The notes below the pieces were generated by a model. The model was not told the origin of the DNA and ran no database searches. It worked only from the letters and a program-made list of their open reading frames with translations. This document shows, one piece after another, positions 1-64,000 of a DNA stretch of 64,000 nt (positions are counted from its first letter, which is position 1; each line of letters begins with the position of its first letter). This DNA is from an uncultured Candidatus Saccharibacteria bacterium (GTDB taxonomy: Bacteria; Patescibacteriota; Minisyncoccia; Phycocordibacterales; GWA1-40-21), in contig CAZTJK010000001.1 in assembly GCA_964613715.1 (NCBI GenBank), positions 98,763-162,762 of the forward strand, given 5' to 3'. The position numbers and the translations under genes are program-made.

Positions 1-12
1 CTTGATATTTTG

Positions 13-85
13 TGGACCGCACCGGACTCGAACCGGTCACCTCTTCCATGCCATGGAAGCGCTCTACCAGATGAGCTAGCGGCCC
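13..85 (-). tRNA. tRNA-Ala (anticodon GGC)
   Basis: Cloverleaf readable on the minus strand as GGGCCGC-TA-GCTCATCTGGTAGAGC-G-CTTCC-ATGGCAT-GGAAG-AGGTC-ACCGGTTCGAGTCCGGT-GCGGTCC-A. It has the G3:U70 Ala identity pair and anticodon loop AT-GGC-AT; no CCA is encoded. Confidence 0.85.
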
Positions 86-132
86 ATCCACAAACGCAGA
101 GTATAGAACAAAAGGACGCAAAAGCAAAATAC

Positions 133-1071
133 CTAGTGGGCTTCGGTCTCTGAATAGTCGACGTGCGTCGTCATCGGACCCTCGCGGAAAAAGTTGATAT
201 TCACGAGCCATAGTGTCGCGACGATCGTGATCAAGATGGAAATATTCGTGATGATGTTTTGATGCTTCATGCCAAACCGCTCGAAGATCGTGGCAAGCGA
301 TATGACGATAGACAAGCAAAGGATGACAAGAAGAATCGTATTCTCCGTATCATGCCCATCCACGCCCATGCCGGCACGGCGTATTTCCTGGCGCAATTCC
401 GAGAACTTTTTCACGACAAACGATATGGCGCTCGTTGAAGTCGCACTTTCTTCGGTCGAGGTACCAAGAACTTCACCCGCAGCCGCTTTGCCGGAAACAA
501 CTGCAACGGTGCTTGATGATGATTTTGAAACTGGCGGCACGACGGTGACCGGATTGGCATAGATTTGCACCACGAAGACGCTTTCTTTCCCCTTGTAGGT
601 GCCGGTTGCGATCGCGCTACCCATTTCTGTATAAGCGCCCTTCACGATATTGGCGCGATGGGTCGGCGATTTCATCCAAGCGGCAGTCACATCCTGGCTC
701 TCGATAAAGTTGACGGCAAGATTCTCGCCGGCGTAATTGTACTGATAGCCGACCTCTGCAAGCCAATACCACGGCGTCTTGCCTTCCGGGCTTGTATGAG
801 CAAAATATCCTTTTGTGACCATGTCATTTGCCTTCAACTGGGCAGCTTCGGAAAGTAGTGGGTTCACAGCAAGCGCTGGCAGATTGTCATTCTGGCGCTC
901 CTGGTTCGTCAGCGCGCCAAGTGCAGAGACGAGCACGCTTGCCGGCTGAAAACCTGGCATATATGCCGGCGCTACGACGAAAATCGCTTCGATCAGGAGG
1001 ACGGCAAGCACGACCAATACGAGCGGTCTCTCGAAAATCGCCCCTATTTGCTTGGTTATTTTGCCGATCAT
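133..1071 (-). CDS. Membrane-anchored CAP/SCP (PR-1-like, YkwD-type) domain protein
   Basis: An N-terminal hydrophobic segment is followed by a CAP domain (SPTHRANIVKGAYTEMG, YQYNYAGENLA motifs). A Ser/Thr linker carrying a GEVLGTSTE motif leads to a C-terminal hydrophobic region. Confidence 0.6.
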   Translation of the reverse strand: MIGKITKQIGAIFERPLVLVVLAVLLIEAIFVVAPAYMPGFQPASVLVSALGALTNQERQNDNLPALAVNPLLSEAAQLKANDMVTKGYFAHTSPEGKTPWYWLAEVGYQYNYAGENLAVNFIESQDVTAAWMKSPTHRANIVKGAYTEMGSAIATGTYKGKESVFVVQIYANPVTVVPPVSKSSSSTVAVVSGKAAAGEVLGTSTEESATSTSAISFVVKKFSELRQEIRRAGMGVDGHDTENTILLVILCLSIVISLATIFERFGMKHQNIITNISILITIVATLWLVNINFFREGPMTTHVDYSETEAH

Positions 1072-1122
1072 GTTGGAAATTATACTGTAAAATTACAGTA
1101 CTGTAAAGTTCGGGTTCGAAAT

Positions 1123-3540
1123 TTACTGATTCAGCTTCGCGCGAGTGTATTCGGCGACGACACCAGTGCCATGCGTGCGATGCAACGGCACGAGGATATC
1201 AGAAGCATACTTTTCCTGGTATGCGATCACTGCAGCCTGAGTCAGTGTGCCGAAATAGCCGGTCGATGATGCATTGAAGAATCCTTCTGCGCGCAGGCGA
1301 TCTTGGAGCTCAGTCACATCAGGAGACAGGCGTGAGCCGAGGCGCATATTGTGAAGGAAGACGAACTTTTCCGCGCCGAGCACTTCCCCTGCAACGGGCT
1401 CTGTGCTTGTCGAAGCGTTGCCATTATCATTCGTTGCGGATCCTCCAGCAACTGATGGAGAAACGGATTCAGTCGAAGTGCCGAGCACTTCCCCGCCAGT
1501 CGTATCTTCAGTCACAACAGTCGTAGTGCGGGTGCGGTGTCCGGCGACGATCACCGTGCGAGTCTGCGGGAGAGCAGCATTACCCGCGGAATCCGTAGCA
1601 GTATAGGTAATGATATATGTACCTGCAATTTTTGTATTCACTTCCCCGGATGCGGCGACTTTCACAAATTCGTCCTGGTCGTCGGTCGCAGTCGCACCGG
1701 CATCGTCATAGGACACGGAGCCGAGATTCACGGTGATCGGATTCTGGCCGAGCACCGTGATGACCGGAGCAGTATCATCGAGCAGCACGCTGATGGATTC
1801 TGACTTGAGCGAGTTGCCCGCTGCATCATAAGCTACAGCAAAGAGGGTGTATGGGCCTTCTGCAAGCTCGGATGTATCCCAGCTTGCAATATATGGTGCT
1901 GCAATTGAATCAGTGATATGAACATTCTCCTCGGTGTTGTGACCATACCAGAACTCGACGCGAGCAATACCGGAAAGGTTATCGAGCGCATCGGCTGCAA
2001 GAGATACCGTGCCATGGACATGCGCATTGTTTGCCGGACTGGTCATGGAAACCGAATCGACATGGGTGTCGAGCTTGAGCTGATTAGCCGCAGTATTCAC
2101 CTCTTCAGCATTGCCGGAGGCATCGATGCCGAAATACTTAATTGTATAGATACCATCGGTATTCACGGTCGCCTGGCCCTGTCCCTCAGTGATAGAGACA
2201 GGGGTAGAATCAGTCGTCGGAGTCGAGCCATCGATCGTGTAATAGACGGTCGTGCAAGCGACATTGTCGGTGCAGTCAAACGTGATCGTCACTGGAGATG
2301 TGGACCAGCCAGCTGAGATATTGTCGGTGCTTGCCGGTGCTTCGCGATCCACGACATTCACCGTGCGGATGACCGGCGTTGCTGAATTGCCGTGAGAATC
2401 AGTGGCATTGTACGTAAGCGTGTAGGAGCCGACAGTATTGGTATCCACGCTGCCGCTTATAGATGCATTGATGAAGAAATCATAGTTATCGAAGACCGTC
2501 GCGCCGGACTCATGGTAGTGATGGCCGACGAGCACGGTGGTCGGATTGCTGCCATTCAAGTGAATGACCGGGTCTGTCGTATCCTGGACTTTGATCGTGA
2601 AGCTGCCAGTGCTGCGATTACCTTCATCATCGGTCGCACTGCAGGAAACGGTGTTATTGCCGAAATGAAATGTTGAACCAGAATTCGGTGAGCAGTCGAT
2701 GTCCGGATGCGCAGTATTGGCATCGGTAGCAGAGACGCTATAGCTCACCCGTGCGCCGCTGTGACTCGTGGCTTCGGCAGTGATCGTATCCGGCAAATTC
2801 AGCGTCGGTGCAGTATTGTCGACAATAACTGAAATATGCGATGATTCGGCGCTATTGCCGACCGTGTCGAATGCCTTCGCCCAGACAGGGTAGCTGCCAT
2901 CAGAAACGCCATTCGTATTCCAATTCACGCTGTAGGAAGAGCCGTGGGTGTCCTCGCCGATCTTCACTGATCCATTGCCCGATGAGCGCCAAAACTCGAC
3001 TTTCGCAATATCATTGTTGTCATCGGCATTCGCGCGGAGGGTCACGGTGTCGCTCACGACATCATGATTATGTGGGGACGTGAGAGAGACGGTCGGATTC
3101 GTCGCGTCCACTTGGATCGCATTCTGGAGGGTCTTCGGACCGACACTGTCGGATGAGCAGGTGTCGTTTGAATAGACCCAGACCTTGAGATCGTACGTAC
3201 CGGAATTCGAAGGGGCAGTAACCGAGAAGGTCTCGGTCGAGGAGTCGAAATTCTGCGTATGATTCGCAGTATTTACGCACTGCGCCGATGCTGAACCGAT
3301 CTGGTATTTCGTCGATTTCCAATAATTGGCACTGTTGTTGCCATTCGTCTCGGAGACGGACACTGATACGCTTGCGCCACCTGCGACGAGGGTTGAATTA
3401 TCCCCAGCAACCAAGACGGTATTGATTGTCTTGGTAAACGAGACTGCTGCCGATGCCTGGCCTGCAACTGCGAGCAATGCAAAAACCGCAAACGCACCTA
3501 CGATGTATTTCTTCATGAATAAAAAATGAATACTACGCAC
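1123..3540 (-). CDS. Large secreted cell-surface protein with repeated Ig-like/HYR/DUF5011-type domains and a C-terminal peptidoglycan-binding (PG_binding_1-like) domain
   Basis: Signal peptide [23 protein letters not shown]. Repeated VEFW..G Ig-like modules, a HYR-like segment (CSATDDEGN) and [17 protein letters not shown]-type repeats. C-terminal [11 protein letters not shown]...AVIAYQ motif typical of PG-binding domains. Confidence 0.6.
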
Positions 3541-3647
3541 CTGATAATAAAATGAACATAACGATCCGACTCGTTATGTACGCACTCTGAGAAACCGGCC
3601 TGACTATAGCATGGAATGGGAATAATAAAAAGAGCATGTCCCTGGCT

Positions 3648-4007
3648 TCAGGTCATGCTCTTTCTGATGCGTGGCATCAGGAGATAGAACTCCCGGAATG
3701 CCTCATGATACTTGGCATCGTGCACCCGCTTGAACAAGCAATCGAGAAGCTCCGCTGCCTGGCGATAGCTCTCAGACAAGCCGTGCTTCTTGATCGGATG
3801 CAGGATCTCGACACAGAAGACGATCAGCCCATCAAACGTATGATTGCACCCATGAATATGGTGATCGATGCTCTGGCCGATGCGTTTGCCTTCGCATTCG
3901 ATGAAGCAGTCGTCCTCCTCAAAGCGGAGAGACAAGCGGCCTTCCGAATGCTTGACTGCAGCAACGACAATGCAGATAATTTCCTTGCCATATCGCTTTG
4001 CGGACAT
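3648..4007 (-). CDS. Small hypothetical protein (119 aa), monocistronic
   Basis: GAAAGGAGG Shine-Dalgarno 3 nt upstream of the ATG. A hairpin plus T-run terminator lies just downstream on the minus strand (about 3610-3650). The overlapping plus-strand ORF 3636..4049 was rejected. Confidence 0.5.
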   Translation of the reverse strand: MSAKRYGKEIICIVVAAVKHSEGRLSLRFEEDDCFIECEGKRIGQSIDHHIHGCNHTFDGLIVFCVEILHPIKKHGLSESYRQAAELLDCLFKRVHDAKYHEAFREFYLLMPRIRKSMT

Positions 4008-4130
4008 AGGCCCTCCTTTCTCCGTTTTATAGAGTTATTTCTCAAATGAACCAGCTTCTCATGAAAATGCTAGGACGATTTCAATACACTGTCAAGAGCA
4101 GCGTGGCTTCCCCATTCTCACCATTATTCA

Positions 4131-4463
4131 TCAAGCACCGATAGCATCGATCTTCGCAGCCATGATGAAATCATTCTGGGAAAGACCGCCGATGGCATGG
4201 GTCGACAAATCTATAGTGACGAATTTGTAATTGGTCAGATGAATATCAGGATGGTGTCCTTCGGACTCAGCGATCTTCCCCACCTGATCCACGAATGCAA
4301 GCGCAGCCTTAAAATCCTTACAGGTAAATTTTTTCGTAATACTCTTAGCATCTGCCGACAGTGACCAGCCGGAAACCTGCTTGAGCAGGATCTCGGCTTC
4401 GTCTTTCGTGGCGGGTGGCATGCCGCCTTCGCACGGAACGCAATGGGTCATGTTCAAATCCAT
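4131..4463 (-). CDS. Pterin-4a-carbinolamine dehydratase (PCD/DCoH family)
   Basis: EGHHPD motif and a family-typical length of 110 aa. Confidence 0.75.
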   Translation of the reverse strand: MDLNMTHCVPCEGGMPPATKDEAEILLKQVSGWSLSADAKSITKKFTCKDFKAALAFVDQVGKIAESEGHHPDIHLTNYKFVTIDLSTHAIGGLSQNDFIMAAKIDAIGA

Positions 4464-4481
4464 AGTGCTCAGTATATCAAA

Positions 4482-4961
4482 TTAAGATGCGGAGCCGGAC
4501 ACGATGCGCGGATTCCACAGTATTGAATCGACATTGCGAGTGCCGTTGAAATTCCAATGATGCTCCACCGGGTAGCCAAGACGGGAGCTGTTGCTTATCG
4601 CCTTGTCATTACCGATATAAAAACCGATATGGGTGTGTGACTCATCGGTGCCGGGCGCCGCTTGTTCCCACACCAGAATGGAGCCGATTTCCGGGACTTG
4701 GATTTCCTGCCAGCCGGATGCTTTCAGGTCTTTGACCGTGCCGAGGACCGTCGCATGTATTTCTGCAATATATCTGAACATCACGAGAATAGCAGATACG
4801 AAAAAGGCGCAGGAGAGCCTGCCGTTTTCGACCACATCCCTTCGCTTATGATCCTTGTCTGTATAAAAATTGCGGAATGCAGTCGAGCCGACACTGTTCT
4901 TCACAACAGCCATATAGGTGTCGAAAACGAACGCATGCCCGATAGTGCGTGCCTGTTCCAT
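4482..4961 (-). CDS. CHAP/NlpC-P60-like putative amidase/peptidase with no signal peptide
   Basis: Cys (LSCAFFV), then GW..I..PE.GSILVW, then HTHIGFYIG, which matches the Cys-His papain-like CHAP pattern. The ATG overlaps the CCA end of the upstream tRNA, so the true start may be internal. Confidence 0.4.
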   Translation of the reverse strand: MEQARTIGHAFVFDTYMAVVKNSVGSTAFRNFYTDKDHKRRDVVENGRLSCAFFVSAILVMFRYIAEIHATVLGTVKDLKASGWQEIQVPEIGSILVWEQAAPGTDESHTHIGFYIGNDKAISNSSRLGYPVEHHWNFNGTRNVDSILWNPRIVSGSAS

Positions 4962-4962
4962 G

Positions 4963-5038
4963 TGGTGGACCCTACCAGATTCGAACTGGTGACCTCCTCA
5001 TTGCAAATGAGGCGCTCTACCAACTAAGCTAAGGGCCC
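4963..5038 (-). tRNA. tRNA-Ala (anticodon TGC) with encoded CCA
   Basis: GGGCCCT-TA-GCTTAGTTGGTAGAGC-G-CCTCA-TTTGCAA-TGAGG-AGGTC-ACCAGTTCGAATCTGGT-AGGGTCC-ACCA, with the G3:U70 pair. Confidence 0.85.
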
Positions 5039-5078
5039 GCGAAAGCGTACTCTAGCACGATTTTTCTTTTTTTCAAAA

Positions 5079-6047
5079 CTATTTTCCGGCGAGCGCTAGG
5101 CCAAGCACATGATCGAGAAATTGCGTCAGTGATGAGCCCACGGCGGTGAGCGCCTTCGGCATGAGCGACTCGCTTGTCAGACCCGGCAAGGTATTCGTCT
5201 CAAGGATATAGATGCCCCGCTTCGGATGCACGATGAAATCTGATCGCGAATAATGCCGCAAGCCCAAGGCGTGATGCGCTTCCATGGCGGCTTTTTGTAT
5301 CAGATCTTTTTCTTTCTCGCTGAAATTGCCCGGACAGATCTCCTCTGATTTTCCTGAATATTTCGCATCTTTGTCGAAAAACTCGCTTGATGACGGATGC
5401 CGGATTTCGATGACGGGCAATGGATAGAGTGCATGCTCGCGAAAATTATCTATTACGCCGCAGGTCGCCTCCTTGCCAGAAATATATTCTTCGACAAGCG
5501 CGATCTCCGAATGCGCCAGTGCATCTTTGAGTGCTGGCAGAATTTCCTTCATCGTTTTCACGAGCGTGACGCCGTGCGACGAGCCGCTTGATACAGGCTT
5601 CACGATTGCCGGCATCGGAAAGCTCTTGAAGATCTGTGCGGCAAGCATCTCGTCTTCCTCTCCTTTTCGCACAGCACGATATATCGGCGTCTTGATATTG
5701 AATTTCTCAAACATGCGCTTGGCAAGGAGCTTGTTCATGGCGATCGCGGATGCAAGCGCGCCGGAGCCGGTATATTTTACCTGCGAATGATCAAGGAGCT
5801 GCTGCAGCTTGCCATCCTCGCCGTATGCACCATGGAGCGCATTGAAAAGTACATCGATACCCTGAAAGGCTTTTTGCGGATGAATACTTGATCCATCGAC
5901 AAGCCATTCGCCTGCTTTGGAGATAATGATATCAGTGGGAATATAGCCTGCAGGCATATGATCGAGCACGCTCTTGCCCGTAAGCATGGATATTTCATGC
6001 TCATCGCTCGGTCCCCCGCGCACCACGCCGACTTTGACCTTTCTCAT
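5079..6047 (-). CDS. ddl: D-alanine--D-alanine ligase
   Basis: ATP-grasp protein with GVVRGGPSDEHEIS near the N-terminus and LETNTLPGLT near the C-terminus. The start was trimmed to MRKVKVGVV. Confidence 0.85.
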   Translation of the reverse strand: MRKVKVGVVRGGPSDEHEISMLTGKSVLDHMPAGYIPTDIIISKAGEWLVDGSSIHPQKAFQGIDVLFNALHGAYGEDGKLQQLLDHSQVKYTGSGALASAIAMNKLLAKRMFEKFNIKTPIYRAVRKGEEDEMLAAQIFKSFPMPAIVKPVSSGSSHGVTLVKTMKEILPALKDALAHSEIALVEEYISGKEATCGVIDNFREHALYPLPVIEIRHPSSSEFFDKDAKYSGKSEEICPGNFSEKEKDLIQKAAMEAHHALGLRHYSRSDFIVHPKRGIYILETNTLPGLTSESLMPKALTAVGSSLTQFLDHVLGLALAGK

Positions 6048-6116
6048 GCGGAAAGTATACCATGGCCGACAATCAAAAAAGCTACCCATGTCAGGTAGCT
6101 TTCCGTACTGCATGCT

Positions 6117-6473
6117 TCAGGGATGCTGCTGCACCGGCAGAAGGCTCGTAAATGATGCGAGCGATCGGGATTGCTTAAATTGCTCGAGCAACTGGTCGAT
6201 CGTCATATCAGTACAGGCTGCCTCGCAGGCGAGAAAGACAACAATAAGGTTATCCTCTTCGCTTTCCGCGGTCGGTTTGGCCTCCTGCATTATTGTAGAA
6301 AACTTTTTGTATTCATCATGGGACAGCGCATTCTTGAATCTGGCAGCAATGACTGCTACCGTCTTCCTATTCCTGCGAATGCCCTGCACGAGCTCTTCAG
6401 CGCATGGAAAACATGCGTGCAAGCCGTTCGGCAATCGCCGGGCAATGCCATGTTTTGGACACCTGGCTGCCAT
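6117..6473 (-). CDS. Small Cys-rich (zinc-ribbon-like) protein, paralog 1 of a tandem pair
   Basis: GGAAAGGA Shine-Dalgarno before MAARCPKHG. Shares C..H...ACFxC.EELV and a C-terminal EEDxLIvvFL...RS motif with the gene at 6569..7051. A TTGACA-17-AATAAT promoter lies upstream. Confidence 0.55.
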   Translation of the reverse strand: MAARCPKHGIARRLPNGLHACFPCAEELVQGIRRNRKTVAVIAARFKNALSHDEYKKFSTIMQEAKPTAESEEDNLIVVFLACEAACTDMTIDQLLEQFKQSRSLASFTSLLPVQQHP

Positions 6474-6568
6474 AAAAAATCCTTTCCTCTGGAAAATAGC
6501 TTCTGTCGAGATTATTCTCCTCGAACGGGATTTTGTCAAATAAAAAGAGCCGCCCGCATGGACAGCTC

Positions 6569-7051
6569 TCACTGCAGATAAATATCCGCAAACCGGAAGA
6601 AATATTGCTGCAGATTGATGACAGAACAGATCGACCGCTCAGCACGCACCATAGCAACGACCTCGTTCATTGAGCATCGCTGGTTAAGCGCTTTTGCCAT
6701 AAGAAAGCGGAGGATAGAAATATCTTCGTCTCCGATCTTCATATGCTGAGAATCGACACGAGCAACATCGACAAGCTCGTAATATTCCTCTTGCGAGATA
6801 GCATTTTTTACTGCCCCCGCAATGAGCGCCGCATCTGAGAGGTAAAGCTCAACCAGCTCATCAATGCAGGAAAAACATGCAGTGACGCCCTCCGAAAAGC
6901 TGCGGTGAATCTGCTGATGCTCGCGGCAGAAGACGCGCGAGTTCCATGTGCAGATAGTGCAGGCGACCGACATACGGACAAGCTTGCTGCGGCGTATCGG
7001 CAGGACATGGTATTCCTGCAAATCCGTCTGACTGCAGAAATGGCAGTTCAT
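6569..7051 (-). CDS. Small Cys-rich (double zinc-ribbon-like) protein, paralog 2 of a tandem pair
   Basis: GAAAGGAGG Shine-Dalgarno 4 nt before the ATG. Motifs CHFC, CTIC and CFSC. Confidence 0.55.
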   Translation of the reverse strand: MNCHFCSQTDLQEYHVLPIRRSKLVRMSVACTICTWNSRVFCREHQQIHRSFSEGVTACFSCIDELVELYLSDAALIAGAVKNAISQEEYYELVDVARVDSQHMKIGDEDISILRFLMAKALNQRCSMNEVVAMVRAERSICSVINLQQYFFRFADIYLQ

Positions 7052-7187
7052 ACGGCCTCCTTTCTCCTGATATAAATGACCTTCCTGCTTTCAAAATAGC
7101 GTCTGCAGGCCGGGCTGTCAAACGAAAATTCTTGACTTATTTTTTCTGCATACTAGTATTGGAAGTGGAAAATGATCTTGAAAGGAG

Positions 7188-7532
7188 GTGGATATGCTAC
7201 CGATCCAGGCGAATAAATGCCGCTTGAATGTGACGGAAGATCCGCGAGTGCTCCTCGTCGAATGCAGCCATGGCAATGTTAGCACGGCTGCGATATGCCT
7301 CATGTACATCTTGGATAATGAGGTGCTCGAGCAAGGAGTATTCATGCTCGATGTGAAAGGCCCGAGCGTGCGGACGTTCGGCATCATTTTCGAAAAGATG
7401 GCGCGCAGGGCAGGGTTTGACGCGAAAGAGCTGGCTCGCAAGCTGCCGATCCATGCGGAAAACGGCTTGATCGTGGCCAATCATGGCTTCGACAGTGACC
7501 TTTTCGCGATTGGCAAGGAAATTCCTGGATAA
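7188..7532 (+). CDS. Small hypothetical protein (114 aa), putative member of the FFxP/LTxxQV small-protein family
   Basis: TTGACT-16-TAGTAT promoter, GAAAGGAGG Shine-Dalgarno and its own terminator. Core motif CRLNVTEDPRVLLVECS...AAICLMYIL. Confidence 0.55.
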   Translation: MDMLPIQANKCRLNVTEDPRVLLVECSHGNVSTAAICLMYILDNEVLEQGVFMLDVKGPSVRTFGIIFEKMARRAGFDAKELARKLPIHAENGLIVANHGFDSDLFAIGKEIPG

Positions 7533-7541
7533 GATGTATGA

Positions 7542-7570
7542 CCCGTTCCGAAAGGAGCGGGTTTTTGTTT
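7542..7570 (+). terminator. Rho-independent terminator
   Basis: Hairpin cccgttccgaaaggagcggg followed by tttttgtttt. Confidence 0.6.
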
Positions 7571-8787
7571 TAGAGGAATGCCCGCTTGCGGCGCGCGGTG
7601 TGGAATGCTACCGCGAAGCGATGCGCTTCGGTATTGGCAAGGAGGATATCCTTTTTGTATTTTTCGATAAGCGCTTCCCTGCCTTGGATCGCCTTCGGGC
7701 GATGCCGCTCGTCTTTCGTCACGGCGGCGACAGGGATATCGAGCTTCAGCGATTTCAATATTTTTTCAGCGGCATTCTTCTGCGGCAAAGCGCCGTCGAC
7801 GACGATAAGCGCAGGCAAGCGCCACTCGGCATGCGCCAGGCGACGGCGCAGCATCTCGACAAGCGCTGCTACGTCGTTCTGCATGCTCTCGTTTATCTTG
7901 AACTTGCGATACTCGACCTTGTTCGGCGCACCGTCCTCCACCACCGTCATAACGCCTACCGTATTCGTGCCGCTGATATGCGCAACGTCATATGCCTCAA
8001 TGCGGAACGCGCCTGTGCTAGCAGCGCCTGAGAAATCCGCACGCATGAGCGCCACGTCCTGGATATGGTTCAGCGCGAATATGGTCTTTTTAACTGCACC
8101 GGCTTTTTCGAATTCGCGCGCTTTCGCAAGCATCTTCATCTCCTTCGCAAGGTTCTTCAGTATATTTTTCTTCTTACCGTTAAAGAACAGTGAAATATTT
8201 TTGATAGTTTTCGCGTATTCCTGCTTTGACACGACGCCGATGCAGGTGCCGGGGCAGAGGCCGATCTGATAGTTGAAGCAGCCGCGTGGCTCGCCGAGCT
8301 TGCAGTAGTCGCGGAACGGGAATATCTTGCGGACGATCTTCACCGCGTCGCGCAACTGCGTGCCGCTCGTGAACGGGCCGAATTTCGCTTTCACTCTGTA
8401 GCCGAGCTCGTGCCCGCCCGAAAGATTCTTCCCTCGCTCTATAAGCACCCGCGGAAAATCCTCTTTCGTGATGACGACGTAATTGTAGCTCTTGTCGTCC
8501 TTTTCCTTCACATTGTATTTCGGCTGATATTTTTTGATGAGCGCGTTCTCGAGGATGAGCGCTTCGAGCACGGAGTCCGTCCGCTCGAAGGTCACCCGGT
8601 CGGCTTGGAAAACCATGTCGAGGATGGCCGGCCCGCGCGCAGCAATGAGGTCGGCAGCGAAATAGCTCTTCACGCGGTCACGGAGCAACGTTGCCTTGCC
8701 GATATAGAGAATCTGCCTGCCTTTCCTGAAGAAATAGACGCCTGGGGCCTGTGGCAGCTTAGTTTTTGCGAAATCTTGACTGTTCAT
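7570..8787 (-). CDS. uvrC: Excinuclease ABC subunit C, compact form (about 406 aa)
   Basis: GIY-YIG N-terminus (GVYFFRKGRQILYIGKA), a UvrB-interacting region and an endonuclease domain. The C-terminal HhH appears to be absent. Start trimmed to MNSQDF. Confidence 0.75.
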   Translation of the reverse strand: MNSQDFAKTKLPQAPGVYFFRKGRQILYIGKATLLRDRVKSYFAADLIAARGPAILDMVFQADRVTFERTDSVLEALILENALIKKYQPKYNVKEKDDKSYNYVVITKEDFPRVLIERGKNLSGGHELGYRVKAKFGPFTSGTQLRDAVKIVRKIFPFRDYCKLGEPRGCFNYQIGLCPGTCIGVVSKQEYAKTIKNISLFFNGKKKNILKNLAKEMKMLAKAREFEKAGAVKKTIFALNHIQDVALMRADFSGAASTGAFRIEAYDVAHISGTNTVGVMTVVEDGAPNKVEYRKFKINESMQNDVAALVEMLRRRLAHAEWRLPALIVVDGALPQKNAAEKILKSLKLDIPVAAVTKDERHRPKAIQGREALIEKYKKDILLANTEAHRFAVAFHTARRKRAFL

Positions 8788-8845
8788 TATTCGTGTTATA
8801 CCATGCGAAAAGAATCGGTTCAAATACAAAAAATAAGGAGATTCC

Positions 8846-9035
8846 CATGGGAAGCCCGTGCAGGCCGAGGCCTGCATTGCAGCACAACCGTATCAAGCAG
8901 CAGATCAGGCGACAGCAAGCGCAACAGGTAAAAAAGCCCCGCTACAAGGAAAAGGGCAGAACGAGCATGTTCTGGGCAGGAAACCATCTCTTCTCTTTGA
9001 CGAGAGATGGAACGATCCTGGAACACAACGTTTGA
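8846..9035 (+). CDS. Small basic hypothetical protein (62 aa)
   Basis: TAAGGAG Shine-Dalgarno 6 nt before the ATG, and a strong plus-strand terminator directly downstream. Confidence 0.4.
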
Positions 9036-9047
9036 CCAGCGCCTCCC

Positions 9048-9079
9048 GCGCCGGACCGTTTACGGTCCGGCGCTTTTTT
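9048..9079 (+). terminator. Rho-independent terminator
   Basis: Perfect hairpin gcgccggaccg-ttta-cggtccggcgc followed by tttttt. Confidence 0.65.
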
Positions 9080-9084
9080 CTTGC

Positions 9085-11691
9085 CTATTTTTTCTTCAGC
9101 ACCCGCTTCAGATATTTCCCAGTGTGCGACTTCTCATTCATCGCCACATCTTCAGGCGTGCCTTTCGCCACGACTTCCCCGCCCTTATCCCCGCCTTCCG
9201 GCCCGATGTCGATGATATAGTCAGACGACTTGATGAGATCCATATTGTGCTCGATGACGACCACCGTATTGCCGTTGTCGACGAGCTTCTGCAAAATCTC
9301 GATGAGCTTCTTCACATCCTCGTAGTGGAGGCCGATGGTCGGCTCGTCGAGGAAATAGATCGTCTTGTACATGCCCGGGCGATAGAGCTCGGAGGATATC
9401 TTCACGCGCTGCGCCTCGCCGCCCGAAAGGGTGGTCGCGGACTGGCCAAGCTTGAGATAGCCGAGGCCGACTTGGTCGAGGCAGTGCAGGCGGTCGTAGA
9501 CCGCCGGCAAATCCTCGAAGAATTTCAATCCGTCCTCCACCGTCATCTCGAGCACTTCGTGGATATTCTTGCCCTTGTATTTGACCTCGAGCGTCTCTTT
9601 GGTAAAGCGCTTGCCATGGCAGACATCGCACGGCACGTACACTGTCGGCAGGAAATGCATTTCCACTTCGATCGTGCCATTACCTTCGCAATTCTCGCAG
9701 CGGCCGCCTTTTACGTTGAACGAGAAGCGATTTGCTCCCCAGCCGCGCTCGCGGGCCGTCGCGGTCGTGGCGAACATATCGCGGATGAATGTCCACGCGC
9801 CGGTGTACGTCGCCGGGTTCGAGCGCGGCGTGCGACCGATCGGCGACTGATCGATCATGATAACGCGCGAGAGGTATTCGGAACCTTCAAAAGAAGTCGC
9901 ATTATAGGTATTCGCCGAGCGCATCTTCTTCTCGAGCCGCGCCTGCAAGTTTTTATAGAGAATCTCGTACACGAAAGAAGACTTGCCGGAGCCGGAAACG
10001 CCCGTAACCGTCACAAGCTTGCCGAGCGGCACGTCTACGCTCATATTCTTGATATTGAACACCTTGCCGCCGCGGACTTTCAGCTTGCCCTTGTCCTGGT
10101 CGCGGCGCTTTTTCGGCAGCGGAATCTTCGCCTCGCCGCGCAGGTAGTCAAGCGTGAGCGAACCGGATTTGTTCTCCTTTGCCGTGAGCAATTCTTCGAG
10201 CCAGCCAGAGACCACCACGCGGCCGCCGTGCACGCCGGCCTTTGGCCCGATGTCCACGATATAGTCCGAGGCATACATAGTGTCCTCGTCATGCTCGACG
10301 ACGAGTATCGTATTGCCGAGGTCGCGCAAATTCACGAGCGTCTTGATGAGCTTGTCATTGTCACGCTGATGCAAACCGATCGTCGGCTCGTCGAGCACAT
10401 AGAGAGCGCCAACGAGGCCCGAGCCGAGCTGCGAAGCAAGGCGTATGCGCTGTGCCTCCCCGCCCGAGAGCGTGTTCGCCCGGCGATCAAGCGAGAGATA
10501 CTCGATACCCACATCGGTCATAAAAAGCAGGCGCGAGTCGATTTCTTTCAAGATGACTTTGCAGATTTCAGCTTCTGTCTCCGTGAGCTTCAGACTCTCG
10601 AGGAAGAGCTTGGCATCGGTGATGGATTTCGCCGTATAGTCCACGATATTCACGCCGCCAAGGAGCACATGCAGTGCCTCCTCGCGCAAGCGTGCGCCTT
10701 TGCAGGTCTCGCAGAGCTCGTCCGTGAAGAAGTCCTTGGTCCCGAGGCCGTGGCAGGCAGGGCACGCGCCATACGGCGAGTTGAATGAAAAGAGGCGCGG
10801 CTCTATCTCCGGATACGAATAGCCGTCGTATGGACACATGAATTTTACGGAGATCATTTTTGTCTCCTCGGGCGTCTCCACTTTCAGGAGCCCCTTCGAC
10901 TCCTCAATCGCTTTTTCCACCGCGTCCGACAAGCGCTCCTTAATGCCCTCTTTCTTCTCCTTGAACTCGCTTGTGTAGAATTCATCAACGAGCACGTCGA
11001 TATCGTGCTTTTTGTTTTTGGACAAAATGATCTGATTGCGCAGCTTGTGCGCCGCGCCATCTACCTTCACCTCCGTATAGCCCTTCTCAAGGAGATCATA
11101 GAGCAGCTGATAGTACTCGCCTTTCCTGCCGACGACGATCGGCGAATAGATCTTCACCTTATCGCTCGTCACTTTCACGCCGAGAATATCTTTCGATTGC
11201 TTCGGCGATTTGAGATGCGTAACGGTATGGATGATGGTCTCAAGGATTTCCTCTTTCGATAATTTCTTGATTTCCCTGTTGCACACAAGGCAATGCGGCT
11301 TGCCGATGCGCGCGTAGAGGATGCGCAGGTAGTCGTATATCTCCGTGATGGTCGCCACGGTGGAGCGCGGGTTGTTCGAGCGCGATTTCTGGTCTATGGA
11401 AATAGCCGGCGACAGGCCGATGATCTCGTCCACATCCGGCTTTTGCATCTGGTGGAGGAACTGGCGTGCGTATGAGGAAAGCGACTCCACGTAGCGGCGC
11501 TGTCCCTCGGCAAAAATGGTATCAAATGCGAATGACGATTTACCGGAACCGGAAAGGCCCGTGACCGCGATCATCTTGTTGCGCGGCATGTGCACGGTGA
11601 TGTTCTTGAGATTGTGCGTCCGCGCGCCTTTGACGACGATCTCCTTCGCCTCTTCGTCAAAACCGGTCTTTGTGCTGTGTTTCGGGCTCAT
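9085..11691 (-). CDS. uvrA: Excinuclease ABC subunit A
   Basis: Two ABC ATPase modules (GLSGSGKSS and GVSGSGKSS) with zinc-finger Cys clusters. 868 aa. Confidence 0.9.
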
Positions 11692-11763
11692 ATATATGCG
11701 CTAACTCCCCCATGGACTGCTCCATAGGGGTTATTATCGGCATTCTACGCTCTCTTTATAGGT

Positions 11764-11790
11764 TTGACAATAGATAATCTATGATATTAT
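11764..11790 (+). promoter_or_regulatory. Putative sigma-70 promoter driving the retron ncRNA; its -35 overlaps a divergent uvrA promoter
   Basis: TTGACA, a 15-nt spacer, then TATTAT, ending about 7 nt before a1. On the opposite strand TTGTCA-17-TAGAAT points at uvrA. Confidence 0.4.
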
Positions 11791-11796
11791 GTTCAC

Positions 11797-12018
11797 TGAA
11801 CTTGTAAATTAAAAACCACTGCAGTATTTTTGTCTTTTTGTAAAAAGACTTCCGGGATATCTTTGACCTCAGGCGTTATATGTCTGGTGTCCATAGTAAG
11901 AAAAAATAAGAATAAAATCTTAAATTTCTGCTTAAAATAATCCTTGTCCTTTGAGAGGTTAGTGTCTTGAGAGGTAGGTAGAGTCAAATCTATCAACAAT
12001 AGCAACTTTACAAGTTCA
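11797..12018 (+). ncRNA. Retron msr-msd-like non-coding RNA bounded by 12-nt a1/a2 inverted repeats
   Basis: a1 tgaacttgtaaa (11797-11808) is the exact reverse complement of a2 tttacaagttca (12007-12018). There are internal hairpins (for example gtctttttgtaaaaagac). It lies immediately upstream of the retron-type RT in an AT-rich island. Confidence 0.5.
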
Positions 12019-12132
12019 TTGGGAGTGGTTTACGTTATTGTCCACCCTATAGTACAACTATGGAACTCATACTTTCATTGTTGCTTATTTTGCTCATCCT
12101 ACGGGAAAGCCAAATAAGGCACTAACACCTGA

Positions 12133-13011
12133 GTGGATAATGAAATTTTTTCTTCAAAAAAAGAACTTTTAAAATTTCTCAAGATCAGAGAAAACTTTTT
12201 GTATAATAATATCAAAGCTAAATATCAGGAAAAAAATTACAGAAAAAAAATGGTGGTTCGCGTCAAATCACAAAACCGAATAACAAATTAAAAGATGTTC
12301 AAAGAACTATACTGGATAAAATATTAGTCTTATCCCCGCAATTACCATGCGTGTATGGGTTATCAAAAAAGAAAGGCGTTGTCGCTAACGCACAAACCCA
12401 CCAAATTAACTATCCTTTTCAATTACTAACATTGGATATCAAAGATTTTTTCCCAAGCATTTCTAGAAAAAAAAATTACAGATATTTTTAAAAAAAATAA
12501 ATTTAACAAAGAAAACTCGGCAATTCTTACAAAACTATGTACTGTGAATGACTCACTGCCGCAAGGGGCGCCCACAAGCCCTTATTTGGCATCGTTGGTC
12601 TGTGAAAAAATGGATAAAAAAATCTATATTTACTGTAAGAAGAAAAAATTTATTTATACAAGATACTTTGATGATATTAGTATTTCTGGAAAAGACGTGT
12701 TGCTTGAAAAAAATATAAAAGATATTGAAAAAATTATCCAACAGCATGGTTTTATGCTAAATAATGATAAAAAATTTAGTTTTTTTGAAGCTGAAGATAA
12801 AATAATCACCGGTATAATAATTACAAATGGTAAGCTATCTGTAACTAAAGAATATAAAGATTCGATCAAGATTGCTTACAAAAATTATATTTTAGAAGAT
12901 AACCTTAAAAACCGAAATTTATTTTCGGGAAAATTTGGTTTTTATTTTCATGTGAATAAAAAAGATGCGTTGGATTTTTTACAAGAGTTAAAAAATAACA
13001 TTAATTGTTAA
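12133..13011 (+). pseudogene. Retron-type reverse transcriptase, frame interrupted by two compensating poly-A indels (possibly a pseudogene or homopolymer sequencing errors)
   Basis: Read across three frame segments the RT motifs appear in order: KKNGGSRQITKP, LKDVQRTILDKIL, VYGLSKKKGVVANAQTH (NAxxH), LDIKDFFPSI, LPQGAPTSPYLASLVC, YTRYFDDISI (YxDD) and ITGIIIT (the retron VTG-like motif). The frame shifts at an A7 run (12230-12236, one A short) and returns at an A9 run (12467-12475, one A extra). About 30% GC. Confidence 0.6.
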
Positions 13012-15042
13012 TTATTTCTTTTTCTTCCCCACCTTCCCCTCAATAGCCCGGATTTCATCCCGCAATATGGCTGCGGTTTCGAAATCGAGCATTTTCACTG
13101 CAGCGTTCATCTGTATCTCCTTTTGTTTGATGAGCTTGGCCGGGCTCTTTGCCGCAGCCGCTTCGTCTATGCGAAGCAGCTCGGCCACGGCCTTGTCATG
13201 GTCAGAGCGCAGATGCTCGGTGATGTCGTGGATTTTCTTGATGATGGTCTTCGGCGTGATGCCATGCTTGGTATTGTACGCTACCTGCTTTTCCCTGCGG
13301 CGATTCGTCTCCTCAAGGGCGCGCTCGATGCTGCCCGTCATGTTGTCGGCATAGAGCACGACACGGCCGGCGGCATTCCTCGCCGCACGGCCGATGGTCT
13401 GGATGAGCGAGGTATCGCTGCGGAGAAAGCCCTCTTTGTCCGCATCGAGTATGCCGATGAACTCTACCTCGGGCAGGTCGAGGCCCTCGCGCAAAAGGTT
13501 CACGCCGACGAGACAGTCGAACTTTCCTTTGCGGAAATTGGTCAGGATGTCGATGCGGTCTATGGTCTTTATCTCGCTATGCAGATACTCGGCCTTCACG
13601 CCTTTTTCTTTGAGATATTCCGAAAGATCCTCGGCCATTTTCTTGGTCAGGGTCGTCGCGATCACGCGGCCGTCGCGCTTCACGATCTTTTCCGTCTCGT
13701 CAATGAAGTCGTATACCTGGGACTTGTTCTTCCCCTTTACCTCGGTAATCGGCTTGATCTCGACAATCGGGTCCACGAGGCCCGTCGGACGGATGATCTG
13801 CTCTACGGTATTCTCGGAATGCTCGCGCTCGAAATCGCCCGGCGTGGCCGAAGTATAGATGACCTGGTTCACCCGATCCTCAAACTCCGGGAACTGCAGC
13901 GGGCGGTTGTCCTTGGCGGAGGGCAAGCGGAAGCCGTAGTCCACGAGCGTCTTTTTGCGCGAAGCATCGCCTGCGTACATGCCGCGCAGCTGCGGCACTG
14001 TGACATGCGATTCGTCGATGACGGTCAAGAAATCCGGGCTGCCATCTGCTTTGTGCGGGAAATACGCGAGCAGGGTTTCCGGCGGTTCGCCGGCTTTTTT
14101 GCCCGAGAAATGCCGCGCATAATTCTCGATGCCATTGCAATAGCCGACCTCGCGGATGAGCGAGAGGTCATGCGTGGTACGGCGGCGCAAGCGCTCGGCC
14201 TCGAGCTGCTTCCCTTCTTTCTTCAGCTCCGCGACGCGCTCATCGAGCTCTATCTTGATGCTTTCGATCGCGCGCTTCTGCTCGTCTTTGTTCGTCACGA
14301 AATGCTTGGCCGGAAAGATGAAAATTGCTTTCAGATTGTCTTCCGTAATTTTCCGCGAAACTGAGTCAATTTTCGTGATGCGGGAAATCGCATCATCCTC
14401 AAAATCCACTCGAATGAGAATTTTCTCGCCCGTCGGCATGACTTCGACAGAGTTGCCCACCGCGCGGAATTGGCCGGGCTTCACATCAGTATTGGTCCTC
14501 GTGAAATACACGCCGATGAGCCGCTTGATGAGATCCTGGCGGGACTGCTTGTCGCCCACTGATAGCTTGATATTCGTTTTCTCGTATTCTGCCGGGGAGC
14601 CGAGGCCGTAGATGCAGGAAACGGATGCGACGATGATGACGTCTTTTCTCGTGAGCAGGGCCTGGGTGGAGGCATGGCGCAGGCGGTCTATCTCCTCGTT
14701 TATCATCGCCTCTTTTTCTATGTACGTGTCGGTAATCGGCATATACGCCTCCGGCTGATAGTAGTCGTAATAGGAGACGAAATAATGCACGGCATTGTCC
14801 GGGAAGAACTCCTTGTACTCCTGCGCGAGCTGGGCCGCGAGCGTCTTGTTGTGCGCGATGACCAAGGTCGGCTTCTGCGCTTTTTCAATGACATTGGCAA
14901 CGGTAAAGGTCTTGCCGGTGCCGGTCGCGCCGTAGAGTATCTGCTTTTTCAAGCCCTTTTTGAGGCCCTCTGCGAGGGATTTGATGGCCTCTGGCTGGTC
15001 GCCTGCGGGCGCGTATTCGTTCTTGATCTTGAATCTGTCCAT
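13012..15042 (-). CDS. uvrB: Excinuclease ABC subunit B
   Basis: Helicase motifs (GATGTGKTF), a UvrB interaction domain and a C-terminal UVR coiled coil. 676 aa. Confidence 0.9.
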   Translation of the reverse strand: MDRFKIKNEYAPAGDQPEAIKSLAEGLKKGLKKQILYGATGTGKTFTVANVIEKAQKPTLVIAHNKTLAAQLAQEYKEFFPDNAVHYFVSYYDYYQPEAYMPITDTYIEKEAMINEEIDRLRHASTQALLTRKDVIIVASVSCIYGLGSPAEYEKTNIKLSVGDKQSRQDLIKRLIGVYFTRTNTDVKPGQFRAVGNSVEVMPTGEKILIRVDFEDDAISRITKIDSVSRKITEDNLKAIFIFPAKHFVTNKDEQKRAIESIKIELDERVAELKKEGKQLEAERLRRRTTHDLSLIREVGYCNGIENYARHFSGKKAGEPPETLLAYFPHKADGSPDFLTVIDESHVTVPQLRGMYAGDASRKKTLVDYGFRLPSAKDNRPLQFPEFEDRVNQVIYTSATPGDFEREHSENTVEQIIRPTGLVDPIVEIKPITEVKGKNKSQVYDFIDETEKIVKRDGRVIATTLTKKMAEDLSEYLKEKGVKAEYLHSEIKTIDRIDILTNFRKGKFDCLVGVNLLREGLDLPEVEFIGILDADKEGFLRSDTSLIQTIGRAARNAAGRVVLYADNMTGSIERALEETNRRREKQVAYNTKHGITPKTIIKKIHDITEHLRSDHDKAVAELLRIDEAAAAKSPAKLIKQKEIQMNAAVKMLDFETAAILRDEIRAIEGKVGKKKK

Positions 15043-15114
15043 GCTTTGACTGAATGAATCATTATGCTACCCTGACCAGAGAAAAGCAATCAGATCTTTG
15101 GAAAGGAGGCTGAA

Positions 15115-15666
15115 ATGGAAATACGCGAAGCGCGGCTGAGGCTTATCACAGCGCTGAAGCAGATTGAAGTGAGGGCGATAAGAGGACATGCGCTCGTCCG
15201 CCCGTTCTTTCGGCGGCAGGAATCTGAAGCATCGGTGTTTGCGCGGCAGGAAGGTCGGAAAGCGCATTATCTCGCCCACTGTCGCTTGAGCGAGGACGAA
15301 TACTGGAAATTGCACATGTTTTTCTCTCCACTCATGGTGTTCGAAGGGCTCACGGAAGCGCAAGTTCAGCTCTGCATGCGGCTCCATGATGAATTGCGTG
15401 GAGAACAAAGGCTGATCCGTGATGAACCGTTGATCAAGCTCTTCGAGGCGGCACGCTCGCAAGAGGCTATGATGCTCGGCGATGATTTTCCGAAAGTCAT
15501 CGAGCAGGTATTCCGCGCAAAGATGGCGGTAAAGGCTGAAATGCAAAGATCGAACAGGTTCTGGCAAAAATTCCTGTGCTCTCTTTCATTGATCGAGCGC
15601 GAGGATTTTCTCCGGGAATGGGGCGATCGTCTTCCATTCCTACATGATATCGATCTTGATGAGTAA
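15115..15666 (+). CDS. Small-protein family member A (183 aa)
   Basis: TTGACT-16-TACCCT promoter, GAAAGGAGG Shine-Dalgarno and its own terminator. Core CRLSEDEYWKLHMFFSPLMVFEGLTEAQVQLCMRLH, paralogous to the gene at 15768. Confidence 0.6.
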   Translation: MEIREARLRLITALKQIEVRAIRGHALVRPFFRRQESEASVFARQEGRKAHYLAHCRLSEDEYWKLHMFFSPLMVFEGLTEAQVQLCMRLHDELRGEQRLIRDEPLIKLFEAARSQEAMMLGDDFPKVIEQVFRAKMAVKAEMQRSNRFWQKFLCSLSLIEREDFLREWGDRLPFLHDIDLDE

Positions 15667-15671
15667 ATACT

Positions 15672-15704
15672 GCCAGCGGCTAATACCCGCTGGCTTTTCT
15701 TTTG
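15672..15704 (+). terminator. Rho-independent terminator after gene A
   Basis: Hairpin gccagcg...cgctggc followed by ttttctttt. Confidence 0.55.
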
Positions 15705-15729
15705 ACTCGCCGGACCAGTGTGCTACTCT
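15702..15729 (+). promoter_or_regulatory. Sigma-70-like promoter of gene B
   Basis: TTGACT, a 16-nt spacer, then TACTCT. A GAAAGGAGG Shine-Dalgarno lies downstream. Confidence 0.5.
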
Positions 15730-15767
15730 TTTGGAAGAAGTATCCTGATCCTTGGAAAGGAGGAAGC

Positions 15768-16316
15768 ATGACGCTTGCACTCGTGGAAGAACGGCTGGTA
15801 GGCGTGCTGCGAAATATCGCCGCTCAAAAAGCGGAAGAAATGCAACGGCCGATCGAGATATATTTCGAGATACGGAAGAAAGCATGGCCGATCAACAATG
15901 CAGTGCGCAGGCATTTTATGCGGCACTCTAAGCTGAATAAGTATCAGTTCGAGCGGCTTGATATGTTTTTCGCGCCGCTCGTCATTCCTGCCTGCCTTTC
16001 CCGGCCACAGGTCAATATCTGCATCGAGATCTATGCTCGGATGTGCCCACCCGGTACAGACTATGGCAATGAGGAGCTCATGGCCCTCAAGCAGAGCATA
16101 GACTACTGGCACGCATGGAAATCTGCCGCAGTCGATGAGCATTTTATCGGGCACCTGTCCGAGGTGCTGCAGGAAAAGCTGTGGTTCAAGCAGGAAATGC
16201 GTGAAGCAAGAAAGGAATATGAGGCTCGGCATCGGCCGAAGATGCTGGGAGCTGAATTCCTCGCATCAGTAGGAAAATTTGCAAAGCGATTGCTTCGGAA
16301 AAAGCGCGCCGGCTGA
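15768..16316 (+). CDS. Small-protein family member B (182 aa)
   Basis: Core SKLNKYQFERLDMFFAPLVIPACLSRPQVNICIEIY, aligns with A. Its own promoter, Shine-Dalgarno and terminator (gccggctg...cagccggc followed by gttttt). Confidence 0.6.
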   Translation: MTLALVEERLVGVLRNIAAQKAEEMQRPIEIYFEIRKKAWPINNAVRRHFMRHSKLNKYQFERLDMFFAPLVIPACLSRPQVNICIEIYARMCPPGTDYGNEELMALKQSIDYWHAWKSAAVDEHFIGHLSEVLQEKLWFKQEMREARKEYEARHRPKMLGAEFLASVGKFAKRLLRKKRAG

Positions 16317-16416
16317 CGAAAGTACAGCCGGCGTTTTTCATTTGACGCCGGAAATATAGGAGGTACAATTCCCGAGGATATATTGCTGTTCATTCTCGCT
16401 GTGGAAAGGAAGATAT

Positions 16417-16743
16417 ATGGGTCAGCGCAGTGCCGGCGTTTCAAAAAAGAAACCGAGGGTGGCGCATGCTCATCCCTGTAGCAAGCTGTCGCCCGAGGTA
16501 CAGCGATGCGAGAAGGATTTCAAGCTGAACCTCTTTGATGCCTGCTGCCTCGTGCAATTCTTCCGGCCGTTTCCGGTGCCCCTGAAACTGTCGAAAGAGC
16601 TCATCGCGTTCCTTGTCGAAAGCAAGAAGCGCAATTCCCTGACGCAAGAAGAGGTTTGCTCGATCCGATTCGCCCTGACCGTGCTGAAACACGAGAAGGA
16701 CCAGGTCGCGATCGCGCATATCATCCGCAGCAAAGTCGCCTAA
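16417..16743 (+). CDS. Small-protein family member D (108 aa)
   Basis: TTGACG-16-TACAAT promoter. Motifs KDFKLNLFDACCLVQFFRPFP and LTQEEVCSIRFAL. A terminator follows (gccgcactgacatgcggc followed by ttttt). Confidence 0.55.
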   Translation: MGQRSAGVSKKKPRVAHAHPCSKLSPEVQRCEKDFKLNLFDACCLVQFFRPFPVPLKLSKELIAFLVESKKRNSLTQEEVCSIRFALTVLKHEKDQVAIAHIIRSKVA

Positions 16744-16857
16744 GACATCTTATATACAAGCCGCACTGACATGCGGCTTTTTACCTGCTCGTTTGACTTC
16801 CATCCCTCCTCTGCTAGTCTTCGAACAGAGCAGGACATACACGAAAGGAGGCAGCTC

Positions 16858-17178
16858 ATGTCAAAGAAAAAAGCACGCAATCAAGGGATACGAGCTATGC
16901 GATATTATCGCCGCAAGTACAACCTTAATACGCATTTTATGAGCTATTTCCCAGGAAAGTATCTCGTTGCTAGTAATGGAAAGTTCCCCAAGGATTTATC
17001 CATGAATGAAGTAGTGAAGCTCGCGGAGCTTTATAAGCAGGCGCTTGATAGCGCCCCGTTCCGCAAGGCATTGCTACGCTTCGCGCGCGAGTTCGCACAA
17101 GAGCTCAAGCGAAAAAAGCTCAAGACTGCTCCGGAAGGAGGACACCCGTTCCCCAAGCCGGATCATCTTGATCCATAA
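16858..17178 (+). CDS. Small basic hypothetical protein F (106 aa), monocistronic
   Basis: TTGACT-16-TAGTCT promoter, GAAAGGAGG Shine-Dalgarno and a terminator at 17180-17210. Family membership is unclear. Confidence 0.5.
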   Translation: MSKKKARNQGIRAMRYYRRKYNLNTHFMSYFPGKYLVASNGKFPKDLSMNEVVKLAELYKQALDSAPFRKALLRFAREFAQELKRKKLKTAPEGGHPFPKPDHLDP

Positions 17179-17179
17179 T

Positions 17180-17210
17180 GCCAGCCTGATTCAGGGCTGG
17201 CATTTATTTT
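17180..17210 (+). terminator. Rho-independent terminator after gene F
   Basis: Hairpin gccagcc-tgattca-gggctggc followed by atttatttt. Confidence 0.55.
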
Positions 17211-17237
17211 GACTTCCGCTTCCCCATTCCATATACT
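17209..17237 (+). promoter_or_regulatory. Consensus-like sigma-70 promoter of gene E
   Basis: TTGACT, a 17-nt spacer, then TATACT. Confidence 0.55.
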
Positions 17238-17273
17238 CCGTGATAGGAAGTTCTATTCGAAAGGAGGCGCCAC

Positions 17274-17555
17274 ATGGCACCCAAAACAGGAGAAAAAGAG
17301 GAATCGAAGTTCGAGCTCGCCCAGCGGGAGCCGCAAATAGTTGAGAAATATCAGAAGGATTTCAAGCTCGACGATGCCGAGGTATATCGCTTGCGATGCT
17401 TCTTCACTCGAGAGATCATGCCAGATAATCTGACCGAAAAGGAAATCCGCATGTGCATCGCGATGCATGATTTTCTGGCGCGAGGGTTTGCCTCGCCGAA
17501 TTTCGAGTGGCTCAAGGCCGTCGTAGGCCGGAAAATGATCGATCGCGGAATTTAA
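17274..17555 (+). CDS. Small-protein family member E (93 aa)
   Basis: Motifs QKDFKLDDAEVYRLRCFFTREIMP and LTEKEIRMCIAMH, aligning with both D and A/B. Terminator at 17564-17596. Confidence 0.55.
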   Translation: MAPKTGEKEESKFELAQREPQIVEKYQKDFKLDDAEVYRLRCFFTREIMPDNLTEKEIRMCIAMHDFLARGFASPNFEWLKAVVGRKMIDRGI

Positions 17556-17588
17556 AGCCGCAGAGCCGGATAGTAATGTCCGGCTTTT

Positions 17589-18800
17589 TTATTTTTGATA
17601 TGTCGAGAGAAATTCTTTTTTGTATTGTGCGAAAGTTCCGTCGAAAATCGACTGGCGAATCTTTTTCACCAGATTGACGATAAAATGCAGATTGTGGATG
17701 GACGCGAGCGTACCCGCGAGCATTTCCTTGCCATGGAAGAGATGCGAGACATACGCCCGCGAATAATTTGTGCAGGTGTAGCAGGCGCAGCCCTCGTCTA
17801 TCGGCGACAGGTCCGTGCGAAAAGCAGCATTCGAGAGATGGACCTTCCCTCTCTTCGTATATGCCGTGCCATTTCTGCCAAGACGCGTCGGCAGCACGCA
17901 ATCAAAAAGATCGACGCCATTCTCGATGCCCATGAAGAGGTCTTCCGGCTCGCCGATGCCGAGGAGATGCCGCGGCTTTTCTTCCGGCAATATCTCGTTC
18001 ACCCATTTGACCGCAGTCGACATGTCTTCCTTGGCAAATGAGCCGCCGATGCCGAATCCGTCGAATGTTTTGCCATCAACTTCCATTTCGGAAATCACCT
18101 GCGCCGATTTCTTGCGCAGCGCTTCTTCCCTGCCGCCTTGCACAATACCAAAGAGCGCGATCTTCCCATCCATATTGAGCTTGATATGCTCTTCGAGGCT
18201 GCGCTTTGCCCACTTGTGCGTGCGCTCGAGCGCCTCTTCTTGATAGCGGAAATCCTCCGCAGGCGAGGTGCATTCGTCGAATGCGAAAATCATATCGGCG
18301 CCGATATTGTGCTGGATGCGGATTGATTTTTCCGGCGTCATGTAATGTATCGTGCCATCGAGATGCGATTTGAAGGAGACACCGTCTTCGCCGATCTTTG
18401 CAAGGCGCGGCGCATCGGTATCATCGAAGCGCTCGGGAATGAGCAGATTCGGATCGATAGGTTTCAGCACCTTTGAAATATCCTTGCCATATGCAGCACC
18501 GAGCGAGAATACCTGGAAGCCGCCGGAGTCCGTCATTGTCGGCCCATGCCAGTTCATCATGCGGTTTAAGCCACCCATGGCTTTCACCGCTTCATCGCCC
18601 GGCTGTAGATAGAGATGATAGGTATTGGCAAGGACCACCTGTGCACCCGCATCGCGTACCTGCTCGGGATTCAAGGATTTGACCGTCGCCTTGGTGCCGA
18701 CCGTGACGAATGCCGGTGTTTCGATCTGGCCATGCGGCGTCTCAATGATCCCCGCGCGGGCCATGGTGCCGGAAAGTTTTTTTTCGATAGCGAATTTCAC
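17589..18800 (-). CDS. tgt: Queuine tRNA-ribosyltransferase
   Basis: Zinc-site CxCxxC...H (CACYTCTNYSRAYVSHLF) and an LGIGEPEDL TIM-barrel motif. Likely GTG start with a TATGCT box close upstream, suggesting a leaderless message. Confidence 0.85.
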   Translation of the reverse strand: MKFAIEKKLSGTMARAGIIETPHGQIETPAFVTVGTKATVKSLNPEQVRDAGAQVVLANTYHLYLQPGDEAVKAMGGLNRMMNWHGPTMTDSGGFQVFSLGAAYGKDISKVLKPIDPNLLIPERFDDTDAPRLAKIGEDGVSFKSHLDGTIHYMTPEKSIRIQHNIGADMIFAFDECTSPAEDFRYQEEALERTHKWAKRSLEEHIKLNMDGKIALFGIVQGGREEALRKKSAQVISEMEVDGKTFDGFGIGGSFAKEDMSTAVKWVNEILPEEKPRHLLGIGEPEDLFMGIENGVDLFDCVLPTRLGRNGTAYTKRGKVHLSNAAFRTDLSPIDEGCACYTCTNYSRAYVSHLFHGKEMLAGTLASIHNLHFIVNLVKKIRQSIFDGTFAQYKKEFLSTYQK

Positions 18801-18857
18801 GAAAGTACTCTAGCATAAAAATAAAAATGCCGCGCGCCAGAGGCGCGCAGCTTTTTA

Positions 18858-19058
18858 TTATTGCATTTCCTTGAGTTTTCGCTGCACATCCTCAAGGTCC
18901 TTTTCGAGCGAATTGTAGATTTCCGGATATGCTGCGCGCATACGCTCCTGCTGCTCCGGTATGAGCTTCTTGAAGCCATCAAGAAGGAGTTTCAGTGTCT
19001 TTTCCCGCCTGAGCAATTCAGCGTGTTCCGGATTATGATGCTCGAATTGTTCCGGCAT
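18858..19058 (-). CDS. Small acidic hypothetical protein (66 aa)
   Basis: Lies immediately downstream of the FKBP gene. A strong terminator (gcgcgcc..ggcgcgc followed by a T-run) sits just after its stop. Confidence 0.4.
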   Translation of the reverse strand: MPEQFEHHNPEHAELLRREKTLKLLLDGFKKLIPEQQERMRAAYPEIYNSLEKDLEDVQRKLKEMQ

Positions 19059-19062
19059 GCAA

Positions 19063-19635
19063 TTATTTCACTCCAAGAAGCTCAACCTGGAAGACGAGCG
19101 TGGAGTTCGCTGGGATCGGGCCGACTGCCTGTGCACCGTAGCCGAGTGCCGATGGGATGACGAGGATTCTCTTGCCGCCGACTTTCATGCCAGCAACGCC
19201 GATATCCCAGCCTTTGATCACCTGGCCTGCGCCAAGTGTGAAGGTAAATGGCGTGCCGCGGTCATACGAGCTATCGAATTTCTTGCCGTCTTGGAACATG
19301 CCGACATAGTTGACCGTTACCTGATTGCCCGCTGCGGCTACCGCCCCGGTGCCTACCGTCACATCCTGCGCCTGGACCTGATTCGGATTCACGGCCGGTA
19401 TTGCTGCCTGCGCATTGGTATTTGATTGATCCTGCTGCATAGTTGTAGTTGTTGTGTTTGTATCTAGTGCCGCCCCTTTGCTCATAAAATTATTCAGAAT
19501 GCCCTGACCTCCGATAATGACGAGCACGAGCGCGATGCCGACGACGATTGCGATGGTTGTTTTCTTGTCCATACGTGATTGCCTGATTATTAATAAGCTT
19601 CCTGCCATTATACAACAGCCGAAAAAGAATGCCAC
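19063..19635 (-). CDS. FKBP-type peptidyl-prolyl cis-trans isomerase, membrane-anchored
   Basis: N-terminal TM helix, a low-complexity linker, then an FKBP domain (VTVNYVGMFQDGKKFDSS...GKRILVIPSALGYG). Confidence 0.8.
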   Translation of the reverse strand: MAFFFGCCIMAGSLLIIRQSRMDKKTTIAIVVGIALVLVIIGGQGILNNFMSKGAALDTNTTTTTMQQDQSNTNAQAAIPAVNPNQVQAQDVTVGTGAVAAAGNQVTVNYVGMFQDGKKFDSSYDRGTPFTFTLGAGQVIKGWDIGVAGMKVGGKRILVIPSALGYGAQAVGPIPANSTLVFQVELLGVK

Positions 19636-19675
19636 CGCTATTGTCCCGACATGCGCTGTGCTATACTAGCCTGAT

Positions 19676-20395
19676 ATGAAAAAAGACAGCGGCAAAATAA
19701 TCGATCAGGAAATCAAGCACGGCAATCATATCGACGCCGGCTTCATCACCGTCAAGCAAGTGGAGCATGTCATCAAGAACATGGAAAAAACGATGCTTGA
19801 GGAGCTTGATCGCGGCTACAATCTGATCAAGCAGTATCCGCGCTCGGTGAGCATTCTCGGCTCGGCCCGCTTTAACAAAGAGAGCAAATATTACAAGCAT
19901 GCCGACAAGCTCGCGCATCGCATCGTGACTGAGCTCAAATATACGGTTGTCACGGGCGGCGGACCGGGCATCATGGAAGCAGCGAACAAAGGCGCATTTG
20001 ACGCAGGCGGCGCATCGATCGGATTCACGATCGAGCTGCCGAAAGAGCAGCATACGAATAAATATGTCACGGCATCTGCCGATTTCAATTACTTTTTCAG
20101 CAGGAAAATGCTGCTCTTCTTTTCTGCAGAGACATATATCTTCTACCCTGGCGGCTTCGGCACCTTTGACGAGCTCTTCACCATGGTCGCTTCTATCCAG
20201 ACAAAAAAGATCGAGCCGGTGCCGATCATTCTTGTCGGTACGGAATACTGGCAGCCGCTGCTTGATGTGATCAAGCAAAAACTCCTGACAGAAAACAATA
20301 CGATCGACGCGAAAGATATGGATATCTTCACGCTGACCGACTCGGAAGACGAGATCATCACGATCATCAAGGATGCGCCGTATCGCCAGGCATAA
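19676..20395 (+). CDS. LOG-family (TIGR00730/YvdD-like) Rossmann-fold nucleotide-binding protein
   Basis: GGGPGIMEA and PGGFGTFDE motifs. A TATACT box 7 nt upstream of the ATG suggests a leaderless message. Confidence 0.7.
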   Translation: MKKDSGKIIDQEIKHGNHIDAGFITVKQVEHVIKNMEKTMLEELDRGYNLIKQYPRSVSILGSARFNKESKYYKHADKLAHRIVTELKYTVVTGGGPGIMEAANKGAFDAGGASIGFTIELPKEQHTNKYVTASADFNYFFSRKMLLFFSAETYIFYPGGFGTFDELFTMVASIQTKKIEPVPIILVGTEYWQPLLDVIKQKLLTENNTIDAKDMDIFTLTDSEDEIITIIKDAPYRQA

Positions 20396-20432
20396 ATAAA
20401 AACAGAGGGCTCGCTTCGCGAGTCCTCTGTTT

Positions 20433-21047
20433 TTATTTCCCCTTCTCTTCCTCGTCCTTCTTCACGAGATAGTCGACAAGACGACTAATGATAAGACCAA
20501 TAATGACCCAGACGAGCACGACCGCCACATGGCGCAGCCTGCCGATCTGTCCAACGATGCGCAGAAAATCATCATGGAAAAAGTAGCCGACCCACATGAC
20601 AAGCGGCGTGTACATGACAATCGCAAGCGTATTGAAGAGCATGAAGGTCTTTTCCCGCACTTTCATATAGCCGGCAAATACCGGGCCAACGAAGCGCAAA
20701 AACGGCACGAAGCGAGTGATGAATATCGTCGCGCTGATATTCTTCTCAAGCACATCGCGGTTCTTCGCAATGACGCGCAGGGACAATACTTCGTCGATGA
20801 ATTTCTTCACCGAGCGGTTGTTCTTCGACACGAGGCGATAGAGTATATTATCGCCGATGATGAAAGCGATAATGACGATAAAAATGGCTGGTGTGAGGCG
20901 GATCACCCCTTCGCTCGCGAGGTATCCGGTGATGAGCAGGATGATCTCTTCCGGAATCGGAATGAAATAGCCGGAGGAAATCGCGAGAAGGAATATCGCG
21001 ATATACGAGAAATGGCTGATGGAATTTATGACGAAGACTTCTTGCAT
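20433..21047 (-). CDS. DedA-family membrane protein
   Basis: Multi-TM protein with a DedA-like central region. Start trimmed to MQEV, with a TACTAT box 8 nt upstream. Confidence 0.5.
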   Translation of the reverse strand: MQEVFVINSISHFSYIAIFLLAISSGYFIPIPEEIILLITGYLASEGVIRLTPAIFIVIIAFIIGDNILYRLVSKNNRSVKKFIDEVLSLRVIAKNRDVLEKNISATIFITRFVPFLRFVGPVFAGYMKVREKTFMLFNTLAIVMYTPLVMWVGYFFHDDFLRIVGQIGRLRHVAVVLVWVIIGLIISRLVDYLVKKDEEEKGK

Positions 21048-21099
21048 ACGCGCACATAGTAGCACAATTTGAAATGAGCGTCATGTATGCTAGAGTGGC

Positions 21100-21795
21100 G
21101 TGATGGCAGAAACTCGCATCAATAAATTCCTTGCCGAAACGTACAGTGTCGCCCGCAGAAAGGCCGACGAGCTCATTTCGGCCGGCAAGGTATTTGTGAA
21201 TGGCAGGAAAGCGGTGCTTGGCGACAAGATCGGCGCGAATGATACGGTGGAACTGCGGCAGAAAGTGAAGAAGGATTTTTCCTATTATGCCTACTACAAA
21301 CCTCGCGGCCTCATCACGCACAAACAGACAAAAAACGAGAAAGATATTGTGAGTTCGATCAGCATCAAAGGCGTCTACCCTATCGGCCGCCTCGACAAGG
21401 ACTCTGAAGGGCTCATACTCTTGAGCGATAATCCGCGCATCACCGACCGGCTCCTCAATCCGAAATACGATCATGAAAAGGAATATATCGTCTCGACGCG
21501 CGTCCCGGTAAAGGAGCATCAGCTTGCCGTCATGGCTCGCGGCATGGAGCTCGAAGGCGATCTTGAGACCAAACCGGCGCATACGAAGCAACTCGGCGAG
21601 AAATCATTTTCAATTACCCTTTCCGAGGGAAAAAAGCATCAGATCCGCCGCATGTGCGATGCCTTCGCTTTGCCGATCGACAGCCTCAAGCGCGTGCGCA
21701 TCATGAATATCCGTTTGGGCAATCTCCATCCCGGAGGCTATAGAAAAATTGCAGGCGATGAGCTCGCAATGCTCCTGAAATCCCTCGGATTATAG
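21100..21795 (+). CDS. Pseudouridine synthase, RsuA/RluB family, with S4 domain
   Basis: S4-like N-terminus and the catalytic GRLDKDSEGLILL motif. Confidence 0.75.
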   Translation: MMAETRINKFLAETYSVARRKADELISAGKVFVNGRKAVLGDKIGANDTVELRQKVKKDFSYYAYYKPRGLITHKQTKNEKDIVSSISIKGVYPIGRLDKDSEGLILLSDNPRITDRLLNPKYDHEKEYIVSTRVPVKEHQLAVMARGMELEGDLETKPAHTKQLGEKSFSITLSEGKKHQIRRMCDAFALPIDSLKRVRIMNIRLGNLHPGGYRKIAGDELAMLLKSLGL

Positions 21796-21798
21796 GCT

Positions 21799-22293
21799 TT
21801 ATTTAAAAAGAAAATAGGCGCCGACAAACAGAATGATGGCGCAGACCTGGACGACAGAGCCGGTAACTGGCTTATCGAGCATCCGATTTTCGCTGTGAAA
21901 GAAATCGTGCACCTTCTGTGTGATGGTCCATGGCCGCTTTTTGAACGTATAATAGAAAAATTGGAGAAGATCCGGCAGTACGCCGCCGAGAATACCGAGA
22001 AGCGTCGCGAGTGCGCGTGCAGGGCTTCGCGCAAAAATGAGAAATGCGATGCCGATGCCGACGGCGAAATCAGCGGCAATCATGAGGAGCGTGAGCTGCG
22101 CCTTGAAATTGCGGATGATTGACTTGAAGCTTTTCGCATCGCGGTCGAAAAATCCGTCGATATCGTAATCGCGGTGCGGGATCATGTCGAGCATATAATG
22201 GCTGCCGACCGCAAGAACAAATCCGAGTTCCGGATGTTCAGGCGCGAGATTGGCGATCGCGGCGCCGACAATGGCATGGGGACTGAGTATCAT
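21799..22293 (-). CDS. Membrane-bound metal-dependent hydrolase-like protein (YdjM/DUF457-like)
   Basis: N-terminal H...G...G...PDxD-like pattern (MILSPHAIVG...HYMLDMIPH) and multiple TM segments. Confidence 0.35.
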   Translation of the reverse strand: MILSPHAIVGAAIANLAPEHPELGFVLAVGSHYMLDMIPHRDYDIDGFFDRDAKSFKSIIRNFKAQLTLLMIAADFAVGIGIAFLIFARSPARALATLLGILGGVLPDLLQFFYYTFKKRPWTITQKVHDFFHSENRMLDKPVTGSVVQVCAIILFVGAYFLFK

Positions 22294-23457
22294 TTAATTC
22301 GTTTTGATGCAGGCATTGAACGCATTCACTTCCTGATTGTATGTCGTGGTCAGCGATTTGATGTCGGCGACGAGCGTATTGTATTGCTTCGCAAGCACAT
22401 TATATGCTGAGGCTTTTGCATTATACGCATCGGCATTAGAGCTGTCCATCTGGTCGAGCTCTGCTTTCATTGTGGCAAGATTGGCGCTGGTATTTTTCGC
22501 CTCTGCCTGCTCGCTTGCGATTTTCTGCTTCAGCGCGGCATCGGGGCCAGTACAATTGCCGAGCGGCTTGCCGAAAATCTGCGCTGCGATCCAGACCTGA
22601 TTCCCCTGGTATGTTCCCTGTGCCGCATAGACACCGATCTCGACATAATTGCCGTTCAGGATATTCGCCCGGTGGCCGGGGCTATTCATCCACGCGGTCA
22701 CCAGGTCACGCGAACTGCCGAAATTGCCGAGCGCGATATTTTCGCCGATCGTGATGTAGTCATAGCCATGCGCCTTCGCCTCTTTGGAAATATTATCACC
22801 CGATGGCGAGACATGCTCGAAATACTGCTTGGCGAACATGTCATCCACGCGGATCTTGGCAAGGCTTGCAAGCAACGTATTGTTCTCAAGCCCCGGCAGA
22901 TCACCATTATTGTGGCGCTCGATATTCGTCCAGTATTCTATCTGGCTCGGGTTGAGGCTGACGCCATTTTCTTCCGTGCTACCGACGAGCGTTCCGGGCA
23001 AGGATTCAGTACTCGTGCCGGAAGCGGGCGCTTGAGATGAAGTGCCTTCGCTTCCCGGCAATGCGCTCGTCGGCATGACAAGCTTTGGCAAGGAGAAATT
23101 CGGGAATGAAAAGCCGGTCACGCTGAAATCCGGCAATGAGAAGGTGCTCGTGCCGGCAATCGCTGCCTGATTCGGTGTCGGCGTAAAGCCGGCACAGAAG
23201 CGCTTGCCTACTTTCGAGCGCAAATCGCCCTCTTGCCACTCGCCGCTTTTCAAGCCATCGCCATACTGGCGGCAGTAGTCATTGCGAATCGGAAAAATGA
23301 TGTCATTTTTTACGAAGCCCAAGAAGAGGCCGATGCCTTTGGCAAGCTCGTTGAAGGCAGTTGTTTTTGCAGCAGGAGTATCAGCAAAAGCAAAAAATGG
23401 AGTGAGTAGAAGGGCGAAAAGCGATATAGAAAGCCAATTTTTCGCCTTATTTTTCAT
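22294..23457 (-). CDS. Secreted CAP/SCP (YkwD-type) domain protein with a C-terminal coiled-coil region
   Basis: Signal peptide. CAP motifs (MNSPGHRANILN, YDYITIGENIA), then an Ala/Gln-rich coiled coil. Confidence 0.6.
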   Translation of the reverse strand: MKNKAKNWLSISLFALLLTPFFAFADTPAAKTTAFNELAKGIGLFLGFVKNDIIFPIRNDYCRQYGDGLKSGEWQEGDLRSKVGKRFCAGFTPTPNQAAIAGTSTFSLPDFSVTGFSFPNFSLPKLVMPTSALPGSEGTSSQAPASGTSTESLPGTLVGSTEENGVSLNPSQIEYWTNIERHNNGDLPGLENNTLLASLAKIRVDDMFAKQYFEHVSPSGDNISKEAKAHGYDYITIGENIALGNFGSSRDLVTAWMNSPGHRANILNGNYVEIGVYAAQGTYQGNQVWIAAQIFGKPLGNCTGPDAALKQKIASEQAEAKNTSANLATMKAELDQMDSSNADAYNAKASAYNVLAKQYNTLVADIKSLTTTYNQEVNAFNACIKTN

Positions 23458-23499
23458 GGTTTTATTGTACCATGTTTTCTAAATTAGTCGAGAAAATAT

Positions 23500-24237
23500 T
23501 TATTTATCGATCTGGGCCTGGATACGGTCAACGAGTGCGAAATATTCCTGGGAGCGCTTGTCGCGCGGACGGGCAAGCTTCACCTCGATCTCCGCTTTGA
23601 CAATTGCCGGACGCTGACTGAAAACGACAATGCGATCGGACATTTCCACGGCTTCTTCTACGAGATGCGTCACCATGACCACTGTCATCTTGTATTTTTT
23701 GAGGATATTCACGAGCACGCTCCGCAGCCGCTCCGCGGTAATGGCGTCCAAGCTCGAAAATGGCTCATCCATAAATAAGAGGTCGGGGTTTACAGCAAGA
23801 GCCCGAGCAATACCGACCCGCTGGCGCATGCCGCCCGAGAGCTCCGACGGATACTTGTGCTCGAAGCCGACAAGCTCCACTTCAGCTATTTTTTCTTTCA
23901 CAATCCCCTCTCGCTGAAGAGGTGCCATGCCGCTCATCTTCAAACCGAACTCGATATTTTCTTTCACCGTAAGCCATGGAAACAGTGCAAAATTCTGGAA
24001 TACCATGGATATTTTCCCTGCACTCGAAGCGATGCTGCCATGCTTGTGCGGAATGAGGCCGGTCAAAAGTTTCAGGAATGTCGACTTGCCACAGCCGGAT
24101 GGGCCGATGATCGAAACGAATTCGCCTGCATGGACATCGAGCGTTATGCCCTTCAGTACTTCGAGACGTTCATTGGTCTCTTCATTCCTATATATGTACG
24201 AGACATTGCTCGTCGTGATGATGGGTTTAATCTCCAT
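23500..24237 (-). CDS. ABC transporter ATP-binding protein (NitT/TauT-like)
   Basis: Walker A GPSGCGKST, signature LSGGMRQRV and Walker B LLFMDEP. Confidence 0.8.
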   Translation of the reverse strand: MEIKPIITTSNVSYIYRNEETNERLEVLKGITLDVHAGEFVSIIGPSGCGKSTFLKLLTGLIPHKHGSIASSAGKISMVFQNFALFPWLTVKENIEFGLKMSGMAPLQREGIVKEKIAEVELVGFEHKYPSELSGGMRQRVGIARALAVNPDLLFMDEPFSSLDAITAERLRSVLVNILKKYKMTVVMVTHLVEEAVEMSDRIVVFSQRPAIVKAEIEVKLARPRDKRSQEYFALVDRIQAQIDK

Positions 24238-24949
24238 AGAGTTGGGATTTTTTCAGAAGCGGCATCCAGATGAGGCGATTGATGAGAAAGACGACGAGCA
24301 AGAGGGTCGACAGGCCGAGAATCATGCTCTTGTTGCCGGCATCGGCCGAATGGCTGATGAAAGGGCCAATGCCGTTTGCAAGGCCGATGATCTCGACGCC
24401 GATGATCGCTTCCCAGCCGATGGAAAAGCCGACAATGGAGCCCGTTACTGCAGCTGGAAATGCCGTCGGCAAGGAGAAATAGATCATTTTTTTCCAGCCG
24501 GTCGCTCCGAATATTTTCGCGGCATCTTCCCTATCCTTATTTGCGGTCTTCAAGGCATGGAGCATATAAAAAAGAATCGGCCACAAGATAGAAGTTGCAG
24601 CAAATATCACTGTCATCATATTCGTATAGCCGAACCACAGCACGAAGATCGGAATGAGTGCAAAGGATGGCAGGTTTTGCATGAGGTCAAAGACCGGGAT
24701 CAACAGGTCGCCTATCTTATTATCCCCGATCGCGACTGCGATCAGAACGGCAATGACAAGCGAGAGCAGATATGCCGCCACGAGACGAAACAGCGAAATG
24801 GCAAGCGCACCGGAAAGCATCCCGAACGAATCCCCGGAATAAAGCGCGATGCTTGCAATGACAATAGCGATAAATAGCGCAAAAAAAAGCGTTGTGCGCT
24901 TTCGGCGGATTTTTCTTGTCAGATGAAAGCCGTGAATGATCCGAGGCAT
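24227..24949 (-). CDS. ABC transporter permease (SsuC/TauC-like)
   Basis: Six-TM permease overlapping the ATPase gene by 11 nt. No adjacent substrate-binding protein. Confidence 0.7.
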   Translation of the reverse strand: MPRIIHGFHLTRKIRRKRTTLFFALFIAIVIASIALYSGDSFGMLSGALAISLFRLVAAYLLSLVIAVLIAVAIGDNKIGDLLIPVFDLMQNLPSFALIPIFVLWFGYTNMMTVIFAATSILWPILFYMLHALKTANKDREDAAKIFGATGWKKMIYFSLPTAFPAAVTGSIVGFSIGWEAIIGVEIIGLANGIGPFISHSADAGNKSMILGLSTLLLVVFLINRLIWMPLLKKSQLYGD

Positions 24950-25011
24950 GGATAGAGTATAGCATGCAATACAAAAGGCGCGCCGCTTCGCGGCGCGCCT
25001 TTTGTATTGTC

Positions 25012-25224
25012 TTACATCCCCGCAGGCTTCATGATCCTCTTGAGGAGGAAAATGGAATAGACGGCGGAAAGCCCGACAAGGCCATACACGATCGTCGAAA
25101 GCGTCGAGCCGGTGCCGCAGATCGCATCAACCAGATTCCAGTTGAGCGCCACGAGACCCCAGTTCAGGCCGCCGACAATGACGAGCACGAGCGCAATGGT
25201 GTCGAGCCAACTAAGCTTGGTCAT
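25012..25224 (-). CDS. DUF378-like small membrane protein
   Basis: LDTIALVLVIVGGLNWGLVA...VYGLVGLSAVY motif. Start trimmed to MTKLSW. Confidence 0.5.
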   Translation of the reverse strand: MTKLSWLDTIALVLVIVGGLNWGLVALNWNLVDAICGTGSTLSTIVYGLVGLSAVYSIFLLKRIMKPAGM

Positions 25225-25264
25225 GGATATATATTGATTGCTAAGCGACCTTTCTCGCCTTTCA

Positions 25265-25777
25265 TTATACTCCTGAAGATGACCTCGTGAAAGCAAGCGC
25301 TTTTCTCTTTGCCAGCCGGTATTCATGCACGGTCAGACACACGATAAGAAAATCGAGAACAGCCAAGCCGAGCATCCATAGCGAATATGCAAGCGAAAGA
25401 CGGTAGAATTCATACACGCAAAAAGCAGCAAAGACGGTGATCGCAAGCGGATATATTCGCAGTTTCCGCTTTAAAAGCCCGATGACGAGCACGAGCTTCA
25501 CCACGCCATGCGCAAGCATATAAATGCCAAAAAAATACTGTGAGTTGACTGAATACGAGGCCGCAAGATTGACGATGAAATTCGCCACCTTGTCATTTGG
25601 GTCGTCCGATAGCTCCGATTGTAAAAGGTCGAGCACATGTGTGATGAGGTATGCCTTGCTCACAAAGAGGATCACAGCTGCACCAGCTACTTCAAGGAGG
25701 CCATTCATACCTTTTATGAACAAAGTGAATCGAAAGAGCGTGAAAATCTTTTTTTCTTCGGCTGCGTTCATGGCCAT
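25265..25777 (-). CDS. Multi-TM membrane protein, function unknown
   Basis: Four predicted TM helices. 170 aa. Confidence 0.45.
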   Translation of the reverse strand: MAMNAAEEKKIFTLFRFTLFIKGMNGLLEVAGAAVILFVSKAYLITHVLDLLQSELSDDPNDKVANFIVNLAASYSVNSQYFFGIYMLAHGVVKLVLVIGLLKRKLRIYPLAITVFAAFCVYEFYRLSLAYSLWMLGLAVLDFLIVCLTVHEYRLAKRKALAFTRSSSGV

Positions 25778-25829
25778 AGTATAACAAACAAAAAGCCCCG
25801 ACGTGCATCGGGGCTTTGCGGCATTGCCG

Positions 25830-25976
25830 CTATTTGAGCCGGATCATCTGCTGATTCGGCGGCGGCAGCGGAGAATCGAATTCGCTTCGCCGCAGCGGCG
25901 CGGGCTCGAGCTCGGCCATGGCCTGCTTGTAGATATCCGACATCTTCGCGACAAACGACTGAAAGAGTTTCTTCAT
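25830..25976 (-). CDS. Small hypothetical protein (48 aa), below the ORF-track size cutoff
   Basis: GGGAGG Shine-Dalgarno 6 nt before the ATG (MKKLFQSFVAKMSDIYKQAMAELEP...). A minus-strand terminator (gccccgatgcacgtcggggc followed by ttttt) lies immediately downstream. Confidence 0.45.
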   Translation of the reverse strand: MKKLFQSFVAKMSDIYKQAMAELEPAPLRRSEFDSPLPPPNQQMIRLK

Positions 25977-26030
25977 TGCGATCCTCCCACATGGAAATAA
26001 CGACACTAATAGAAATATACCATGTAATAT

Positions 26031-26759
26031 CTATTTGTCAAGATAGTGGCGCAGCGTGTAGAGCCAGTCTTCTTCCCCTTCTTCATTCGTACGCTTCTGC
26101 TCGAAAAGCCATTCGAGATACCGGCGATCCGTCTTCAGCACTTCTTCAATAGTCTTGCCATTGTATTTGCCAAAATTGAACTTGGTGAAGAGCACCGGCG
26201 TGCGAGAAATCTCCATCATGCGCTCGATCGCTGCCGCTTCGCTCCCCGCCTCTGCTGTCATTTTTGCAAGCAGCCGCGGAAATATTGCTGCAAGCACGCG
26301 CACATCCCCCTCGGCATCATGCGCCGTGCCTGTTACATCAAGGTGCAGATAGTAGCGGAGAAATTGCAGGCCGTATTCAGGAATGGCATTCTCCTTGTCG
26401 AGATAGCGCGCCATGCGGAAGGTGCAGATGAAGCGCGGCACGGAAATACCTTCAGACTCGAGCATGCTGATATCGAATTTCGCATTATGCGCCACGAGTA
26501 TTCCCTGCTCAAGCAGCTTTTGCAGATCCTTTGCCATGCTACTCCCAGCAAATGCTGGCTTGTCCGCCAGCATCTCATTCGTAATATGATTGATGCTCAT
26601 AGACTTCACAGACACCGGCATTGGCGGCTTGAAGTATTCAGTGCGTATCGTCTCCCCTGCCTGATAGCAGACTTGGCAAAGCCGGTCTGTGCCAAGAATA
26701 TTTCCAGTCGTTTCAGTGTCGAGGAAAATGAGCGGTAAATTATTAAATTTAGATTGCAT
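26031..26759 (-). CDS. DnaQ-like 3'-5' exonuclease (DEDDh family) with a C-terminal extension
   Basis: Exo I motif LIFLDTETTG and Exo III motif HNAKFDISML. Confidence 0.65.
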   Translation of the reverse strand: MQSKFNNLPLIFLDTETTGNILGTDRLCQVCYQAGETIRTEYFKPPMPVSVKSMSINHITNEMLADKPAFAGSSMAKDLQKLLEQGILVAHNAKFDISMLESEGISVPRFICTFRMARYLDKENAIPEYGLQFLRYYLHLDVTGTAHDAEGDVRVLAAIFPRLLAKMTAEAGSEAAAIERMMEISRTPVLFTKFNFGKYNGKTIEEVLKTDRRYLEWLFEQKRTNEEGEEDWLYTLRHYLDK

Positions 26760-26788
26760 TTCTTTTTTGCTATTAAAAACAGTTGCTT

Positions 26789-27490
26789 TTATTTCTGAGT
26801 AATTAAAGCATACTTTTGAAGATTTTCTATAATTTTTGGTCTAACTATCTTATTTACCCAAATAGAATATAACCAAAGAATTGTATTATAAGTTTGAGTC
26901 TCAGTCATAATATCTCTTACAAAAAATAAAGCTGCTGCATTTTGTTCAATTAATTCAATAAATGCGACATGTAATGGTATTAATGCCGAATTTTCAATAG
27001 TATTTAAATTTTTTACTTTCAGGGCAAATTCTTCTAACATGTTTAATAAACTTATATGTAAATCTAAGATTGTATCATCAATTTTTGCTGTTTCAGGATT
27101 AAAAAATATTAATAACTGATTAGTAAAATTGCTTGAATCTCTCTGCATTAAATCACTAATAATATGTTTTTCGATATGGATGCTAGGAAACAGAAAAGAA
27201 CTGTTTTTCTTTAAAAAAGCCTTGCTAGTGTGTATCCACTCCAAAAGAATTTTTTCGCGAAAAAAAGTTACCTGGTCTATTGCAGCCGCAGTAAGATCTT
27301 GTTGTTTTTTGTAAAAATAGTTTACTATAGCAATAATTAAAGAAAAAGCACCAAAACTACTTAAAACTTTTTGAATAATATCTAACTGAAATTCAGATAA
27401 AGTTTTTAATCCTATCAAATAACCAATTAAAAATAACAGAAAACCTGCAAAGCAAAGAAGGAGAAATGTTACGATGTCTTTTTTTATCAT
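26789..27490 (-). CDS. Hypothetical 2-TM membrane protein encoded in a second AT-rich island (about 28% GC)
   Basis: Two N-terminal TM helices, then a soluble domain of about 160 aa. A TAAAAT box 12 nt upstream of the ATG. Its composition matches the retron island rather than the flanking genes. Confidence 0.45.
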   Translation of the reverse strand: MIKKDIVTFLLLCFAGFLLFLIGYLIGLKTLSEFQLDIIQKVLSSFGAFSLIIAIVNYFYKKQQDLTAAAIDQVTFFREKILLEWIHTSKAFLKKNSSFLFPSIHIEKHIISDLMQRDSSNFTNQLLIFFNPETAKIDDTILDLHISLLNMLEEFALKVKNLNTIENSALIPLHVAFIELIEQNAAALFFVRDIMTETQTYNTILWLYSIWVNKIVRPKIIENLQKYALITQK

Positions 27491-27517
27491 ATCTTTATCG
27501 TAATTTTAACATATTTT

Positions 27518-28087
27518 ATGTATACTATACTTATGAAAAAGCTTCTCTATTACATAGCTATACTCACGATCATCGTGGTCGGATTCCATTATCTCTCCCC
27601 TTACCTGCCAAAAGCTGGCGCGCCGCAAGCGGCAGCATTTGCTGATCCAAAAAATGGCACGTACACTATCGAGAATGAAAAGGTTACGCTCGCGAGCGGC
27701 AAAGCGGAGCAGAGCGTGACGCCAGATTCAAGTTCGAAAGAGATCACGGAATATTTCGGGAATGTTGCTACGGGTGATGTGAATGGCGATGGTCTGCCAG
27801 ACAAGGTGTTTCTTCTCGTGCAGGCAGGCGGTGGCAGCGGCACCTTTTACTATATTGCCGTAGCGCTTGGTGCGAAAAGCGGCGGCTATACGGGTACAAA
27901 TGCAGTATTTATCGGCGACCGTATTGCTCCGCAAAGCACTGAAATAAACAAAGGAAATATCATCGTAAACTATGCAGACCGCCTGCCGGGCGAACCTTTC
28001 ACTGCCGAGCCGACCATCGGCATGTCAAAATATTTCCGAGTGACGAATGGCGTGCTTGCCGAGATAAAGAATCCGAATTCGGATTAG
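27518..28087 (+). CDS. Membrane-anchored or secreted hypothetical protein
   Basis: N-terminal TM or signal segment. GDVNGDGLPD-like motif. 189 aa. Confidence 0.45.
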   Translation: MYTILMKKLLYYIAILTIIVVGFHYLSPYLPKAGAPQAAAFADPKNGTYTIENEKVTLASGKAEQSVTPDSSSKEITEYFGNVATGDVNGDGLPDKVFLLVQAGGGSGTFYYIAVALGAKSGGYTGTNAVFIGDRIAPQSTEINKGNIIVNYADRLPGEPFTAEPTIGMSKYFRVTNGVLAEIKNPNSD

Positions 28088-29751
28088 AAATTCTTCTTCA
28101 CAAATAAGCGCACGATGCGCAACTCTTCATATGAATAGCCCTCGCCGATCTTTGCCTTCACCGGCGCAAGGAGGAAGTCGCGGTTCTCGCCGTACATGTC
28201 GCGGAATAGCATATATATTTTCTTGAATTTCGCCGCGGACACTTCATTCTTCAGATGAGCAATATCGAAATCCGGCTCTTTCTCGATGATCTTTTCTATA
28301 TGGTCGAGGACCGTGCCAAGCTTCACGCCCCGATGCTCCATGATCTCGGCAAGGCCCATCCCCTCGGCAAGCATATTGCGCGTCTCCTCGATCGGCGAAA
28401 TGCGCGCCTTCTTCCCTTTCTTGGCTTTGGCCCCGTCTGCAGGCGCGACTTTTTCCAAAAATTCTTTCTGCTTCTCTCGTATCTGATTGTCATCAAGCGA
28501 GTGGAGCCATGCCGCATCGCGATCACTTGCCTCCTGCAAGTCTTCATCAAAAAGAGCGATGTCTTCGCGGATCTCGAGCGCATTCTTGTTGAGCCCGACA
28601 AGGCGCAGGCCGGCAAGCGTGCGCACGCGCGAAAGCGCGACATAGCCCATGCCACGCTCGAAGGATTTCGAGAGATCCACTTCGACGGCGTCCAAGCTCA
28701 TGCCCTGGCTCTTGTGCACGGTGATCGCCCAGGCAAGGCGAAGCGGATACTGCGTGATCATGGCTTTCGTCTTCCCTTCTTCCTCCACGACCCAGGATTC
28801 TTTTTCCGGCACGATAACTTTGCCATTGGTAAGCATAATTTTCGGGCCGAATGCATCGCAGGCGATGACTTTGCCAAGCGTGCCGTTTGCATAGCCGGCA
28901 TCGAAATTATTCTTCACGAACATCACTCGCGCGCCAACTTTGAGACGCAGCATTTCCGGAGCAAGGCAGCTTTTTTTGAGCGCATCCACAAGCGGCTTCC
29001 TGCCCTTGTCTTCCATCTGATAGGCGAAGAGCTGTCCGGGCAATTTATTGAGCTCGGTATCATTGATACTGTCGACGTTCACATTGTGCGTATGCAGGCG
29101 CGTCGGCTCGATATCGCCGAGCTTGGCATCGTACCTCGCCCGCAAATGGCCAAGAGATTCTTCCGAAAGCCGGCTGGCGCGGATACCATTTAGAATCCTA
29201 ATGAACGCATCGTCCTTGTGGCGGAACTGCTCTTCGAGATAGCAGATTTTCAGATCGAGCTTTTTCCAGGTCTCCGATTTATAGGGAAAGAGCGATTCGG
29301 GCTCGCCCGGCTTTGATACCGGCGGGAGCTGGAAAAAATCGCCACAGAGCACGATCTGCATGCCGCCGAATGGCAATTGGTTCCGCTTCAGGTGCCGCGC
29401 AATGCGCTCGACAAGATCGAGCCGGAAATGATGCAGCATGGAGACCTCGTCGATGATGAGCACCTGCGTAGCCTTCAAGCGGTCCTGCAAGTATTTCTTT
29501 TCTTCAAGACTTTCGAGATCGTATTCAGTGAGATGGCTCGCGATGCCAAGCCCGCTCCAGGAGTGAATGGTCATGCCGCCCATATGGGTCGCAGCGATGC
29601 CGGTCGAAGCCGTGATACCGACCTCAACGCCTTTCTGGCGAAGATACTTTATATATTCATTCAGGAGATATGTCTTGCCGCTGCCTGCCGCGCCCGTGAC
29701 ATAGCAGTTGTATCCCATCTTCAATATGTCGAGCGCCTCTTTCTGAGTCAT
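28084..29751 (-). CDS. PIF1/RecD-like SF1 ATP-dependent DNA helicase
   Basis: Walker A GAAGSGKT, a DExx box LIIDEVSM and a C-terminal helicase fold. Start trimmed to MTQKEALDIL. Confidence 0.7.
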   Translation of the reverse strand: MTQKEALDILKMGYNCYVTGAAGSGKTYLLNEYIKYLRQKGVEVGITASTGIAATHMGGMTIHSWSGLGIASHLTEYDLESLEEKKYLQDRLKATQVLIIDEVSMLHHFRLDLVERIARHLKRNQLPFGGMQIVLCGDFFQLPPVSKPGEPESLFPYKSETWKKLDLKICYLEEQFRHKDDAFIRILNGIRASRLSEESLGHLRARYDAKLGDIEPTRLHTHNVNVDSINDTELNKLPGQLFAYQMEDKGRKPLVDALKKSCLAPEMLRLKVGARVMFVKNNFDAGYANGTLGKVIACDAFGPKIMLTNGKVIVPEKESWVVEEEGKTKAMITQYPLRLAWAITVHKSQGMSLDAVEVDLSKSFERGMGYVALSRVRTLAGLRLVGLNKNALEIREDIALFDEDLQEASDRDAAWLHSLDDNQIREKQKEFLEKVAPADGAKAKKGKKARISPIEETRNMLAEGMGLAEIMEHRGVKLGTVLDHIEKIIEKEPDFDIAHLKNEVSAAKFKKIYMLFRDMYGENRDFLLAPVKAKIGEGYSYEELRIVRLFVKKNF

Positions 29752-29848
29752 GGAGTGATTGTAGCATCCTGCCTTTCTGCCTTCAGGCGAAAAAGTGAAT
29801 AAAATGTTGAAAAAGAAAAACCCGCGGATCAAAGATCCGCGGGCCGCA

Positions 29849-30343
29849 TCAGATAAACTGTTTCTGAAACCACAGGTTATACAGATGCATGAACTTGATA
29901 TAGAGCGCGCGCCATTCATCGGTCGTCCGGTCAAACAGCATCTCCGTCGGGCGGATAATGCGGGCGCACTCATCAAGATCGCGCGCAAGCTTGCCTGCCA
30001 AAGCTACAAACTCCTTGCGGAGCGGCAGGCTGATAGCCACGTCGCTTTCGAGCACCCGCATGCATTGGTCGAAATTCACCACGCGCATGAAGGCATTCTT
30101 GAGCACCATATCACGACTCGGATCATCGGATGACAAGCTGAGAAACAGCTGCCAATGATCCTCGAAACCGACGAGATACCGCTTGATCAACAGCGCTATC
30201 TTGCCAGCAATCGGCTTTGTATCCGGACGAGCCGGTAGAGTGCCGAACGTGAAGACGAAATATCCAACTTCATAGACGAACCCGAGCAAAAGCGACACCG
30301 CTTCCACGAGGATCTCGAATATGAAATAGATGATATCGAGCAT
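29849..30343 (-). CDS. Hypothetical protein (164 aa)
   Basis: AAAGGAGG Shine-Dalgarno 5 nt before the ATG. A hydrophobic N-terminus. Confidence 0.5.
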   Translation of the reverse strand: MLDIIYFIFEILVEAVSLLLGFVYEVGYFVFTFGTLPARPDTKPIAGKIALLIKRYLVGFEDHWQLFLSLSSDDPSRDMVLKNAFMRVVNFDQCMRVLESDVAISLPLRKEFVALAGKLARDLDECARIIRPTEMLFDRTTDEWRALYIKFMHLYNLWFQKQFI

Positions 30344-30448
30344 GGCGTCCTCCTTTCTGAAAGAAAGAATCTAAAAAAACTTTATCATAAATAATAAAAA
30401 TGTCAATAGAAAAACCCTGTAGATGTATATCTCCAGGGTTTAACCTTG

Positions 30449-30859
30449 CTAGGAATCGAGCATTGAAGCTTCTTTCTTCGGCTCTTTTTCCAAAAACGTC
30501 TTGCCTTTCTTCGCGAGCCGCACGGTGGTGGATCCCGGAACGCCGTGGAGCAGGATCGCCATCGACCAGGCAGCTTTGCACTGGCTGTAATTCATGATGA
30601 ATTGCTCGGCCTTCTTGAGCGCTTTCTTCGCCACACGCCGATCACCGCAATTGTTCACCACGAACATGCATTGTTCGAAGCTGCACGCCGGACCGATCGC
30701 TTTCTCGAGGACCCAAGCGCGCTTGCGGGATTCGAAGCACGGGAGCGTCGTGTGATAATCGCGATATTCCTGGAATGTCCCGAATTCCGGCAGCTCCTTA
30801 TATACAGCCGAGAACAGCTTCAGAAATGCGTCACCGATCAACTGCAGAAAATCTCGCAT
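30449..30859 (-). CDS. Hypothetical Cys-containing protein (136 aa)
   Basis: CAGGAGG Shine-Dalgarno. A minus-strand terminator lies downstream (ccctggagatatacatctacaggg followed by ttttt). Confidence 0.5.
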   Translation of the reverse strand: MRDFLQLIGDAFLKLFSAVYKELPEFGTFQEYRDYHTTLPCFESRKRAWVLEKAIGPACSFEQCMFVVNNCGDRRVAKKALKKAEQFIMNYSQCKAAWSMAILLHGVPGSTTVRLAKKGKTFLEKEPKKEASMLDS

Positions 30860-30931
30860 GAAAGCCTCCTGGTGAGAATGTACAAGCTGCCCTTAGCATA
30901 CTGGAAAAAATCTTCCCGTCAAAGCAAAATT

Positions 30932-31600
30932 TTATTTGCCTTTGCGCCACTCATCTATTTTCTGGTGATTGCCGGACAAAAGAACCTTTGGTACGCGGTA
31001 TTTCTTGCCTTTATAGATGAGCGTTTCCGGCCGCGTATATACCGCGGAACTTGCCGTGCGCTCCTCCTCGCGGGAAGAGAAATTGCCGAGCACGCCCTCT
31101 ACCTGCCGTGCGATTGAATCCATCATAATCATGGCTGGCAATTCCCCGCCCGTAAGCACGAATGGGCCGACGCTCATTTTTTCTGTCTTGAAAATCGTAT
31201 TCACGCGCTCGTCGATGCCTTCGTAGCGGCCGGCAATGATGACGATATCGGTATATTTTTTCGAAGTGGCTTTTGCATACGAGGTGTCAAACTGTTTTCC
31301 GCCCGGAGACAAGAATAGGATTTTTGTTTTTTCTTTTTTCGTCTTCTTGAGTGCCTGCTCTATTGCTTTCACAACCGGCAGCGCCTGCATGACCATGCCT
31401 GGCCCCCCGCCGTACGGGATATCGTCGACACGCAGGTAGGGCTTCTTCTTTTTGGACTGGATCTTGGTGGGTACGACGAAATCGCGCGGATTGTAGAAAT
31501 GCACGGCGATTTTCTTTTCGCGGATAGCGCGCGCGAGGATTGATTCGCCAAGATACGAGGCAAATGCATCCGGGAACAGGGTGATGATATGGAAACGCAT
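30932..31600 (-). CDS. trmD: tRNA (guanine37-N1)-methyltransferase
   Basis: SPOUT-fold motifs (ILARAIREKK...VVPTKI, GRYEGIDERV). Confidence 0.85.
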   Translation of the reverse strand: MRFHIITLFPDAFASYLGESILARAIREKKIAVHFYNPRDFVVPTKIQSKKKKPYLRVDDIPYGGGPGMVMQALPVVKAIEQALKKTKKEKTKILFLSPGGKQFDTSYAKATSKKYTDIVIIAGRYEGIDERVNTIFKTEKMSVGPFVLTGGELPAMIMMDSIARQVEGVLGNFSSREEERTASSAVYTRPETLIYKGKKYRVPKVLLSGNHQKIDEWRKGK

Positions 31601-31636
31601 GATGCAGTAAGAGTAGAATAAAATGAAGGAAAAATC

Positions 31637-31670
31637 AAAAGGCGCGGGGCCGTACGGCCCCGCGCCTTTT
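31637..31670. terminator. Bidirectional Rho-independent terminator
   Basis: Hairpin ggcgcggggccgtacggccccgcgcc flanked by an A-run and a T-run. Confidence 0.6.
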
Positions 31671-31680
31671 GCATTACAAA

Positions 31681-32013
31681 CTAGAGATTGAGATCTGCGA
31701 GCGATTCGTCCACCGTCTTGGTGACCGGCTCCTTTGATACCGTCGCCATCTTGCTCATCATGCCGCCTTCCGGCTCATTGATCTTCAGGTTGACGCGGGA
31801 ATTATTCTTCATACCGACGACGCGCAAGAGCGTACGGATCGCCTTTGCCGTGTTGCCCGATCGGCCGATGATCTTGCCCATATCGGTATTGTCAACGACG
31901 AGCGTGAGGAGCACGCCCATTTCATCAACTGTTCTTGTAATCTTCACCTTGTCCGGGGAATCCACGAGTGCCTTGACGACGAGCTCGAGAAACTTTGCAT
32001 CTTGTTCTGCCAT
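31681..32013 (-). CDS. KH-domain RNA-binding protein (YlqC/UPF0109-like)
   Basis: KH GxxG motif IGRSGNTAKAIR. Sits between rpsP and trmD. Confidence 0.7.
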   Translation of the reverse strand: MAEQDAKFLELVVKALVDSPDKVKITRTVDEMGVLLTLVVDNTDMGKIIGRSGNTAKAIRTLLRVVGMKNNSRVNLKINEPEGGMMSKMATVSKEPVTKTVDESLADLNL

Positions 32014-32148
32014 GCTGATATTCAGATTTCTGATCGTGCAGTATGTCGATCAATTGATAATGACTGCCTGTCTTGATACTAGCACAGCCGGAAAAGTTCG
32101 CAAATAAAAGCCGCGCGACCTTCGGTCGCGCGGCTTGTTCTCTCATAT

Positions 32149-32538
32149 TTATGCTGCTGGGGTTTCCGCTGGAGCTGGCGCGGCCTCTGCGGCCGGTGCT
32201 GCAGGAGCTTCTTTTGCTTTCTTCGCATCTTCCTCGGCCTGCTTTGCCTTGATTGCGTTTATGATCTTGTTCTTCGGAAGGACATTGATCTTCTTGCCGG
32301 AGAGGACCTTCTGATCGATGAGGAAATTGTGCACGGTCTCGGAAACCTGCGCACCTTTGGAGATCCAGTATTTCACGCGCTCCGCGTCGATTTTGTTCAC
32401 GCCCTTCGCGCGAGGATCATAGGCGCCGATCACTTCGACTTCCTTGCCGGATTTGGCAGCAAACTTTGAATCCATGACGACAACGCGAAAAGTCGGCTCA
32501 TGAACGCGTCCTGTTCTCTGCAATCTGATGATTAACAT
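32149..32538 (-). CDS. rpsP: 30S ribosomal protein S16 with an Ala/Lys/Pro-rich C-terminal extension
   Basis: N-terminus MLIIRLQRTGRVHEPTFRVVV. Start trimmed from the track ORF. Confidence 0.85.
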   Translation of the reverse strand: MLIIRLQRTGRVHEPTFRVVVMDSKFAAKSGKEVEVIGAYDPRAKGVNKIDAERVKYWISKGAQVSETVHNFLIDQKVLSGKKINVLPKNKIINAIKAKQAEEDAKKAKEAPAAPAAEAAPAPAETPAA

Positions 32539-32624
32539 ATGTGAGGGACATACTAGCAAAAAAGGCGGAAATTGCAAGGATTCGCTAGGCAATGGCGGCT
32601 TTTTCTGCTATAGTGGCTTCTCAA

Positions 32625-34615
32625 TGCATCATACTGACAGACACGGAAAAGGCCGCTCTGCTCCATTTCACGGACGGCATCCTGAAGGAAAAACAGCGAC
32701 TGCGGAAGGCGTCATCAAGGCTATTCGCGGCAATATTGCCATATTCATCGGCATAGACGGCAAGCTCGAGGCCGAAATTTCCACGCGCCAGCTGCGTACA
32801 GCGATGTCGGGCGATACGGTAGAAGTCCGCATATTCCCTACCAAGACGAAATCCGGCAAACCGGAAGCGATGGTGCTGCGCGTCGTGAAGCGCGCAAAAA
32901 CCATCTTTGTCGGCACTGCGGAAAAAACTGAAAAAGGATTCGTCTTTTTGCCAGATGACAAACGTTTGAAGCTTTCCGTACGCATTCCGGCTGCCGGAAA
33001 CCTCGAGCACAAAGACAAAGTGCAGGTGAAGATGACGAAATGGGTCGGCTGGCCGGAATTTTCTGAAGCAGAAGTCGTGGCAAAGCTCGGCAAGAAGGGA
33101 GAGAACTCGACTGAAATGAATTCGATTGCCGTCGATCGTGGCTTTGATATCAATTTCCCGGAAGCAGTCGCGAAGGAATCACATGCCATATATGAAGCGA
33201 ACAGGAAAGTTCCGGCGGAAGAATATGCCAAGCGCCGCGACATGCGCGAGACTTTGACCTTCACCATCGACCCGAAAACCGCAAAGGATTTCGACGATGC
33301 TATTTCATTCAAGAAGCTTGCGAATGGCAATTTTGAGATCGGCGTGCATATCGCCGACGTATCGCACTATGTCCGCGAAAAGAGCGAGCTCGATAAGGAG
33401 GCGTACAAGCGCGGTTGCTCAGTGTATCTGCCCGACCGCACCATTCCCATGCTACCCTTCGAGCTTTCGGACGAGCTTTGCAGCTTGAATGAGAATGAAG
33501 AGAAGCTCGCCTTCTCCGCTATTTTCGAGCTTGATGCAAAAGCGAAGATCCATTCACGCTGGTTTGGCCGCACCGTTATCAAGTCTGCAAAACGCTTCAC
33601 CTATGAAACCGCGCAGGATGCGATCAATGACAAGTCTGCTCAATACTCCGATATTTTGAATACGCTCAATAACCTCGCGAAAATCTTGAGAAAGGAAAAA
33701 TGGCAGAAAGGCGCCATTGATTTTGAGCAGGAAGAGATCGCTTTCGAACTTGACGCGACTGGCAAGCCGATAAAGATATACAAGAAGGAGCGCCTGGATA
33801 CCCACAAGCTCGTCGAGGAATACATGCTCCTTGCAAACAAGGAGGTGGCGGAGTTCGTCTATAAATATGAGCAGAAATCCGGCAAGCTCTTCCCCCTACC
33901 ATACCGCATCCATGATCTGCCGGATAAAGAGCGTATCGCAAACCTCGCGATCTTCGTCAAAGTGCTCGGGCATGATCTCGTCGTCGGCAAGAACGGCTCG
34001 GTGACCGGCAGCGACATGCAGGCGCTCTTCGCCCAGGTGGAAGGTAAGGCCGAAGAAGCGCTCGTGAAGACGGCGGCCATCCGCTCGATGTCGAAAGCTA
34101 TCTATTCCGTGAAGAATATCGGCCACTTCGGCCTGGCATTCGAATACTATGCGCATTTCACCTCCCCGATCCGCCGCTATCCGGACATGCTCGTGCACCG
34201 CATGCTTGCGAATATCCTCGACACGCATGCCGTATCCGAAAAGAATCTCGCGTTTTATGAGAATGCCTGCGCGCATGCTACCGATCAGGAAATCAAGGCG
34301 GCCGAGGCCGAGCGCGATGGCAAGAAATACAAGCAAATCGAATACATGCTCGACAAAGTCGGCAAGACATTTGACGGCCTGATTACTGGTGTCACTGAAT
34401 GGGGCATCTATGCAGAAGATACGGAAACAAAAGCTGAAGGCATGATAAAGCTCGGCTCTTTGACTGATGATTTCTATGTCCTCGATGCTAAGAACTATGC
34501 GATTGTCGGGGAAAAGAACAAGAAAAAATACTCACTTGGACAGAAGATAAAAATAAAGCTCGTAAATGCCGATCTCGACAAGAAGATTATGGATTACGAG
34601 CTCGTCAGTGCATAA
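32625..34615 (+). CDS. rnr: Ribonuclease R / RNase II family exoribonuclease
   Basis: RNB catalytic motif HFGLAFEYYAHFTSPIRRYPD. A C-terminal S1-like domain. The start is uncertain (MHHTD...). Confidence 0.8.
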
Positions 34616-34617
34616 AC

Positions 34618-34650
34618 AGAAAACCCGCGAAAAATCTTCGCGGGTTTTTC
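34618..34650. terminator. Bidirectional Rho-independent terminator
   Basis: Hairpin aaacccgcgaaaaatcttcgcgggttt followed by tt. Confidence 0.6.
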
Positions 34651-34651
34651 A

Positions 34652-34936
34652 TTAGGATTTTTTGATCGTCTTATAGCGCTCAAAAGTGAGCGGATCGGTC
34701 TGCACGTCCCAATGTACGGGCCACATCTTCCTGATAAGCCAGGTACCCGGCCACAAAAAGATGCCGAGGCAGAATCCGCCAAAACTATTATCACGCCGAT
34801 CGAAAGGCTTCACATAGCACCGGTATGCAAGCCAGGCTTCCTTTCCATGAGCGCGTATCAAGCAGCACGCGAACAGATTCACCAGAAGCCAAATCGTTAT
34901 GATCAGCATCAAAACAAGCAAACTCTTCGAGTCCAT
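34652..34936 (-). CDS. Small membrane protein (94 aa)
   Basis: GAAGGAG Shine-Dalgarno 6 nt before MDSKS. Two hydrophobic helices. Confidence 0.45.
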   Translation of the reverse strand: MDSKSLLVLMLIITIWLLVNLFACCLIRAHGKEAWLAYRCYVKPFDRRDNSFGGFCLGIFLWPGTWLIRKMWPVHWDVQTDPLTFERYKTIKKS

Positions 34937-35009
34937 GACATACTCCTTCATGACAGATTGGAAATTGCTTCTGGCGAGATAATACCACTGATTCTCGAAT
35001 TGTCAAAAA

Positions 35010-37301
35010 TTATTTCGCCACCTGCACTGCTTCTTCAAACTGTATGGAAAGCAAACGCGAGACACCGTCGGCGCCCATGGTGACGCCATAAATGATGCCG
35101 GCGCGGGACATGGTCTCGCGGTTATGCGTGATGAGGATGAGCTGCGAGTATTTGGAAAGTTCTGCGATCATGTCGCCGTATTTCTTTGAGTTTGCCTCGT
35201 CGAGCGCAGCATCGGTCTCATCAAGAATGATGAATGGCGGCGGGTTCACGGCAGAAATAGCGAAAAGGAGTGCGATGGAGGTAAGCGCGCGCTCGCCGCC
35301 CGAGAGCATCATGAGGCCCTTCACTTTCTTCCGGGGCAAGGACACCTCGATATCAAGACCCTCCTCGGCTTCCTCTTCAGCCTCGGCAAGGTCCTCACCA
35401 TCATCCCCTGTCGGCAGGTCAGTATCTGCGCGCTTGCGTTTCTTTTCCTTTACGACGGAGAGTGATGCTGCGCCGCCGCCGAACATCGCGGTGAAGAATT
35501 TCTCGAACTCGGCATTGATCTTGGCAACGCCATTCTTGAACTCGCTCGTGAGCTTCTCGTCGAGCTCCTTGATGAGATTCTTCAATGATTCGGCTGATTT
35601 GATGAGATCCTCAAGCTCGCGCGCAAGAAAGACATCACGCTCGCTCGTCTCCTTGTATTCTTTCACGATATCATCGCTGCCGGCAACGCCCGCGTCCTCG
35701 AGGCGGATCTTTATCTTCTCGATATCGCGGCGACGCTCTTCCTGCGCAGTTCTCGGCTCTTTCGCCACCTGCTCGATAGTAAGCGCCGTGCCGTTTTCCG
35801 TCGGCCAGAAATCCTTGTAGCGGAGCGCTTGCACGCCGACAAGCACGGAACCTTCCTGCAATTCCCGCTTGAATTCCTCCTCGTCATGGCGCACTTTCGC
35901 TTCGCGCGCTTCTACCTGCGCGAGCTTGCCGCGGATATCATTCTGCTCGGCCACGATGCGGAACATCGCCTTTTCGGCATCGCGGTTCGAATCGCGCTCT
36001 TTTTCGATCTCATTCTTGAGAAACGTATACTGCTCGGAAAGCTCTGTCTCCATCTTATCCGCATCGGCCATTTTGGCTTCATTGGTCTTCTTTTCGGCTT
36101 CGAGCTTCCTGACATCGTTTTCGATATCGCTCATTTCCTGCTTTGCTTCGGTCTCGCGATGCTTCTGGATAAATTCAGAAAGGATTTTGCGGATAGCGGA
36201 GAAAATCTGGCGTAGCTTCGATGGGTCCGGGCTCTGCATAGCTGCATCGATCTCAAGATCTATCTGCTTTGCCAGATTCTCCACGCTGGCAAGCTCGACT
36301 GTTTTCTTCAGGCTATTGGCGCTTGCTTCTTTCTGTTTTTGCAGAAGGCGCAAGAGCGACGCTATCTCGCCTTCGATGCGACCAATTGCGCGGGACAATG
36401 CATCTTTTGCGCTGCGAGCATCTTTCAGCTTGCCTTCGACGCGCATGACGTCGCTCGTCTTTTCGTCTTTCGATGACGACTTCGCAAGCGTCTCGCGCGC
36501 AGCGGCAAGGTCTTTTTCAAGCCGTTCGCTTGTCTTTGCAAGCGGCGCTTTCTCATCAGCAACAGCCTTTTTCTCGAAATTGACATACTCCTCCTCGCGG
36601 CGGAAATACTCGTGATACATAGCCACGAGACTATCCTTCATCTCAATCGTTTTCTCGATCTTTTCCACCTGCTTTTTTAGGAAGCGGATATGCGGCGCGA
36701 TTTCGCGGCGGAGCGACTCCACCTGCTTGATATTTTCATCCGTCTTCTCAAGCTTGCGCTCGCTTTCCTCTTTTTTATATTGAAATATCTTTAGGCCAAG
36801 CGCGTCCTCGATGATCTCCCGGCGCTCGCGGATATTGGCATTCAAAATGCGATCTGCTTCGCCCTGCGAGATAATCTGGTGGCCCGAAGCACCGATATGC
36901 GCATTCGCCAGAAGCTCGATAATGTCTTTGAGACGCACTGGTGAGCCATTGATCAGGTATTCGCTTGATGAATCGCGGTTCACGACACGCTCGATGGCAA
37001 CATCGTCAAAATCAATATTGAGAATGCGCTCGATATTGTTGAAGACGAGCTTTACCGATGCGCGGTTCGATCGTGGCGCATCCTTGCCACCATTAAAAAT
37101 GAGGTCTTCCGCCCGCTTGCCGCGCAGCGACTTGATGGACTGCTCGCCGAGCACGAAACGGAATGCTTCTGCCACATTCGACTTACCCGAGCCATTTGGG
37201 CCGACGATCGCGGCGATCGGCGTGGTGAATTCGAGCGCGCCTTTCTTGCCGAATGACTTGAATCCGGAGATTTCGATGCTTTTGAGATACATTGGCTCCA
37301 T
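35010..37301 (-). CDS. SMC-family ATPase (compact chromosome-segregation SMC or RecN/SbcC-like), 763 aa
   Basis: Walker A GPNGSGKSN, a long coiled coil, then the signature LSGGERALTS and D-loop ILDETDAALD. Confidence 0.7.
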   Translation of the reverse strand: MEPMYLKSIEISGFKSFGKKGALEFTTPIAAIVGPNGSGKSNVAEAFRFVLGEQSIKSLRGKRAEDLIFNGGKDAPRSNRASVKLVFNNIERILNIDFDDVAIERVVNRDSSSEYLINGSPVRLKDIIELLANAHIGASGHQIISQGEADRILNANIRERREIIEDALGLKIFQYKKEESERKLEKTDENIKQVESLRREIAPHIRFLKKQVEKIEKTIEMKDSLVAMYHEYFRREEEYVNFEKKAVADEKAPLAKTSERLEKDLAAARETLAKSSSKDEKTSDVMRVEGKLKDARSAKDALSRAIGRIEGEIASLLRLLQKQKEASANSLKKTVELASVENLAKQIDLEIDAAMQSPDPSKLRQIFSAIRKILSEFIQKHRETEAKQEMSDIENDVRKLEAEKKTNEAKMADADKMETELSEQYTFLKNEIEKERDSNRDAEKAMFRIVAEQNDIRGKLAQVEAREAKVRHDEEEFKRELQEGSVLVGVQALRYKDFWPTENGTALTIEQVAKEPRTAQEERRRDIEKIKIRLEDAGVAGSDDIVKEYKETSERDVFLARELEDLIKSAESLKNLIKELDEKLTSEFKNGVAKINAEFEKFFTAMFGGGAASLSVVKEKKRKRADTDLPTGDDGEDLAEAEEEAEEGLDIEVSLPRKKVKGLMMLSGGERALTSIALLFAISAVNPPPFIILDETDAALDEANSKKYGDMIAELSKYSQLILITHNRETMSRAGIIYGVTMGADGVSRLLSIQFEEAVQVAK

Positions 37302-37361
37302 TCTAGCAGATCCGAGGAAAGAAAAAAGGCCGGTTCTGCCTTGCAGAACCGGCCTTTTTTC

Positions 37362-37673
37362 TTATGCCGCGGTCTCGAAATCAAGCTCTTTCACACCAGT
37401 ATCGAGACTTTCGATGAATCGTTTAATCTTGCCGTCTTCCGTATCGAAAAATTCATATTGACCGCGATCAGAGGAAAGCTCCGGGGATAGGAGGCTCCAG
37501 AGATAGTATTTTTCTGGGTTCTTCAGCTGCTTTTTCAGCTTTTCCATATCGCGGTACGCTCCTTCCGGCTTTTCGGATGATTCGAAGAAATTCGCCGTGA
37601 TCGGCAAGAGCTCATCGAGCGTCTCCTGCTCCTCGAATGAAAGCGTATTCTGTTCAAGTCCTTCGAATTTCAT
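37362..37673 (-). CDS. Small hypothetical protein, member 3 of a tandem paralog triplet
   Basis: C-terminal YYLWSLLSPEL...KRFIESLD resembles its two upstream neighbours. A TATAAT box 8 nt before the ATG suggests a leaderless message. Confidence 0.5.
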   Translation of the reverse strand: MKFEGLEQNTLSFEEQETLDELLPITANFFESSEKPEGAYRDMEKLKKQLKNPEKYYLWSLLSPELSSDRGQYEFFDTEDGKIKRFIESLDTGVKELDFETAA

Positions 37674-37709
37674 TGTTTCTCATTATACACGCTTCCCAGT
37701 AAAAATCAT

Positions 37710-38057
37710 CTACAGGCTGCGGATAAATTTCTCGAGATCATGGTCCGGCGTATCAAGCTCGGCAATATTATCCGGCAGCGTACTGCCAACAAGCTTATGC
37801 CAGAGCATGTACTGCCTTGGAGTTTTACCGCTTGCGGATAATTTTTTCTTGAATTCCTCATTGAAACGGCTGATTTTGTCGAATCGCTCTATAACGTGCT
37901 CTTTGGATACCTTATCATTACGCATATTCGCTGCATGCGCATCAATCAGCCCGCTCACTTCAAACCACTTATTTTTTGTTTCCGGATCAAGCCGATTCAG
38001 CACAATACCTTCATGCTGATCCCGAAGCTCATCCTCACGGCGAAAATTTTCAGTCAT
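37710..38057 (-). CDS. Small hypothetical protein, member 2 of a tandem paralog triplet
   Basis: C-terminal LWHKLVGSTLPDNIAELDTPDHDLEKFIRSL. Confidence 0.55.
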   Translation of the reverse strand: MTENFRREDELRDQHEGIVLNRLDPETKNKWFEVSGLIDAHAANMRNDKVSKEHVIERFDKISRFNEEFKKKLSASGKTPRQYMLWHKLVGSTLPDNIAELDTPDHDLEKFIRSL

Positions 38058-38059
38058 AA

Positions 38060-38395
38060 TTATTTTAAATCCTTAATGAAATTCTCAATCATGTGATCCG
38101 GTGTATCGAGGACAAGCTTCTTGTTCGGCAGTGTCATGCCCATGAGCACGTGCCAGAGAGCAAAGCTGTTGGTATTTCCTTTCTTGGAAAGCTTGTAATC
38201 GAAATCCTTGATCTTTTTCTGCCGGTCGATTTTCGCAAACATGTCCTTGTTCTCGGTAATGGCATCCATATGCTTCTTCATCTCGAGAAAGGTATGCTGC
38301 TCCTCCGGGCTCAAATAGGCCGGGGCTTTTTCCGACTCTTCATGCAGATCGCCAAGGATCTGCTCATTTATTCTCTGGTTTTGTTCGCTCAACAT
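38060..38395 (-). CDS. Small hypothetical protein, member 1 of a tandem paralog triplet
   Basis: C-terminal LWHVLMGMTLPNKKLVLDTPDHMIENFIKDL. A TATAAT box 14 nt upstream of the ATG. Confidence 0.55.
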   Translation of the reverse strand: MLSEQNQRINEQILGDLHEESEKAPAYLSPEEQHTFLEMKKHMDAITENKDMFAKIDRQKKIKDFDYKLSKKGNTNSFALWHVLMGMTLPNKKLVLDTPDHMIENFIKDLK

Positions 38396-38410
38396 ATAGT
38401 AGTGTTTCGA

Positions 38411-39115
38411 TTATAACCACCCCTTCACTTCCAAAGCCTTCCGCGCAGCGATCTGCTCGGCTTCCTGCTTCGACTTTCCTTCACCCTCGGAGATCTTATC
38501 CTCTCCCAAGTATACACCAACCGTGAACTTTTTGTCATGGTCCGGCCCCTCTTCTTTCAGGGTCTTGTAAGAGGGCGTGATTCCCTCCTGATTCTGGGCC
38601 TCTTCCTGGAATTTGCTCTTGGCATCGAGCCACGTCTTCTCTTCCACGATCTTCTCGATCAGATTGAAAATATTCTTCGAGATAAAGTATTTGGCCGTCT
38701 CATAGCCCTGGTCGAGGAATATCGCGCCGATCAAGGCTTCGATCGTGTTAGCCAGGATGATCTGCCGCGCGCGGCCCATATCTTTCGCCTCACCTTTGGA
38801 CAGAAGGAGATAGTCGTTCATACCGATCTTCGCAGCGGCGTCAGAGAGCGTGATCGCATTCACGAGCGCCGAGCGATATGCAGTCAGCGCGCCTTCATTT
38901 GAATCCGGATACTTATTGTAAAGATAATCGGTCACAATAAGCTCGAGCACCGCATCGCCGAGAAATTCAAGACGCTCATTATGCACAAGCTCTTCGCGAT
39001 GCTCATTCAAATATGAGCGATGCGTGAATGCCTGCTCTAAGAGCTTCCGCTCTCGAAAAGTAATGCCGATCGCTTTCTCGAATCGAGTAAAATCAGGTTT
39101 CATCATGGTGGCCAC
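38411..39115 (-). CDS. rnc: Ribonuclease III
   Basis: Signature ERLEFLGDAVLEL and a C-terminal dsRBD. Confidence 0.9.
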   Translation of the reverse strand: MATMMKPDFTRFEKAIGITFRERKLLEQAFTHRSYLNEHREELVHNERLEFLGDAVLELIVTDYLYNKYPDSNEGALTAYRSALVNAITLSDAAAKIGMNDYLLLSKGEAKDMGRARQIILANTIEALIGAIFLDQGYETAKYFISKNIFNLIEKIVEEKTWLDAKSKFQEEAQNQEGITPSYKTLKEEGPDHDKKFTVGVYLGEDKISEGEGKSKQEAEQIAARKALEVKGWL

Positions 39116-39124
39116 AAGCCCTTA

Positions 39125-40027
39125 CTAGGAGGACTTTTTGGTACTGATCATAGTAATCGCCTTGGTGATGATTGGCAAGATATCATTATAGAAATTGAGA
39201 TTCTGAATGTCCTGCAACTTAAACCATTTTGCGTCATCGAGGCCGCCAGAATCGCCAAGCTTGAGGTCCTTCATTTCTGCTCGCGCGAGAAAATACATCA
39301 CCTGCTTTCGGATCTTGCCCTCCTCGGGATGATTGGCTACGTATTCATTTTTCAACAGCTCGTCCTCGATCGTGATATCGACGCCCATTTCTTCTTTAAT
39401 CTCGCGGACAGCGCCTTGCTTTGGATCCTCACCTTCTTCTATCTTGCCCTTTGAGAGGGTCCAGCGGCCGAACACATCGTGGACGAGCGCAAGATAAATG
39501 CTGCCATTGTGAATGCAATACACCACTGCTCCGGCAAGGCGCTTGATCGGCATTTTCTCAAATGGAATATCCTTGCGGTTTTTCTTTGACACTTCTTCCT
39601 TGCCCGGCTCTCCAAGCTCTTTATATATAGTGCCGAGCACACCATTGATGAAACCGCCGGATTTTTCGCCGCCATAAACCTTGGCAAGCTCGATGGCTTC
39701 ATTGATAGCGACTTTCGCCGGCACTTCCTTGCGATCGGCAAAGAGAAGCTCATAGAGCCCGATGCGCAGGATATTGCGGTCCGTCATGGAGATTTTCTCG
39801 ATTGGCCAATCAGGCGCGGCTTTCACAATGATGGCATCAAGATCAGCCTTCTTGTCGATGAGACCAGCAAGGAGTTTTTCAGAAAATGCCTTTTCAGAAT
39901 CGCCATCGCCGAATTCCTTCGCATTGCGAGAGAGAGAAGCAAGCGTGTCTTCGCGGGAAAGATTCCTGAAATCCCACTCGAAGGCGGTCTGGAGGACTAT
40001 TGATCTTGCAAGATGCCTCGACGACAT
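39125..40027 (-). CDS. nusB: NusB antitermination factor fused to a C-terminal NUDIX hydrolase domain
   Basis: NusB region VPAKVAINEAIELAKVYGGEKSGGFINGVLG. NUDIX box GKIEEGEDPKQGAVREIKEEMGV. Start trimmed to MSSRHLARS. Confidence 0.75.
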   Translation of the reverse strand: MSSRHLARSIVLQTAFEWDFRNLSREDTLASLSRNAKEFGDGDSEKAFSEKLLAGLIDKKADLDAIIVKAAPDWPIEKISMTDRNILRIGLYELLFADRKEVPAKVAINEAIELAKVYGGEKSGGFINGVLGTIYKELGEPGKEEVSKKNRKDIPFEKMPIKRLAGAVVYCIHNGSIYLALVHDVFGRWTLSKGKIEEGEDPKQGAVREIKEEMGVDITIEDELLKNEYVANHPEEGKIRKQVMYFLARAEMKDLKLGDSGGLDDAKWFKLQDIQNLNFYNDILPIITKAITMISTKKSS

Positions 40028-40113
40028 GATTGGTGCTTTGAAATAGCTATTCTTATTATAAAGAAAAACAAAGCAGAGAGCAAGCAAAAAATCCGCCGAA
40101 AGGCGGATTTGTC

Positions 40114-40323
40114 TTACTTTTTCTTTGTTGCAACGGCTTTTACTGGCTTGGCTTCCTTGAGAAGGACGGCGCGGCCGCGATACTTGCCGCAATTGGCGCA
40201 GGCCTTGTGGCGCATGACGGCATTGCCGCAGTCCAAGCATTTCGTCAAAGCAATGCCGGAGAGCGCATGATGCGAGCGGACGCTTCCCCGATGGGAGCGG
40301 TTATGTCTCATTCGATTTACCAT
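40114..40323 (-). CDS. rpmF: 50S ribosomal protein L32
   Basis: [14 protein letters not shown]...CxxC...CxxC zinc ribbon. Confidence 0.8.
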
Positions 40324-40399
40324 AGTCGAAAGACTATAGCACGCCTCTCGCAAAAAGAAAAGGCCCGAACCCGCTTGCGCGAATCCGGACCTTGGAATT

Positions 40400-40990
40400 C
40401 TACCTGCCGATACTCCTTCTCATCAATACTGCGGTATAGATGCCAAGAAGCTTGCTGTTGTGCTGCTTGAACTGCGGATCGAGACCCGCTTTCCGTAAGA
40501 ACGCCCGCATGAAGCCTTCCTGATGTTCCTCGGGCAATTGCTCCTGCAAAAGCTCGATGTCCATCATATTGGCAAGCACGATCTTTTGTTCGCCGTCGAC
40601 CAATTCCCTCATTTCGATGGACCCATCCTCCGTCGCCTTGGGATAATTCCGCAGCTGGGTGATGAGATGGTAGACGTCGCCTGAATTCGGATGAACATGC
40701 TTGTGCGTCCCGCGGATTTCAGGTCCTTCGGGATACACTTCTTCCGATTTCATATGCGTGCATTTCATTTCCTCGAACTGCTTCTTCAACCTCCAAACGA
40801 GATCGAGCCGGTGAATCGTAGTTTCCGATTCAATACTCCCGCTAGGCAATTGAACGGTGACGATATGCTCATCACCGAAATCAAGATGCCCTTTGACGAG
40901 CGCGTACCATTTCTGCGTACGCCCCGGATCAGGGTTGAAAAAATAGATTCCGAAAATGCTGCGCTTCAGCAACTCTGAACAAGTGTCCAT
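40400..40990 (-). CDS. Hypothetical protein (196 aa)
   Basis: GAGGAGG Shine-Dalgarno 9 nt before MDTCSELL. Confidence 0.5.
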
Positions 40991-41174
40991 AGTAGGTATC
41001 CTCCTCACAACGTGCTGTGCACATTCTAATGTATAAGACGGCTCAGGGAGCCTTTTCTTACATCACAGAATAGTGCTTCTAAGTACTATTTTACATATAT
41101 TATACAATTTGTCAAGTATTTCCTGGGGAATAGAAAAACCCCGATATTCCACTTCGGCATATCGGGGTTTGCTT

Positions 41175-41705
41175 TCACTCTGCAGCCGGCATGAGCAATC
41201 GCTCGCGCTTCACGAGAGCAAAATACGCGCTCGTATTGGCCATGAAGAAATCATGATCGGGACGCAGCATATCCATGAACTTCTTGAAAGCAGGGATATG
41301 ATTGGCGTATAGATGCTCGGCGATGTATGCGATTTCTCGCAACTCTGCCTGCACCTCATGACCATCCTCTTCACGCATGATTCTCGGCTCTCCGCCGATC
41401 ACGAGCGCATTCCCTTGGAATGAATCTCCGAGGAGGAAATGCTGCTCGCTTGCACCATCTGGCGTCAGCTGGCTGTGCAAATGCTTGCACGGCGGCACAG
41501 CGACAAGGCCGGTTTCTTCATGGTATTCCCGGATGGCTGTCTGCTCCTGGGTTTCCATGAGCTTGCTCATGCCACCCGGGATTTTTACGTCTTTCGGGTA
41601 GCAGCACAAGTCGGTAACAACCGGCATATACCATTTCCCTGTTTTCTTATCGAAGAGAACAACGATAAGACCTGCCCAATATGGCTTCAGCGCATGGTTT
41701 TCCAT
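41175..41705 (-). CDS. NUDIX hydrolase
   Basis: NUDIX box PGGMSKLMETQEQTAIREYHEETGL. A terminator hairpin follows (ccccgatat..atatcgggg followed by a T-run). Confidence 0.7.
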   Translation of the reverse strand: MENHALKPYWAGLIVVLFDKKTGKWYMPVVTDLCCYPKDVKIPGGMSKLMETQEQTAIREYHEETGLVAVPPCKHLHSQLTPDGASEQHFLLGDSFQGNALVIGGEPRIMREEDGHEVQAELREIAYIAEHLYANHIPAFKKFMDMLRPDHDFFMANTSAYFALVKRERLLMPAAE

Positions 41706-41792
41706 GGCATGCTCCTTGTGAGTAGTATGAGGCGCTACACTGCAATGAGAGAGATCGTGTGATACGTCTGAAAATATTCTACATAATGAATA

Positions 41793-42422
41793 TTATTTGT
41801 CAATAGAAAGAATATTGCTGCAAAACGAGCGACGATGGAGAGCGGAGAGGCCGTATTTTTTGATAGCAGCACGGTGGGCAGCCGTGCCATAGCCCTTGTG
41901 AATATGGAAATCATATCTCGAATGCTGCTTTGAGAGACGATGCATGAGCCGATCGCGAGTGACTTTGGCAATGATAGATGCGAATGCAATCGCCCGCTCT
42001 TTTTCGTCGCCTTTCACGATGGTTTTCTGATTTTTGTATTGCAGCGGTGCTTTCAGTCCCCCATCGAGCAGCACGAGACATTCGCTTGGCTTAGCTTTTA
42101 TTTTTTTCAGCGCTTTGACAAGGCAATGCTTGATGCAGCGTGAAATACCAATAGCGTCGATACGTTTGGCGCTTTCCATAACAACGGCATAGTCTACTTT
42201 TTTTGATTTCTTGAGCAGGGACAAGGCGCGGAAAAACGCTTCGCGTTTTTCCGCGCCGAGTTTCTTCGAATCCTTGATTGGCCCGAATGCTTTCACATCG
42301 AAATCCGCCGACATCCTGAACGCGCATACTGCGACCGGCCCTGCAAGCGGCCCGCGGCCGACTTCATCTATTCCCACAATAAACTTCGGCTTTGGCAAGT
42401 TTTTCTTTTTCATACGCTGCAT
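41793..42422 (-). CDS. rnhB: Ribonuclease HII
   Basis: VGIDEVGRGPLAGPVAVCA active-site motif. Confidence 0.85.
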   Translation of the reverse strand: MQRMKKKNLPKPKFIVGIDEVGRGPLAGPVAVCAFRMSADFDVKAFGPIKDSKKLGAEKREAFFRALSLLKKSKKVDYAVVMESAKRIDAIGISRCIKHCLVKALKKIKAKPSECLVLLDGGLKAPLQYKNQKTIVKGDEKERAIAFASIIAKVTRDRLMHRLSKQHSRYDFHIHKGYGTAAHRAAIKKYGLSALHRRSFCSNILSIDK

Positions 42423-42438
42423 GTACTATAGTAGCATC

Positions 42439-45400
42439 ATGTCCGGAAAATTCGTTCATCTCCACACGCACTCCCACTATTCCCTGCTCAACGCCCTGCC
42501 GAAGATCAAGGATCTCGTGAAAACGGCGAAAGCGGACGGGCAAACGGCGCTTGCGCTCACGGATGCCGGCGCCATGTACGGCGCGATCGAGTTCTACAAA
42601 GAGTGCGTAAAGCAGGAAATAAAGCCGATTCTCGGCGTGGATTTCTATCTCGCCGCGCGCAGCCGCACTGACAAGCAGGGTGGCATCGACAATCGCCGCA
42701 CGCGCCTGGTGCTGCTTGCAAAAAATGAAGCTGGCTACAAGAATCTCATCAAGCTCGTCACCTATTCCTATCTCGAAGGCTTCTATTACAAGCCGCGCAT
42801 CGACCGCGAGCTCTTGCAAAAATACTCGGACGGCCTGATCTGCATCATGCCGCATTTTTCCGGAGAAGCATCGATTGCGGTGAAAAATGGCGACGATGCA
42901 AAAGCACGGGACATCATCGCCTGGTACAAAAAGGTATTCAGCACGGGCAATTTCTTTTGGGAAATCACCCATCATCCGGAAATGGATGGACAGATCGAGC
43001 TGAAAGAGCGCATTAAGATGGCGGCAAAAGAAAATGGCGTGCCGCTCGTTGCCGCGCATGATGTCTATTATCTGAAGCCAGAGGACAAAGCCGCTCGCGA
43101 CACGCTCGTTGCAGTCAATTCCCATGCAGATTTCGGTGATCGCAACAATGATGGTGATACGGATGATTTCTCATTCATCACCAGCACGCAAGCAGCGGAG
43201 TATTTCAAAAACGAGCCGGAGGCGATTACAAACACACAAAAAATCGCTGATATGTGCAATCTCGAGATCGTGCTCGGCAAAGACGCGTGGAAATTCCCCG
43301 TCTTCGTCGTCGAGAGCGGCTTGTCGCAGGATGATGAGCTCAAGCGCCTTGCCTATGAAGGCATTGAGAAGCGCGGCCTCACGAAAACGAAAGAAATCGT
43401 CGACCGGATCGAATACGAATTGAAAATCATCCGCGACAAGAAATATCCCCAATATTTCCTCGTCGTGGCTGATCTTTTGCGCTATGCAGCCGAGCACGAT
43501 ATCTATTTCAATATCCGCGGATCGGTCGCTGGCTCGCTTGTCACCTACTTGACCGGCATTACGAAAGTGAACCCACTTGAATATAAATTGCCATTCGAGC
43601 GCTTCCTGAATCCGGAGCGCCCGTCCGCACCCGACATCGACATGGACTTCGCCGACAATCGCCGCGATGAAGTGATCGACTATGTGCGCGGCAAATACGG
43701 CAAGGAAAATGTGGCGCAAATCGGTACCTTCGGCACCATGATGGCACGCGGCTCCGTCCGCGATGTGACCCGCGCCCTGCGTTTCCCGATCGCGACGGGC
43801 GACCGCATCGCCAAACTCATCCCCTTCGGCATGCAGGGCTTTCCGATGACGATCGACCGCGCACTTGATGAAGTGCCGGAACTTGCCGATATCTACGAGA
43901 AAGAAAAAGATGTGAAGACCATCATCGACATGGCGAGGAAGATCGAAGGCTGCGCCCGGCATATCGGCGTGCATGCCGCGGGCGTGGTGATTGCGCCAGA
44001 ACCTTTGATCAACTTCGTCCCACTCCAATATGATCAGAAAGGCGAGGAAAAGATCATTACGCAGTATGATATGAACGATGTCGGCGAAGACGGCGTTGGC
44101 CTCCTGAAATTCGACTTTCTCGGCATCCGCAATCTTTCGATTCTTGCAGATGCAGTGAATCGCGTGCACAAAATCGAGGGCGGCGATCTCGATATCGAAA
44201 AAATACCGCTCGACGACGTGCGTACCTTTGAGATGCTCGCCCGCGGCGACACGGCTGCAGTCTTCCAGCTCAATGGCGACGGCATGACGAAAGCGCTCAA
44301 GGAACTGAAGCCGACGAATATCCATGATATCAATATCATGGTTGCTCTCTATCGCCCGGGCCCGATGGATAATATCTACGAATACATCGCGCGCAAACAT
44401 GGCGAGAAAGCGGCGAGCTACCCGCACCCGAAGATGAAGGATTTCCTCGACACCACCTACGGCGTGCTCGTGTACCAGGACGATCTCTTGATGACGGCGA
44501 TCGAGGTGGCCGGCTACAGCTGGGGCGAAGTCGACAAATTCCGCAAGGCCGTCGGTAAAAAAATCCCAGAAGAAATGGCCAAGCAGCATATCAAATTCGT
44601 CGAGGGCTGTGTGAAGCATTCCGGTATGACGGAAGCGAAAGCGGAAAAATTGTGGGAGCTCTTCGAGCCGTTTCAAGGCTACGGCTTCAACAAGGCGCAT
44701 GCGGCAAGCTATGGCCTCGTCTCCTACCAGACCGCGTACATGAAGGCGAATTTCCCCGCCATCTACATGGCTGCGGTGCTGACGGCGGAATCTGGCGATG
44801 TAGAGAAAGTCGGCGAGCTCGTGGCTGATTGCAAAAAAATGGGCATCCCGGTATTGCCGCCATCGGTCAATGAATCTTTCAGCGACTTCACGGTAGTGAA
44901 AACGCCAGGCGCATCTCCCCTCTCGACTGGTCCGGACCGCGACAAGATCCGCTTTGGCCTCATGACCATCAAGAATTTCGGCTCGGATATTTCTGATGCG
45001 ATCATCAGGAACAGAAAGGAACATGGCAAATTCAAATCGCTTTCCGATTTTCTCGAGCGCATCGTCGACAAGAACATGAACAAGCGCTCGCTCGAATCGC
45101 TCGTCAAAGCCGGCGCGCTCGATGAATTCGCCGATCGCGGCATCCTCCTCGCCAATCTCGAGACCATGCTCGAATACAACAAAGAAGCAACGAAGAAAAA
45201 TCAGAATCAGGATTCCCTCTTCGGCCTCTTTGACGACGGCGCACAGGAAGGCCTTCGTCTTGCGGATGCCGAAAAGGCTTCCATGAAAGACAAGCTCGCC
45301 TGGGAAAAAGAATTGCTCGGCCTCTATATTTCCGGCCATCCGCTCGAAAAATACCGCGCGCTCCTCGAGAAGCAGCCGTTCAATATCAAGAAGATAAAGG

Positions 45401-45678
45401 AAGAAACAGCGAGCATCCGCGGCCAGATAGACGGCGGCAAGCCGGTCGGCGGCATCATCGAAAACGTTCGTGTCATTGCGACGAAGAACAATGAGCCGAT
45501 GGCATTCCTGCGCATCGCCGATTTTTCCGGCTCCATCGAGGCAGTAGTGTTTCCGAAGACATATGCGCAGTTCAAATCAAGCATCGTCGCAGACGCCTGT
45601 ATCGCCGCTATCTGCAAAGTATCCGAGCGGAACGAAGAAATCAGCCTTGTCATCGAGCGGTTGAAGGTGCTTGAATAA
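42439..45678 (+). CDS. dnaE: DNA polymerase III alpha subunit
   Basis: PHP domain (HLHTHSHYS), a polymerase core and an OB fold. 1079 aa after trimming the start. Confidence 0.9.
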   Translation: MSGKFVHLHTHSHYSLLNALPKIKDLVKTAKADGQTALALTDAGAMYGAIEFYKECVKQEIKPILGVDFYLAARSRTDKQGGIDNRRTRLVLLAKNEAGYKNLIKLVTYSYLEGFYYKPRIDRELLQKYSDGLICIMPHFSGEASIAVKNGDDAKARDIIAWYKKVFSTGNFFWEITHHPEMDGQIELKERIKMAAKENGVPLVAAHDVYYLKPEDKAARDTLVAVNSHADFGDRNNDGDTDDFSFITSTQAAEYFKNEPEAITNTQKIADMCNLEIVLGKDAWKFPVFVVESGLSQDDELKRLAYEGIEKRGLTKTKEIVDRIEYELKIIRDKKYPQYFLVVADLLRYAAEHDIYFNIRGSVAGSLVTYLTGITKVNPLEYKLPFERFLNPERPSAPDIDMDFADNRRDEVIDYVRGKYGKENVAQIGTFGTMMARGSVRDVTRALRFPIATGDRIAKLIPFGMQGFPMTIDRALDEVPELADIYEKEKDVKTIIDMARKIEGCARHIGVHAAGVVIAPEPLINFVPLQYDQKGEEKIITQYDMNDVGEDGVGLLKFDFLGIRNLSILADAVNRVHKIEGGDLDIEKIPLDDVRTFEMLARGDTAAVFQLNGDGMTKALKELKPTNIHDINIMVALYRPGPMDNIYEYIARKHGEKAASYPHPKMKDFLDTTYGVLVYQDDLLMTAIEVAGYSWGEVDKFRKAVGKKIPEEMAKQHIKFVEGCVKHSGMTEAKAEKLWELFEPFQGYGFNKAHAASYGLVSYQTAYMKANFPAIYMAAVLTAESGDVEKVGELVADCKKMGIPVLPPSVNESFSDFTVVKTPGASPLSTGPDRDKIRFGLMTIKNFGSDISDAIIRNRKEHGKFKSLSDFLERIVDKNMNKRSLESLVKAGALDEFADRGILLANLETMLEYNKEATKKNQNQDSLFGLFDDGAQEGLRLADAEKASMKDKLAWEKELLGLYISGHPLEKYRALLEKQPFNIKKIKEETASIRGQIDGGKPVGGIIENVRVIATKNNEPMAFLRIADFSGSIEAVVFPKTYAQFKSSIVADACIAAICKVSERNEEISLVIERLKVLE

Positions 45679-45689
45679 CCTGCTATCAT

Positions 45690-45813
45690 AAGCATAAGGA
45701 ATTCGCGCGGCTACCAACCGCAGAAACAGCGGTTCTGAAAGACCAAAGTCGGGTGGAACCGCGGTGAGAATCGCCCCGATAAAAAACGATATAGCGTTTT
45801 TTATCGGGGCGAT
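45690..45813 (+). promoter_or_regulatory. Putative T-box riboswitch-like leader upstream of thrS (T-box motif plus intrinsic terminator)
   Basis: agtcGGGTGGAACCGCGG (about 45747-45764) matches the T-box consensus. An ACC-containing loop (ggctACCaacc) could be the Thr specifier. An 18-bp terminator stem atcgccccgataaaaaac/gttttttatcggggcgat lies at 45770-45813. Confidence 0.45.
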
Positions 45814-45829
45814 TTTAATTTTCATAACT

Positions 45830-47566
45830 ATGGACGAAAACCTCAAAAAAATACGACACTCTCTTGCACACTTGCTTGGCGCCGCGGTGCTTGAGCTCTG
45901 GCCGGATACGAAGCTTGCCATCGGCCCGGCGATCGACAATGGATTTTACTACGATTTCGATTTCGCACAGCCGATCACCGACAAAGACCTCGGCAAAATC
46001 GAGCAGAAAATGCGCGAGCTCTATAAGAAATGGCATGATTTCAAAAAGACAGATGTAAGCGAAGCAGAAGCAAAAAAGATTTTCGGTCATAACCCCTACA
46101 AGGCCGAGCTCATCGAGGAGCATGCCAAAGCCGGCGACAAGCTCACGACATATACCTCAGGCGAATTCACCGACTTCTGCGCTGGCGGCCATGTGGACGA
46201 CATGCAAAAGGTGCCGAAGGATGCCTGGAAGCTCTCACGCGTCGCCGGCGCATACTGGCGCGGAGATGAGAAAAATAAGATGCTCGCCCGTGTCTACGGC
46301 ATCGCATTCGCGTCAAAAGACGATCTTGCAAAATACGAGACCATGATCAGCGAAGCTGAGAAGCGCGACCATCGCAAGCTCGGCAAAGAGCTTGATCTTT
46401 TCACCTTTTCCGCACTTGTCGGCCCAGGGCTCCCGCTCTGGACGCCGAAAGGCACCGTGCTGCGCAATGAGCTCGATAACTTCGTCTGGAAATTGCGGGA
46501 AGCGAAGGGATTCCAGAAAGTCACTATTCCCCATCTGACAAAAAAGGAGCTCTATGAGACCTCTGGCCACTGGGAAAAATTCGCGGATTCCCTGTTCAAG
46601 ATCACGACGCGCGAGGGCAAGGAATATGCCGTCAAGCCGATGAACTGCCCGCATCACACGCAGATATTCGCCCGCATGCCGCATTCGTACAAGAATATGC
46701 CGCAGCGCTTTGCGGAAACGACCATGGTCTACCGCGACGAGCAGTCGGGTGAGCTTGGCGGCCTGACACGCGTGCTGTCCATCACTCAGGACGACGCGCA
46801 TATCTTCTGCCGCCACAGCCAGATTACCGAGGAATTCAATGGCATCTGGGACATCATCGATACGCTCTATGGCACGTTTGGCTTCGAGCTGCGCGTGCGC
46901 CTATCATTCCACGACCCAAAAACTGCAGAGAAATATCTCGGCACGAAAGAGATCTGGCAGAATGCCGAAAGCGAGCTTGAAAAAATGGCAAAGGCGCGCG
47001 GCGCGAAGTATCTCCTCGGCATCGGCGAGGCTGCTATGTACGGCCCAAAGCTCGACTTCATGGCCATGGACTCGCTCGGCCGCGAGCATCAGGTGGCGAC
47101 CATCCAGCTTGATATGAACCTGCCGGAACGCTTCGACCTTTCCTGCGTCAATGAAAAAGGCGAGAAAGAGCGCATTGTCATGCTCCACTGCGCCATCATG
47201 GGCTCGATCGAGCGCTTCAGCGCAGTGCTGATTGAGCACCTTTCCGGCAACTTCCCGCTCTGGCTCGCTCCCGTGCAGGTGAAAATCGTCCCGGTGCGTG
47301 AAAATCACAATGCACATGCGGAAAAGATCGCGGCTGAACTCGCTGCCGCCGGCTTCCGCATTGATTGCGATACATCGGACGGCAATATGGGCAAAAAAAT
47401 CCGCGATGCAAAGGTAAACAAGATCCCGTACACCATCATTATCGGCGACAAGGATATCGAGGTAGGCAAAATCTCCCTCGAATCTCGCGATCGCGGACAA
47501 CTCGGACAGATGACGATGGAAGAAGTTCTCGCGCTTTTTGAAAAAGAGCGCACCGAGAAAAAATAA
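45830..47566 (+). CDS. thrS: Threonine--tRNA ligase, compact form lacking the N-terminal TGS domain
   Basis: Class II aaRS motifs and an anticodon-binding domain. 578 aa from MDENLKK. Confidence 0.85.
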   Translation: MDENLKKIRHSLAHLLGAAVLELWPDTKLAIGPAIDNGFYYDFDFAQPITDKDLGKIEQKMRELYKKWHDFKKTDVSEAEAKKIFGHNPYKAELIEEHAKAGDKLTTYTSGEFTDFCAGGHVDDMQKVPKDAWKLSRVAGAYWRGDEKNKMLARVYGIAFASKDDLAKYETMISEAEKRDHRKLGKELDLFTFSALVGPGLPLWTPKGTVLRNELDNFVWKLREAKGFQKVTIPHLTKKELYETSGHWEKFADSLFKITTREGKEYAVKPMNCPHHTQIFARMPHSYKNMPQRFAETTMVYRDEQSGELGGLTRVLSITQDDAHIFCRHSQITEEFNGIWDIIDTLYGTFGFELRVRLSFHDPKTAEKYLGTKEIWQNAESELEKMAKARGAKYLLGIGEAAMYGPKLDFMAMDSLGREHQVATIQLDMNLPERFDLSCVNEKGEKERIVMLHCAIMGSIERFSAVLIEHLSGNFPLWLAPVQVKIVPVRENHNAHAEKIAAELAAAGFRIDCDTSDGNMGKKIRDAKVNKIPYTIIIGDKDIEVGKISLESRDRGQLGQMTMEEVLALFEKERTEKK

Positions 47567-47578
47567 GCAAAAGAAAAA

Positions 47579-47608
47579 CCCCGTGCCTCATGCAGGCGCG
47601 GGGTTTTT
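47579..47608. terminator. Rho-independent terminator, shared by thrS and a convergent small gene
   Basis: 10-bp stem ccccgtgcct/aggcgcgggg followed by ttttt. Confidence 0.65.
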
Positions 47609-47845
47609 GGTTGGTGTGGTCGTAGGCAGTAATTGTTTGGCAGCACAGCGAGCGCTATGCTTGGCAAATGCTCCAAAACGGATTTTCTGCTGGCCGCAGA
47701 TATTGCACGGCAAGCAGCACGGCACGATCGGGCTGCGTAAACCGGGAACACAGTGACATTCCTCCTGCTTCGCATCATATGCTCTCAGCAAGAGGGCTGC
47801 TGCCCGTTCTTCAGCGTCCTTCTCTTTATCAGGGAGAAGACCCAT
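47588..47845 (-). CDS. Small Cys-rich hypothetical protein (85 aa, 8 Cys)
   Basis: TTGACT-18-TATCAT promoter. GGAGGTG Shine-Dalgarno 5 nt before the ATG. Motif CHCVPGLRSPIVPCCLPCNICG. The 3' end runs into the thrS terminator. Confidence 0.4.
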   Translation of the reverse strand: MGLLPDKEKDAEERAAALLLRAYDAKQEECHCVPGLRSPIVPCCLPCNICGQQKIRFGAFAKHSARCAAKQLLPTTTPTKNPAPA

Positions 47846-47964
47846 ATCCACCTCCAGATATAAAATGAACAGCTATTCCCTTGCATGATACGCTTGTTTC
47901 CCGGCTGAAGTCAAGAAAAGAAAAACGGCGAAGGACATATGATCCTTCGCCGCCTCTAACGGCA

Positions 47965-48483
47965 TCAACTCGCCTTGCGATGCACCAGCATTTCCTTGAC
48001 GCGGTCAAAATTGATGAGCCGCTCGACGATCTTATTACCACCCGCAGTGCGCACCATAAGGGCGAGACCTTCGAGATTCATCCATTCGGCCGAAAAGAGT
48101 GTCAGCTGGATGACTGCCTCGCTTGCCTCCTGAGGCAAATCTGAGGAAAATGCGACAATCGTATCACTACCCCGTATCCCGCCCCTGATCCTGCCGGCTC
48201 GGAATTGTTTCAATTCCGAGATATTCCAGGCATCAAAACCGGAATGCAGCAAACCTGAAGCAATTTTAAGTGCTCGCCGCCGGTATCGCTCATGCTTGCG
48301 CTTGGAACAGACGCCAACAGATTCGTCGATGACGCAAACTCCCTTGCGAAACACGATCAGGTAGCCACCCTTTTTGCGGCCATAGATGAAATGGAACATC
48401 TGCTCGATATTCCGAAACATGCGCCAAAATAAAAACACAAATGCATGCCGTTCATCCAGGGAATCGAAGCCTGCCGTAACCAT
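47965..48483 (-). CDS. Hypothetical protein (172 aa)
   Basis: TTGACT-17-TATTAT promoter, AAGGAGG Shine-Dalgarno and a minus-strand terminator downstream. Confidence 0.5.
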   Translation of the reverse strand: MVTAGFDSLDERHAFVFLFWRMFRNIEQMFHFIYGRKKGGYLIVFRKGVCVIDESVGVCSKRKHERYRRRALKIASGLLHSGFDAWNISELKQFRAGRIRGGIRGSDTIVAFSSDLPQEASEAVIQLTLFSAEWMNLEGLALMVRTAGGNKIVERLINFDRVKEMLVHRKAS

Positions 48484-48560
48484 GACATACCTCCTTGCAA
48501 TAATAAAATGAACTGCAAAACCCTGTGGATAATAAAATGGATAACAAAAAAAGTCAATCG

Positions 48561-49214
48561 TTACTGCGCTGATGAGCTTGGTAATACAGTCTTTTTCACG
48601 AATGCCGCCTCGGCGATAAAGCGATCAGTTTTCGCGGCGAACGTATCGCAGGTCGAGATAGTCAGCATATTGCTTTTCGTATTGAAAACAACGAGCGCAT
48701 CTGCAGCGCTTTTCATCTGCACGTCGAGCACTTTATAGATATACGCATTGCTAGCAGAATAGAGCGTGATCTCGTCGCCGGCTTTCAATTTCTGCAATCC
48801 ACTGAAAGTCTTGTATGCCTGATTATGCACGACGGCAAGCCCGGTGCTGTGGCCGAAGATAAAGACATTACCCTGTCCGCCTGGTAGCCCCGAACCCGGA
48901 TAATGCACGGCCCCTTTCTGCAGGAATTCGTCGAGAATATCAGTCGAGGTGCTCGATGGATTGTAGACATCGGCATCCACGCCGATCGCAGGAATCGTCA
49001 CATGGAGCGGCAGCTCGCCTGCTTCATTCCCTTTTGTTTCCTTCACTGGCTCACGGCCAATCGAGTTCTTGAATTCTTCCGGAACGAAGCCAAACAGGTA
49101 GAGAACGCCGAACGTAATAAGCAATATGATGCCGAAATCGATCAGGAACGGAATCCTATTGCGGATAATGAGATTTTTTATGGATGAGCTTGATTGGGGC
49201 TTGAGTTCCTTCAT
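48561..49214 (-). CDS. Sortase-family transpeptidase
   Basis: N-terminal TM helix. Catalytic His (IFGHS) and TLxTC motif (LTISTCD). Confidence 0.7.
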   Translation of the reverse strand: MKELKPQSSSSIKNLIIRNRIPFLIDFGIILLITFGVLYLFGFVPEEFKNSIGREPVKETKGNEAGELPLHVTIPAIGVDADVYNPSSTSTDILDEFLQKGAVHYPGSGLPGGQGNVFIFGHSTGLAVVHNQAYKTFSGLQKLKAGDEITLYSASNAYIYKVLDVQMKSAADALVVFNTKSNMLTISTCDTFAAKTDRFIAEAAFVKKTVLPSSSAQ

Positions 49215-49250
49215 GGAATTTGTGCTATCTCCGACCGTGCGAGCATACCC

Positions 49251-49279
49251 TTGACATGAAAAGGCATATACTGTACAAT
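49251..49279 (+). promoter_or_regulatory. Consensus sigma-70 promoter
   Basis: TTGACA, a 17-nt spacer, then TACAAT, upstream of the gene at 49310. Confidence 0.6.
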
Positions 49280-49309
49280 CATCACGTTATTACTTTTAAC
49301 CATAGTATC

Positions 49310-50302
49310 ATGCCTAATCAACCAACACCAACGCCGACGGTAAAACACCACTTCGTGACGGCAGCAATTGCAGCCGGCATCATTCTCGTGGTGGCTCTGT
49401 TCATCTGGATCCCATTCAAGCTGATCCCGGCCCTCTTCTCGACCGGCTCGAATTTCGTCGCCACGTCCCTTTCCTCAACCTTCATCCCGGCGACGTCCTC
49501 AAGTCAGACAGCTGGAAATGAAAACACGGCATCGACACAGCCAAATACTTCGGCAACGGCGCACACGGCCTATACTGGCAGCTACCAGGCATCATATTAC
49601 GGCCATGCGGACCTCGCGGTGACTTTCATTGCAAGCGGCATCATCGACCCGGGAACGAAGCATTTTATGCAGACGGGCTATGCCGGACAGAACGATCTCG
49701 TCGCCATTAAATTCCAGGTCGCTAATATCGGCACGAATGTTTCCGGTCCATGGACCTTGCGCTTGAACATGCCGTCACGCACCACGCCCTACTATGATTC
49801 GAATTATCAGCCGTCGATCAAGCCGGGAGATCGCATGGAATTCGTGGCAAGCTTCGACACTCCGATCACGCAGGGCATCAACACCGCATATATCACCGCG
49901 GATCCGCTGAACATGATTGCTGAAAACAATGAAGGCAACAATCAGTTGATTGTTCCGCTCAATATTTCCGGCACGAGCTACAGCTACAACACCAATTATA
50001 ATTACGGCACTGCGTACTACAATCCGGCTCCATATGGCACCCTCTACAGCTGGACGAATATCGGCGTAAGCTGCTACGCAAATCCGCAGACGAGCTACTT
50101 GGGCAATACGATCACCTGGACGGCAACAGCGACCGGTGGCAATGGATACTTCACCTACTCATGGGCTGGATCCGACGGGCTGACTGGCACCGATATGATC
50201 GAGAATAAGCAGTACTTCACCTCGGGCATGAAAACGGCAGTCGTGACGGTCACGTCAAACGGCCAGAGCGTATCGAAAGCCTGCAACGTCTACATCTACT
50301 AA
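49310..50302 (+). CDS. Membrane-anchored CARDB-like domain protein
   Basis: N-terminal TM helix, a Thr/Ser-rich linker and a CARDB-like segment (QVANIGTNVSGPWTLRL). No LPXTG motif. Confidence 0.5.
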   Translation: MPNQPTPTPTVKHHFVTAAIAAGIILVVALFIWIPFKLIPALFSTGSNFVATSLSSTFIPATSSSQTAGNENTASTQPNTSATAHTAYTGSYQASYYGHADLAVTFIASGIIDPGTKHFMQTGYAGQNDLVAIKFQVANIGTNVSGPWTLRLNMPSRTTPYYDSNYQPSIKPGDRMEFVASFDTPITQGINTAYITADPLNMIAENNEGNNQLIVPLNISGTSYSYNTNYNYGTAYYNPAPYGTLYSWTNIGVSCYANPQTSYLGNTITWTATATGGNGYFTYSWAGSDGLTGTDMIENKQYFTSGMKTAVVTVTSNGQSVSKACNVYIY

Positions 50303-50308
50303 ACAAAT

Positions 50309-50345
50309 CAAAAAGCGCCGGCCCAAAAGGGCCGGCGCTTTTTGA
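50309..50345. terminator. Bidirectional Rho-independent terminator
   Basis: Hairpin agcgccggccc-aaaa-gggccggcgct flanked by an A-run and a T-run. Confidence 0.65.
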
Positions 50346-50350
50346 TTTGT

Positions 50351-52417
50351 TTAAATATCGATATTTGCGAGCTTCGCATTCGATTGGATAAATGCCTTGC
50401 GCGCCGGTACATCCGTACCCATGAGCATCTCAAAGATCTTGTCCGCATCCTGGGCATCTTCGACGCTGACGCGCTTCATCAGGCGGCGGGTCGGATCCAT
50501 GGTCGTTTCCCAAAGCTCCTCGGCATTCATTTCGCCAAGACCCTTGTAGCGCTGTACGGAAACTTTCGCCGATTTCTTCGCATCTTCTTCGGCCACCTCT
50601 TCGGATGATGTTTCGACTTCCCCTACTTCGGTATCGGCAATCTTTGCTTTCTTGAAGAAAGCTGATTTCTCTTCTTCAGAATAGAAATAATGTAATTCCT
50701 TGCCGAGTTTCACTTTATAGAGCGGCGGCTGCGCGATGCAGATATGGCCATTGTCGATGAGCGGCTTGAAATAGCGATAGAAGAGCGTGAGGAGCAGCGT
50801 GCGGATATGCGCGCCGTCTACGTCCGCATCGGTCGCGATGATGATCTTGTGATAGCGGAGCTTCTCGATATCGAAGGTATCCCCGATCGCCGCGCCGAGC
50901 GCCACGACGAGATTCTTGATCTGTTCAGAGTCGAGCATCTTGTCGAGACGAGCTCGTTCAATATTCAAAATCTTTCCGCGCAATGGCAATATCGCCTGCG
51001 TCTTCCTATCGCGGCCCATCTTTGCTGTACCACCTGCCGAATCTCCCTCTACGATGAAAAGCTCCGATTCTGAGGCATCTTTTGACTGGCAATCGGCAAG
51101 CTTGCCCGGCAAGGTCATGCCTTCAAGCGCGCCTTTGCGCAGGATTGAATCTTTTGCAGCTTTGGCAGCCTTGCGGGCCCGCAGAGCAAGGATTACCTTA
51201 GAGATAATAGATCGGGCATCATCTGGATTCTCCTCGAGAAATGCCCCGAATGCTTCGCCGAACACCTCTTCGACGGCGCCGCGCGCCTCGACAGAGCCGA
51301 GCTTCGCCTTCGTCTGGCCTTCGAACTGGATTTCGCGGATTTTTACCGATACGACTGCGGTCAGGCCTTCAAGCACATCGTCGCCCGTGAAATTATCCTC
51401 GCTCTCCTTCACGAGACCATTCTTCTTGGCATAGTTGTTCAAGCTGCGGGTGAGTGCAGTCTTGAAGCCGGTGACATGCGTGCCATGCTCTGGATTATAG
51501 ATATTGTTCGCGAATGCAAGCAGGCGCGATGAGATATCGTCAATATACTGAAGCGACACTTCGACAGATTCCACAGCCGCTGTCTTCTTCTCGACATAGA
51601 AAATATTCTTGTGGATCGGCTTCGAGGCCTGATTGTAGAATTTGACGAGCGATAAGAGGCCGCCTTCAAAATAGAATGACTGCGATGGCGCCTCGACACC
51701 AAGATCAGCAAAATAGAATGCGCTCTTGTCATCGATCGACGCTTTGCTCGCTTCTCGCGCATCAATGACGGAAATCTTCAGACCCTTCACAAGGTATGCC
51801 TGCTGGCGCATATGCGAGACCACTTTGTTGAAATCGAAGATGATGCCTTCTTTGAAGATCTCCGGATCAGGCTCGAAGGTAACGATCGTGCCATGCAGAT
51901 CAGTCTTGCCGATTTTCGCCACCGCAGCTTTCCGCTTGCCGCGCGAATACTCCTGATAATAAATGCCGCCATCCTTATGCACGACGACTTTCATATAGGT
52001 CGAAAGCGCGTTCACGACAGATGCGCCGACGCCGTGCAAGCCGCCAGACACCTTGTAGCCCGTCCCCTCGCCGCCGAATTTGCCGCCGGCATGGAGCACG
52101 GTCATAATGGTCTCGAGCGCAGAGACTTTCGTCTGCTTCTGAATGTCGACTGGAATGCCGCGGCCATTATCGACGACGCGCACGCGGTTATCAGGCAAGA
52201 GAGCGACTTCGATATGAGTGCAAAAACCACCCATCGCTTCGTCGCGTGAATTGTCGAAAATCTCGGTGATCAAGTGCTGCAAACCGTCCGGGCCCGTGGT
52301 GCCGATATACATGCCTGGGCGCTTTCTGACCGGCTCGAGGCCCTCAAGCACCTGGATAGAGCTTGCATCATATTTTGCCTCGTTTTTTAGCTTTTTTTCC
52401 TCTTTTTCCTTGGCCAT
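50351..52417 (-). CDS. gyrB: DNA topoisomerase type IIA subunit B (GyrB or ParE), 688 aa
   Basis: GHKL ATPase and TOPRIM domains, with a C-terminal IQSNAKLANIDI-like tail. No A subunit is adjacent. Confidence 0.8.
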   Translation of the reverse strand: MAKEKEEKKLKNEAKYDASSIQVLEGLEPVRKRPGMYIGTTGPDGLQHLITEIFDNSRDEAMGGFCTHIEVALLPDNRVRVVDNGRGIPVDIQKQTKVSALETIMTVLHAGGKFGGEGTGYKVSGGLHGVGASVVNALSTYMKVVVHKDGGIYYQEYSRGKRKAAVAKIGKTDLHGTIVTFEPDPEIFKEGIIFDFNKVVSHMRQQAYLVKGLKISVIDAREASKASIDDKSAFYFADLGVEAPSQSFYFEGGLLSLVKFYNQASKPIHKNIFYVEKKTAAVESVEVSLQYIDDISSRLLAFANNIYNPEHGTHVTGFKTALTRSLNNYAKKNGLVKESEDNFTGDDVLEGLTAVVSVKIREIQFEGQTKAKLGSVEARGAVEEVFGEAFGAFLEENPDDARSIISKVILALRARKAAKAAKDSILRKGALEGMTLPGKLADCQSKDASESELFIVEGDSAGGTAKMGRDRKTQAILPLRGKILNIERARLDKMLDSEQIKNLVVALGAAIGDTFDIEKLRYHKIIIATDADVDGAHIRTLLLTLFYRYFKPLIDNGHICIAQPPLYKVKLGKELHYFYSEEEKSAFFKKAKIADTEVGEVETSSEEVAEEDAKKSAKVSVQRYKGLGEMNAEELWETTMDPTRRLMKRVSVEDAQDADKIFEMLMGTDVPARKAFIQSNAKLANIDI

Positions 52418-52569
52418 TTTCCCTCGTGAAAGCTTATCTTTTATGGCTTAAATTATAGCATTTTTAGTTGCCGAACGGAAGCCGAAAAGTGGGTAAAAAA
52501 CTTGCATTATTAATAATATGTGTTACAATAAAAATAGGTAGGTCATTCCAGTGAAAGAAAGGGTTTCGT

Positions 52570-52845
52570 ATGAGCAAGAACCTCAAGCAAGTCGTGAAAA
52601 AGCTGGCCAAGAAAATGTCAGCGAAAACGCGCCGGCAGAAGATCGAGGATCATAAGTTCGCCCGGACCGAGCGGCTGGTAAAGCTCTTGGCCTGGTGCGA
52701 GCATATCGCCATGATGGCTAAGAAAAGTGGCGGTACGAGAAGTAATGTCAGCCCGGGCGGAATCAAGAAACTCGCCAAGCTGTATATGGTCAATCCGAAA
52801 CGAACCGAGCAATTGATGGATAAGGCATTCGAATACGCTGCCTGA
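52570..52845 (+). CDS. Small basic hypothetical protein (91 aa), monocistronic
   Basis: TTGCAT-16-TACAAT promoter. A terminator follows (ggcgctgaatc..gattcagcgcc followed by ttttt). Confidence 0.45.
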   Translation: MSKNLKQVVKKLAKKMSAKTRRQKIEDHKFARTERLVKLLAWCEHIAMMAKKSGGTRSNVSPGGIKKLAKLYMVNPKRTEQLMDKAFEYAA

Positions 52846-52889
52846 TCCATTTGTATGGCGCTGAATCCCCTGATTCAGCGCCTTTTTGT

Positions 52890-54800
52890 TTACCTGACTT
52901 GCCAGCCCGATTTCGCGTTCATTGCTCCTGAGATTTTTTCCATGATCGCGTTCACTTCATCATCAGAGAGCGTCCGATCATGTGATTGGAATACCAGGCG
53001 ATAGGCATAGGAAACTCTCCCCTCTTTTTCGAAGGTGTCGAACAGCCTCTGCTTTGCCATAAGCGGCCCGGCATATTTCAAAATGATCGCGAGTACATCA
53101 TCTGCTTTCGTGCCACTTGGCGTGAAGACCGCAATATCGCGGGACATATATGGATAGCTCGATATTTTCTGAAATCGCGGATGGGCAGTCGTGCTTTGTG
53201 TAAAAACATAGCTCGCCGGAAGAGGTGCATGCTCCAGTATTTTTTCAAGATCGAATTCAGCAATATGTTCTTCCTTATTCGTTTTTGGGAATGATAGATT
53301 GAGCGAATCGGACAAGGCTGCTATCGTTTTCATCAATACATCTTTCTCATTCGGCTTTTTGATGCCGATCGGATTCTTCACGCCGATGGCGAGACGTGCT
53401 CCTTCTCCGGTTTTTGAGAACACATGGCCGAATTCAAATACCTTCACCTGCGGCGCGTCTAAAAGCTCAGTAAAACGGGCATTTAGCTCGAGCGACTTCT
53501 GCATGCCGTCAGCAAGATTCGTGCGCAGGAATTTGCGCTCCGGCGACATCGGATTCGCAAGCTCTACCTCCCCTTTTTCGACAAATGTGTAATTCATGAT
53601 TTCCGAAAAGCCCTGTTCTGACAGGATGTTCCGAATCAATTCCTGATATGCGAATATTTTATTGACAGCCGGCTTTTGCTTCACCTGCGGAAGCTTTTCA
53701 TCAGGAATTTTTTCATATCCGTATATACGGCCGATTTCCTCAGCCATATCTTCTTTGATGGACAGGTCAAGCCGCTCCGGCGGGACAGTGACTACGAATC
53801 CCTTCTCATTTTTCCAAGCGAAGCCGAAGCGGTCGAGAATCAGAGCAATTTCCTTCTCGGAAATCTTCACGCCAAGTATGGCTTGGATATCTCCGACAGA
53901 AAATGAAATGGCGCGCATTTCCTGTTTCACTGGATAGGCATCGACAACTTCTCCCACCTGTGTCTCTTTCGTGCCAGCAATCTCGACAATGAGCTTGGTG
54001 AGTATATCCATTGCCTCAGCGCAGAGCTCGGGCGAAAGCTCATTCTCATAGCGCTTCGAGGCATCTGTCTGTATCTTTATTTTCTGCGCCGTCTTGCGGA
54101 TGAGCGTCGGATTGAAATTTGCCGATTCAAGGACGATATTCGTCGTATGCGCATCAAGCTCGGCGTGTGTGCCGCCCTTCACACCGGCGATCGCAAGCGG
54201 GTTTTTTCCATCAGTAATAAGCAAAATGCTGTCATCAAGCATCACTGCTTTCTTATCAAGCGTCGTAATCTGCTCGCCTGCTTTGGCACTCCGCACGCGA
54301 ATCTCGTACTTGTTCAGCTTGTCAGCATCAAATGCATGCATCGGCTGGCCGAGCTCAAGCATGACGAAATTCGTGGCATCCACTACATTGTTGATCGAAC
54401 GCTGACCAAGGGTTTCAAGATGTTCGACGAGCCACTTCGGAGACGGGCCGACTTTGATATTTTCAACAACACGGCCGATATAGCGCGGGCACTGCTTCGG
54501 ATCGTCTATCACAATATTGAGCTTTTTCACTGTGCCTGAAACGGCAATATCCTTGAACGTGCGTGAATACGGCAGGATGGGAAGCTCGGCCACAAGACCT
54601 AGTTCCCGCGCAATGCCGCGATGCGACAGGCAGGTATGGTTCTGATTCGGCGTGGTCTTGATATCGAGCACGGTATCGCTGCCGACTTTTTCGGTGCTTT
54701 CGACATCCATGGAATGCATGGTCAAAAGCTCGACGAGCTTGTCCGTCTTCGGCAGCTTGCCATCGAGAAAACCATTTATCCAATTGAGAGAAACTTTCAT
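52890..54800 (-). CDS. pheT: Phenylalanine--tRNA ligase beta subunit, compact (636 aa)
   Basis: B3/4 and B5 domains and a catalytic-like C-terminal domain. Overlaps pheS by a few nt. Confidence 0.8.
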   Translation of the reverse strand: MKVSLNWINGFLDGKLPKTDKLVELLTMHSMDVESTEKVGSDTVLDIKTTPNQNHTCLSHRGIARELGLVAELPILPYSRTFKDIAVSGTVKKLNIVIDDPKQCPRYIGRVVENIKVGPSPKWLVEHLETLGQRSINNVVDATNFVMLELGQPMHAFDADKLNKYEIRVRSAKAGEQITTLDKKAVMLDDSILLITDGKNPLAIAGVKGGTHAELDAHTTNIVLESANFNPTLIRKTAQKIKIQTDASKRYENELSPELCAEAMDILTKLIVEIAGTKETQVGEVVDAYPVKQEMRAISFSVGDIQAILGVKISEKEIALILDRFGFAWKNEKGFVVTVPPERLDLSIKEDMAEEIGRIYGYEKIPDEKLPQVKQKPAVNKIFAYQELIRNILSEQGFSEIMNYTFVEKGEVELANPMSPERKFLRTNLADGMQKSLELNARFTELLDAPQVKVFEFGHVFSKTGEGARLAIGVKNPIGIKKPNEKDVLMKTIAALSDSLNLSFPKTNKEEHIAEFDLEKILEHAPLPASYVFTQSTTAHPRFQKISSYPYMSRDIAVFTPSGTKADDVLAIILKYAGPLMAKQRLFDTFEKEGRVSYAYRLVFQSHDRTLSDDEVNAIMEKISGAMNAKSGWQVR

Positions 54801-54803
54801 ATA

Positions 54804-55550
54804 TCAAAATTGGGTGACGAGCCGAAGATCGCCGGTGTAGAAAAGGCGGATATCGTCGATCGCATACTTGAGCGCGGCAAGACGGTCGACACCGACGCCG
54901 AATGCGAAGCCGCGCCACTTGAGCGGATCGATGCCAACGCCTGCGAGCACATGCGGATGCACAAGACCTGCGCCCATCACCTCAATCCAGCCATTGCCCC
55001 CGCAGACGGCGCAATCGCCCTCGCCTTTGCACTTGAAGCAGGACACATCGATCTCGACGCCTGGTTCGACGAATGGAAAAAAGCTCGGGCGGAAGCGGAT
55101 ATCGACATCCGTCTCGAAAAACTTGTCGAAAAATACGTTTAGAGTCGATTTCAATGTCGCAAGCGATATATCTTTCCCGACCGCAAGACCTTCTACCTGA
55201 TGGAACATCGCCTCGTGGCGCGCGTCCGTTGCCTCATTGCGAAAGACACGGCCGGGGCAGATGATCGAAAACGGCGGCTGATTCTTTTCCATGAAGCGGA
55301 TTTGCACAGGCGAGGTATGTGTACGCATAAGCTTCCCCACTTCTCCCTGTTTCGTTTTTATCCAAAAAGTATCCTGCATGTCGCGGGCCGGATGATCTTT
55401 CGGCACGTTCAGGGCATCGAAATTGTAATATTCGGTTTCGAGCTCCGGCCCATCCACGATGGAAAAGCCCATCTCGGAAAATATCCTCACAATATCGCTC
55501 ACCACGCGGGAAATCGGGTGTATATGTACCGGCTGCTCGGACTCTTTCAT
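54804..55550 (-). CDS. pheS: Phenylalanine--tRNA ligase alpha subunit, catalytic core only (248 aa)
   Basis: Class II motifs ([28 protein letters not shown]). The N-terminal coiled coil is absent. Confidence 0.8.
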
Positions 55551-55594
55551 ATTGAGCGATTATAGCCAAAAAAGCCTTAAAATCAAAGGAGAAA

Positions 55595-56476
55595 TCAGAG
55601 CTTCGCCTCGAAGAATTTGTCCCCGTCTTTGATATAGACAGAGCCCTCAAATACGCGAAAATCTGGGGCTATACCCGTATAGATCGGCTGTGGCATCTTC
55701 GCCGGATTGTCTTCCATCTGGACTGCGAATATACTCGCGCCGAGCGACACGATGACTGCATCGGGAAATCCAGGAAGGAAATTGATGCGACGCGGCGCGG
55801 CAGGAAGCGTATCGACAAGAAGCGGCTCGGTGCAGCTTGCCATTACGCAGAGGAATTTCGGCGCCTCGTCATTGTCGCCAAGCCAGCCGACGAATATCTT
55901 GCTACCGTCCTTCCAGAGCCCCATATTGCCGGAGATGATTGGAAATGCCTTTGTACCAATGGCGGATTTCGATATTTTTGTTGTCGTGGCAATAGTCTTG
56001 AGGATCACGGGCGATGAGCTCGAAAAGAGAAGCGAGACATCGGTATATTCCTGATTCTTTTTCTGCGATGCGGCGGTTGAACTGCTGGTGGCTGGCAGGT
56101 ATCTCAATATCGGAGCAAGCATGACATGCGAGGGCAACATGAATACATTCGCTTCGGATACGAAATTATCCGTCACGGCGATCTTTTTCTCCCAGGTATT
56201 GTAACCGGCCTTCTCGACACGGATATCATAGGCGCCAGCCCGAAGATTTTTTATCAGGATCGTCCGTTCAAAGAAGCTGGTTTGGCTTTTTTCCTTTCCA
56301 TTGAAATAGATAGTTGATCCGGTTGGCGCGCCGCTTATATAGATGCCACCAGTCTTCAAGATGCTCCAGCCATCGCCAAGGATATCCCCGCTTGCATAGA
56401 GGATGACCAGGGGCGATATGACGAGAAACGCCGCGATGAAAAGCAGGATCTTTATTTTTCTTTTTATAATAATCAT
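55595..56476 (-). CDS. PEGA-domain membrane-anchored protein
   Basis: N-terminal TM helix and a PEGA-like beta motif (AGAYDIRVEKAGYNTWEKKIAV). Confidence 0.55.
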   Translation of the reverse strand: MIIIKRKIKILLFIAAFLVISPLVILYASGDILGDGWSILKTGGIYISGAPTGSTIYFNGKEKSQTSFFERTILIKNLRAGAYDIRVEKAGYNTWEKKIAVTDNFVSEANVFMLPSHVMLAPILRYLPATSSSTAASQKKNQEYTDVSLLFSSSSPVILKTIATTTKISKSAIGTKAFPIISGNMGLWKDGSKIFVGWLGDNDEAPKFLCVMASCTEPLLVDTLPAAPRRINFLPGFPDAVIVSLGASIFAVQMEDNPAKMPQPIYTGIAPDFRVFEGSVYIKDGDKFFEAKL

Positions 56477-58008
56477 GCTTTTCGATGCTTCGGGGTGACC
56501 CAGAAGCCCATATAGCGGCCGAGCATGAGGCGTGTCTGCGCATCAAGACCCGGTACTGCTCCAAAGAGTATAACCGTAACCGGAATCAATATCCATTGGA
56601 GAAGCACAGCAAGCTTGCTGATCTTTGTGGTGCCCTCCGGCGCCTGCGGCATGAAGCTCGCAGCGATCGTGACCGACAGGAAGATGCCGAGCATCGCGAC
56701 AGTCATGAGGATACGCGTGATGATGGGCAGATTATATGAAAGGACGGTCGCATTGAAATCCCTGCCCCCGAGCATGACCGGTAGCCAGCCAAGAAAGAAA
56801 ATGATGATCGGGTTGGTGGCAAGAGACCAGAATCCCTCAAGCAGAATGAAGGTGAAGCGTATCTTTTTATGAAGCGGAATCAGGCTATTCTTCACAAAGC
56901 CCATAAAAACGTACGGCCCGTTCTCCACGCCGTAGGCCCAGCGACGCTGCTGCTTGTAGACATTTTTCGCCGTCTGCCAGAATGTCGGCGCGAGATTGGC
57001 ATCCATGGACACTGGGAAGCAGAGCGGTACCACCTTGTATTCGGCATTGTACGCGAGATACGCGTTCCAGAAGATGCGCGAGTCCTCGGAGACCATATTC
57101 TTTTGCCAGTAGCCGATATCGCGAAGCGTTTTGAACGATATCGAGTGCGACGAGAATGTGACCAGGCGGTCGATGCGCTCCTGCTGTATCATCTGCCAGA
57201 ATGTCGCGGAGAATGCAACGACGCGGGACAAAGCCGGCGTCTGCCAGATATTGTTATTGAAAAGCGGCACCGGCTGGAACGACGAGCGGAACGGGTCCTC
57301 ACAGGTCAGAAAGTTCCATGTCAGGCACTCGAAATACTGCGGATATGCCACGGTGTCGATATCGAATGCAGAAACAAGCACATCCTCGTAGGGAATTTGC
57401 GCTCGGTCGAGCACTTCGACACGCGCAGCTTCGGCAGCATAGGCGATATTGGAGCCTTTGCCGGGCATTTCCCCGCTCACGCCTGCCGGATGAATCGTGC
57501 AAAATAATGAGCCGAATTTCCCGCCGAATTGTCTCTTGGCCCGTGCCTGCATGTCTGTCGCATGCGCCTTATTTTTCTCCTCGCCAGCAAGGACAATAAT
57601 GAATTTCGACGGATCGTATTTAGAAACAAGCAGTGCCTCGAGGCTTTTCTCGATCACGTCATATGACTCATTGTAAAATGGCAAGAGCACCATGTGGCGG
57701 ATGCGATCATATTTGAGATTGGCGAGCTTCGCTTTCCAATCCACCGACATATTATGCCGCGTCTTTTTCCAATTCTGCCGCAGATAGATCGAAAGATAGA
57801 GCACCTTCAGGATCCAATAGATGTCGAAGAGAATGATGAAGATAGCAGCGGCAAATGGCGCACGAAATGAAAAGAAAAAGATGCAGGCAATGGACAGCCA
57901 CGAAAGGAATCCTGGTACTATTTCAAATAGACGGTAGAGCGCCCGGTCAGAACCGGAAAGATCGCCTGCCCGCCCGATGCGATAATAGATGCTGTGCTTG
58001 AAATCCAT
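56473..58008 (-). CDS. Family-2 glycosyltransferase, integral membrane (cellulose-synthase-like processive GT)
   Basis: GT2 core (VLLPFYNESYD, ..SAFDID..). Multiple C-terminal TM helices. Its 3' end overlaps the PEGA gene by 4 nt (ATGA). Start trimmed to avoid the tRNA. Confidence 0.6.
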   Translation of the reverse strand: MDFKHSIYYRIGRAGDLSGSDRALYRLFEIVPGFLSWLSIACIFFFSFRAPFAAAIFIILFDIYWILKVLYLSIYLRQNWKKTRHNMSVDWKAKLANLKYDRIRHMVLLPFYNESYDVIEKSLEALLVSKYDPSKFIIVLAGEEKNKAHATDMQARAKRQFGGKFGSLFCTIHPAGVSGEMPGKGSNIAYAAEAARVEVLDRAQIPYEDVLVSAFDIDTVAYPQYFECLTWNFLTCEDPFRSSFQPVPLFNNNIWQTPALSRVVAFSATFWQMIQQERIDRLVTFSSHSISFKTLRDIGYWQKNMVSEDSRIFWNAYLAYNAEYKVVPLCFPVSMDANLAPTFWQTAKNVYKQQRRWAYGVENGPYVFMGFVKNSLIPLHKKIRFTFILLEGFWSLATNPIIIFFLGWLPVMLGGRDFNATVLSYNLPIITRILMTVAMLGIFLSVTIAASFMPQAPEGTTKISKLAVLLQWILIPVTVILFGAVPGLDAQTRLMLGRYMGFWVTPKHRKA

Positions 58009-58038
58009 ATGCTGATTTGCCGGCCTACCGGCATACCC

Positions 58039-58114
58039 TGGAGCCACCTCCCGGGCTCGAACCGGGGACCTTCGCTTTACAAAAGCGTTGCTCTACCAAC
58101 TGAGCTAAGGTGGC
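58039..58114 (-). tRNA. tRNA-Thr (anticodon TGT) with encoded CCA
   Basis: GCCACCT-TA-GCTCAGTTGGTAGAGC-A-ACGCT-TTTGTAA-AGCGA-AGGTC-CCCGGTTCGAGCCCGGG-AGGTGGC-TCCA. Confidence 0.8.
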
Positions 58115-58147
58115 AATCGCCATAAATCTAGCAAAAAAGAAAATCGA

Positions 58148-58522
58148 TTACAAACGCTTCTTTTTCAGCGCATCCTTGTGCTCGGCAACTTTGGTTAGGA
58201 AAAACGATACCGAGCCCTTGTGCGCGGCATGCTGATCAGGCTTGAGGAAGAATTTCGGCTGCTTGCTATCGAGTGCGCGCTTCAGGCGTATGCTTTGCTG
58301 CTTCACGAAGCCGGCAGTCGCAAGGGCAAGGCGGTGGAAATTCTTATACTGGATTTTCGCAGCGACCTGCTTGCTGTTCTCCACAATCTGATGCATGTGT
58401 TTCTCGTTCTTATGCAAGAGATCAGCGAGTGCCTGGTGCCGGAAAAAAGGCACGTCGAAATACTTTACCGCAAGCATCGAGGCAATGAGCACGAGCGCAA
58501 CGTAAAATATGACGATCGCCAT
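58148..58522 (-). CDS. Hypothetical membrane-anchored protein (124 aa)
   Basis: N-terminal TM helix. Sits between tsf and the tRNA. Confidence 0.4.
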   Translation of the reverse strand: MAIVIFYVALVLIASMLAVKYFDVPFFRHQALADLLHKNEKHMHQIVENSKQVAAKIQYKNFHRLALATAGFVKQQSIRLKRALDSKQPKFFLKPDQHAAHKGSVSFFLTKVAEHKDALKKKRL

Positions 58523-58531
58523 ATCCTAATA

Positions 58532-59119
58532 TTACTTCGTAATGCTGAAACGAACAAATTTGCCGACTTCGATCTTCTCGCCGAATTTCTGGACAGCATT
58601 CTCGATAAGGTTCTTGATGGTGAGCGACGGATCCTTGATATATTCCTGTTCAATGAGGATGCGCTCCTTGAAAAAGGTATCGAGTTTGCCGGCGAGAATC
58701 TTCTCTTTAATGGCTTCCGGCTTCCCTTTTACTTCGTCAGCAAGCGCCTCTGATACCTTGGCGATCTCTTCGGCCGGTACGTCTTCGCGCTTCGTGTAGG
58801 CGGGATTCGTTGCCGCAACCTGCATAGCAATCTCGCGGGCGAGCTTTTCAAAATCCTCATGCTTGGATACGAAATCGGATTCGCTCAAGAGCTCGACAAG
58901 CACACCGACACTGCCGATGCCGTGAACATAGGATGCGATGCGGCCGGCTTTCAATGTACGCTCCGCCTTTTTCGCAGCAGCCTCGGCCCCTTTCTTTTGC
59001 AGGAGCACCAGGGCCTTTTCCATGCTGCCGCCCGCATCTTCAAGCGCTTTTCTGCACTGCATAATGGAAATGCCGGTCTTTTCTCTGAGCTCCTTGATCT
59101 GATCCATCGATATGTTCAT
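58532..59119 (-). CDS. tsf: Elongation factor Ts
   Basis: UBA-like N-terminus (IKELREKTGISIMQCRKALEDAGGSMEKAL). Start chosen at MNIS. Confidence 0.85.
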   Translation of the reverse strand: MNISMDQIKELREKTGISIMQCRKALEDAGGSMEKALVLLQKKGAEAAAKKAERTLKAGRIASYVHGIGSVGVLVELLSESDFVSKHEDFEKLAREIAMQVAATNPAYTKREDVPAEEIAKVSEALADEVKGKPEAIKEKILAGKLDTFFKERILIEQEYIKDPSLTIKNLIENAVQKFGEKIEVGKFVRFSITK

Positions 59120-59198
59120 ACGGGTGAAAATTAACAATAAATAAAATGCGAACCACTATTATAGCAGGCTCGCGGGAAAATTCCAGAAACCTGCCGTA

Positions 59199-59909
59199 TT
59201 ATTTTGCTGCCGCAATGCCCGCTTTGTAGGCCTTGGCGATCTCGTCCGCAAAGAGCGTGATGCTCGAGATGGACGAATCATTGCCGACGATTGGATAGTC
59301 GATATCCTTTATCTCGCAGTCGGTGTTGAGGAGCGCGATGACCGGAACGCCCATTTTCTTGGCTTCGGCAACGGCGATGAATTCCTTTTTCGGGTCAATG
59401 ATGAAAAGCGCTTTCGGCATTTCACGCATGGAGACGATGCCAGAGAACATCTCGTCGAGCCCTTCGATCTCGCGGTCGATGAGCAGGCGCTCCTTTTTCG
59501 TGTATTTGGCAAGCTCGCCGCGCTCTTTCTGCTTCTGCAGGTCTTCGAATTTGGCGATGCGCTTCTTGATCTCGGTCGCGTTTGTGAGCGTGCCGCCAAT
59601 CCAGCGTCCTGCGACATATGGCATATTGACCGACAGCGCTGCGGATTTCACGGCATTCTTTGCTTCGCTCTTGCCGCCGACAAAGAGCACCTGCTTGCCG
59701 AGCTTGGCAATGCTTTCAACGAATGCTTTTGCAGTTTCGAGCTGCTTTTCAGTCTGTTCGAGGTCGATGATCTCGACTTTGTTCTTCACGCCGAAGATAT
59801 AGGGAGCAATGGATGCATTTCTGCGGGATTTCTGGTAGCCGAAATGAGCGCCGGCGGAAAACATCGCGCCGATCACGTCATGTCCTTTCGTTTTTGCGTC
59901 CGTTGTCAT
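59199..59909 (-). CDS. rpsB: 30S ribosomal protein S2
   Basis: AGAHFGYQ N-terminus and a flavodoxin-like core. A TATACT box 10 nt before the MTTD start suggests a leaderless message. Confidence 0.85.
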   Translation of the reverse strand: MTTDAKTKGHDVIGAMFSAGAHFGYQKSRRNASIAPYIFGVKNKVEIIDLEQTEKQLETAKAFVESIAKLGKQVLFVGGKSEAKNAVKSAALSVNMPYVAGRWIGGTLTNATEIKKRIAKFEDLQKQKERGELAKYTKKERLLIDREIEGLDEMFSGIVSMREMPKALFIIDPKKEFIAVAEAKKMGVPVIALLNTDCEIKDIDYPIVGNDSSISSITLFADEIAKAYKAGIAAAK

Positions 59910-59960
59910 ACGAGGTGTGAGTATAGCAAAAAACACGGAAATGGCAAGGCAGAAAAAGGC

Positions 59961-60953
59961 TTATTCCTCCTCTGCCGCGTCGTCCCCGGATTGCGGCCTG
60001 CCTTCGGCTTTCACGACATAATCCACGAGATCGACAAGGCCATCTCCGGCGAGGATATTCTCGATATTGAACCAGCTATGCTTCACGCGGTGATCCGTCA
60101 CGCGGTCCTGGAGGATATTGTAGGTACGGATCTTTTCCGAGCGATCTGCCGTGCCGATCTGCTCCTTGCGCTCACCGGCGAATTTTTTCGCCTCTTCTTC
60201 CTCGCGCATGAGCTCAAGCTTTGACTGGAGAATGGACAGCGCGCGCTCTTTGTTTTTGAGCTGGCTGCGCTCCGCAGTCGAACGCACGTCGATGCCCGTC
60301 GGCTTGTGGATGAGGCGCACGGCCGTCTCCACTTTGTTCACATTCTGGCCGCCTGCGCCACCCGAGCGGGAAAATTCGATCTCGAGATCTGCCGGCTTTA
60401 TCTCGATCTTCGACTTCTTGCGGATCGGCAATATAGCGACTGACGCCGTCGAGGTATGCACGCGGCCGGATTTTTCGGTTTCTGGCACGCGCTGCACGCG
60501 ATGCACGCCTGTCTCAAAGCGCAGTATCCGATATACATCCTTGCCGCGTATCTCAAATGAAGCTTCCTTGTACGCGCCAAGGGTCGAGCGCGATTCATGG
60601 ATCGGCGCAAATGACCAGCCTTTCAGATCGCAAAAACGCTTATACATCTTTGCGAGGTCTCCGGCGAAAATCGCCGCCTCTTCCCCGCCGACGCCTGCGC
60701 GGATTTCCATAACCACTTCATTTGGATATTTTTCCTCTTCTTCGCCTGCGGTTGCGATGGATTTCATCTGCGCCATGAGTCCTGCTTTCTGGCTCGTAAT
60801 GCTTGCAAGCTCTTCTTCGGCAAGCGAAAGGACGGACGGGTCCTTTTCCGCCATTTTTCTGATGGACTCTTCCTCATTTTCGATGCGCGCATATTCCTCG
60901 GCAAGGAAAGCCGTCTTTTTGTTCTTTCTGAATTCTTCGAGCTCGTTGTTCAT
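59961..60953 (-). CDS. prfA: Peptide chain release factor 1
   Basis: GGQ motif ([12 protein letters not shown]) and a PxT-region domain. Start trimmed to MNNELEE. Confidence 0.85.
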
Positions 60954-61018
60954 GGTATGTATTCTATCAAACAGACAAAAACCCGTGCAGCGATAGCACG
61001 GGTTCTCGGAGTGAGTAG

Positions 61019-61255
61019 CTACTTCGACGACTTCTTCGTCGCAGCTTTCGTAGCGCCTGCAGCCTTGCGTGCGCGGAATTTCTCCACGCGGCCGGCCGTG
61101 TCGAGCACTTTCTCGTTGCCAGTGTAAATCGGGTGGCAATTGGCGCAAATTTCAACCTGGATCGACTCTTTGGTCGAGCCGAAATCGTAGGTGGCGCCGC
61201 AGACGCAGGTGGTCTTCGCCTTATTGAAATATTTTGGATGAATGTCCGCTTTCAT
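61019..61255 (-). CDS. rpmE: 50S ribosomal protein L31
   Basis: MKADIHPKY...CxC...CxxCHP. Confidence 0.85.
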
Positions 61256-61264
61256 AGTGATGGA

Positions 61265-61939
61265 TTATTTTTTCTTCTCGTCCTTCTTTTCCTCCTTCTT
61301 CGGAGCTTCCGCAGCTGCGCCCTCTTCCTCCTTCTTGCCGCGCTCTTCCGAGATCTCAATCTTCGAGAGGTCGACTGGTGCTGCCTCGACTTCCTCCTTT
61401 GGCTCATAGACGGATGCGATGATCTCCTCCGGCTTCACCTTGAGATGAACGCCTGCTGGGAGCTTGAGGTCCTGCGCCTTGATGACATCGTCGAATGCAG
61501 CGAGAGATGAGAGATCGACATCGATCTTGTGCGGCAAATCCTTCGGCAATGCCTCGATTTCGATTTCGTGCATCACTTTCACGAGCACGGCGCCGAGATC
61601 CTTCACTGCGCCGGATACGCCGATGAATTCGAGCGGCACCTTGATCTCGAGCTTCTTGTCCTTCTCGATGGCATAGAAATCCGCATGTCTTGGCTTGTCG
61701 GTCACCGGGTCGAGATCCACGTCATGGATGAGCACATCGACATCGATGCCAGTACCTTTCAAATGGAGAATGGTCGATTCGCCCGCATCCTTGAGCGTTT
61801 TCTCGAAAATAGCATATGGCAGCTGAATGGCAGTGGATTTCTCCTTCTTGCCGTAAAAAACCGCCGGCATCTGGCCGGAGCTTCTGAGCGTCGACAAACT
61901 TGTCTTCGCATCCCGCTTCTGTACCTCCAAGGTAATCAT
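61265..61939 (-). CDS. rplY: 50S ribosomal protein L25 / general stress protein Ctc, with a Lys/Glu-rich C-terminal tail
   Basis: L25 N-terminal beta barrel (MITLEVQKRD...) and a C-terminal domain. Confidence 0.8.
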   Translation of the reverse strand: MITLEVQKRDAKTSLSTLRSSGQMPAVFYGKKEKSTAIQLPYAIFEKTLKDAGESTILHLKGTGIDVDVLIHDVDLDPVTDKPRHADFYAIEKDKKLEIKVPLEFIGVSGAVKDLGAVLVKVMHEIEIEALPKDLPHKIDVDLSSLAAFDDVIKAQDLKLPAGVHLKVKPEEIIASVYEPKEEVEAAPVDLSKIEISEERGKKEEEGAAAEAPKKEEKKDEKKK

Positions 61940-61984
61940 AGAATCGCTATTATATATATTTCCGGCTGGAAATCAAGGGGTCTT

Positions 61985-62851
61985 TCAGAGGAAATTAAAT
62001 ATGCGCAGTTTCTCCTCTACCACCTTTTCCACAGCTGCGATGGTGCTCTCCATGTACTTATACGGCGCCACTTCATCCTTTTTTGCTGCCATTTCGGCAG
62101 CGAGGGCATCTTTGAAGGCGACACGCAGCTCCGTCGAGACATGTACTTCATTCACGCCGGCCTTGATTGCTGCTTGAATGTCTTCTTTCGAATTACCGCT
62201 TGCGCCGTGCAGCACAAGCGGGATGCCGACGGCTTTCTTAATGTCTGCAACGCGTGCGATATTGAGCGCCGGATCCTTACCACCTGCGAGCATGCCGTGG
62301 ATATTGCCGACTGCTGGTGCGAGCATGTCGATGCCCGTCTTCGCGATGAAATCCTTCGCCTCTTCCGGTTTGGTCAGGAATTCCTCGGTGATCTTTATGC
62401 CAGCAGGAATGGCTGCATGCACCGATGAACCCTCGCCGATGAACCCGAGCTCACCCTCGACGATGATTTCCGGGTTCACGCTGCGCGCATAGTCTACGCA
62501 TTGCTTGGTAACCTTGATATTTTCCTCGTACGAGAGCTTCGTGCCGTCGAAAATGACGCTGTCATAGCCCGCGTCGATGCATTCTTTCACCCCTTCAAAT
62601 GAATAGGTGTGGTCGCCATTGAGAAAAATCGGATGATTGTATTCCTCGCGCATGGTCTTTACGAGCGCGGCGATTTCCCGCACGCCCATGTACTTGCGCT
62701 CGCCCTCGGCTGCGCCGATCACAACCGGCAGATCGAGCTTACGCGCGGCATTCACAATGCCGCGCAGCATTTCAAGATCAGAAATATTAAAATGACCGAG
62801 CGCTATGCCTTTTTCCCCCGCTTCTTTTATATATTCCCGTAGCGTTTTCAT
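61985..62851 (-). CDS. fba: Fructose-bisphosphate aldolase, class II
   Basis: LNGDHTYSFEG and HGASG zinc/FBP-site motifs. Confidence 0.85.
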   Translation of the reverse strand: MKTLREYIKEAGEKGIALGHFNISDLEMLRGIVNAARKLDLPVVIGAAEGERKYMGVREIAALVKTMREEYNHPIFLNGDHTYSFEGVKECIDAGYDSVIFDGTKLSYEENIKVTKQCVDYARSVNPEIIVEGELGFIGEGSSVHAAIPAGIKITEEFLTKPEEAKDFIAKTGIDMLAPAVGNIHGMLAGGKDPALNIARVADIKKAVGIPLVLHGASGNSKEDIQAAIKAGVNEVHVSTELRVAFKDALAAEMAAKKDEVAPYKYMESTIAAVEKVVEEKLRIFNFL

Positions 62852-62918
62852 GTCGCCATTGTATCAAAGAAAAGAAAAAAGGCGATTTTTGCTTTCGCAA
62901 AAATCGCCTCAGCTTATT

Positions 62919-63236
62919 TTACTGCCAGGGCAGAAAGCTTGTACCGGTTTGAAAAGATTTATATGACAAAGGCACTTTTATCTTTCCAGTCTGGATCTCC
63001 AAAATTATTGAATCAGCAAATGTTGGGAGAAAAATGGCGTCATACCAAACAAAAACAGTAATGGCACCTCCACCGATTCTTGCAACCCACATACCGAAAT
63101 TAGCTGATCCAGTATTTAACCATAAGCAGAAGAAAATACCTGTAACTGCTATAGCTATCAAATATTTTAGATGCTTTTCTTCCTTTTTTCTTCGTAAAAA
63201 ATACCCAATATACTTTTTTGTATTTTGATTTTCCAC
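62919..63236 (-). CDS. Small membrane protein in a lower-GC segment
   Basis: Two or three TM helices. 105 aa. Confidence 0.35.
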   Translation of the reverse strand: MENQNTKKYIGYFLRRKKEEKHLKYLIAIAVTGIFFCLWLNTGSANFGMWVARIGGGAITVFVWYDAIFLPTFADSIILEIQTGKIKVPLSYKSFQTGTSFLPWQ

Positions 63237-63259
63237 ACAAACCTCCTATAAATGAACTT

Positions 63260-63484
63260 TTATTTTTCAGAAATAAATATGAATCTCGGCTGCTTCACGC
63301 CACCAATATCCACCGCTTCGGTGAACATCGCTGCCGGACGCACCCACAGCTTCGACTTCGGATTATCATAGAGCGCCTCGTAGACGACCATGTCCTCCAA
63401 AGTCTCGGAATGCTTCGCGATGCCGGTAACCTTATAGAGGTTCCCAGTTTTCGCGTGCTTGTAGATGCCAAGTTTGATATCCAT
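63260..63484 (-). CDS. DUF1653-like small protein
   Basis: GIYKHAKTGNLYKVTGIAKHSETLEDMVVYEALY...LWVRPAAMF is typical of DUF1653. Confidence 0.6.
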   Translation of the reverse strand: MDIKLGIYKHAKTGNLYKVTGIAKHSETLEDMVVYEALYDNPKSKLWVRPAAMFTEAVDIGGVKQPRFIFISEK

Positions 63485-63533
63485 ATTATCTCCTTTTCAA
63501 CAAAGAATCTTCTGCGGATAATGATACACGAAA

Positions 63534-64000
63534 TTACGAATTCCGCATCTCCTCAATCGCCTCTTTCATATCATCGCTATTGTAGAGGGTCGAGCCGGAG
63601 ACAAGGCGGTTCACCCCGGCTTCGGCGAGGTCTTTGGCATTCTCGAAATTCACGCCGCCATCAACCGTAATGATCGAGCCGGGGTATGCAACGCGCAGCT
63701 CGCGCACGCGGTCAATGACATGCGGATCAAAGCTCTGGCCCTGATAACCGATTTTCTCGATACCCATGAACTGTACGAAATCCGCGAGCGTGCGCCCCTC
63801 TGTATTCGCCTCAAGGTATGGAAAGAGTGCCGCAAGTGGTGTATGCACGTTGATGCCGATGCCGATTTCTACTGTTACTGCTGCCTCACCAAAATAACCA
63901 TATTCTTTTCGCAGCTTTTCAACAAATGCAAGGAGGTTTTTTGATGATTCGATATGCAGAATAATACGCTTGGCGCCTGCTTTGATCCAGTCTTCCGCAC
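63534..64000 (-). CDS. rpe: Ribulose-phosphate 3-epimerase (partial; the 5' end runs off the window)
   Basis: Frame open to the window edge (AEDWIKAGAKRIILHIESS ... TVDGGVN). Confidence 0.7.
   Translation of the reverse strand, partial: AEDWIKAGAKRIILHIESSKNLLAFVEKLRKEYGYFGEAAVTVEIGIGINVHTPLAALFPYLEANTEGRTLADFVQFMGIEKIGYQGQSFDPHVIDRVRELRVAYPGSIITVDGGVNFENAKDLAEAGVNRLVSGSTLYNSDDMKEAIEEMRNS

Follow-up and report, generated by a model that had tools for sequence, protein, structure and literature searches.

The AT-rich island between the uvrA and uvrB genes of the window (the whole stretch of 64,000 nucleotides analysed here) carries a promoter, a retron-like non-coding RNA (ncRNA) and a reverse transcriptase (RT) gene that is interrupted by two frameshifts. 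By the current definition, a retron is a tripartite defence system of the toxin-antitoxin kind, consisting of an RT, an msDNA and an effector, and an effector gene is absent from this locus. What kind of element is it, does the effector lack only here or in all related loci, and is the RT gene really broken? Our answer is that the region from about 11757 to 13011 is probably a horizontally acquired, self-contained retron cassette, which belongs to an effector-less, Patescibacteria-specific clade and whose RT has been switched off here by real slippage at homopolymer tracts.

The cassette and its promoter

The GC profile and the positions of the open reading frames bear out the island described in the initial annotation. 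GC content is 0.23-0.33 over 11750-13100 compared with 0.52-0.59 in the flanks, which contain uvrA (9085-11691, minus strand, 868-aa ORF) and uvrB (13012-15042, minus strand, 676-aa ORF; UvrB was identified by the names of its relatives and by its Pfam domains). The cassette itself, comprising promoter, ncRNA and RT on the plus strand, has about 29% GC and a length of about 1.25 kb (approximately 11757-13011). Its left limit is approximate, while its right end is the RT stop codon TAA at 13009-13011, abutting the uvrB stop codon at 13012-13014. The hairpin in the 5'-UTR of uvrA (11707-11730) is GC-rich and host-like, and it is also found in relative L170, whose uvrA is 83% identical at the nucleotide level. 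A relative with an 89%-identical UvrB has a different AT-rich cargo at the same position, directly after the uvrB stop codon. From the GC contrast and this other cargo at the same spot, the cassette is foreign and has been acquired horizontally. Apart from the promoter and the RT stop codon, the cassette has neither terminal repeats nor conserved ends. Viral contigs scanned with the conserved ncRNA motif gave no matches, and searches of a phage collection (tblastn) and a plasmid collection (blastn) gave nothing or only distant retron RTs.

The promoter on the plus strand consists of a -35-like TTGACA (11764-11769) and a TATTAT (11785-11790), which are separated by only 15 nt. Given the TG at 11782-11783, the latter is an extended -10 element (TGATATTAT, 11782-11790), which in all relatives aligns with a TGnTATAAT that precedes a1 (the 5' arm of the helix closing the ncRNA) by 7-9 nt. 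Sequence and alignment support a promoter just before a1. A plain consensus promoter scan of the region found promoter-like sites to be no commoner than in shuffled sequences.

The reverse transcriptase

The RT comprises 292 codons in three frame segments between 12133 and 13011 on the plus strand. The first segment (frame 1, 12133-12250) begins with a GTG start codon, encodes MDNEIFSSKKELLKFLKIRENFLYNNIKAKYQE as its first residues, and aligns with the N-terminus of the family. The second segment (frame 0, 12237-12475) contains motifs 1-2 from KKNGGSRQI via NAQTH to DIKDFFPSIS and keeps all family-invariant residues. According to the translation and the family alignment, LPQGAPTSP, YTRYFDD with the catalytic YxDD, ITGIII, the thumb and the TAA stop codon follow in the third segment (frame 1, 12476-13011). 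All hallmark motifs named in the initial annotation (KKNGGSRQI, NAQTH, DIKDFFPSI, LPQGAPTSP, YTRYFDD and ITGIII) could be located in the translation. When the two shifts are corrected, the RT aligns to the family without gaps across both junctions, and all 26 invariant columns are kept.

Judged by its sequence, the corrected protein is a retron RT, and its grouping with retrons rather than with group II intron, DGR or Abi RTs was upheld by scores far above those of the Drt2, Drt3a and maturase models. The PADLOC retron RT models match it in the range of 3e-67 to 1e-57 (RT_III-A at the top with 3.2e-67, RT_II-A with 1.6e-66, RT_VI with 2.3e-58), and the best NCBIfam match is retron_St85_RT with 196 bits, which is under the curated cut-off of 235 bits for this model. 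The scores of Drt3a (53 bits; cut-off 200) and Drt2 (33 bits; cut-off 390) are much lower. A group II intron was rejected because the maturase model TIGR04416, which has a cut-off of 300, gives only 37 bits and Rfam has no group II match. The top matches in the PDB are the RTs of Ec86, Ec67, Kva2, Ec83 and Ec78, the nearest chain being the retron Ec86 RT (7v9u, 1.7e-53 over residues 26-288), compared with about 1e-11 for group II proteins and 2.6e-7 for Drt2. The retron motif NAxxH is present as NAQTH, with NA..H nearly invariant across family members; at the position of VTG, the window has ITG and most relatives have IN[GSN].

The family comprises about 65 intact proteins of 285-305 aa with 43-60% identity. 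The few whose source is named or whose locus title could be matched come from Nomurabacteria, Saccharibacteria or Parcubacteria, and most of the family are metagenome proteins. Intact cassettes are located, for example, at 5650-6897 in L001, 5600-6867 in L002 and 1920-3128 in L005. Scans of genome and metagenome contigs revealed at least five close-family loci among the matches listed, the others being distant retrons. Our search of a literature collection for retrons in CPR/Patescibacteria taxa found nothing relevant.

Architecture of the upstream RNA

The ncRNA is closed by a1 (TGAACTTGTAAA, 11797-11808) and a2 (TTTACAAGTTCA, 12007-12018), both on the plus strand. As described before, these 12-nt arms are exact reverse complements, and the helix is retained in the homologous loci of 12 relatives with fully compensated substitutions (compensatory changes in 9 of 11 aligned pairs). 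When the 390-nt upstream region was simulated 300 times with a Markov model, two of the simulated sequences contained an exact inverted repeat of 12 nt or more.

Between the arms, all on the plus strand, the linker UUAA (11809-11812) occupies the canonical branch position. The branching G of retrons is frequently preceded by TTA (Khan et al.); here UUA is followed by A. The conserved branching G that had been expected is thus absent from the window, and the alignment of 12 sequences has A in nine and G in three of them at this position and no invariant G anywhere near a1. X2 (AAACCAC, 11813-11819) comes next and is complementary to Y2 further downstream (12025-12031). The msr-like stem-loop P1 (GUCUUUUU-GU-AAAAAGAC, 11832-11849) is identified by covariation, with 100% of the alignment cells paired and compensatory changes in three of seven pairs (L168, for example, has ACCCUUU/AAAGGGU). 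It is followed by a long, msd-like stem-loop domain of variable length and sequence (11852-11946), which single-sequence folds predict as a long irregular stem. Its closing helix CCGGG/CCUUG (also given as CAGGG/CCUUG) is paired in 95% of the cells, and its variable part ranges from 62 to 128 nt among the relatives. The P1 hairpin and the long variable stem match what is expected inside the a1/a2 repeats of a retron, namely one to three msr hairpins and a long msd stem. The conserved block and the additional hairpin that precede a2 are non-canonical. The block (11947-11976) is single-stranded and highly conserved, with invariant columns in three alignments, and contains two copies of (C)CUUUGAGAG(G), of which L165 has a single one. 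The small hairpin GGUAGA/UCUAUC (11977-11994) has a conserved AGUC in its loop and is supported by covariation (68% paired, compensatory changes in three of five pairs, in an imperfect MAFFT register). H5a (ACAAUAGC, 11996-12003) lies just 5' of a2, pairs with H5b, and is the expected start of the RT template.

The RT had been thought to follow immediately after the repeats. This is not the case, because a conserved and structured spacer of 114 nt (12019-12132) intervenes, and the RNA common to 12 relatives upstream of the RT has a length of about 345 nt. The first part of this 3' extension (12021-12047, plus strand) harbours, as determined from covariation, Y2 (GGGAGUGGUUU), H5b (GUUAUUGU, 12034-12041) and Z (CCACCC). 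The X2:Y2 helix (columns 24-32/190-198) is 91% paired with compensatory changes in five of nine pairs, and the H5 helix (columns 160-169/200-209) is 84% paired with compensatory changes in seven of ten pairs; both cross a1:a2. Y2 is able to pair either with X2 or with Z, and the Y2:Z helix is 93% paired and also shows compensatory changes. X2:Y2, H5, Y2:Z and a1:a2 cannot all be nested together, and the helices 3' of a2 must therefore form pseudoknots or alternative folds. The same swapped arrangement of the X2:Y2 type is found with unrelated sequence in the sister clade (L016/L030). Further downstream, a hairpin (12083-12120, plus strand; 82% paired, compensatory changes in six of eight pairs) overlaps the putative Shine-Dalgarno region (UAAGG) that precedes the GTG start codon. 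Another pairing, of CAACAAU with CAUUGUUG (12077-12084), was considered and is not supported by the relatives, which were inspected by eye.

Covariation thus substantiates the proposed structured ncRNA: 86.7% of the cells are paired compared with 40-46% in slid controls, 37 of 59 pairs show compensatory double changes, and none of 500 shuffles reached the observed values. The G·U pairs identify the plus strand as the RNA strand. Conservation of the ncRNA is limited to the region upstream of this RT clade, and nhmmer searches of 168 loci with ncRNA profiles gave matches only within the close family. An Rfam scan of 11000-13600 at E<=10 gave chance-level matches only and no retron msr family.

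In the intact form of the system, the transcript would begin at a1 from the extended -10 promoter. Its first 220 nt or so would fold into the msr/msd-type RNA closed by a1/a2, with the short conserved hairpin, the long variable stem and the conserved GAGAG-rich block, followed by the further 114 nt of conserved structure and by the Ec86-like retron RT of 292 codons. By analogy to other members of its family, the RT would associate with this RNA and synthesise msDNA from the stretch located 5' of a2. If the system is defensive, its killing or sensing partner would have to be unlinked or absent. Going beyond this is speculative. The clade might represent a two-component retron class of the Patescibacteria, built from an RT of about 290 aa and an ncRNA of about 345 nt, with an A at the branch position and a pseudoknotted initiation site, in which a1:a2 is stacked on X2:Y2 and H5 and Y2:Z are the alternatives. 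Such a class would be free of effectors, either because the msDNA-RT complex is itself active or because its role is not in defence, and would be switched by poly-A tracts in the window. We regard this extended proposal as tentative and, taken as a whole, rather doubtful.

Comparison with described retrons

Retron Ec86 (Eco1), a type II-A system of RT, msr/msd and NDT effector, has the closest solved RT and shares NAxxH and YxDD with the RT of the window. In both, promoter, a1/a2-closed ncRNA and RT lie on the same strand in this order, with the ncRNA directly before the RT, and the ncRNA combines a short msr hairpin with a long msd-type stem. The canonical retron layout claimed by the initial annotation therefore holds with respect to an msr/msd-type RNA preceding the RT. 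It does not hold for the remainder: unlike Ec86, the clade has its long stem separated from a2 by about 70 nt of conserved sequence, its ncRNA extends 114 nt past a2 with helices crossing a1/a2, and the base after UUA is A instead of G in the window. Further differences are a shorter RT (292 aa), ITG (window) or IN[GSN] (most relatives) in place of VTG, and a missing effector gene. A relation to types III-A and VI (Mestre et al. 2020) is suggested by RT_III-A having the top PADLOC score and RT_VI a strong one too. However, the clade has neither a PRTase/WH-SWIM partner nor a conserved small HTH partner (type VI retrons have small HTH partners only), and an HTH gene is adjacent in L165 only. 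With nearly equal scores for II-A, III-A and VI, the clade cannot be assigned specifically to any of these types.

Absence of an effector gene

The initial annotation had noted the absence of an effector and attributed it to a lack of room at this locus. The absence is correct, yet what it reflects is the clade as a whole rather than the lack of room here. Relatives with an intact RT next to an effector were looked for; intact copies were found in large number (the approximately 65 proteins of the family), while none of 13 loci of relatives shows a conserved neighbour, which makes the absence of an effector a trait of the clade. The neighbouring genes differ among these 13 loci and the window, and often lie on the opposite strand or have housekeeping functions (for example gyrA and uvrA/uvrB). 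In an all-vs-all BLASTP comparison of the neighbours, the only shared proteins were recombinases and methyltransferases, and no neighbour family is common to the 13 loci. No protein of the family is longer than 310 aa, so that there is no fused effector. A hidden effector in the form of an overlapping or antisense ORF within the RT gene was considered too, and no such ORF is conserved. In summary, the clade has no linked effector gene, unlike the described retrons, in all types of which RT and effector are adjacent and co-evolve as parts of a tripartite system (Mestre et al. 2020). This contradicts the tripartite definition, and a role of the clade in defence is therefore an assumption.

How could such a system be explained? 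The clade may be a tripartite retron of the ordinary kind, with its effector gene located elsewhere in the genome and acting in trans, which we regard as possible although not likely. Retron defence as described requires an effector and the gene order in Patescibacteria is fluid. Candidates for occasional partners are also present, because an overlapping DUF3223/HamC-like gene (PADLOC 2e-36) is located downstream of the RT in L001, and three other relatives have differing downstream genes on the same strand (HsdM, NERD, and an unknown of 359 aa). However, a neighbour family common to the 13 loci is missing, the adjacency and co-evolution of RT and effector in all described types argue against a partner in trans, and no effector-like gene with Pfam or PADLOC support was found in the 64-kb window, including a second AT-rich island and the vicinity of uvrB. 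Alternatively, the cassette could be another RT-plus-ncRNA system or a mobile retroelement. An example of the former is DRT2, a stand-alone antiviral RT with an upstream ncRNA, which builds a gene by rolling-circle reverse transcription. Like DRT2, the cassette has two components, an RT and a structured ncRNA, and no separate effector gene; it stands alone between housekeeping genes in two genomes, and the cDNA strand of the window has a stop-free frame of 78 codons spanning a1 to a2. This frame is not conserved among the relatives, leaving no conserved stop-free repeat frame, which led us to reject a DRT2/neo-like gene. The RT is only remotely related to Drt2 (33 bits versus 390; 2.6e-7 in the PDB search), and the Drt2, Drt3a and group II models all fall far below the retron models. 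A mobile element is at odds with the lack of terminal repeats and conserved ends and with the finding of nothing close in the phage and plasmid collections and the viral contigs searched. Non-retron origins are thus highly improbable, and we continue to regard the cassette as a retron without a linked effector.

RT and RNA are clearly under selection, as is evident from about 65 diverse intact proteins and the extensive compensatory changes in the RNA. Within the streamlined genomes of episymbiotic bacteria, the RT/RNA pair of this clade travels alone. If the clade is truly effector-less, the question arises what a retron does without an effector, and retron-based DNA production could draw on very small RT/ncRNA pairs (about 1.25 kb) from it.

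The frameshifts in the RT gene

According to the initial annotation the reading frame is broken at an A7 run and restored at an A9 run. Two compensating shifts and the placement of the second in the A9 run stand, but the first might as well be in a neighbouring A8 run. The first frameshift zone (12230-12250, plus strand) contains A7 (12230-12236) and A8 (12243-12250), one of which lacks one A, and both placements are equally good (420.8 versus 420.0 bits with the family HMM). The relatives encode KKN as AAA AAR AAT at this site, where the in-frame state of the window would be AGA AAA AAA AAT (A9). The A9 run of the second frameshift (12467-12475, plus strand) contains a surplus A (AGA AAA AAA ATT would be in frame), and this placement is 7 bits better than the alternative at T5. 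With ordinary decoding, the gene yields only fragments of 52, 46 and 155 aa.

We favour the reading that the frameshifts are real slipped-strand changes and that the window contains an OFF copy, either recently inactivated or phase-variable, although this is the least certain point of our analysis. The relatives mostly break these runs with AAG, which makes the tracts of the window unusually prone to slippage. Host genes with A7-T8 runs (TGT, DnaE, ThrRS) were checked and are full-length, which favours real slippage over miscalls. The RT has two of its eight runs broken compared with none of about 16 in the host genes, a difference that is not significant (estimated Fisher ~0.1). Homopolymer-length errors of sequencing or assembly, in which case the RT of the genome would be intact and active, are nevertheless an unlikely explanation rather than a negligible one. 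Both breaks are in the longest A runs of the window (A8/A9), the indels compensate each other exactly, and the 79 codons between them have no stop codon and keep every invariant residue in an AT-rich context. Coverage of AT-rich islands in GC-richer MAGs is also often uneven. However, platform errors are usually biased in one direction, while one deletion and one insertion are found here, the host genes with similar runs are intact, and disruptions close to this tract seem to occur in further family members from independent assemblies (P0042 in six contigs, and P0067, both of which are aberrant or truncated around this 5' region).

If the frameshifts were instead decoded, either by ribosomal slippage (-1 on A_AAA_AAU/A_AAA_AAA at 12230-12250 and +1 on the A9 run) or by slippage of the RNA polymerase, a low and regulated amount of full-length RT would result; heritable ON/OFF phase variation through changes in tract length would be a related form. 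Sliding on A-tracts and transcriptional slippage are established, both sites are slippery A heptamers in phase with the incoming frame, and the overlaps between the frames are open (12222-12291 and 12427-12491). Yet none of the relatives is frameshifted there, and the run at the first site (KKN) is interrupted by a G or a non-A codon in 10 of 12 relatives, so that recoding is not a feature of the family. Two serial events of low efficiency would give very little protein, and no stimulatory structure was identified at these sites. Decoding is accordingly improbable, more so than sequencing error, and a real OFF state remains our preferred reading. It resembles homopolymer contingency loci such as those of phase-variable restriction-modification systems, where tract length sets the frame, in having uninterrupted A8/A9 tracts in a defence-type ORF. 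It differs from them in that two tracts must both fit and the relatives have no long tracts, the window being known from its consensus sequence. Since this copy has probably been switched off, it may have no biological impact locally. The two frameshift sites also have AAAAAAATTACAGA in common, which could be thought to act as a recoding signal; 14-nt repeats of this kind appear somewhere in the gene in 13% of simulations, and we take it as an unexplained coincidence.

Genomic context of the cassette

The AT-rich segment is a real retron-type cassette, a piece of foreign DNA with an intact promoter-like element, an intact ncRNA supported by covariation, and a gene for a retron-class reverse transcriptase (RT) whose written frame is broken. 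What is new is a Patescibacteria retron clade with crossing helices and a non-G branch position and without a linked effector; a literature search found no paper on retrons of Patescibacteria. As the initial annotation had claimed, the cassette is a low-GC segment between uvrA and uvrB, which is borne out both by the composition, a trough with sharp edges (0.23-0.33 GC at about 11750-13100 vs 0.52-0.59 on both sides), and by the minus-strand ORFs flanking it. The UvrA ORF (9085-11691, 868 aa) has a counterpart in a relative whose uvrA is 83% nt-identical. For the UvrB ORF (13012-15042, 676 aa) a database protein with 100% identity exists, and its source-named close relatives (72-89% identical) are excinuclease ABC subunit UvrB with UvrB/UVR Pfam domains. 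A short UvrC with GIY-YIG and UvrC RNase H domains is encoded at 7570-8877. The RT gene ends with a TAA (13009-13011) that directly abuts the uvrB stop. Judged by the relatives of its UvrB, the host also has a Patescibacteria/Paceibacterota-like genome. Because the host genome is GC-rich and the close-family loci have 31-44% GC, the cassette is a recent import from a low-GC relative.

In L170, the locus of a relative with an 89% identical UvrB (GCA_028865965.1), another AT-rich island (8040-9500, 26-33% GC) starts 2 nt past the uvrB stop. Of its three ORFs, all unknown, one is weakly similar to NERD/REase; small ORFs over 1.2 kb separate the island from uvrA. The host sequence ends with GAAATAA(TTA) both in L170 and in the window (13011/13012). 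The uvrB 3' end therefore looks like a hotspot for foreign cargo in this host lineage, given that different AT-rich cargo is found at the same junction.

The 5'-UTR of uvrA probably contains a conserved element, a GC-rich hairpin (CCCC...GGGGG) that precedes the start codon by 15-20 nt in the window (11707-11730) and in L170 (about 10710-10732). The retron -35 of the window is overlapped by a promoter-like site on the minus strand (TTGTCA/TAGAAT, 11770-11742). A second AT-rich trough is present at about 26700-27600 (GC 0.37-0.44 per kb). It includes a gene for a protein of 233 aa whose N-terminus has a hydrophobic segment (26789-27490, minus strand), which adjoins an ExoX/RNase T-like gene (26031-26759). 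The 233-aa protein has no Pfam or PADLOC match, and no connection to the retron was found; it is probably the product of another foreign gene.

The reverse transcriptase

The RT ORF is split into three frame pieces, and adding one base in the first A tract and removing one in the second results in a corrected RT of 292 aa. Its Pfam match is RVT_1, and the PADLOC retron RT models are much stronger (RT_III-A 3.2e-67, RT_II-A 1.6e-66, RT_VI 2.3e-58, Ec107-like 1.6e-57). The best NCBIfam match is retron_St85_RT with 196 bits, below its cut-off of 235 bits, compared to 53 bits for Drt3a, 37 for the group II maturase, and 33 for Drt2. With the RT family profile, the closest solved structure is the retron Ec86 RT (1.7e-53), followed by the Ec67, Kva2, Ec83, and Ec78 RTs, and the group II and Drt2 RT structures are 40 orders of magnitude weaker than Ec86. 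The corrected RT therefore groups with retron RTs rather than with those of group II introns, DGRs, or Abi systems, and the assignment as retron-type RT made from the sequence holds.

A search of 5.8 billion proteins revealed about 65 close relatives with 43-60% identity, all of them intact and 285-305 aa long. The few whose source is named, or whose genome record has a matching title, belong to Nomurabacteria, Saccharibacteria, or Parcubacteria, and most others are metagenomic. The corrected RT aligns with them end to end, gapless at both junctions, and none of the 26 invariant columns is altered, including the nine in the out-of-frame middle segment. Three relatives deviate from the rest: in P0042, which is present on six contigs, the sequence N-terminal of the KKNGG tract is unrelated, P0067 begins at motif 2, and P0066 is aberrant C-terminally. 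Disrupted copies may be common in the family.

The non-coding RNA

Both the predicted promoter (TTGACA at 11764-11769, TATTAT at 11785-11790) and the exact 12-nt inverted repeat (a1, 11797-11808; a2, 12007-12018) are present. When the 390 nt upstream were simulated 300 times with a Markov model, an inverted repeat that was exact over 12 nt or more occurred twice. In the DNA of 12 distinct RT-family loci, 370-520 strongly conserved, gene-free nucleotides precede the RT, and nhmmer profiles of this region match only family loci among 168 fetched loci. The layout starts with an extended -10 (TGnTATAAT in the family, TGATATTAT in the window), followed 7-9 nt downstream by a1, directly thereafter by a UUA-R linker, X2 (AAACCAC(C)), the short hairpin P1, and a stem domain with CAGGG/CCUUG as its closing helix and an interior of 62 to 128 nt, depending on the relative. 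Between this domain and a2 are, in order, a block that is nearly invariant and contains UUGAGAG twice, a small hairpin whose loop has AGUC, and H5a (ACAAUAACA). Past a2 follow Y2 (GGGGUGGUUU), H5b (UGUUAUUGU), Z (CCACCCC), a 3' hairpin that overlaps the ribosome-binding region, and GACCUCAGUGGAUAAUG, which is conserved and surrounds the RT's GTG start.

RNAalifold recovers a1:a2, P1, the closure helix, and the 3' hairpins. In a core alignment of the 12 sequences, 86.7% of the cells are paired vs 40-46% if partners are slid by 1-3 columns, and 37 of 59 pairs have changed on both sides; none of 500 shuffles reached the observed values. A structured ncRNA is thus supported by covariation. The a1/a2 repeats are likewise conserved in homologous loci, with 9 of 11 pairs compensated, and the arms of the relative L169 (UCAUACGAG / CUCGUAUGA) are wholly unlike those of the window. 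G·U pairs are frequent, and since they would read C·A if the RNA came from the minus strand, the plus strand is the RNA strand.

Three helices cannot be nested with a1:a2, namely X2:Y2 (5 of 9 pairs compensated), H5a:H5b (7 of 10), and Y2:Z, which has its own compensatory changes and competes with X2:Y2. As judged from sequence, these crossing helices imply either H-type pseudoknots, in which a1:a2 would stack on X2:Y2 and the junction would contain the branch-site linker, or alternative conformers, one of which would make the first bases of the template (H5a) inaccessible. In a sister clade of Patescibacteria RTs (L016 and L030, 37-41% identity) the ncRNAs (L016 4455-4735, L030 4458-4745) are unrelated in primary sequence and have the same swapped order, TACTTTGGTAAT-AT-AATCTTCCCGA ... 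ATTAKCAAAGTA-ATTT-TCGGGAAGGTT, followed by a GC-rich terminator. The arrangement a1-X2 ... a2-Y2 is therefore independently supported.

The branching G of retrons is most often preceded by TTA (Khan et al.). A conserved branching G was not found after a1: whereas described retrons have G, the window and 9 of the 12 family members have A at this position, and three have G. No G near a1 is invariant in the 12-sequence alignment, and the G after a1 is also absent from L016 and L030. In intact copies, the RT would copy the region 5' of a2 into msDNA, with H5a, the AGUC hairpin, the GAGAG block, and the variable stem as the putative template, and the 3' helices may influence initiation, RT translation, or both.

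On the minus strand, the one that msDNA would have, 78 codons without a stop at 11796-12029 cover nearly exactly the a1-to-a2 span, which is unusual at 30% GC. Except for L165, which has a 98-codon frame on this strand, the relatives do not have such a frame, and it is therefore probably not a gene.

Frameshifts in the RT gene

The frame breaks had been placed in an A7 and an A9 run. The second (frame 0 to frame 1) is indeed best repaired in A9 (12467-12475), but the first (frame 1 to frame 0) can equally be placed in A7 (12230-12236; 420.8 bits) or in A8 (12243-12250; 420.0 bits). The first-site codons in relatives encode KKN, and the in-frame state of the window would be AGA AAA AAA AAT. This run is interrupted by a G or a non-A codon in 10 of 12 relatives, and the runs of the relatives at the second site do not exceed six A. 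Because relatives mostly interrupt or shorten these runs, the uninterrupted tracts of the window are unusually slippage-prone, both in vivo and in sequencing.

The host genes with A7-T8 runs that were checked (TGT, DnaE, ThrRS) are full-length by Pfam, which argues against an assembly riddled with homopolymer errors, and miscalls are unlikely. Decoding of the shifts by recoding is more doubtful still: the A_AAA_AAN heptamers at both sites are in phase, but the family does not share recoding as a trait. Given the intact host runs, the slippage-prone tracts, and the relatives P0042 (six contigs) and P0067, which look disrupted in the same 5' region as the first shift, the frameshifts are probably real slipped-strand changes. 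The window copy would then be OFF.

Both frameshift zones (12230-12243 and 12469-12482) contain an identical 14-nt sequence, AAAAAAATTACAGA, with the incoming frame reading AAA AAT TAC AGA in both. A repeat of this length anywhere in the gene is not significant alone (P = 0.13, simulations).

Absence of a linked effector

Retrons are described as tripartite, with RT and effector co-evolving (Mestre et al.), whereas this clade does not have a linked effector. With the RT stop against the uvrB stop there is no room for one in the window, and the absence noted in the initial annotation extends to the relatives' loci. Downstream of the RT are genes for a DUF3223/HamC-like protein (L001), HsdM (the P0002 locus), NERD (L167), a 359-aa unknown (L168), gyrA (L169), or opposite-strand unknowns. 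In an all-vs-all BLASTP of the ORFs within 4 kb, only serine recombinases and methyltransferases were common to loci. No extra domain was found in the about 65 RT family proteins, and no conserved overlapping or antisense ORF. Because the neighbours differ at every relative's locus, the absence of an effector is a property of the clade. The msDNA-RT complex would act either alone or together with a partner that is not linked.

L001 is the only locus with an operon-like partner of the RT. Its DUF3223/HamC-like gene (6890-7558, PADLOC 2e-36) is on the same strand, overlaps the RT stop by 8 nt, and is a candidate effector for that member. At five loci (L001, L002, L166, L169, and the window) genes for DNA repair or DNA metabolism, comprising uvrA/uvrB, UDG, Pur_DNA_glyco, RmuC/ExoX, and gyrA, are located within a few kb of the cassette, a proximity that may be due to chance in small genomes.

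Follow-up and report, generated by a model that had tools for sequence, protein, structure and literature searches.

A uvrB-tgt array of small gene cassettes in a Patescibacteria bacterium and a candidate Patescibacteria-specific protein family

Several described systems place small, rapidly changing genes side by side. The orphan or poly-immunity arrays of polymorphic toxin and contact-dependent inhibition systems consist of small divergent paralogs in a variable slot with rapid turnover. The locus described here likewise holds small cytoplasmic paralogs, arranged in tandem and strongly diverged, in a variable slot flanked by conserved genes, with rapid sequence evolution and changes in copy number between close relatives. 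However, loci of the protein family concerned, here called the LHMFFSP family, have no toxin or secretion gene nearby and no immunity match (as compared to Pfam only), and the family is usually single-copy, with a core conserved across classes. Prophage "morons" also have a promoter and a terminator for each gene and are tightly packed, as in the array, where a terminator T-run can abut the next -35 element, but the array has no phage context, its composition is native, its slot appears to be vertically inherited and viral collections contain no family member. Similarly, small helix-turn-helix (HTH) proteins, sigma-70 region 4 and LuxR resemble the array proteins in size, helicity, basic charge and an L-T/S-x-x-E/Q helix start, but the array proteins give no profile or fold match and their loop geometry is not that of an HTH.

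An orphan family is in itself nothing unusual in Patescibacteria, since the AGNOSTOS catalogue holds 54,343 lineage-specific unannotated clusters confined to this group (PMC9132574). The LHMFFSP family is likewise unannotated and apparently confined to Patescibacteria. In contrast to such clusters, its members come from several classes, not from a single species or genus, it has a core of 15 residues that is near-invariant, and one lineage carries it as a tandem array of what appear to be individually transcribed cassettes with turnover.

Five cassettes between uvrB and tgt

The window, the whole 64-kb stretch of DNA analysed, belongs to a Patescibacteria (candidate phyla radiation) bacterium. 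Five small ORFs on the + strand, genes A to E, occupy the gap between uvrB (13012-15042, - strand) on the left and tgt (17589-18800, - strand) on the right, the latter being convergent with gene E. All five are separate promoter-SD-ORF-terminator cassettes, with the promoters assigned as putative from their consensus. The first-pass annotation had described such a layout, with a Shine-Dalgarno (SD), for every gene; it holds for all five, except that C has the imperfect GGAAAGGAAG where the other four have a perfect SD. Promoter-like TTGAC(T/G)-16/17-TAnnnT sites precede each ORF, and a stable hairpin with a U-run lies 3′ of each (-12 to -22 kcal/mol, z -2.8 to -5.0). In a pattern scan of the 64 kb, TTTGACT-N14-18-TAnnnT occurred 4 times against 0.28 expected, all within the array, and GAAAGGAGG occurred 8 times against 0.5 expected, 4 of them within the array, where it stands 5-6 nt upstream of the ATG of A, B, D and E. 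A type II toxin-antitoxin module was considered for these genes and rejected, because each has its own promoter and terminator, the arrangement is not bicistronic and no toxin family is matched.

Gene A (15115-15666, +) encodes a long-type family member of 183 aa which keeps the canonical LHMFFSP. Its promoter-like site (15046-15073, +) comprises TTGACT (15046-15051), a 16-nt spacer and TACCCT (15068-15073) preceded by TGC. The divergent promoter-like site of uvrB on the - strand (-10 CATAAT at 15061-15066, -35 TTGCTT at 15084-15089) overlaps it, and this overlapping block is conserved in two related genomes, L054 and L055. The 5′UTR/SD module of A (15093-15109, +) is GATCTTTGGAAAGGAGG, and its terminator (15672-15703, +; 8-bp GC-rich hairpin and T-run, -15.9 kcal/mol, z -5.0) abuts the -35 element of B. 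Gene B (15768-16316, +; 182 aa), also a long-type member, with LDMFFAP, follows a promoter-like site at 15702-15729 (+; TTGACT-16-TACTCT, TGC before TACTCT) and the 5′UTR/SD module GATCCTTGGAAAGGAGG (15747-15763, +); a 26-nt direct repeat, 81% identical, is common to the UTRs of A and B. The B terminator (16306-16339, +; -22.5 kcal/mol, z -4.9) is a hairpin over the stop codon followed by a T-run.

Gene C (16417-16743, +; 108 aa) is a short, divergent member (LVQFFRPFPVPLKLS) with a promoter-like site at 16342-16369 (+; TTGACG-16-TACAAT), its imperfect SD at 16403-16412 (+) and a terminator at 16758-16784 (+; -12.4 kcal/mol, z -2.8). Gene D (16858-17178, +; 106 aa, pI 10.3), an orphan and possibly a degenerate family member, has a promoter-like site at 16793-16820 (+; TTGACT-16-TAGTCT, TGC before TAGTCT), the first 10 nt of which (TTTGACTTCC) are identical to those of E. 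Its SD lies at 16843-16851 (+) within a 32-nt SD/start block 75% identical to that of E, and its terminator (17177-17208, +; 11-bp hairpin and T-run) runs into the -35 element of E. Gene E (17274-17555, +; 93 aa) is a short member (LRCFFTR...NLTEKEIRMCIAMH) with a promoter-like site at 17209-17237 (+; TTGACT-17-TATACT) and an SD at 17259-17267 (+). Its terminator (17562-17597, +; -16.9 kcal/mol, z -4.3) lies between E and the convergent tgt and might act for both genes.

An SD of strength ≥5 is present in at most about 14 of the 67 window ORFs. Across all loci, such an SD precedes 37% of the family genes versus 11% of their neighbours. The housekeeping genes of this genome are mostly without an SD.

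Homology, extent and predicted structure of the LHMFFSP family

The proposed similarity of A and B is borne out by a pairwise score of 43.5 bits (A-E, 35.4 bits) and, in phmmer searches against the window's 390 ORFs, by 4.5e-8 for A-B and 4.2e-6 for A-E. C is weakly similar to the other array proteins in pairwise comparison, with BLAST matches to P0005 (7.7e-5) and to L054 g158 (5.9e-6). An HMM made from 75 relatives only, none of them from this genome or its closest relative, scored A at 73.7, B at 51.4, E at 49.6 and C at 20.1 bits (E 1.4e-5 over 390 ORFs for C), and none of 2000 shuffles reached the profile score of A, B, C or E. On these comparisons of sequence, A, B, C and E are homologous members of one family. 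The array members have a core L-x-x-F-F-x-P with L-(T/S) and a helix 5-6 residues on, in the form LHMFFSP..GLT in A, LDMFFAP..CLS in B, LVQFFRP..KLS in C and LRCFFTR..NLT, with the Pro replaced, in E.

A motif shared by all five proteins had been suggested, which thus stands for A, B, C and E and fails for D. The latter scores 5.6 bits against the profile, a value that 7 of the 2000 shuffles reached (p≈0.004), and hhalign places it collinear with the family over residues 11-60 at P 0.004 and a probability of 8%. Its motif region reads only FMSYFPGKY...DLS, with indels, and no relatives of D were found within the family set. D therefore appears to be an orphan, or at best a degenerate fifth copy. 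Two details of the first-pass annotation are corrected: the KDFKL pair, said to include the fourth gene, consists of the third and fifth genes (16417 and 17274), and the motif element of 16417 is not LTQEEVCSIRFAL, as LSKELIAFL, right after FFRPFPVPLK, is what aligns with LTEKEIRMC.

Beyond the array, 82 matches at E≤1e-3 were found among 1.84 billion representatives, and 49 of 81 family sequences contain the exact LHMFFSP. The family core reads QxxVxxxY..L(T/N)..E...LHMFFSPxRVPxGLTxxEVRxCIxLYP, and in most cases LPxEL...MTRxxFxxGIxKFL comes after it. The 19 genome loci all lie in Patescibacteria MAGs, as found by an exact-peptide LHMFFSPxR scan which could miss divergent members elsewhere, and the only source name is "hypothetical protein [Patescibacteria group bacterium]". 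Within Patescibacteria the distribution is patchy and extends over several classes. The family gave no match in Pfam, NCBIfam, PHROG, PADLOC, PDB-sequence or fold searches, the best PADLOC values (E 0.008-0.07) being short partial matches to a different model each time, and no member was found in IMG/VR, INPHARED phages, PLSDB plasmids or PHROGs. From these searches, the family is apparently undescribed and found only in Patescibacteria. Other loci carry one copy, rarely two, so the expansion seen here is indeed unusual. In all loci examined (±5-6 kb) the neighbours are housekeeping genes (uvrA/B, nrdAB, gyrA, clpB, mraZ, a two-component system, gdh). Outside the lineage the neighbourhoods vary (nrdAB, gyrA, clpB, mraZ, a two-component system), which indicates no single pathway.

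As previously noted, no transmembrane helix or signal-like stretch is present in the array proteins (maximum KD19 1.25). The median pI of the family is 9.25, with 64% of members above 8.5. AF2 gives an all-helical model for A (pLDDT 78.6) and, with an 81-sequence alignment, four helices for E (pLDDT 79.6, core >90). The array proteins are thus predicted to be soluble, helical and mostly basic. B, C and E do not preserve the His, Ser and Arg of the motif, and our best guess, at low confidence, is that the proteins are non-enzymatic.

Turnover of the uvrB-tgt slot

In three relatives the slot contains 2-4 small genes of differing content, reading uvrB-173-158-96-tgt in L054, uvrB-~77-40-189-182-tgt in L055 and uvrB-186-76 in L004. 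Different subfamilies are kept in each, with orphan genes interspersed, and a conserved slot whose content differs between related genomes indicates birth-and-death turnover. A is 48% identical to P0002, its positional counterpart in L004, and the closest relative of B is P0028 (35-37% identity), in the same slot of L054. Each array copy has nearer relatives in other genomes than among its array neighbours, and A, B, C and E are accordingly old, divergent paralogs. The array proteins also evolve much faster than their neighbours, although the core is preserved, as orthologues are 32-48% identical versus 82-89% for UvrB and 79-81% for Tgt, and the same lag is seen in four independent syntenic genome pairs (42-48% for the family versus a neighbour median of 58-78%). 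That the family is real, with four members in an old, fast-evolving array subject to slot turnover, is held with high confidence.

The GC content of the array (0.49-0.55) is native, which speaks against recent transfer, and occupation of the slot in four genomes with UvrB 82-89% identical points to vertical inheritance. On the other side of uvrB, a degraded, frameshifted reverse transcriptase (RT) lies in an island of 30% GC. The array genes do not fit the targets of a diversity-generating retroelement (DGR), which would need a template/variable repeat pair close to an intact RT, as this RT is frameshifted and no repeats of ≥20 nt link it to the array. No integrase, repeats or att-like sites were found at the array, where only the UTR modules repeat.

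Possible roles of the array proteins

We tentatively favour a reading in which the proteins act in binding or regulation, not as enzymes, and are encoded in separately driven cassettes that expanded by birth and death. Through the near-invariant core they would bind a conserved partner in the cytoplasm, be it a nucleic acid or a component of the transcription or translation machinery, and the paralogs would differ in specificity or input through their variable N- and C-terminal helices. Expression would be strong and separately controllable, driven by the consensus -35, the long leader and the perfect SD, and the back-to-back overlap of the A and uvrB promoters, as judged from consensus, may make them compete for RNA polymerase. 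Against this role, searches with the family revealed no recognisable DNA- or RNA-binding fold, the varied gene neighbourhoods indicate no single pathway, regulators usually neither evolve so fast nor turn over, for which conflict genes are a better fit, and the strong promoters and SDs suggest abundant proteins, not low-copy regulators. The main rival, possible though rather doubtful, is that the copies are immunity, antitoxin, anti-phage or host-interaction proteins in an arms race, each paralog neutralising a different incoming effector while the slot gains and loses cassettes. Tandem divergent paralogs with interspersed orphan genes, copy-number turnover between close genomes, evolution much faster than that of the neighbours, autonomous and strongly expressed cassettes, patchy distribution and small, soluble, non-enzymatic products would all be expected of such genes. 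However, toxin-like, secretion or defence genes adjoin none of about 30 distinct loci (±5-6 kb), PADLOC and the Pfam immunity families (Imm/SUKH etc.) give no match, viral, phage and plasmid collections contain no member, most genomes have a single copy amid housekeeping genes, and the core hardly varies across distant classes, which is unusual for the specificity surfaces of immunity proteins.

The remaining explanations are less probable. The array proteins are quite unlikely to be classical HTH or sigma-region-4-like DNA-binding factors, or anti-sigma factors, although they are small, helical and mostly basic, the first gene is on a divergent promoter overlapping that of uvrB and, by eye, L(T/S)xxE(V/I)xxC with its following helix looks like the entry motifs of LuxR/sigma region 4. 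The likening of LT..QV..C to an HTH is not upheld, as 15 members gave no HTH, sigma or anti-sigma match in Pfam/NCBIfam at E≤1, PDB profile searches were empty, and the AF2 models have a loop of 10-11 residues in place of the tight 3-4-residue turn of a 3-helix bundle. Mobile-element or prophage-remnant cargo inserted beside uvrB, as the autonomous cassettes, the expression signals differing from those of the mostly SD-less host genes and the nearby RT island might suggest, is very improbable given the native GC (0.30 in the island), the missing mobility features, the same slot filled in four genomes and the lack of members in IMG/VR, INPHARED or PLSDB. Chance ORFs or a chance motif are hardly conceivable: D has no detectable homologue and C is weakly similar pairwise, but the shuffles, a conserved motif common to 80 external relatives, confident AF2 models and the complete promoter-SD-ATG-stop-terminator anatomy of all five speak against it, and the profile scores, relatives and models rule it out for A, B, C and E.

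More specifically, and unlikely as it stands, the LHMFFSP proteins could be Patescibacteria-specific interchangeable specificity or adaptor subunits for a core machine (RNA polymerase, a repair complex or the ribosome, for instance) or a new episymbiont family of immunity or counter-defence. If either were true, the uvrB-tgt slot would be a dedicated diversification locus, in which cassettes arise and disappear, each with a copied promoter/SD module, and SD-led, consensus-promoter cassettes would stand out from the mostly SD-less housekeeping genes as a class whose expression is controlled separately.

The claim of an expanded, individually promoted family thus keeps four certain members and D as a possible fifth, and loses its dispersed copies: neither phmmer nor the external profile finds any similarity between the family and the genes at 7188 (+), 3648 (-) and 6117/6569. 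These share with the array only a strong SD and the promoter style, and the paralogy of 6117 and 6569 is confined to that pair.

Anatomy of the small-gene array

The slot between uvrB (13012-15042, minus strand) and tgt (17589-18800, minus strand) contains five small genes on the plus strand: A (15115-15666, 183 aa), B (15768-16316, 182 aa), C (16417-16743, 108 aa), D (16858-17178, 106 aa) and E (17274-17555, 93 aa). The first-pass annotation had described them as five self-contained cassettes, which was borne out. Each ORF is preceded by a promoter-like site, with a -35 box TTGAC(T/G), a spacer of 16-17 nt and a -10 box TAnnnT (immediately preceded by TGC in A, B and D), and by a leader of approximately 35-45 nt downstream of the -10 box. 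A perfect GAAAGGAGG Shine-Dalgarno (SD) sequence lies 5-6 nt upstream of the ATG in A, B, D and E, while the SD of C is GGAAAGGAAG. A GC-rich hairpin with a U-run closes every ORF; all five hairpins fold (-12.4 to -22.5 kcal/mol, z -2.8 to -5.0), and the terminator T-run passes directly into the TTTGAC of the next cassette.

These expression signals are far above chance. The window contains eight GAAAGGAGG sequences against 0.5 expected, four of which are in the array, and a pattern scan for TTTGACT-N14-18-TAnnnT returned four matches against 0.28 expected, all in the array. The consensus matches suggest that the sites function as promoters. In addition, A and B have in common a 26-nt leader block, GATC(T/C)TTGGAAAGGAGG, and D and E have in common TTTGACTTCC and a 32-nt SD/start block; the units were therefore duplicated along with their expression signals.

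The LHMFFSP family

Judged by sequence comparison, the homology of A, B, C and E is beyond doubt. BLASTP aligned A with B (43.5 bits over 146 residues), A with E (35.4 bits), B with E (24.6), B with C (21.9) and C with E (20.0), and found no match between D and the other four. Similarly, phmmer against the 390 window ORFs of at least 50 aa gave 4.5e-8 for A-B and 4.2e-6 for A-E, with C marginal and D unmatched. An external-only profile of 75 relatives, from which this genome and its nearest relative were left out, scored A at 73.7, B at 51.4, E at 49.6, C at 20.1 (E 1.4e-5 over the 390 ORFs) and D at 5.2-5.6 bits, with the circularity that external members had been retrieved with a profile containing A, B, C and E; no further ORF in the 64-kb window scored. 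The external members are self-consistent, the identical heptapeptide LHMFFSP occurring in 49 of 81, and C has independent BLAST matches to the external protein P0005 and to g158, a gene of the related locus L054.

The earlier claim of a motif common to all five proteins stands for A, B, C and E and fails for D. In the shuffled-sequence control named in that annotation (2000 shuffles per protein), the real score was reached in none for the four proteins and in seven for D. Collinearity of D with the family core was seen by hhalign over residues 11-60 (P 0.004, probability 8%). D is an orphan, perhaps a family copy that has decayed; its origin by duplication is supported by the promoter/SD module common to D and E. 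The KDFKL similarity formerly assigned to E and D actually joins the genes at 17274 and 16417 (E and C), the aligning element in the latter being LSKELIAFL and not LTQEEVCSIRFAL.

Three word-indexed searches gave matches almost limited to the same genome and one relative, whereas an exhaustive profile search of 1.84 billion representatives, which alone revealed the family, returned 82 proteins at E<=1e-3, one of them a low-complexity false match. Members are 73-248 aa long and have in common the motif QxxVxxxY-x4-L(T/N)-x2-E-x3-LHMFFSPxRVPxGLTxxEVRxCIxLYPxR, followed in most by a C-terminal LPxEL...MTRxxFxxGIxKFL. Three architectures are found: short forms (about 100-160 aa), forms with an additional N-terminal domain of about 100 aa, and long "A/B-type" forms with insertions ahead of the C-terminal helix. 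When a single genome for each GTDB species was searched for the exact peptide LHMFFSPxR, a query that would miss divergent members, 19 loci came up, every one of them in a Patescibacteria MAG (labels Minisyncoccia, Parcubacteria, Paceibacterota or Saccharibacteria), and a metagenome scan added 24 further loci. Searches of IMG/VR, INPHARED phages and PLSDB plasmids were negative. By sequence criteria, the family was shown to be new and restricted to Patescibacteria, where its proteins are named "hypothetical protein [Patescibacteria group bacterium]".

No model in Pfam, PHROGs, NCBIfam or PADLOC matched A-E or the ten outside members scanned with them, PDB sequence searches with three profiles returned noise alone (the top match was a His-tag artefact), and a literature search on the motif found no paper. 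The family is new at the family and fold level in that no curated family, solved structure or paper describing LHMFFSP proteins was found; "new" means without a detectable relative in curated family libraries or solved structures, and implies no new mechanism. This novelty is tempered by the great number of orphan families in Patescibacteria, for which 54,343 lineage-specific clusters were reported (PMC9132574). The motif and profile can now be used to annotate about 80 clusters presently labelled "hypothetical".

No transmembrane or signal-like segment was seen in the family proteins and their median pI is 9.25. They are soluble, helical (by prediction) and mostly basic, and lack conserved catalytic residues; B, C and E do not retain the motif's His, Ser and Arg.

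Slot turnover, divergence and possible roles

The nearest relatives of the window paralogs are external proteins: P0002 (48% identity) and P0006 (37%) for A, P0028 (35-37%) for B, P0005 (37.5%) for C and P0041 (35%) for E. None is as close to an array neighbour as to proteins from other genomes; therefore, the array is old and a recent amplification is ruled out. Comparison of copy number across genomes, advised by the first-pass annotation, showed the window to be expanded, its 4(+1) copies being the highest number seen, against one per locus elsewhere, or two in L004 and L015.

The same slot has differing content in three related genomes, where every gene again has a separate TTGAC promoter, SD and hairpin. 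In L054, uvrB is followed by genes of 173 aa (g173) and 158 aa, a 96-aa orphan, tgt, FKBP and LOG; in L055/L056 by genes of ~77, 40, 189 and 182 aa, then tgt, FKBP and LOG; and in L004 by genes of 186 and 76 aa, then other genes. The long subfamilies retained differ from genome to genome, as birth-and-death turnover would predict. An old tandem expansion into separate promoter-terminator cassettes, in a conserved slot with cassette turnover, is thus shown by sequence comparison. Genome-specific orphan small genes also gather in the slot, namely L054 3719-4009 (96 aa), L055 ~4895-5117 (~77 aa) and 5133-5255 (40 aa) and D in the window; no relatives were detected for these four.

Between the window and L054, identity reaches 89% for UvrB, 81% for Tgt, 69% for LOG and 57% for FKBP, against 32% for A/g173 and 35% for B/g158. 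DNA similarity (80%) spans uvrB and the entire 72-nt intergenic region and ends at the SD of A. The window, L054 and L055 all retain this intergenic block, although the downstream proteins are only 32-37% identical. Across four independent pairs of syntenic genomes, identity is 42-48% for the family member against a neighbour median of 58-78%; fast evolution thus characterises the family as a whole, as had been proposed, and sequence comparison shows rapid divergence around a near-invariant core. Within the intergenic block, the promoter-like sites of A (plus strand; -35 15046-51, -10 15068-73) and uvrB (minus strand; -10 15061-66, -35 15084-89) overlap back-to-back over 15046-15089, with adjacent -10 boxes and each -35 box within the other gene's leader. 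RNA polymerase binding at the two sites could possibly be mutually exclusive.

Because Patescibacteria genomes are tiny, four or five strongly and separately expressed paralogs (as predicted) of one orphan family would be costly, which implies selection. We tentatively favor the view that LHMFFSP proteins are putative non-enzymatic binding or regulatory modules, whose core would dock onto a conserved cytoplasmic partner while the variable helices would set the paralogs apart. A role in conflict is the main rival and, in our estimation, a somewhat less likely one, i.e., immunity, antitoxin, anti-phage or host interaction, which accounts better than the binding or regulatory reading for the slot turnover and evolutionary rate; however, none of the family loci was found to contain a toxin, defence or phage gene. 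A mobile-element origin, from phage or plasmid, is contradicted by the native GC of the array (0.49-0.55, in contrast to the 30% GC island beyond uvrB), by synteny and by absence from viral and plasmid collections. The HTH-like reading of LT..QV..C was abandoned, the proteins having failed membership tests for HTH/sigma families, and a PIP-box (clamp-binding) reading of xxxLHMFF was rejected since the required position has no conserved Gln and the motif is predicted to fall within a helix of a folded domain.

Adjacency to uvrA/B recurs in the window, L004, L054, L055, L024, L015 and L032. A link to DNA repair by association was rejected, as this adjacency is best explained by synteny common to one lineage; neighbours in other lineages are unrelated and vary (nrdAB, gyrA, clpB, a DEAH helicase, mraZ/rsmH, gdh, a histidine kinase with a response regulator). 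The near-invariant core of the family, combined with fast evolution, slot turnover and atypical expression signals, offers a tractable way into CPR-specific biology, be it regulation, conflict or host interaction.

Other small genes and islands in the window

An SD is absent from most window ORFs, and in many a TATAAT-like box stands a few nucleotides upstream of the ATG. With heuristic gene calls and starts, an SD score >=5 at any plausible start is reached by at most about 14 of 67 window ORFs and, across all loci, by 37% of family genes against 11% of neighbours. The SD-less genes with a TATAAT-like box seem leaderless (e.g., starts at 1071-, 4463-, 19676+, 25777- and 38395-). Outside the array, perfect long SDs occur only in small orphan genes, at 3648-4007-, 6569-7051-, 7194-7532+, 29849-30343- and 47965-48483-. 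A literature search on SD and leaderless translation in Patescibacteria found no paper joining these subjects.

The additional copies proposed at 3648 (-), 6117/6569 (-) and 7188 (+) fall outside the family, with no phmmer or profile score; they have in common with the array a strong SD only, plus the promoter/leader module for 7194-7532. This orphan gene (112 aa; 7133-7532, plus strand, including the module) has TTGACT-16-TAGTAT and a GATCTTGAAAGGAGG leader as in the array, and its product, unrelated to the LHMFFSP family, matches nothing in Pfam. The adjacent genes 6117-6572 (-) and 6569-7051 (-) encode Cys-rich small proteins that are paralogs of each other only (28% identity, E 4e-11), unrelated to the family and without a Pfam match, the upstream member having a perfect GAAAGGAGG SD.

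Between uvrA and uvrB, an island of ~30% GC (11750-13010; genome ~52%) contains a frameshifted reverse transcriptase remnant (ORFs 12133-12291, 12351-12491 and 12544-13011; RVT_1 E 3e-10). No repeats joining the island to the array were found and, with the reverse transcriptase frameshifted, a link through a diversity-generating retroelement was excluded. At the island's position, L004 has a short HisKA+HATPase kinase (237 aa) and a 131-aa receiver-only response regulator without an output domain (6680-7840, adjoining uvrB); homologues of this kinase are likewise neighbours of family genes in L018 and L021. A second lower-GC stretch (0.405; 26000-28100) contains an ExoX/RNase_T-like exonuclease (26031-26759, minus strand) and two ORFs without a Pfam match, and adjoins a PIF1-type helicase (28084-29988, minus strand).

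Follow-up and report, generated by a model that had tools for sequence, protein, structure and literature searches.

Lactococcal Abi genes encode single-gene abortive-infection proteins and are atypically low in GC. They share with exclusion proteins and with the TM effectors of CBASS, the latter an analogy made in 10.1101/2020.06.21.156273, a profile that also fits the gene family described here, namely that of a solitary low-GC gene which lies among restriction or Abi genes and whose product joins an N-terminal anchor to a cytoplasmic domain. Similar in outline is the type IV 2TM effector of Ec48/Retron-Eco6, a small protein on foreign DNA with two N-terminal TM helices and a soluble C-terminal domain, which has an RT and msr-msd as its neighbour. 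A large part of bacterial diversity belongs to the Patescibacteria (CPR). The phylum nevertheless has very few identified defence systems and a single described phage (PMC12366544). Two single-gene defences specific to Patescibacteria and lacking detectable homology, LdgA and DdgA, were found by functional metagenomic selection (PMC12366544). The protein family presented below has the same phylum restriction and single-gene profile as LdgA and DdgA, a likeness of description only. Its representative lies in a 64,000-nt stretch of DNA (the window) from a Patescibacteria bacterium with a genome GC of 51%, where a PIF1-type helicase locus flanks it on one side and the gene of a DEDDh exonuclease on the other. 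We tentatively read this ~0.8-kb one-gene islet as a recent acquisition that encodes a stand-alone, membrane-anchored phage defence or exclusion protein, a reading to which we would give not quite an even chance.

The islet is foreign DNA, its composition falling far outside genome variation. The 300-nt windows flanking it on both sides have a GC of 0.47–0.58, and the GC of its single, intact open reading frame lies at z = -9.4 against 702-nt windows elsewhere (mean 0.515, sd 0.027), the lowest of which outside the islands has 0.397 GC. Windowed GC thus bears out the earlier note, which had described an AT-rich island dropping sharply against both flanks, with an exonuclease on one side and a normal-GC gene on the other (Table 1). 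The GC3 of the frame, which cannot be put down to amino-acid composition, is likewise outside the range of the neighbouring host genes (0.53–0.76). A TAAAAT box had been placed 12 nt before the ATG and is found exactly there; it was not among the calls of a consensus promoter scan, and no clear Shine-Dalgarno sequence is seen for the frame in the divergent intergenic region. At the 3' edge of the island, where 60-nt windows have a GC of 0.22–0.30, the AT-rich DNA extends into the exonuclease gene, and the exonucleases of relatives are alignable only from residue ~10 onward. In the divergent 184-aa neighbour, a hydrophobic helix lies at the N-terminus, and the protein has a weak FG-GAP-like match.

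Table 1. Coordinates of the islet, its gene and the surrounding features, numbered from the first nucleotide of the window.
Feature	Position	Strand	Details and basis
DEDDh 3'-5' exonuclease (RNase_T + ExoX-like_C)	26031..26759	-	Host gene, normal GC; Pfam and PADLOC
AT-rich 3' edge of island	26734..26788	-	29-nt spacer and first 8-9 codons of the exonuclease (MQSKFNNL)
AT-rich islet, ~0.8 kb	~26,740-27,540		300-nt windows at 0.25-0.28 GC
CDS of 233-aa membrane-anchored protein	26789..27490	-	Stop codon 26789-26791; GC 0.262, GC3 0.19; ORF list
All-helical domain (residues 59-233)	26792..27316	-	134-member alignment and AlphaFold model
TM helix 2 (residues ~37-58)	27317..27382	-	Family-wide; within model helix 36-95
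TM helix 1 (residues ~7-28)	27407..27472	-	Hydropathy; model helix 2-30; alignment
Divergent intergenic region, 42 nt, AT-rich	27491..27532	.	Read from sequence
TAAAAT, candidate -10 box	27503-27508	-	12 nt upstream of ATG
184-aa protein, divergent, normal GC	27533..28087 (start 27518 or 27533)	+	Start 27533 inferred from gene call in L001
Second AT-rich island, same GC	~11.7-13.0 kb		Retron-type RT inside

The gene is missing from the corresponding site in relatives. In the closest available relative (L010), the PIF1 helicase, an 88-aa RRM protein and the exonuclease are in place, with neither the island gene nor a GC dip, and the gene of the 184-aa neighbour is not detected there either. Across 80 exonuclease loci of other genomes, a family member was found at none (0/80), and no comparable GC dip was present. 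Outlying composition together with absence at the syntenic site identifies the locus as a horizontally acquired islet. Because its composition is outlying and relatives lack the gene, it is neither a housekeeping gene kept at a conserved position nor one within the compositional range of its genome, the two outcomes that the earlier note had named as speaking against its proposal. This copy carries no signatures of mobility, unlike some other copies: the ORF list shows no integrase inside the islet, the search for terminal repeats, direct or inverted, and for a target duplication gave nothing convincing, and there is no tRNA gene within 20 kb.

The encoded protein had been proposed to have two TM helices followed by a 160-residue soluble domain; the two N-terminal helices are borne out by hydropathy (residues ~10–28 and ~38–56), and the soluble part comprises ~175 residues. 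AlphaFold2 models the full protein with a pLDDT of 94.2 and a pTM of 0.84, placing helices at residues 2–30, 36–95, 111–126, 139–161, 168–196, 202–212 and 220–226. This final model was built from a 134-sequence alignment and replaces a discarded earlier one from seven sequences (pLDDT 66). According to a hydropathy scan, the first TM helix is optional in the family, with about half of the members carrying only the second. Along the latter, small residues form a stripe (positions 43, 47, 50, 54 and 57), with frequencies of 0.57, 0.80, 0.93, 0.96 and 0.56 in the 134-member alignment, where alanine at position 54 alone reaches 0.89 and the terminal Y58 0.76. A K/R-rich stretch follows this helix, and by the positive-inside rule the soluble domain would be cytoplasmic. 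Within that domain, F77, R78, Q125, N150, E153, E154, F177, E182, Y208 and W211 are near-invariant across the 134 members. Foldseek searches against the PDB gave no informative fold match (best E 0.17), and against BFVD they returned one viral protein with a probability of 0.99 but an E of 0.11 and a TM score of 0.44–0.52. A profile search of the PDB by sequence found nothing meaningful.

With clusters counted at 50% identity, a profile search recovers 251 representatives at E<=1e-3, of which 177 also pass E<=1e-10, and homologs at 42–46% identity span 79–99% of the 233-aa protein. All named members belong to Patescibacteria; the family is uncharacterised and restricted to this phylum. Its size, the near-invariant residues and the confident model establish the protein as real and under selection. 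No usable model was found in Pfam, PADLOC, PHROGs or NCBIfam when the window protein and the 134 aligned members were scanned. In PADLOC-DB v2, the window protein had no match at E<=1, and the 134 members gave scattered weak matches only. The homology search against Abi families that the earlier note had called for came back empty, as the Abi, SLATT-type and CBASS effector models of PADLOC and Pfam show no sequence similarity to the family. The sole recurring lead in the curated libraries is the uncharacterised Pfam domain DUF4760 (PF15956), a likeness confined to two of the 134 members (best E 2e-4); the window protein itself has no match to it at E<=10 and does not reach the gathering score. 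A DUF4760 gene has been mentioned once as located in a Serratia genomic island beside integrase genes (PMC9964261). Searches of phage and plasmid collections by tblastn with the window protein and the family consensus yielded no match even at E<=1, and two scans of viral contigs detected no family member.

Elsewhere in the phylum, the family gene has a lower GC than its flanks at every locus examined. Known defence genes occur at most four genes away in 6 of ~15 independent contexts, a raw count from a small sample and not a measure of enrichment over a Patescibacteria background. In one of these, a type I MTase–DUF4145–HsdS arrangement, the start of the family gene overlaps the hsdS stop, and in two others AbiEii and a type II REase lie 16 and 32 nt upstream, respectively. 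The remaining ones contain a PDC-S53 helicase (1231 bits) two genes upstream, the Gabija genes GajA and GajB (530 and 420 bits), and a type IIG R-M system. A tRNA, tmRNA or rRNA gene adjoins the family gene in six contexts, two of which are also defence contexts; the RNA genes include tRNA-Gln (L095, L099), tRNA-Tyr (L091), tmRNA (L109) and 23S rRNA (L090). At L106, the family gene is carried within an element that is linked to tRNA-Lys and has two integrases. On the favoured reading, the family travels with integration hot spots and defence islands as part of their cargo. Its neighbours further include Fic and MerR-type genes. Next to the window copy itself there is no recognised defence gene, and its PIF1 helicase and exonuclease neighbours are conserved in the relative.

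Because the family often lies beside phage-defence genes elsewhere, the islet gene is a plausible anti-phage gene, and the earlier suggestion of an independent defence or phage-exclusion gene thereby gains support that is real but indirect, through homologs near R-M, REase, AbiEii, Gabija and PDC-S53 genes. The same neighbourhoods bear on a rather unlikely alternative, in which the gene would be non-defence cargo of mobile elements, serving the element or its host cell in another way tied to the membrane, be it immunity to a membrane-acting toxin, the exclusion of conjugative or other DNA on entry, or the role of a small enzyme or regulator, and would meet defence genes only through common hot spots. 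Such a role would suit the many contexts that are plain hot spots (tRNA, tmRNA, rRNA, integrases), the 9 of ~15 in which known defence genes are absent, and the adjoining Fic and MerR-type genes. The near-invariant polar residues, too, point to a site of specific binding or catalysis, and a polar site so strongly conserved fits an enzyme or binding protein with a non-defence role equally well. Against this stand the repeated tight, same-strand placement immediately behind defence genes, which the family gene overlaps or follows at 16–32 nt, the lack of relatives on the phages, plasmids and viral contigs searched, and the absence of a conserved partner toxin gene alongside. Partnership with the downstream exonuclease, such that the membrane protein would act as sensor or anchor and the co-transcribed DEDDh protein as nuclease effector of a two-gene unit, is improbable. 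The two genes do lie on the same strand, 29 nt apart, with no terminator called and no terminator-like hairpin in the spacer, the exonuclease's first codons are in island DNA, and DEDDh domains are known from defence contexts (PADLOC DEDDh 4e-28, PDC-S48). However, the exonuclease is host-like in GC and is kept in relatives that lack the island gene; it occurs in at least 148 stretches of other genomes, and none of the 148 exonuclease-related stretches has a family member within 6 kb. No family member elsewhere has such an exonuclease next downstream, and the sole other RNase_T gene (L099) is 4.4 kb off on the opposite strand.

More improbable still, and largely refuted, is the earlier conjecture that the protein is a displaced, type IV-like 2TM effector of the retron in the second AT-rich island. 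That island exists as described, with matching GC, a retron-type RT and no effector gene of its own, and the TM helices and C-terminal domain of the islet protein resemble the Ec48 effector (bioRxiv 10.1101/2020.06.21.156273). Moreover, 9 of the 134 members weakly match PADLOC 2TM_IV (best E 3.9e-4), a few of them in register (TY ... FRE). These matches are limited to TM2 and the following helix and are lost in profile–profile comparison: hhalign of the family against one Ec48 effector, recovered from E. coli with the help of a published Ec48 DNA fragment, gave Prob 27% and E 6.6e-4 over 39 columns, and against a two-sequence Ec48-family alignment Prob 0.7% and E 0.084. The soluble domains have no detectable similarity, and TM1, which accompanies TM2 in the Ec48 effector, is optional in the islet family. 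The RT, 14 kb from the islet and reconstructed across three frameshifts, is closest to types III-A (7e-67) and II-A (2e-66), with no model of the 2TM-linked type IV in the top 25. Nor do homologs sit beside retron RTs, since tblastn with the window RT found no match in the 224 kb that cover 34 loci with a family member. RT type, the lack of an RT at family loci and the loss of profile–profile similarity together speak for rejecting the displaced effector. A common foreign donor for the two islands is not specifically supported either: their dinucleotide-signature distance of 0.160 lies within the 0.089–0.210 that separates the islet from unrelated AT-rich family genes elsewhere, so that the signature does not discriminate. 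Least probable of all is that the gene is an ordinary lineage-specific membrane protein, a spurious ORF or an assembly artefact, an explanation that would fit a protein without annotation or known domain in a genome derived from a metagenome assembly. The chance of 233 open codons in DNA of 26% GC (~8.6% stops per codon) is ~1e-9, and both junctions are 100% identical in three contigs assembled independently from the read sets of separate runs (SRR12313477, SRR12313479, SRR12313480; window 25,023–28,720). The conserved homologs, the high-confidence fold, a GC3 beyond what amino-acid composition explains and the relatives without the gene all argue in the same direction.

For the stand-alone defence protein, a working mechanism can be outlined from the predicted structure. 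Through TM2 and its small-residue stripe, the protein may be anchored in the membrane in oligomeric form, and the near-invariant polar site (R78, Q125, N150, E153/E154, E182, Y208 and W211) could sense or bind an infection-related ligand or protein. Sensing would then either perturb the membrane, resulting in abortive infection, or block a membrane-proximal step of infection. The architecture is the sole pointer to pore formation. More loosely than the defence reading itself, we consider it possible that the islet protein represents, as the first member to be recognised, a group of single-gene, membrane-anchored anti-phage effectors restricted to Patescibacteria, with an undescribed all-helical fold and an invariant cytoplasmic R-Q-N-E-E-Y-W site, which spreads among the streamlined genomes of the phylum as minimal cargo of one ~0.8-kb gene. 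Phylum-restricted, confidently modelled without a match among solved folds, and recurrent in the vicinity of restriction, Abi and Gabija genes, the family provides a concrete candidate in one 700-bp gene. The islet also illustrates how tiny genomes gain accessory functions through one-gene islets with razor-sharp compositional borders, and even if its role lies outside defence, the family remains a marker of integration hot spots and of recent gene flow within the phylum. As a minor observation on the second island, its only Rfam match was a sub-threshold one to CRISPR-DR50, which is taken as chance.

The GC content of 300-nt windows falls from 0.47–0.58 to 0.25–0.28 at ~26,740–27,540 and then returns equally abruptly, which confirms the sharp drop described in the earlier note. 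Only one more comparable AT-rich stretch occurs in the 64-kb window, at 11.7–13.0 kb, and, as had been reported, it encodes a retron-type reverse transcriptase (RT). The single long ORF of the islet (see table) departs from a mean GC of 0.515 (sd 0.027) for 702-nt windows elsewhere (z = -9.4), and its third-position GC is 0.19 as opposed to 0.53–0.76 for the adjacent genes; this shift is beyond what amino-acid content alone could produce. Because ~8.6% of random codons would be stops at this composition, a 233-codon open frame is calculated to arise by chance with a probability of ~1e-9. Independent assemblies of three sequencing runs yielded contigs 100% identical to window positions 25,023–28,720 with both junctions spanned, and the islet is therefore no assembly chimera. 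The islet is genuine and clearly bounded. Two N-terminal TM segments (~10–28 and ~38–56 by hydropathy), the TAAAAT box and the two flanking genes likewise agree with the earlier description. At the window copy of the gene, searches found neither terminal repeats nor an integrase, and no tRNA in the vicinity.

Features of the window and of loci from other genomes that carry a relative of the 233-aa protein, the exonuclease or the Ec48 effector
Source	Feature	Position	Strand	Details
Window	Islet ORF	26789..27490	-	233 codons, GC 0.262
Window	TAAAAT	27503-27508	-	12 nt 5' of ATG, read from sequence
Window	DEDDh exonuclease	26031..26759	-	RNase_T and ExoX-like C-terminal domains; downstream of islet gene
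Window	AT-rich 5' end of exonuclease gene	26734-26759		first 8-9 codons (MQSKFNNL)
Window	Divergent gene			184/189 aa, normal GC; opposite side of islet from exonuclease
Window	PIF1-type helicase			HTH_40 tail; beyond divergent gene
Window	uvrA	9085..11691	-	
Window	First island	11720-13011		between uvrA and uvrB
Window	Inverted repeats	11757-11772 / 12036-12051		16 nt, 88%
Window	Inverted repeats	11794-11808 / 12007-12021		15 nt, 93%
Window	uvrB	13012..15042	-	
Window	Milder AT-rich dip	62850-63250		GC ~0.40
Window	105-aa ORF	62919..63236	-	hydrophobic segments
L010	RRM-type RNA-binding protein	5632-5898		88 aa; between PIF1 helicase and exonuclease
L005, L093, L097	Family gene context			type I methyltransferase (630 bits), DUF4145, HsdS; family start overlaps hsdS stop
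L006	Family gene context			AbiEii 16 nt upstream
L008	Type II restriction enzyme	168-1263		two overlapping ORFs (profile positions 1-122 and 123-372), 32 nt upstream of family gene
L099	Islet after tRNA-Gln	4746-9223		full-length PDC-S53 helicase (1231 bits), 78-aa ORF, family gene, 167-aa hydrophobic ORF
L106	Family gene context			tRNA-Lys, integrase, GajB (420 bits), GajA (530 bits), three small ORFs, family gene, second integrase
L114	Family gene context			DpnI-like, type IIG methyltransferase and restriction genes, one ORF, family gene
L095, L111	Family gene context			162 nt past tRNA-Gln, between pyrG and purC/E; no recognised defence gene
L091	Family gene context			adjoins tRNA-Tyr; no recognised defence gene
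L109	Family gene context			~1.2 kb downstream of smpB-tmRNA, one 279-aa gene between; Fic gene nearby; no recognised defence gene
L090	23S rRNA gene	3661-7763		240 nt from family gene; no recognised defence gene
L115	Ec48 effector, E. coli ATCC 43896 (NZ_CP024278.1)	4980-5684		annotated 'retron Ec48 family effector membrane protein', frameshifted

Among 5.8 billion proteins, a word-indexed search retrieved only six relatives (42–46% identity), whose alignment, used as HMM query against 1.84 billion cluster representatives, gave 251 matches at E ≤ 1e-3 and 177 at E ≤ 1e-10. Members with a named source all belong to Patescibacteria (Nomurabacteria, Paceibacterota, Campbellbacteria). The window protein matched nothing in Pfam, where DUF4760 was hit by just 2 of 134 aligned members (best E 2e-4), NCBIfam and a PDB sequence-profile search likewise gave no match, and PHROGs returned isolated weak matches only; curated libraries contain no model for the family, which is new to such databases. 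Phage and plasmid collections held no relatives, even of the family consensus at E ≤ 1, and viral contigs, scanned twice, likewise gave none. An AlphaFold2 model built from the 134-sequence alignment (pLDDT 94.2, pTM 0.84) shows TM2 extending as a 60-residue helix into a six-to-seven-helix bundle with one small hairpin. Foldseek found nothing significant among solved structures (best E 0.17), where the predicted fold is without counterpart. The sole structure match of high Foldseek probability was a borderline one among predicted viral structures (BFVD), the 193-aa protein A0A3G8F6F1 (prob 0.99, E 0.11, TM 0.44–0.52, 178 columns). This protein may be a phage-encoded relative of the family.

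TM2 is found in all members and TM1 in only about half. A stripe of small residues runs along TM2 at positions 43, 47, 50, 54 and 57 (small fraction 0.57, 0.80, 0.93, 0.96 and 0.56), and since this spacing is typical of tight helix–helix packing, we infer that the protein oligomerises in the membrane via TM2. A K/R-rich stretch directly follows TM2, which by the positive-inside rule makes the C-terminal domain cytoplasmic. Members are very divergent, with 20–48% identity to the window protein and a mean column identity of 20%; despite this, polar and aromatic residues of the cytoplasmic domain are near-invariant across the alignment, namely R78 (frequency 0.95), Q125 (0.93), N150 (0.99), E153 (0.98), E154 (0.87), E182 (0.97), Y208 (1.00) and W211 (1.00). 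This pattern points to a specific binding or catalytic site, not a mere scaffold.

Some 15 independent genomic contexts of relatives were obtained, the short contigs L103 and L104 being left out of the classes, and six of these have known defence genes nearby, which is suggestive of an enrichment. Other copies lie near tRNA, tmRNA or rRNA genes, which are classical sites of integration, and two long loci (L092 and L113) have ordinary neighbours only. In every measured locus the family gene is 2 to 24 points poorer in GC than its surroundings. In these respects it behaves as an accessory gene that travels among hot spots and defence islands. The four genes of the L099 islet share one strand with short gaps and may form a multi-gene unit. 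At L008, the type II restriction enzyme is probably frameshifted and inactivated. The 23S rRNA gene at L090 spans 4.1 kb as opposed to 2.9 kb in the model and so must contain large insertions.

The evidence best supports reading the islet gene as a stand-alone accessory gene acquired horizontally; it belongs to a family specific to Patescibacteria, and the neighbourhoods of that family suggest a role in phage defence or exclusion. Of the two options raised in the earlier note, a displaced or an independent defence gene, the latter is the best available, and through the relatives' neighbourhoods it now rests on context beyond architecture alone. TM2 would hold an oligomer in the membrane, the invariant polar site of the cytoplasmic domain would recognise an infection-linked molecule, and the output would be either membrane perturbation (abortive infection) or a block of a membrane-proximal infection step. 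A functional metagenomic study found LdgA and DdgA, single-gene defences almost exclusive to Patescibacteria and without homology (PMC12366544); homology-less defences of this kind therefore exist in the phylum. As the main rival, the gene could be cargo of hot spots and serve some other role linked to the membrane, to which the contexts at tRNA, tmRNA and rRNA genes without a recognised defence gene would conform; against it, family genes repeatedly follow defence genes closely and on one strand.

As a weaker rival, the islet protein could work as a pair with the exonuclease encoded downstream. The two genes are separated by a 29-nt gap that contains no terminator-like hairpin, AT-rich DNA reaches into the start of the exonuclease gene, and relatives' exonucleases are alignable from residue ~10 onward only; the gene's own 5' end and promoter may have been exchanged for inserted DNA, and its expression may now start from signals within the island. 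The nearest relatives of the exonuclease come without exception from Patescibacteria MAGs (46–68% identity), which assigns the window to a member of this phylum. At the locus of the nearest (L010, 68%), the PIF1 helicase is followed by an 88-aa RRM protein, the exonuclease and a small membrane protein, with no GC dip; as the RRM gene takes the place of the 184-aa gene and the islet, the intergenic slot is variable. A search of six-frame translations with the family profile, covering up to 6 kb on each side (less at contig ends), detected no family member at 80 exonuclease-bearing loci and a single copy in the window. The lowest 600-nt GC window in 24 Patescibacteria-like exonuclease loci (L010–L033) never went beyond z = -3.4. 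The family gene is therefore no conserved resident of this position, which also weighs against a housekeeping gene; that reading and an artefact, the latter opposed by the reproduced junctions, are weaker rivals as well.

A displaced retron effector, the remaining weaker rival, draws on an architecture common to the window protein and retron 2TM effectors; relatedness beyond it appears unsupported. A PADLOC scan of the 134 members gave nine weak matches to 2TM_IV, the Ec48-type effector (best E 3.9e-4), which scanning of concatenated members located to TM2 and the next helix (member residues ~34–104, profile 67–139 of 235). A search with 214 nt of published Ec48 insert sequence retrieved 57 E. 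coli genomes. The effector of strain ATCC 43896 is annotated at 176 aa and lacks TM1 owing to its frameshift, and an intact 236-aa version occurs in phage pro147 (98.7% identity in one piece). Aligned to this effector by hhalign, the family profile matched over 39 columns (TM2 ... FRE) with Prob 27%, falling to 0.7% (E 0.084) once the sole distant homolog found, an Acinetobacter plasmid sequence, was added. Queried by tblastn with the window RT, 224 kb from 34 family-bearing loci gave no match, and as a family the protein is not associated with retrons. With the profile similarity vanishing, no RTs at family loci and the window RT not of type IV, this candidate was dropped. The two islands cannot be tied to a common foreign donor, as was suggested earlier; their dinucleotide-signature distance (0.160) falls inside the spread for unrelated AT-rich family genes (0.089–0.210).

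Within the first island, an intact 155-aa C-terminal ORF matches retron RT models, and the full-length RT is readable only through three frameshifts, each at an A-run. The reconstructed RT is best matched by PADLOC types III-A (7e-67) and II-A (2e-66), with no type IV model among its top 25, and no effector gene lies beside it. These breaks may reflect decay of the retron or homopolymer errors, although the 233-aa gene, just as rich in A, has an unbroken frame. Two pairs of inverted repeats lie just upstream of the RT start, in a region without Rfam matches, and their spacing fits that of the a1/a2 arms of a retron msr-msd. Besides the two islands, the lowest GC in the window is a milder dip near its end, overlapping a small ORF.

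Follow-up and report, generated by a model that had tools for sequence, protein, structure and literature searches.

The three consecutive small genes that lie between rnc and smc in the window (the whole stretch of 64,000 nucleotides analyzed here) have been shown to represent a conserved protein family that is undescribed in the databases and has been placed so far only in the Patescibacteria. Its members belong to two homologous subtypes, here termed A and B, and the positional tie of the family to rnc is closer than that to smc. Since no described family or fold class was detectable with the tools used, it is treated as an unclassified family and not as a variant of a known one. The novelty is that of the family itself, and not that of a demonstrated mechanism.

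The triplet and its neighbors

An earlier note on this DNA had reported three consecutive minus-strand ORFs of 103, 115 and 111 aa that share a C-terminal signature. The coordinates of these ORFs, located between rnc and smc, are exact (Table 1), and the quoted motifs are present in all three copies, reading FALWHVLMGMT...LDTPDHMIENFIKDL in copy 3, YMLWHKLVGST...LDTPDHDLEKFIRSL in copy 2 and YYLWSLLSPE...FDTEDGKIKRFIESL in copy 1, in which the signature is followed by a tail ending in -TAA (...FETAA), that is, in two C-terminal alanines. The GC content of the triplet is like that of its surroundings, and the Rfam search of the window identified three tRNAs only, with no RNA element at the triplet locus. 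The fusion of nusB and Nudix sequences found upstream of rnc is also present in relatives. The downstream SMC protein scores 525 bits against TIGR02168, under the 567-bit cut-off of this model, and its residues 2-480 correspond to model positions 1-474 of 1181.

Table 1. Genes and candidate transcription signals at the triplet locus, in window coordinates.
Feature	Position	Strand	Remarks
Copy 3, A-type member A1	38060..38395	(-)	111 aa, pI 6.2; first gene 3' of rnc, gap 15 nt
Copy 2, A-type member A2	37710..38057	(-)	115 aa, pI 6.2; 2 nt behind copy 3
Copy 1, B-type member	37362..37673	(-)	103 aa, pI 4.4, net charge -11.5
rnc, canonical RNase III, 234 aa	38411..39115	(-)	Pfam and TIGR02191, 255 bits
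nusB-Nudix fusion gene, 300 aa counted from conserved Met	39125..40027	(-)
Short SMC, 760 aa counted from conserved MYLKSIE start	35010..37292	(-)	hinge region absent
TATAAT hexamer	37682..37687	(-)	8 nt 5' of copy 1 ATG
TATAAT hexamer	38410..38415	(-)	14 nt 5' of copy 3 ATG; overlaps rnc stop codon
Intrinsic-terminator-like hairpin	37319..37363	(-)	begins at copy 1 stop codon; between triplet and smc
Terminator-like hairpin	40110-40089		3' of rpmF, 5' of nusB-Nudix gene
TGCTAGAAT box	37300-37308		7 nt 5' of conserved smc ATG

Extent of the family

A first word-indexed search with a profile of the three copies returned only two foreign relatives, the contigs of which present rnc, two small genes and smc in a synteny like that of the window. 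Addition of the upstream small genes of those contigs, followed by iteration, extended the set to 14 proteins, and when 1.84 billion cluster representatives were then scanned exhaustively with HMMER, 163 proteins were identified at E<=1e-3, 41 of them at E<=1e-10. These representatives are nearly all 90-130 aa in length (~100 aa each), and the C-terminal motif by which the earlier note had recognized the copies recurs in the homologs. The loci recovered by a scan of GTDB genome contigs, in which an alignment of 15 A-type sequences was used as query, all belong to metagenome-assembled genomes of Patescibacteria (Paceibacteria/Paceibacterota, Minisyncoccia and Staskawiczbacteria).

No known function could be assigned to the family in the earlier note, an opinion that has stood up to database searches. 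The three copies have no significant match in Pfam, NCBIfam, PHROGs or PADLOC, and the family profile returned nothing below E=0.3 when searched against the sequences of the PDB. When Pfam was applied to 116 aligned members, scattered single-member noise was obtained, with no consistent family, and its application to 10 longer members, in search of Rosetta-stone fusions, revealed none. Similarly, no family relatives were found in a scan of viral contigs, and nothing relevant was found in the literature on RNase III or SMC partners in CPR bacteria. The sole database label encountered is that of 'UPF0297 family', assigned by JGI to one member (P0012).

The three ORFs are genuine protein-coding genes, as shown both by a synteny kept in many genomes and by ortholog dN/dS ratios, which range from 0.06-0.12 for close, unsaturated pairs to 0.25-0.6 for more distant ones. 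The family genes are under purifying selection, yet their evolution is far more rapid than that of rnc and smc on either side.

Two subtypes in an ordered array

Copies 2 and 3 match each other with a BLASTP E-value of 4e-15 and 40% identity. Copy 1, which had already been pointed out as more diverged on the strength of its YYLWSLLSPEL segment, matches copy 2 at E=8e-5 and copy 3 at E=0.014, and its divergence corresponds to membership of the B type. In particular, copy 1 scores 99 bits with the B-type profile and 39 with the A-type profile, against 83 (A) and 42 (B) for copy 3 and 100 (A) and 42 (B) for copy 2. Members of the A type carry the signature [YF]xLWHxLxGS…DTPDxxIExFI and have a near-neutral pI (6.2) in this genome, whereas those of the B type present LW[STN]LLSP[ED] or LGGVLL followed by FDTEDGxIxRFI, are strongly acidic and possess an extra C-terminal tail. 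Comparison of the two profiles makes the homology of the subtypes unambiguous (hhalign 99.7%, E=5e-27).

Scoring of the syntenic genes with both sub-profiles revealed that the A genes come first and that a single B gene comes last, on the smc side, the array of the window being composed of A1 (copy 3), A2 (copy 2) and B (copy 1). The rnc-linked loci harbor 1–3 A units and at most one B, and A precedes B wherever both are present. Genomes with a single copy have an A type in L019, L026-29, L035 and L036, and a B type once (L011). Natural fusions occur as well, with P0016 (317 aa) corresponding to A-A-A and P0025 (219 aa) to A-A, and a separate B gene follows each of them. Since A1, A2 and B of the window are each paired, as reciprocal best matches, with a member of the triplet of genome L017, the A1/A2/B arrangement is older than this genome. 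The three genes are indeed paralogs of one family, as the description of a locally duplicated family implied, but they are not the product of a recent local duplication: the A/B split is old, and the ordered A...A-B array is conserved across many Patescibacteria.

Linkage to rnc and smc across genomes

The family is located directly 3' of rnc in about 14 distinct lineages (the window, L001/L002, L008, L011, L013/14, L016, L017, L019, L021, L026-29, L031, L033, L035 and L036). Its first gene starts 1-15 nt behind rnc in most of these lineages (15 nt in the window), against ~145 nt in L001 and L008. Away from rnc, five sampled members, all of the A type (L015, L018, L034, L038 and L040), are found in unrelated neighborhoods. 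On the other side of the array, the downstream gene could be read in 13 lineages and is smc in 12 of them, after a spacer of 8 to 325 nt that often contains a TGnTAGAAT box. In L031, the array stays with rnc and the downstream gene codes for a 920-aa membrane protein instead of SMC. The neighborhoods in which co-occurrence with SMC or rnc had been proposed for inspection therefore show both genes recurring beside the family, with rnc as the more faithful of the two. RNA-processing genes around the family include nusB-Nudix, rnc, RNase R, rpsP, a KH protein gene and trmD. Unrelated genes travel together in the rpmF...rnc-smc...rpsP-trmD cluster, a housekeeping neighborhood of ancient origin that is exemplified by rnc-smc-ftsY in B. 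subtilis.

Transcription signals

TATAAT boxes lying 8-14 nt upstream of two of the starts had been regarded as suggestive of leaderless messages. Such hexamers are present 8 nt ahead of copy 1 and 14 nt ahead of copy 3. In the whole window, TATAAT is found 28 times, against 20.6 +/- 4.7 expected, which is not above chance. The geometry of a hexamer 8 nt ahead of the start is repeated at ORF starts 1071 and 55550, and no -35 element matching the TATAAT of copy 1 was detected by consensus scan. A leaderless message is thus plausible for copy 1, given the 8-nt distance and the recurrence of this geometry, and its hexamer constitutes a possible internal promoter for a leaderless B-type message. 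It is less likely for copies 3 and 2, which are more likely polycistronic with the nusB-rnc operon because only 15 nt and 2 nt, respectively, separate them from the preceding genes.

The hairpin that separates the triplet from smc consists of a perfect 21-bp stem, which includes an A-run and a U-run, a 3-nt loop and a U-rich tail. Its predicted stability (-42.5 kcal/mol, z = -7.8) was equaled in none of 200 shuffles, and a partial version of it is listed by the consensus scan. Judging from these signals, the locus appears to comprise a transcription unit, nusB/Nudix-rnc-A1-A2-B, that ends at a strong terminator ahead of smc, and the hairpin located 3' of rpmF likely marks the operon start.

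Conserved residues and predicted structures

Residue conservation was counted over 153 single-domain representatives, the overall signature of which can be written as [YF]xLWHxLxGS, 8-14 residues and (F/L)DTxDxxIExFI. The DTPDH segment, which had been described as invariant, is not: D102 is the only invariant residue (153/153), whereas the DTPDH proline is kept in 68 of the 153 representatives and the histidine (H106) in 41 (27%). In most members the latter is replaced by G, N, K or R, and Gly is commoner than His at this position (59/153). Beyond D102, the best conserved positions are I108 (139/153), E109 (136/153), L85 (134/153), F111 and I112 (133/153 each) and T103 (124/153), followed by Y83 (117/153), W86 (97/153), S92 (93/153), H87 (90/153) and G91 (86/153). 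The histidine of the LWH motif, H87, is consequently kept in 59% of the representatives, and it is lost in all B types.

AlphaFold modeling, which had been proposed for each copy, was carried out on copies 2 and 1 and yielded confident all-helical models without a Foldseek neighbor. The AlphaFold2 model of copy 2 (116 sequences; pLDDT 90.4, pTM 0.77) contains five helices, namely three long ones (residues 3-21, 25-46 and 52-74), a short LWH helix (84-90) and, after a loop, the IExFI helix (107-114). The model of copy 1 (45 B-type sequences; pLDDT 79.9) agrees with it in the C-terminal half but is shorter toward the N-terminus, and both models are all-alpha, with an isolated beta-bridge at most. 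Foldseek gave no significant match for either model in the PDB, nor for the A model in the viral BFVD. The invariant aspartate belongs to a D-T-x-D turn that, in the model of copy 2, directly precedes the last helix, where we would interpret T-P-D as an N-capping box.

These data bear on the suggestion that the D-T-P-D-H and LWH residues constitute a metal-binding or catalytic site, which would make small enzymes or metal sensors of the proteins. D102 is invariant, D105, E109 and, in the A types, H87 are frequent, and the beta-bridge of the model (residues 82 and 100) joins the segments that flank the LWH helix and the D-T-x-D turn. Such a site nonetheless seems very improbable to us, for D102 stands alone as an invariant residue, both histidines are widely replaced, no conserved His/Cys/Ser set exists among the 153 representatives and no enzyme or metal-binding family or fold was matched, while the position of T-P-D ahead of a helix is, in our interpretation, suggestive of capping.

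Two further candidates were tried and rejected. An acyl carrier protein was considered because rnc and smc are preceded by acpA in B. subtilis (acpA-rnc-smc) and because D-T-x-D resembles D-S-L-D. None of 116 members matches PF00550 (PP-binding), however, no fold match was found, and the position of the serine in the D-S-L motif is occupied by Thr in 124 of 153 representatives, Ser lying outside its five commonest residues. An EF-hand-like interpretation was dismissed on inspecting FDTEDGxIE, the spacing of which is unsuited to the 12-residue loop.

Acidity and C-terminal alanines

The family proteins are acidic, with a median pI of 4.85. A C-terminal Ala-Ala is present in 31 of 159 representatives, at least 25 of which are of the B type and only two of the A type, and in none of 221 background ORFs (>=150 aa) from the fetched loci, a strong enrichment. 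Copy 1 of the window is one of the 31. The tails are acidic and terminate in [ILMEK]AA, and the last residues of the B-type model have a pLDDT below 50, being thus predicted as disordered. ClpX is known to recognize the C-terminal ...LAA of ssrA-tagged and of some native substrates. In ending in [ILMEK]-A-A-COOH on an acidic tail that is predicted to be disordered, the B types resemble the ssrA-tag/ClpX C-motif-1 degrons (…LAA-COOH), and by this analogy their tail presents the degron feature of A-A-COOH on an unstructured segment, its use as a degron being putative. A difference is that the ssrA tag is added by tmRNA, whereas the B-type tail is genetically encoded.

Proposed role of the A and B proteins

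We tentatively propose, at a probability of roughly 30%, that the A and B proteins form a non-enzymatic hetero-oligomer that modulates or escorts RNase III and in which B is timed or docked by its -AA tail. According to this proposal, A and B would be protein-binding subunits, and not enzymes, and the complex would act either on RNase III, their operon partner, or on the rRNA/RNA-processing step in which RNase III takes part. The conserved C-terminal block, made up of the LWHxLxGS turn and the D-T-x-D-capped IExFI helix, would provide both the core of the fold and the interaction surface, and the disordered acidic -AA-COOH tail would either make B a short-lived, proteolytically timed regulator or serve as a docking peptide. 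The link to RNase III is supported by the position behind rnc, which is retained in L031, and by the RNA-processing genes nearby. We infer a hetero-oligomer from the fact that the array is ordered, has a single B and includes natural A-A(-A) fusions, and from the presence of one invariant residue only. The same solitary residue, together with the lack of a His/Cys/Ser set, the small helical bundle and the acidity of the proteins, underlies the idea that they are non-enzymatic.

Several observations weigh against this role. Gene adjacency is the sole functional link to RNase III and it occurs inside an ancient housekeeping cluster, five A-type members are found away from rnc, and smc is directly downstream in 12 lineages, with some gaps of 8-10 nt, so that a link to SMC is conceivable. 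Moreover, we know of no RNase III regulator that looks like the A and B proteins. The RNase III regulator YmdB of E. coli offers a parallel to the proposed role, in that RNase III is bound and modulated there too by a small protein, and A and B are encoded in the rnc operon, but YmdB is an alpha/beta macrodomain, to which A and B have no sequence or fold relation.

Patescibacteria (CPR) account for a large share of bacterial diversity and have tiny genomes in which many proteins are unannotated. In such genomes nearly every retained gene should matter, and lineage-specific hypothetical proteins are common. The family described here goes beyond a routine hypothetical protein in its fixed place within a core operon, in an information-processing cluster with nusB, rnc and smc, its A...A-B grammar and fusions, its degron-like tail and its atypical SMC neighbor. 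At the very least, it offers the databases a new domain family that has a clean signature and structure models of good confidence. It is also a concrete candidate, open to testing, for a regulator that is specific to this lineage and acts on RNase III or on the unusual hinge-less SMC. A bolder formulation, which we deem improbable, is that A and B are a new regulatory subunit pair of a Patescibacteria core machine, be it an RNase III-binding module in which the acidic B, timed proteolytically by its -AA degron, would be an inhibitor or specificity factor for rRNA/RNA processing, or a minimal hinge-less SMC of which they would be the missing non-SMC subunits. If true, the SMC version would amount to a new, kleisin-independent way to close or regulate the SMC ring.

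Alternative explanations and relation to known systems

An affiliation with SMC would see A and B as accessory non-SMC subunits of the hinge-less 760-aa protein, analogous to ScpA/ScpB or MukF/MukE. Kleisin/KITE pairs are acidic too, and the Muk, Mks and Jet systems are encoded as small-small-SMC, so that the family resembles ScpA/ScpB, MukF/MukE, MksF/E and JetA/B in its acidity and, in the order of two small genes followed by smc, mukF-mukE-mukB. The nearly constant presence of smc as the next gene, in some cases 8-10 nt away, is consistent with such subunits, as is the fact that the family proteins are apparently heteromeric. In addition, the SMC beside the family, which lacks the hinge region and falls under the TIGR02168 cut-off, is atypical and might need unusual partners, and ScpA/ScpB were not noticed among the subset of window ORFs scanned. 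We consider this affiliation unlikely nevertheless. A terminator and a separate promoter-like box intervene between copy 1 and smc in the window, the L031 array has rnc and no smc downstream, and five members are located far from any smc. The window copies and the 116 members yield no Pfam match to SMC_ScpA (PF02616) or ScpB (PF04079), and the models are purely helical, without the winged-helix domains of ScpA/ScpB and MukF/MukE. With ~100 aa, A and B are also two to three times smaller than those proteins, too small to bridge two SMC heads.

A selfish or defense module, in the form of a toxin-antitoxin pair with an unstable acidic B as antitoxin or of a phage-derived cassette behind rnc, would account for the variation in copy number among genomes and for the association of an acidic partner bearing a degron-like tail with a near-neutral one, which is reminiscent of toxin-antitoxin systems. 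It appears extremely improbable, however, in view of a chromosomal position that is stable over many lineages, with conserved flanking synteny, of a GC content like that of the surroundings, of the absence of PADLOC, PHROG or Pfam matches and of viral-contig relatives, and of the homology between A and B, which is unlike typical toxin-antitoxin pairs. A very distant kinship with IreB/ReoM (UPF0297, PF06135), by which the family would constitute a comparable regulated adaptor for another target, is also quite unlikely in our estimation. IreB and ReoM, small helical phosphoproteins found in Firmicutes, bind the enzyme MurA, whose inhibition or ClpCP-dependent degradation they control (ReoM function: PMC7286690). 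Apart from the JGI label of P0012, this member gives a sub-threshold, in-register match to Pfam IreB (E=0.18), and hhalign aligns the B-type profile at 56% (P=1e-4), with a collinear succession of helix, KGxNP, helix and LxG(S/D), to an IreB alignment that is shallow (Neff 1.6) because the matches listed for it were almost all from Streptococcus. Against the same shallow alignment, the whole family reaches 28% and the A-type profile only 5.6%. PF06135 was matched by one of 10 members tested permissively (12.5 bits, against a cut-off of 25) and by none of 116 at E<=0.01, and Foldseek searches with either model miss 5US5, 6TIF and 7Y8Z even at E<=10. The N-terminal threonine that a PASTA kinase phosphorylates in IreB/ReoM is not conserved either, the family N-termini reading ME[GNSR]F-x-E/K..., and the family differs further in two extra N-terminal helices, in its A/B paralog array, in the phylum in which it is found and in its genomic neighborhood. 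The two families are, on the other hand, alike in being acidic, all-helical, cytoplasmic proteins of ~90-110 aa, with a helix, K-G-x-N-P, a helix ending in L-x-G-(S/D) and an acidic amphipathic C-terminal helix, and the degron-like tail would fit a proteolysis-linked role, a link to regulated proteolysis being conceivable for both.

Gene neighbourhood of the rnc-smc region

The smc gene downstream of the A-type and B-type genes encodes a short SMC protein, of a length (759-763 aa) that is kept across all relatives. In the window protein, residues 2-480 align to positions 1-474 of the 1181 positions of TIGR02168, after which the match skips to the C-terminal head; no Pfam match to SMC_hinge is found, and the TIGR02168 score (525 bits) falls below the equivalog cut-off of 567 bits. 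On the other side of the family genes, the NusB-Nudix fusion is kept in every related locus, immediately 5' of rnc. The linkage of rnc and smc has been broken at least once: in the related locus L031, an array composed of a three-domain A fusion gene and a separate B gene is followed not by smc but by a gene whose 920-aa product is predicted to be a membrane protein and matches nothing in Pfam. The slot 3' of smc is occupied in the relatives by unannotated, non-homologous genes. In the window, neither of the two ORFs flanking the operon has a Pfam or NCBIfam match, and the 99-aa product looks like a small membrane protein.

Features of the window and of locus L031
Feature	Position	Strand	Remarks
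TATAAT hexamer	1079-1084	-	7-8 nt upstream of ORF start 1071
uvrA	9085-11691
Retron-type reverse transcriptase, decayed	12133-13011	+	between uvrA and uvrB
uvrB	13012-15042
99-aa ORF	34652-34951	-	flanks operon
smc	35010-37292	-	760 aa, without hinge
TGnTAGAAT box	37300-37308	-	7 nt upstream of smc ATG
nusB-Nudix fusion	39125-40027	-	300 aa; Nudix hydrolase domain C-terminal to NusB
202-aa ORF	40400-41008	-	flanks operon
Nudix, stand-alone	41175-41705	-	second Nudix gene
TATAAT hexamer	55559-55564	-	7-8 nt upstream of ORF start 55550
920-aa membrane protein, predicted	L031 4835-7597		replaces smc after A-A-A/B array

Promoter-like boxes close to start codons

Several genomes (the window and loci L001, L013, L016 and L021) share a conserved, extended -10-like TGnTAGAAT box directly 5' of the smc start, and the gap to the apparent start shrinks to 3 nt in some relatives. 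Such proximity suggests that the smc message is leaderless or carries a very short leader, or else that the start codons are mis-set. The spacing of the two TATAAT hexamers matches the geometry at copy 1, the B-type gene, and the organism may make frequent use of leaderless mRNAs.

Low-GC islands

The reverse transcriptase remnant lies in a low-GC island (GC 0.425). Its 155-aa ORF (12544-13011) aligns to positions 135-280 of the 289 positions of the retron St85 reverse transcriptase model (E=6e-28), and, since earlier reverse transcriptase motifs fall in other frames in short ORFs upstream, the gene looks like a frameshifted pseudogene. A second low-GC island (26001-28000) has a GC of 0.405, versus ~0.51 elsewhere.
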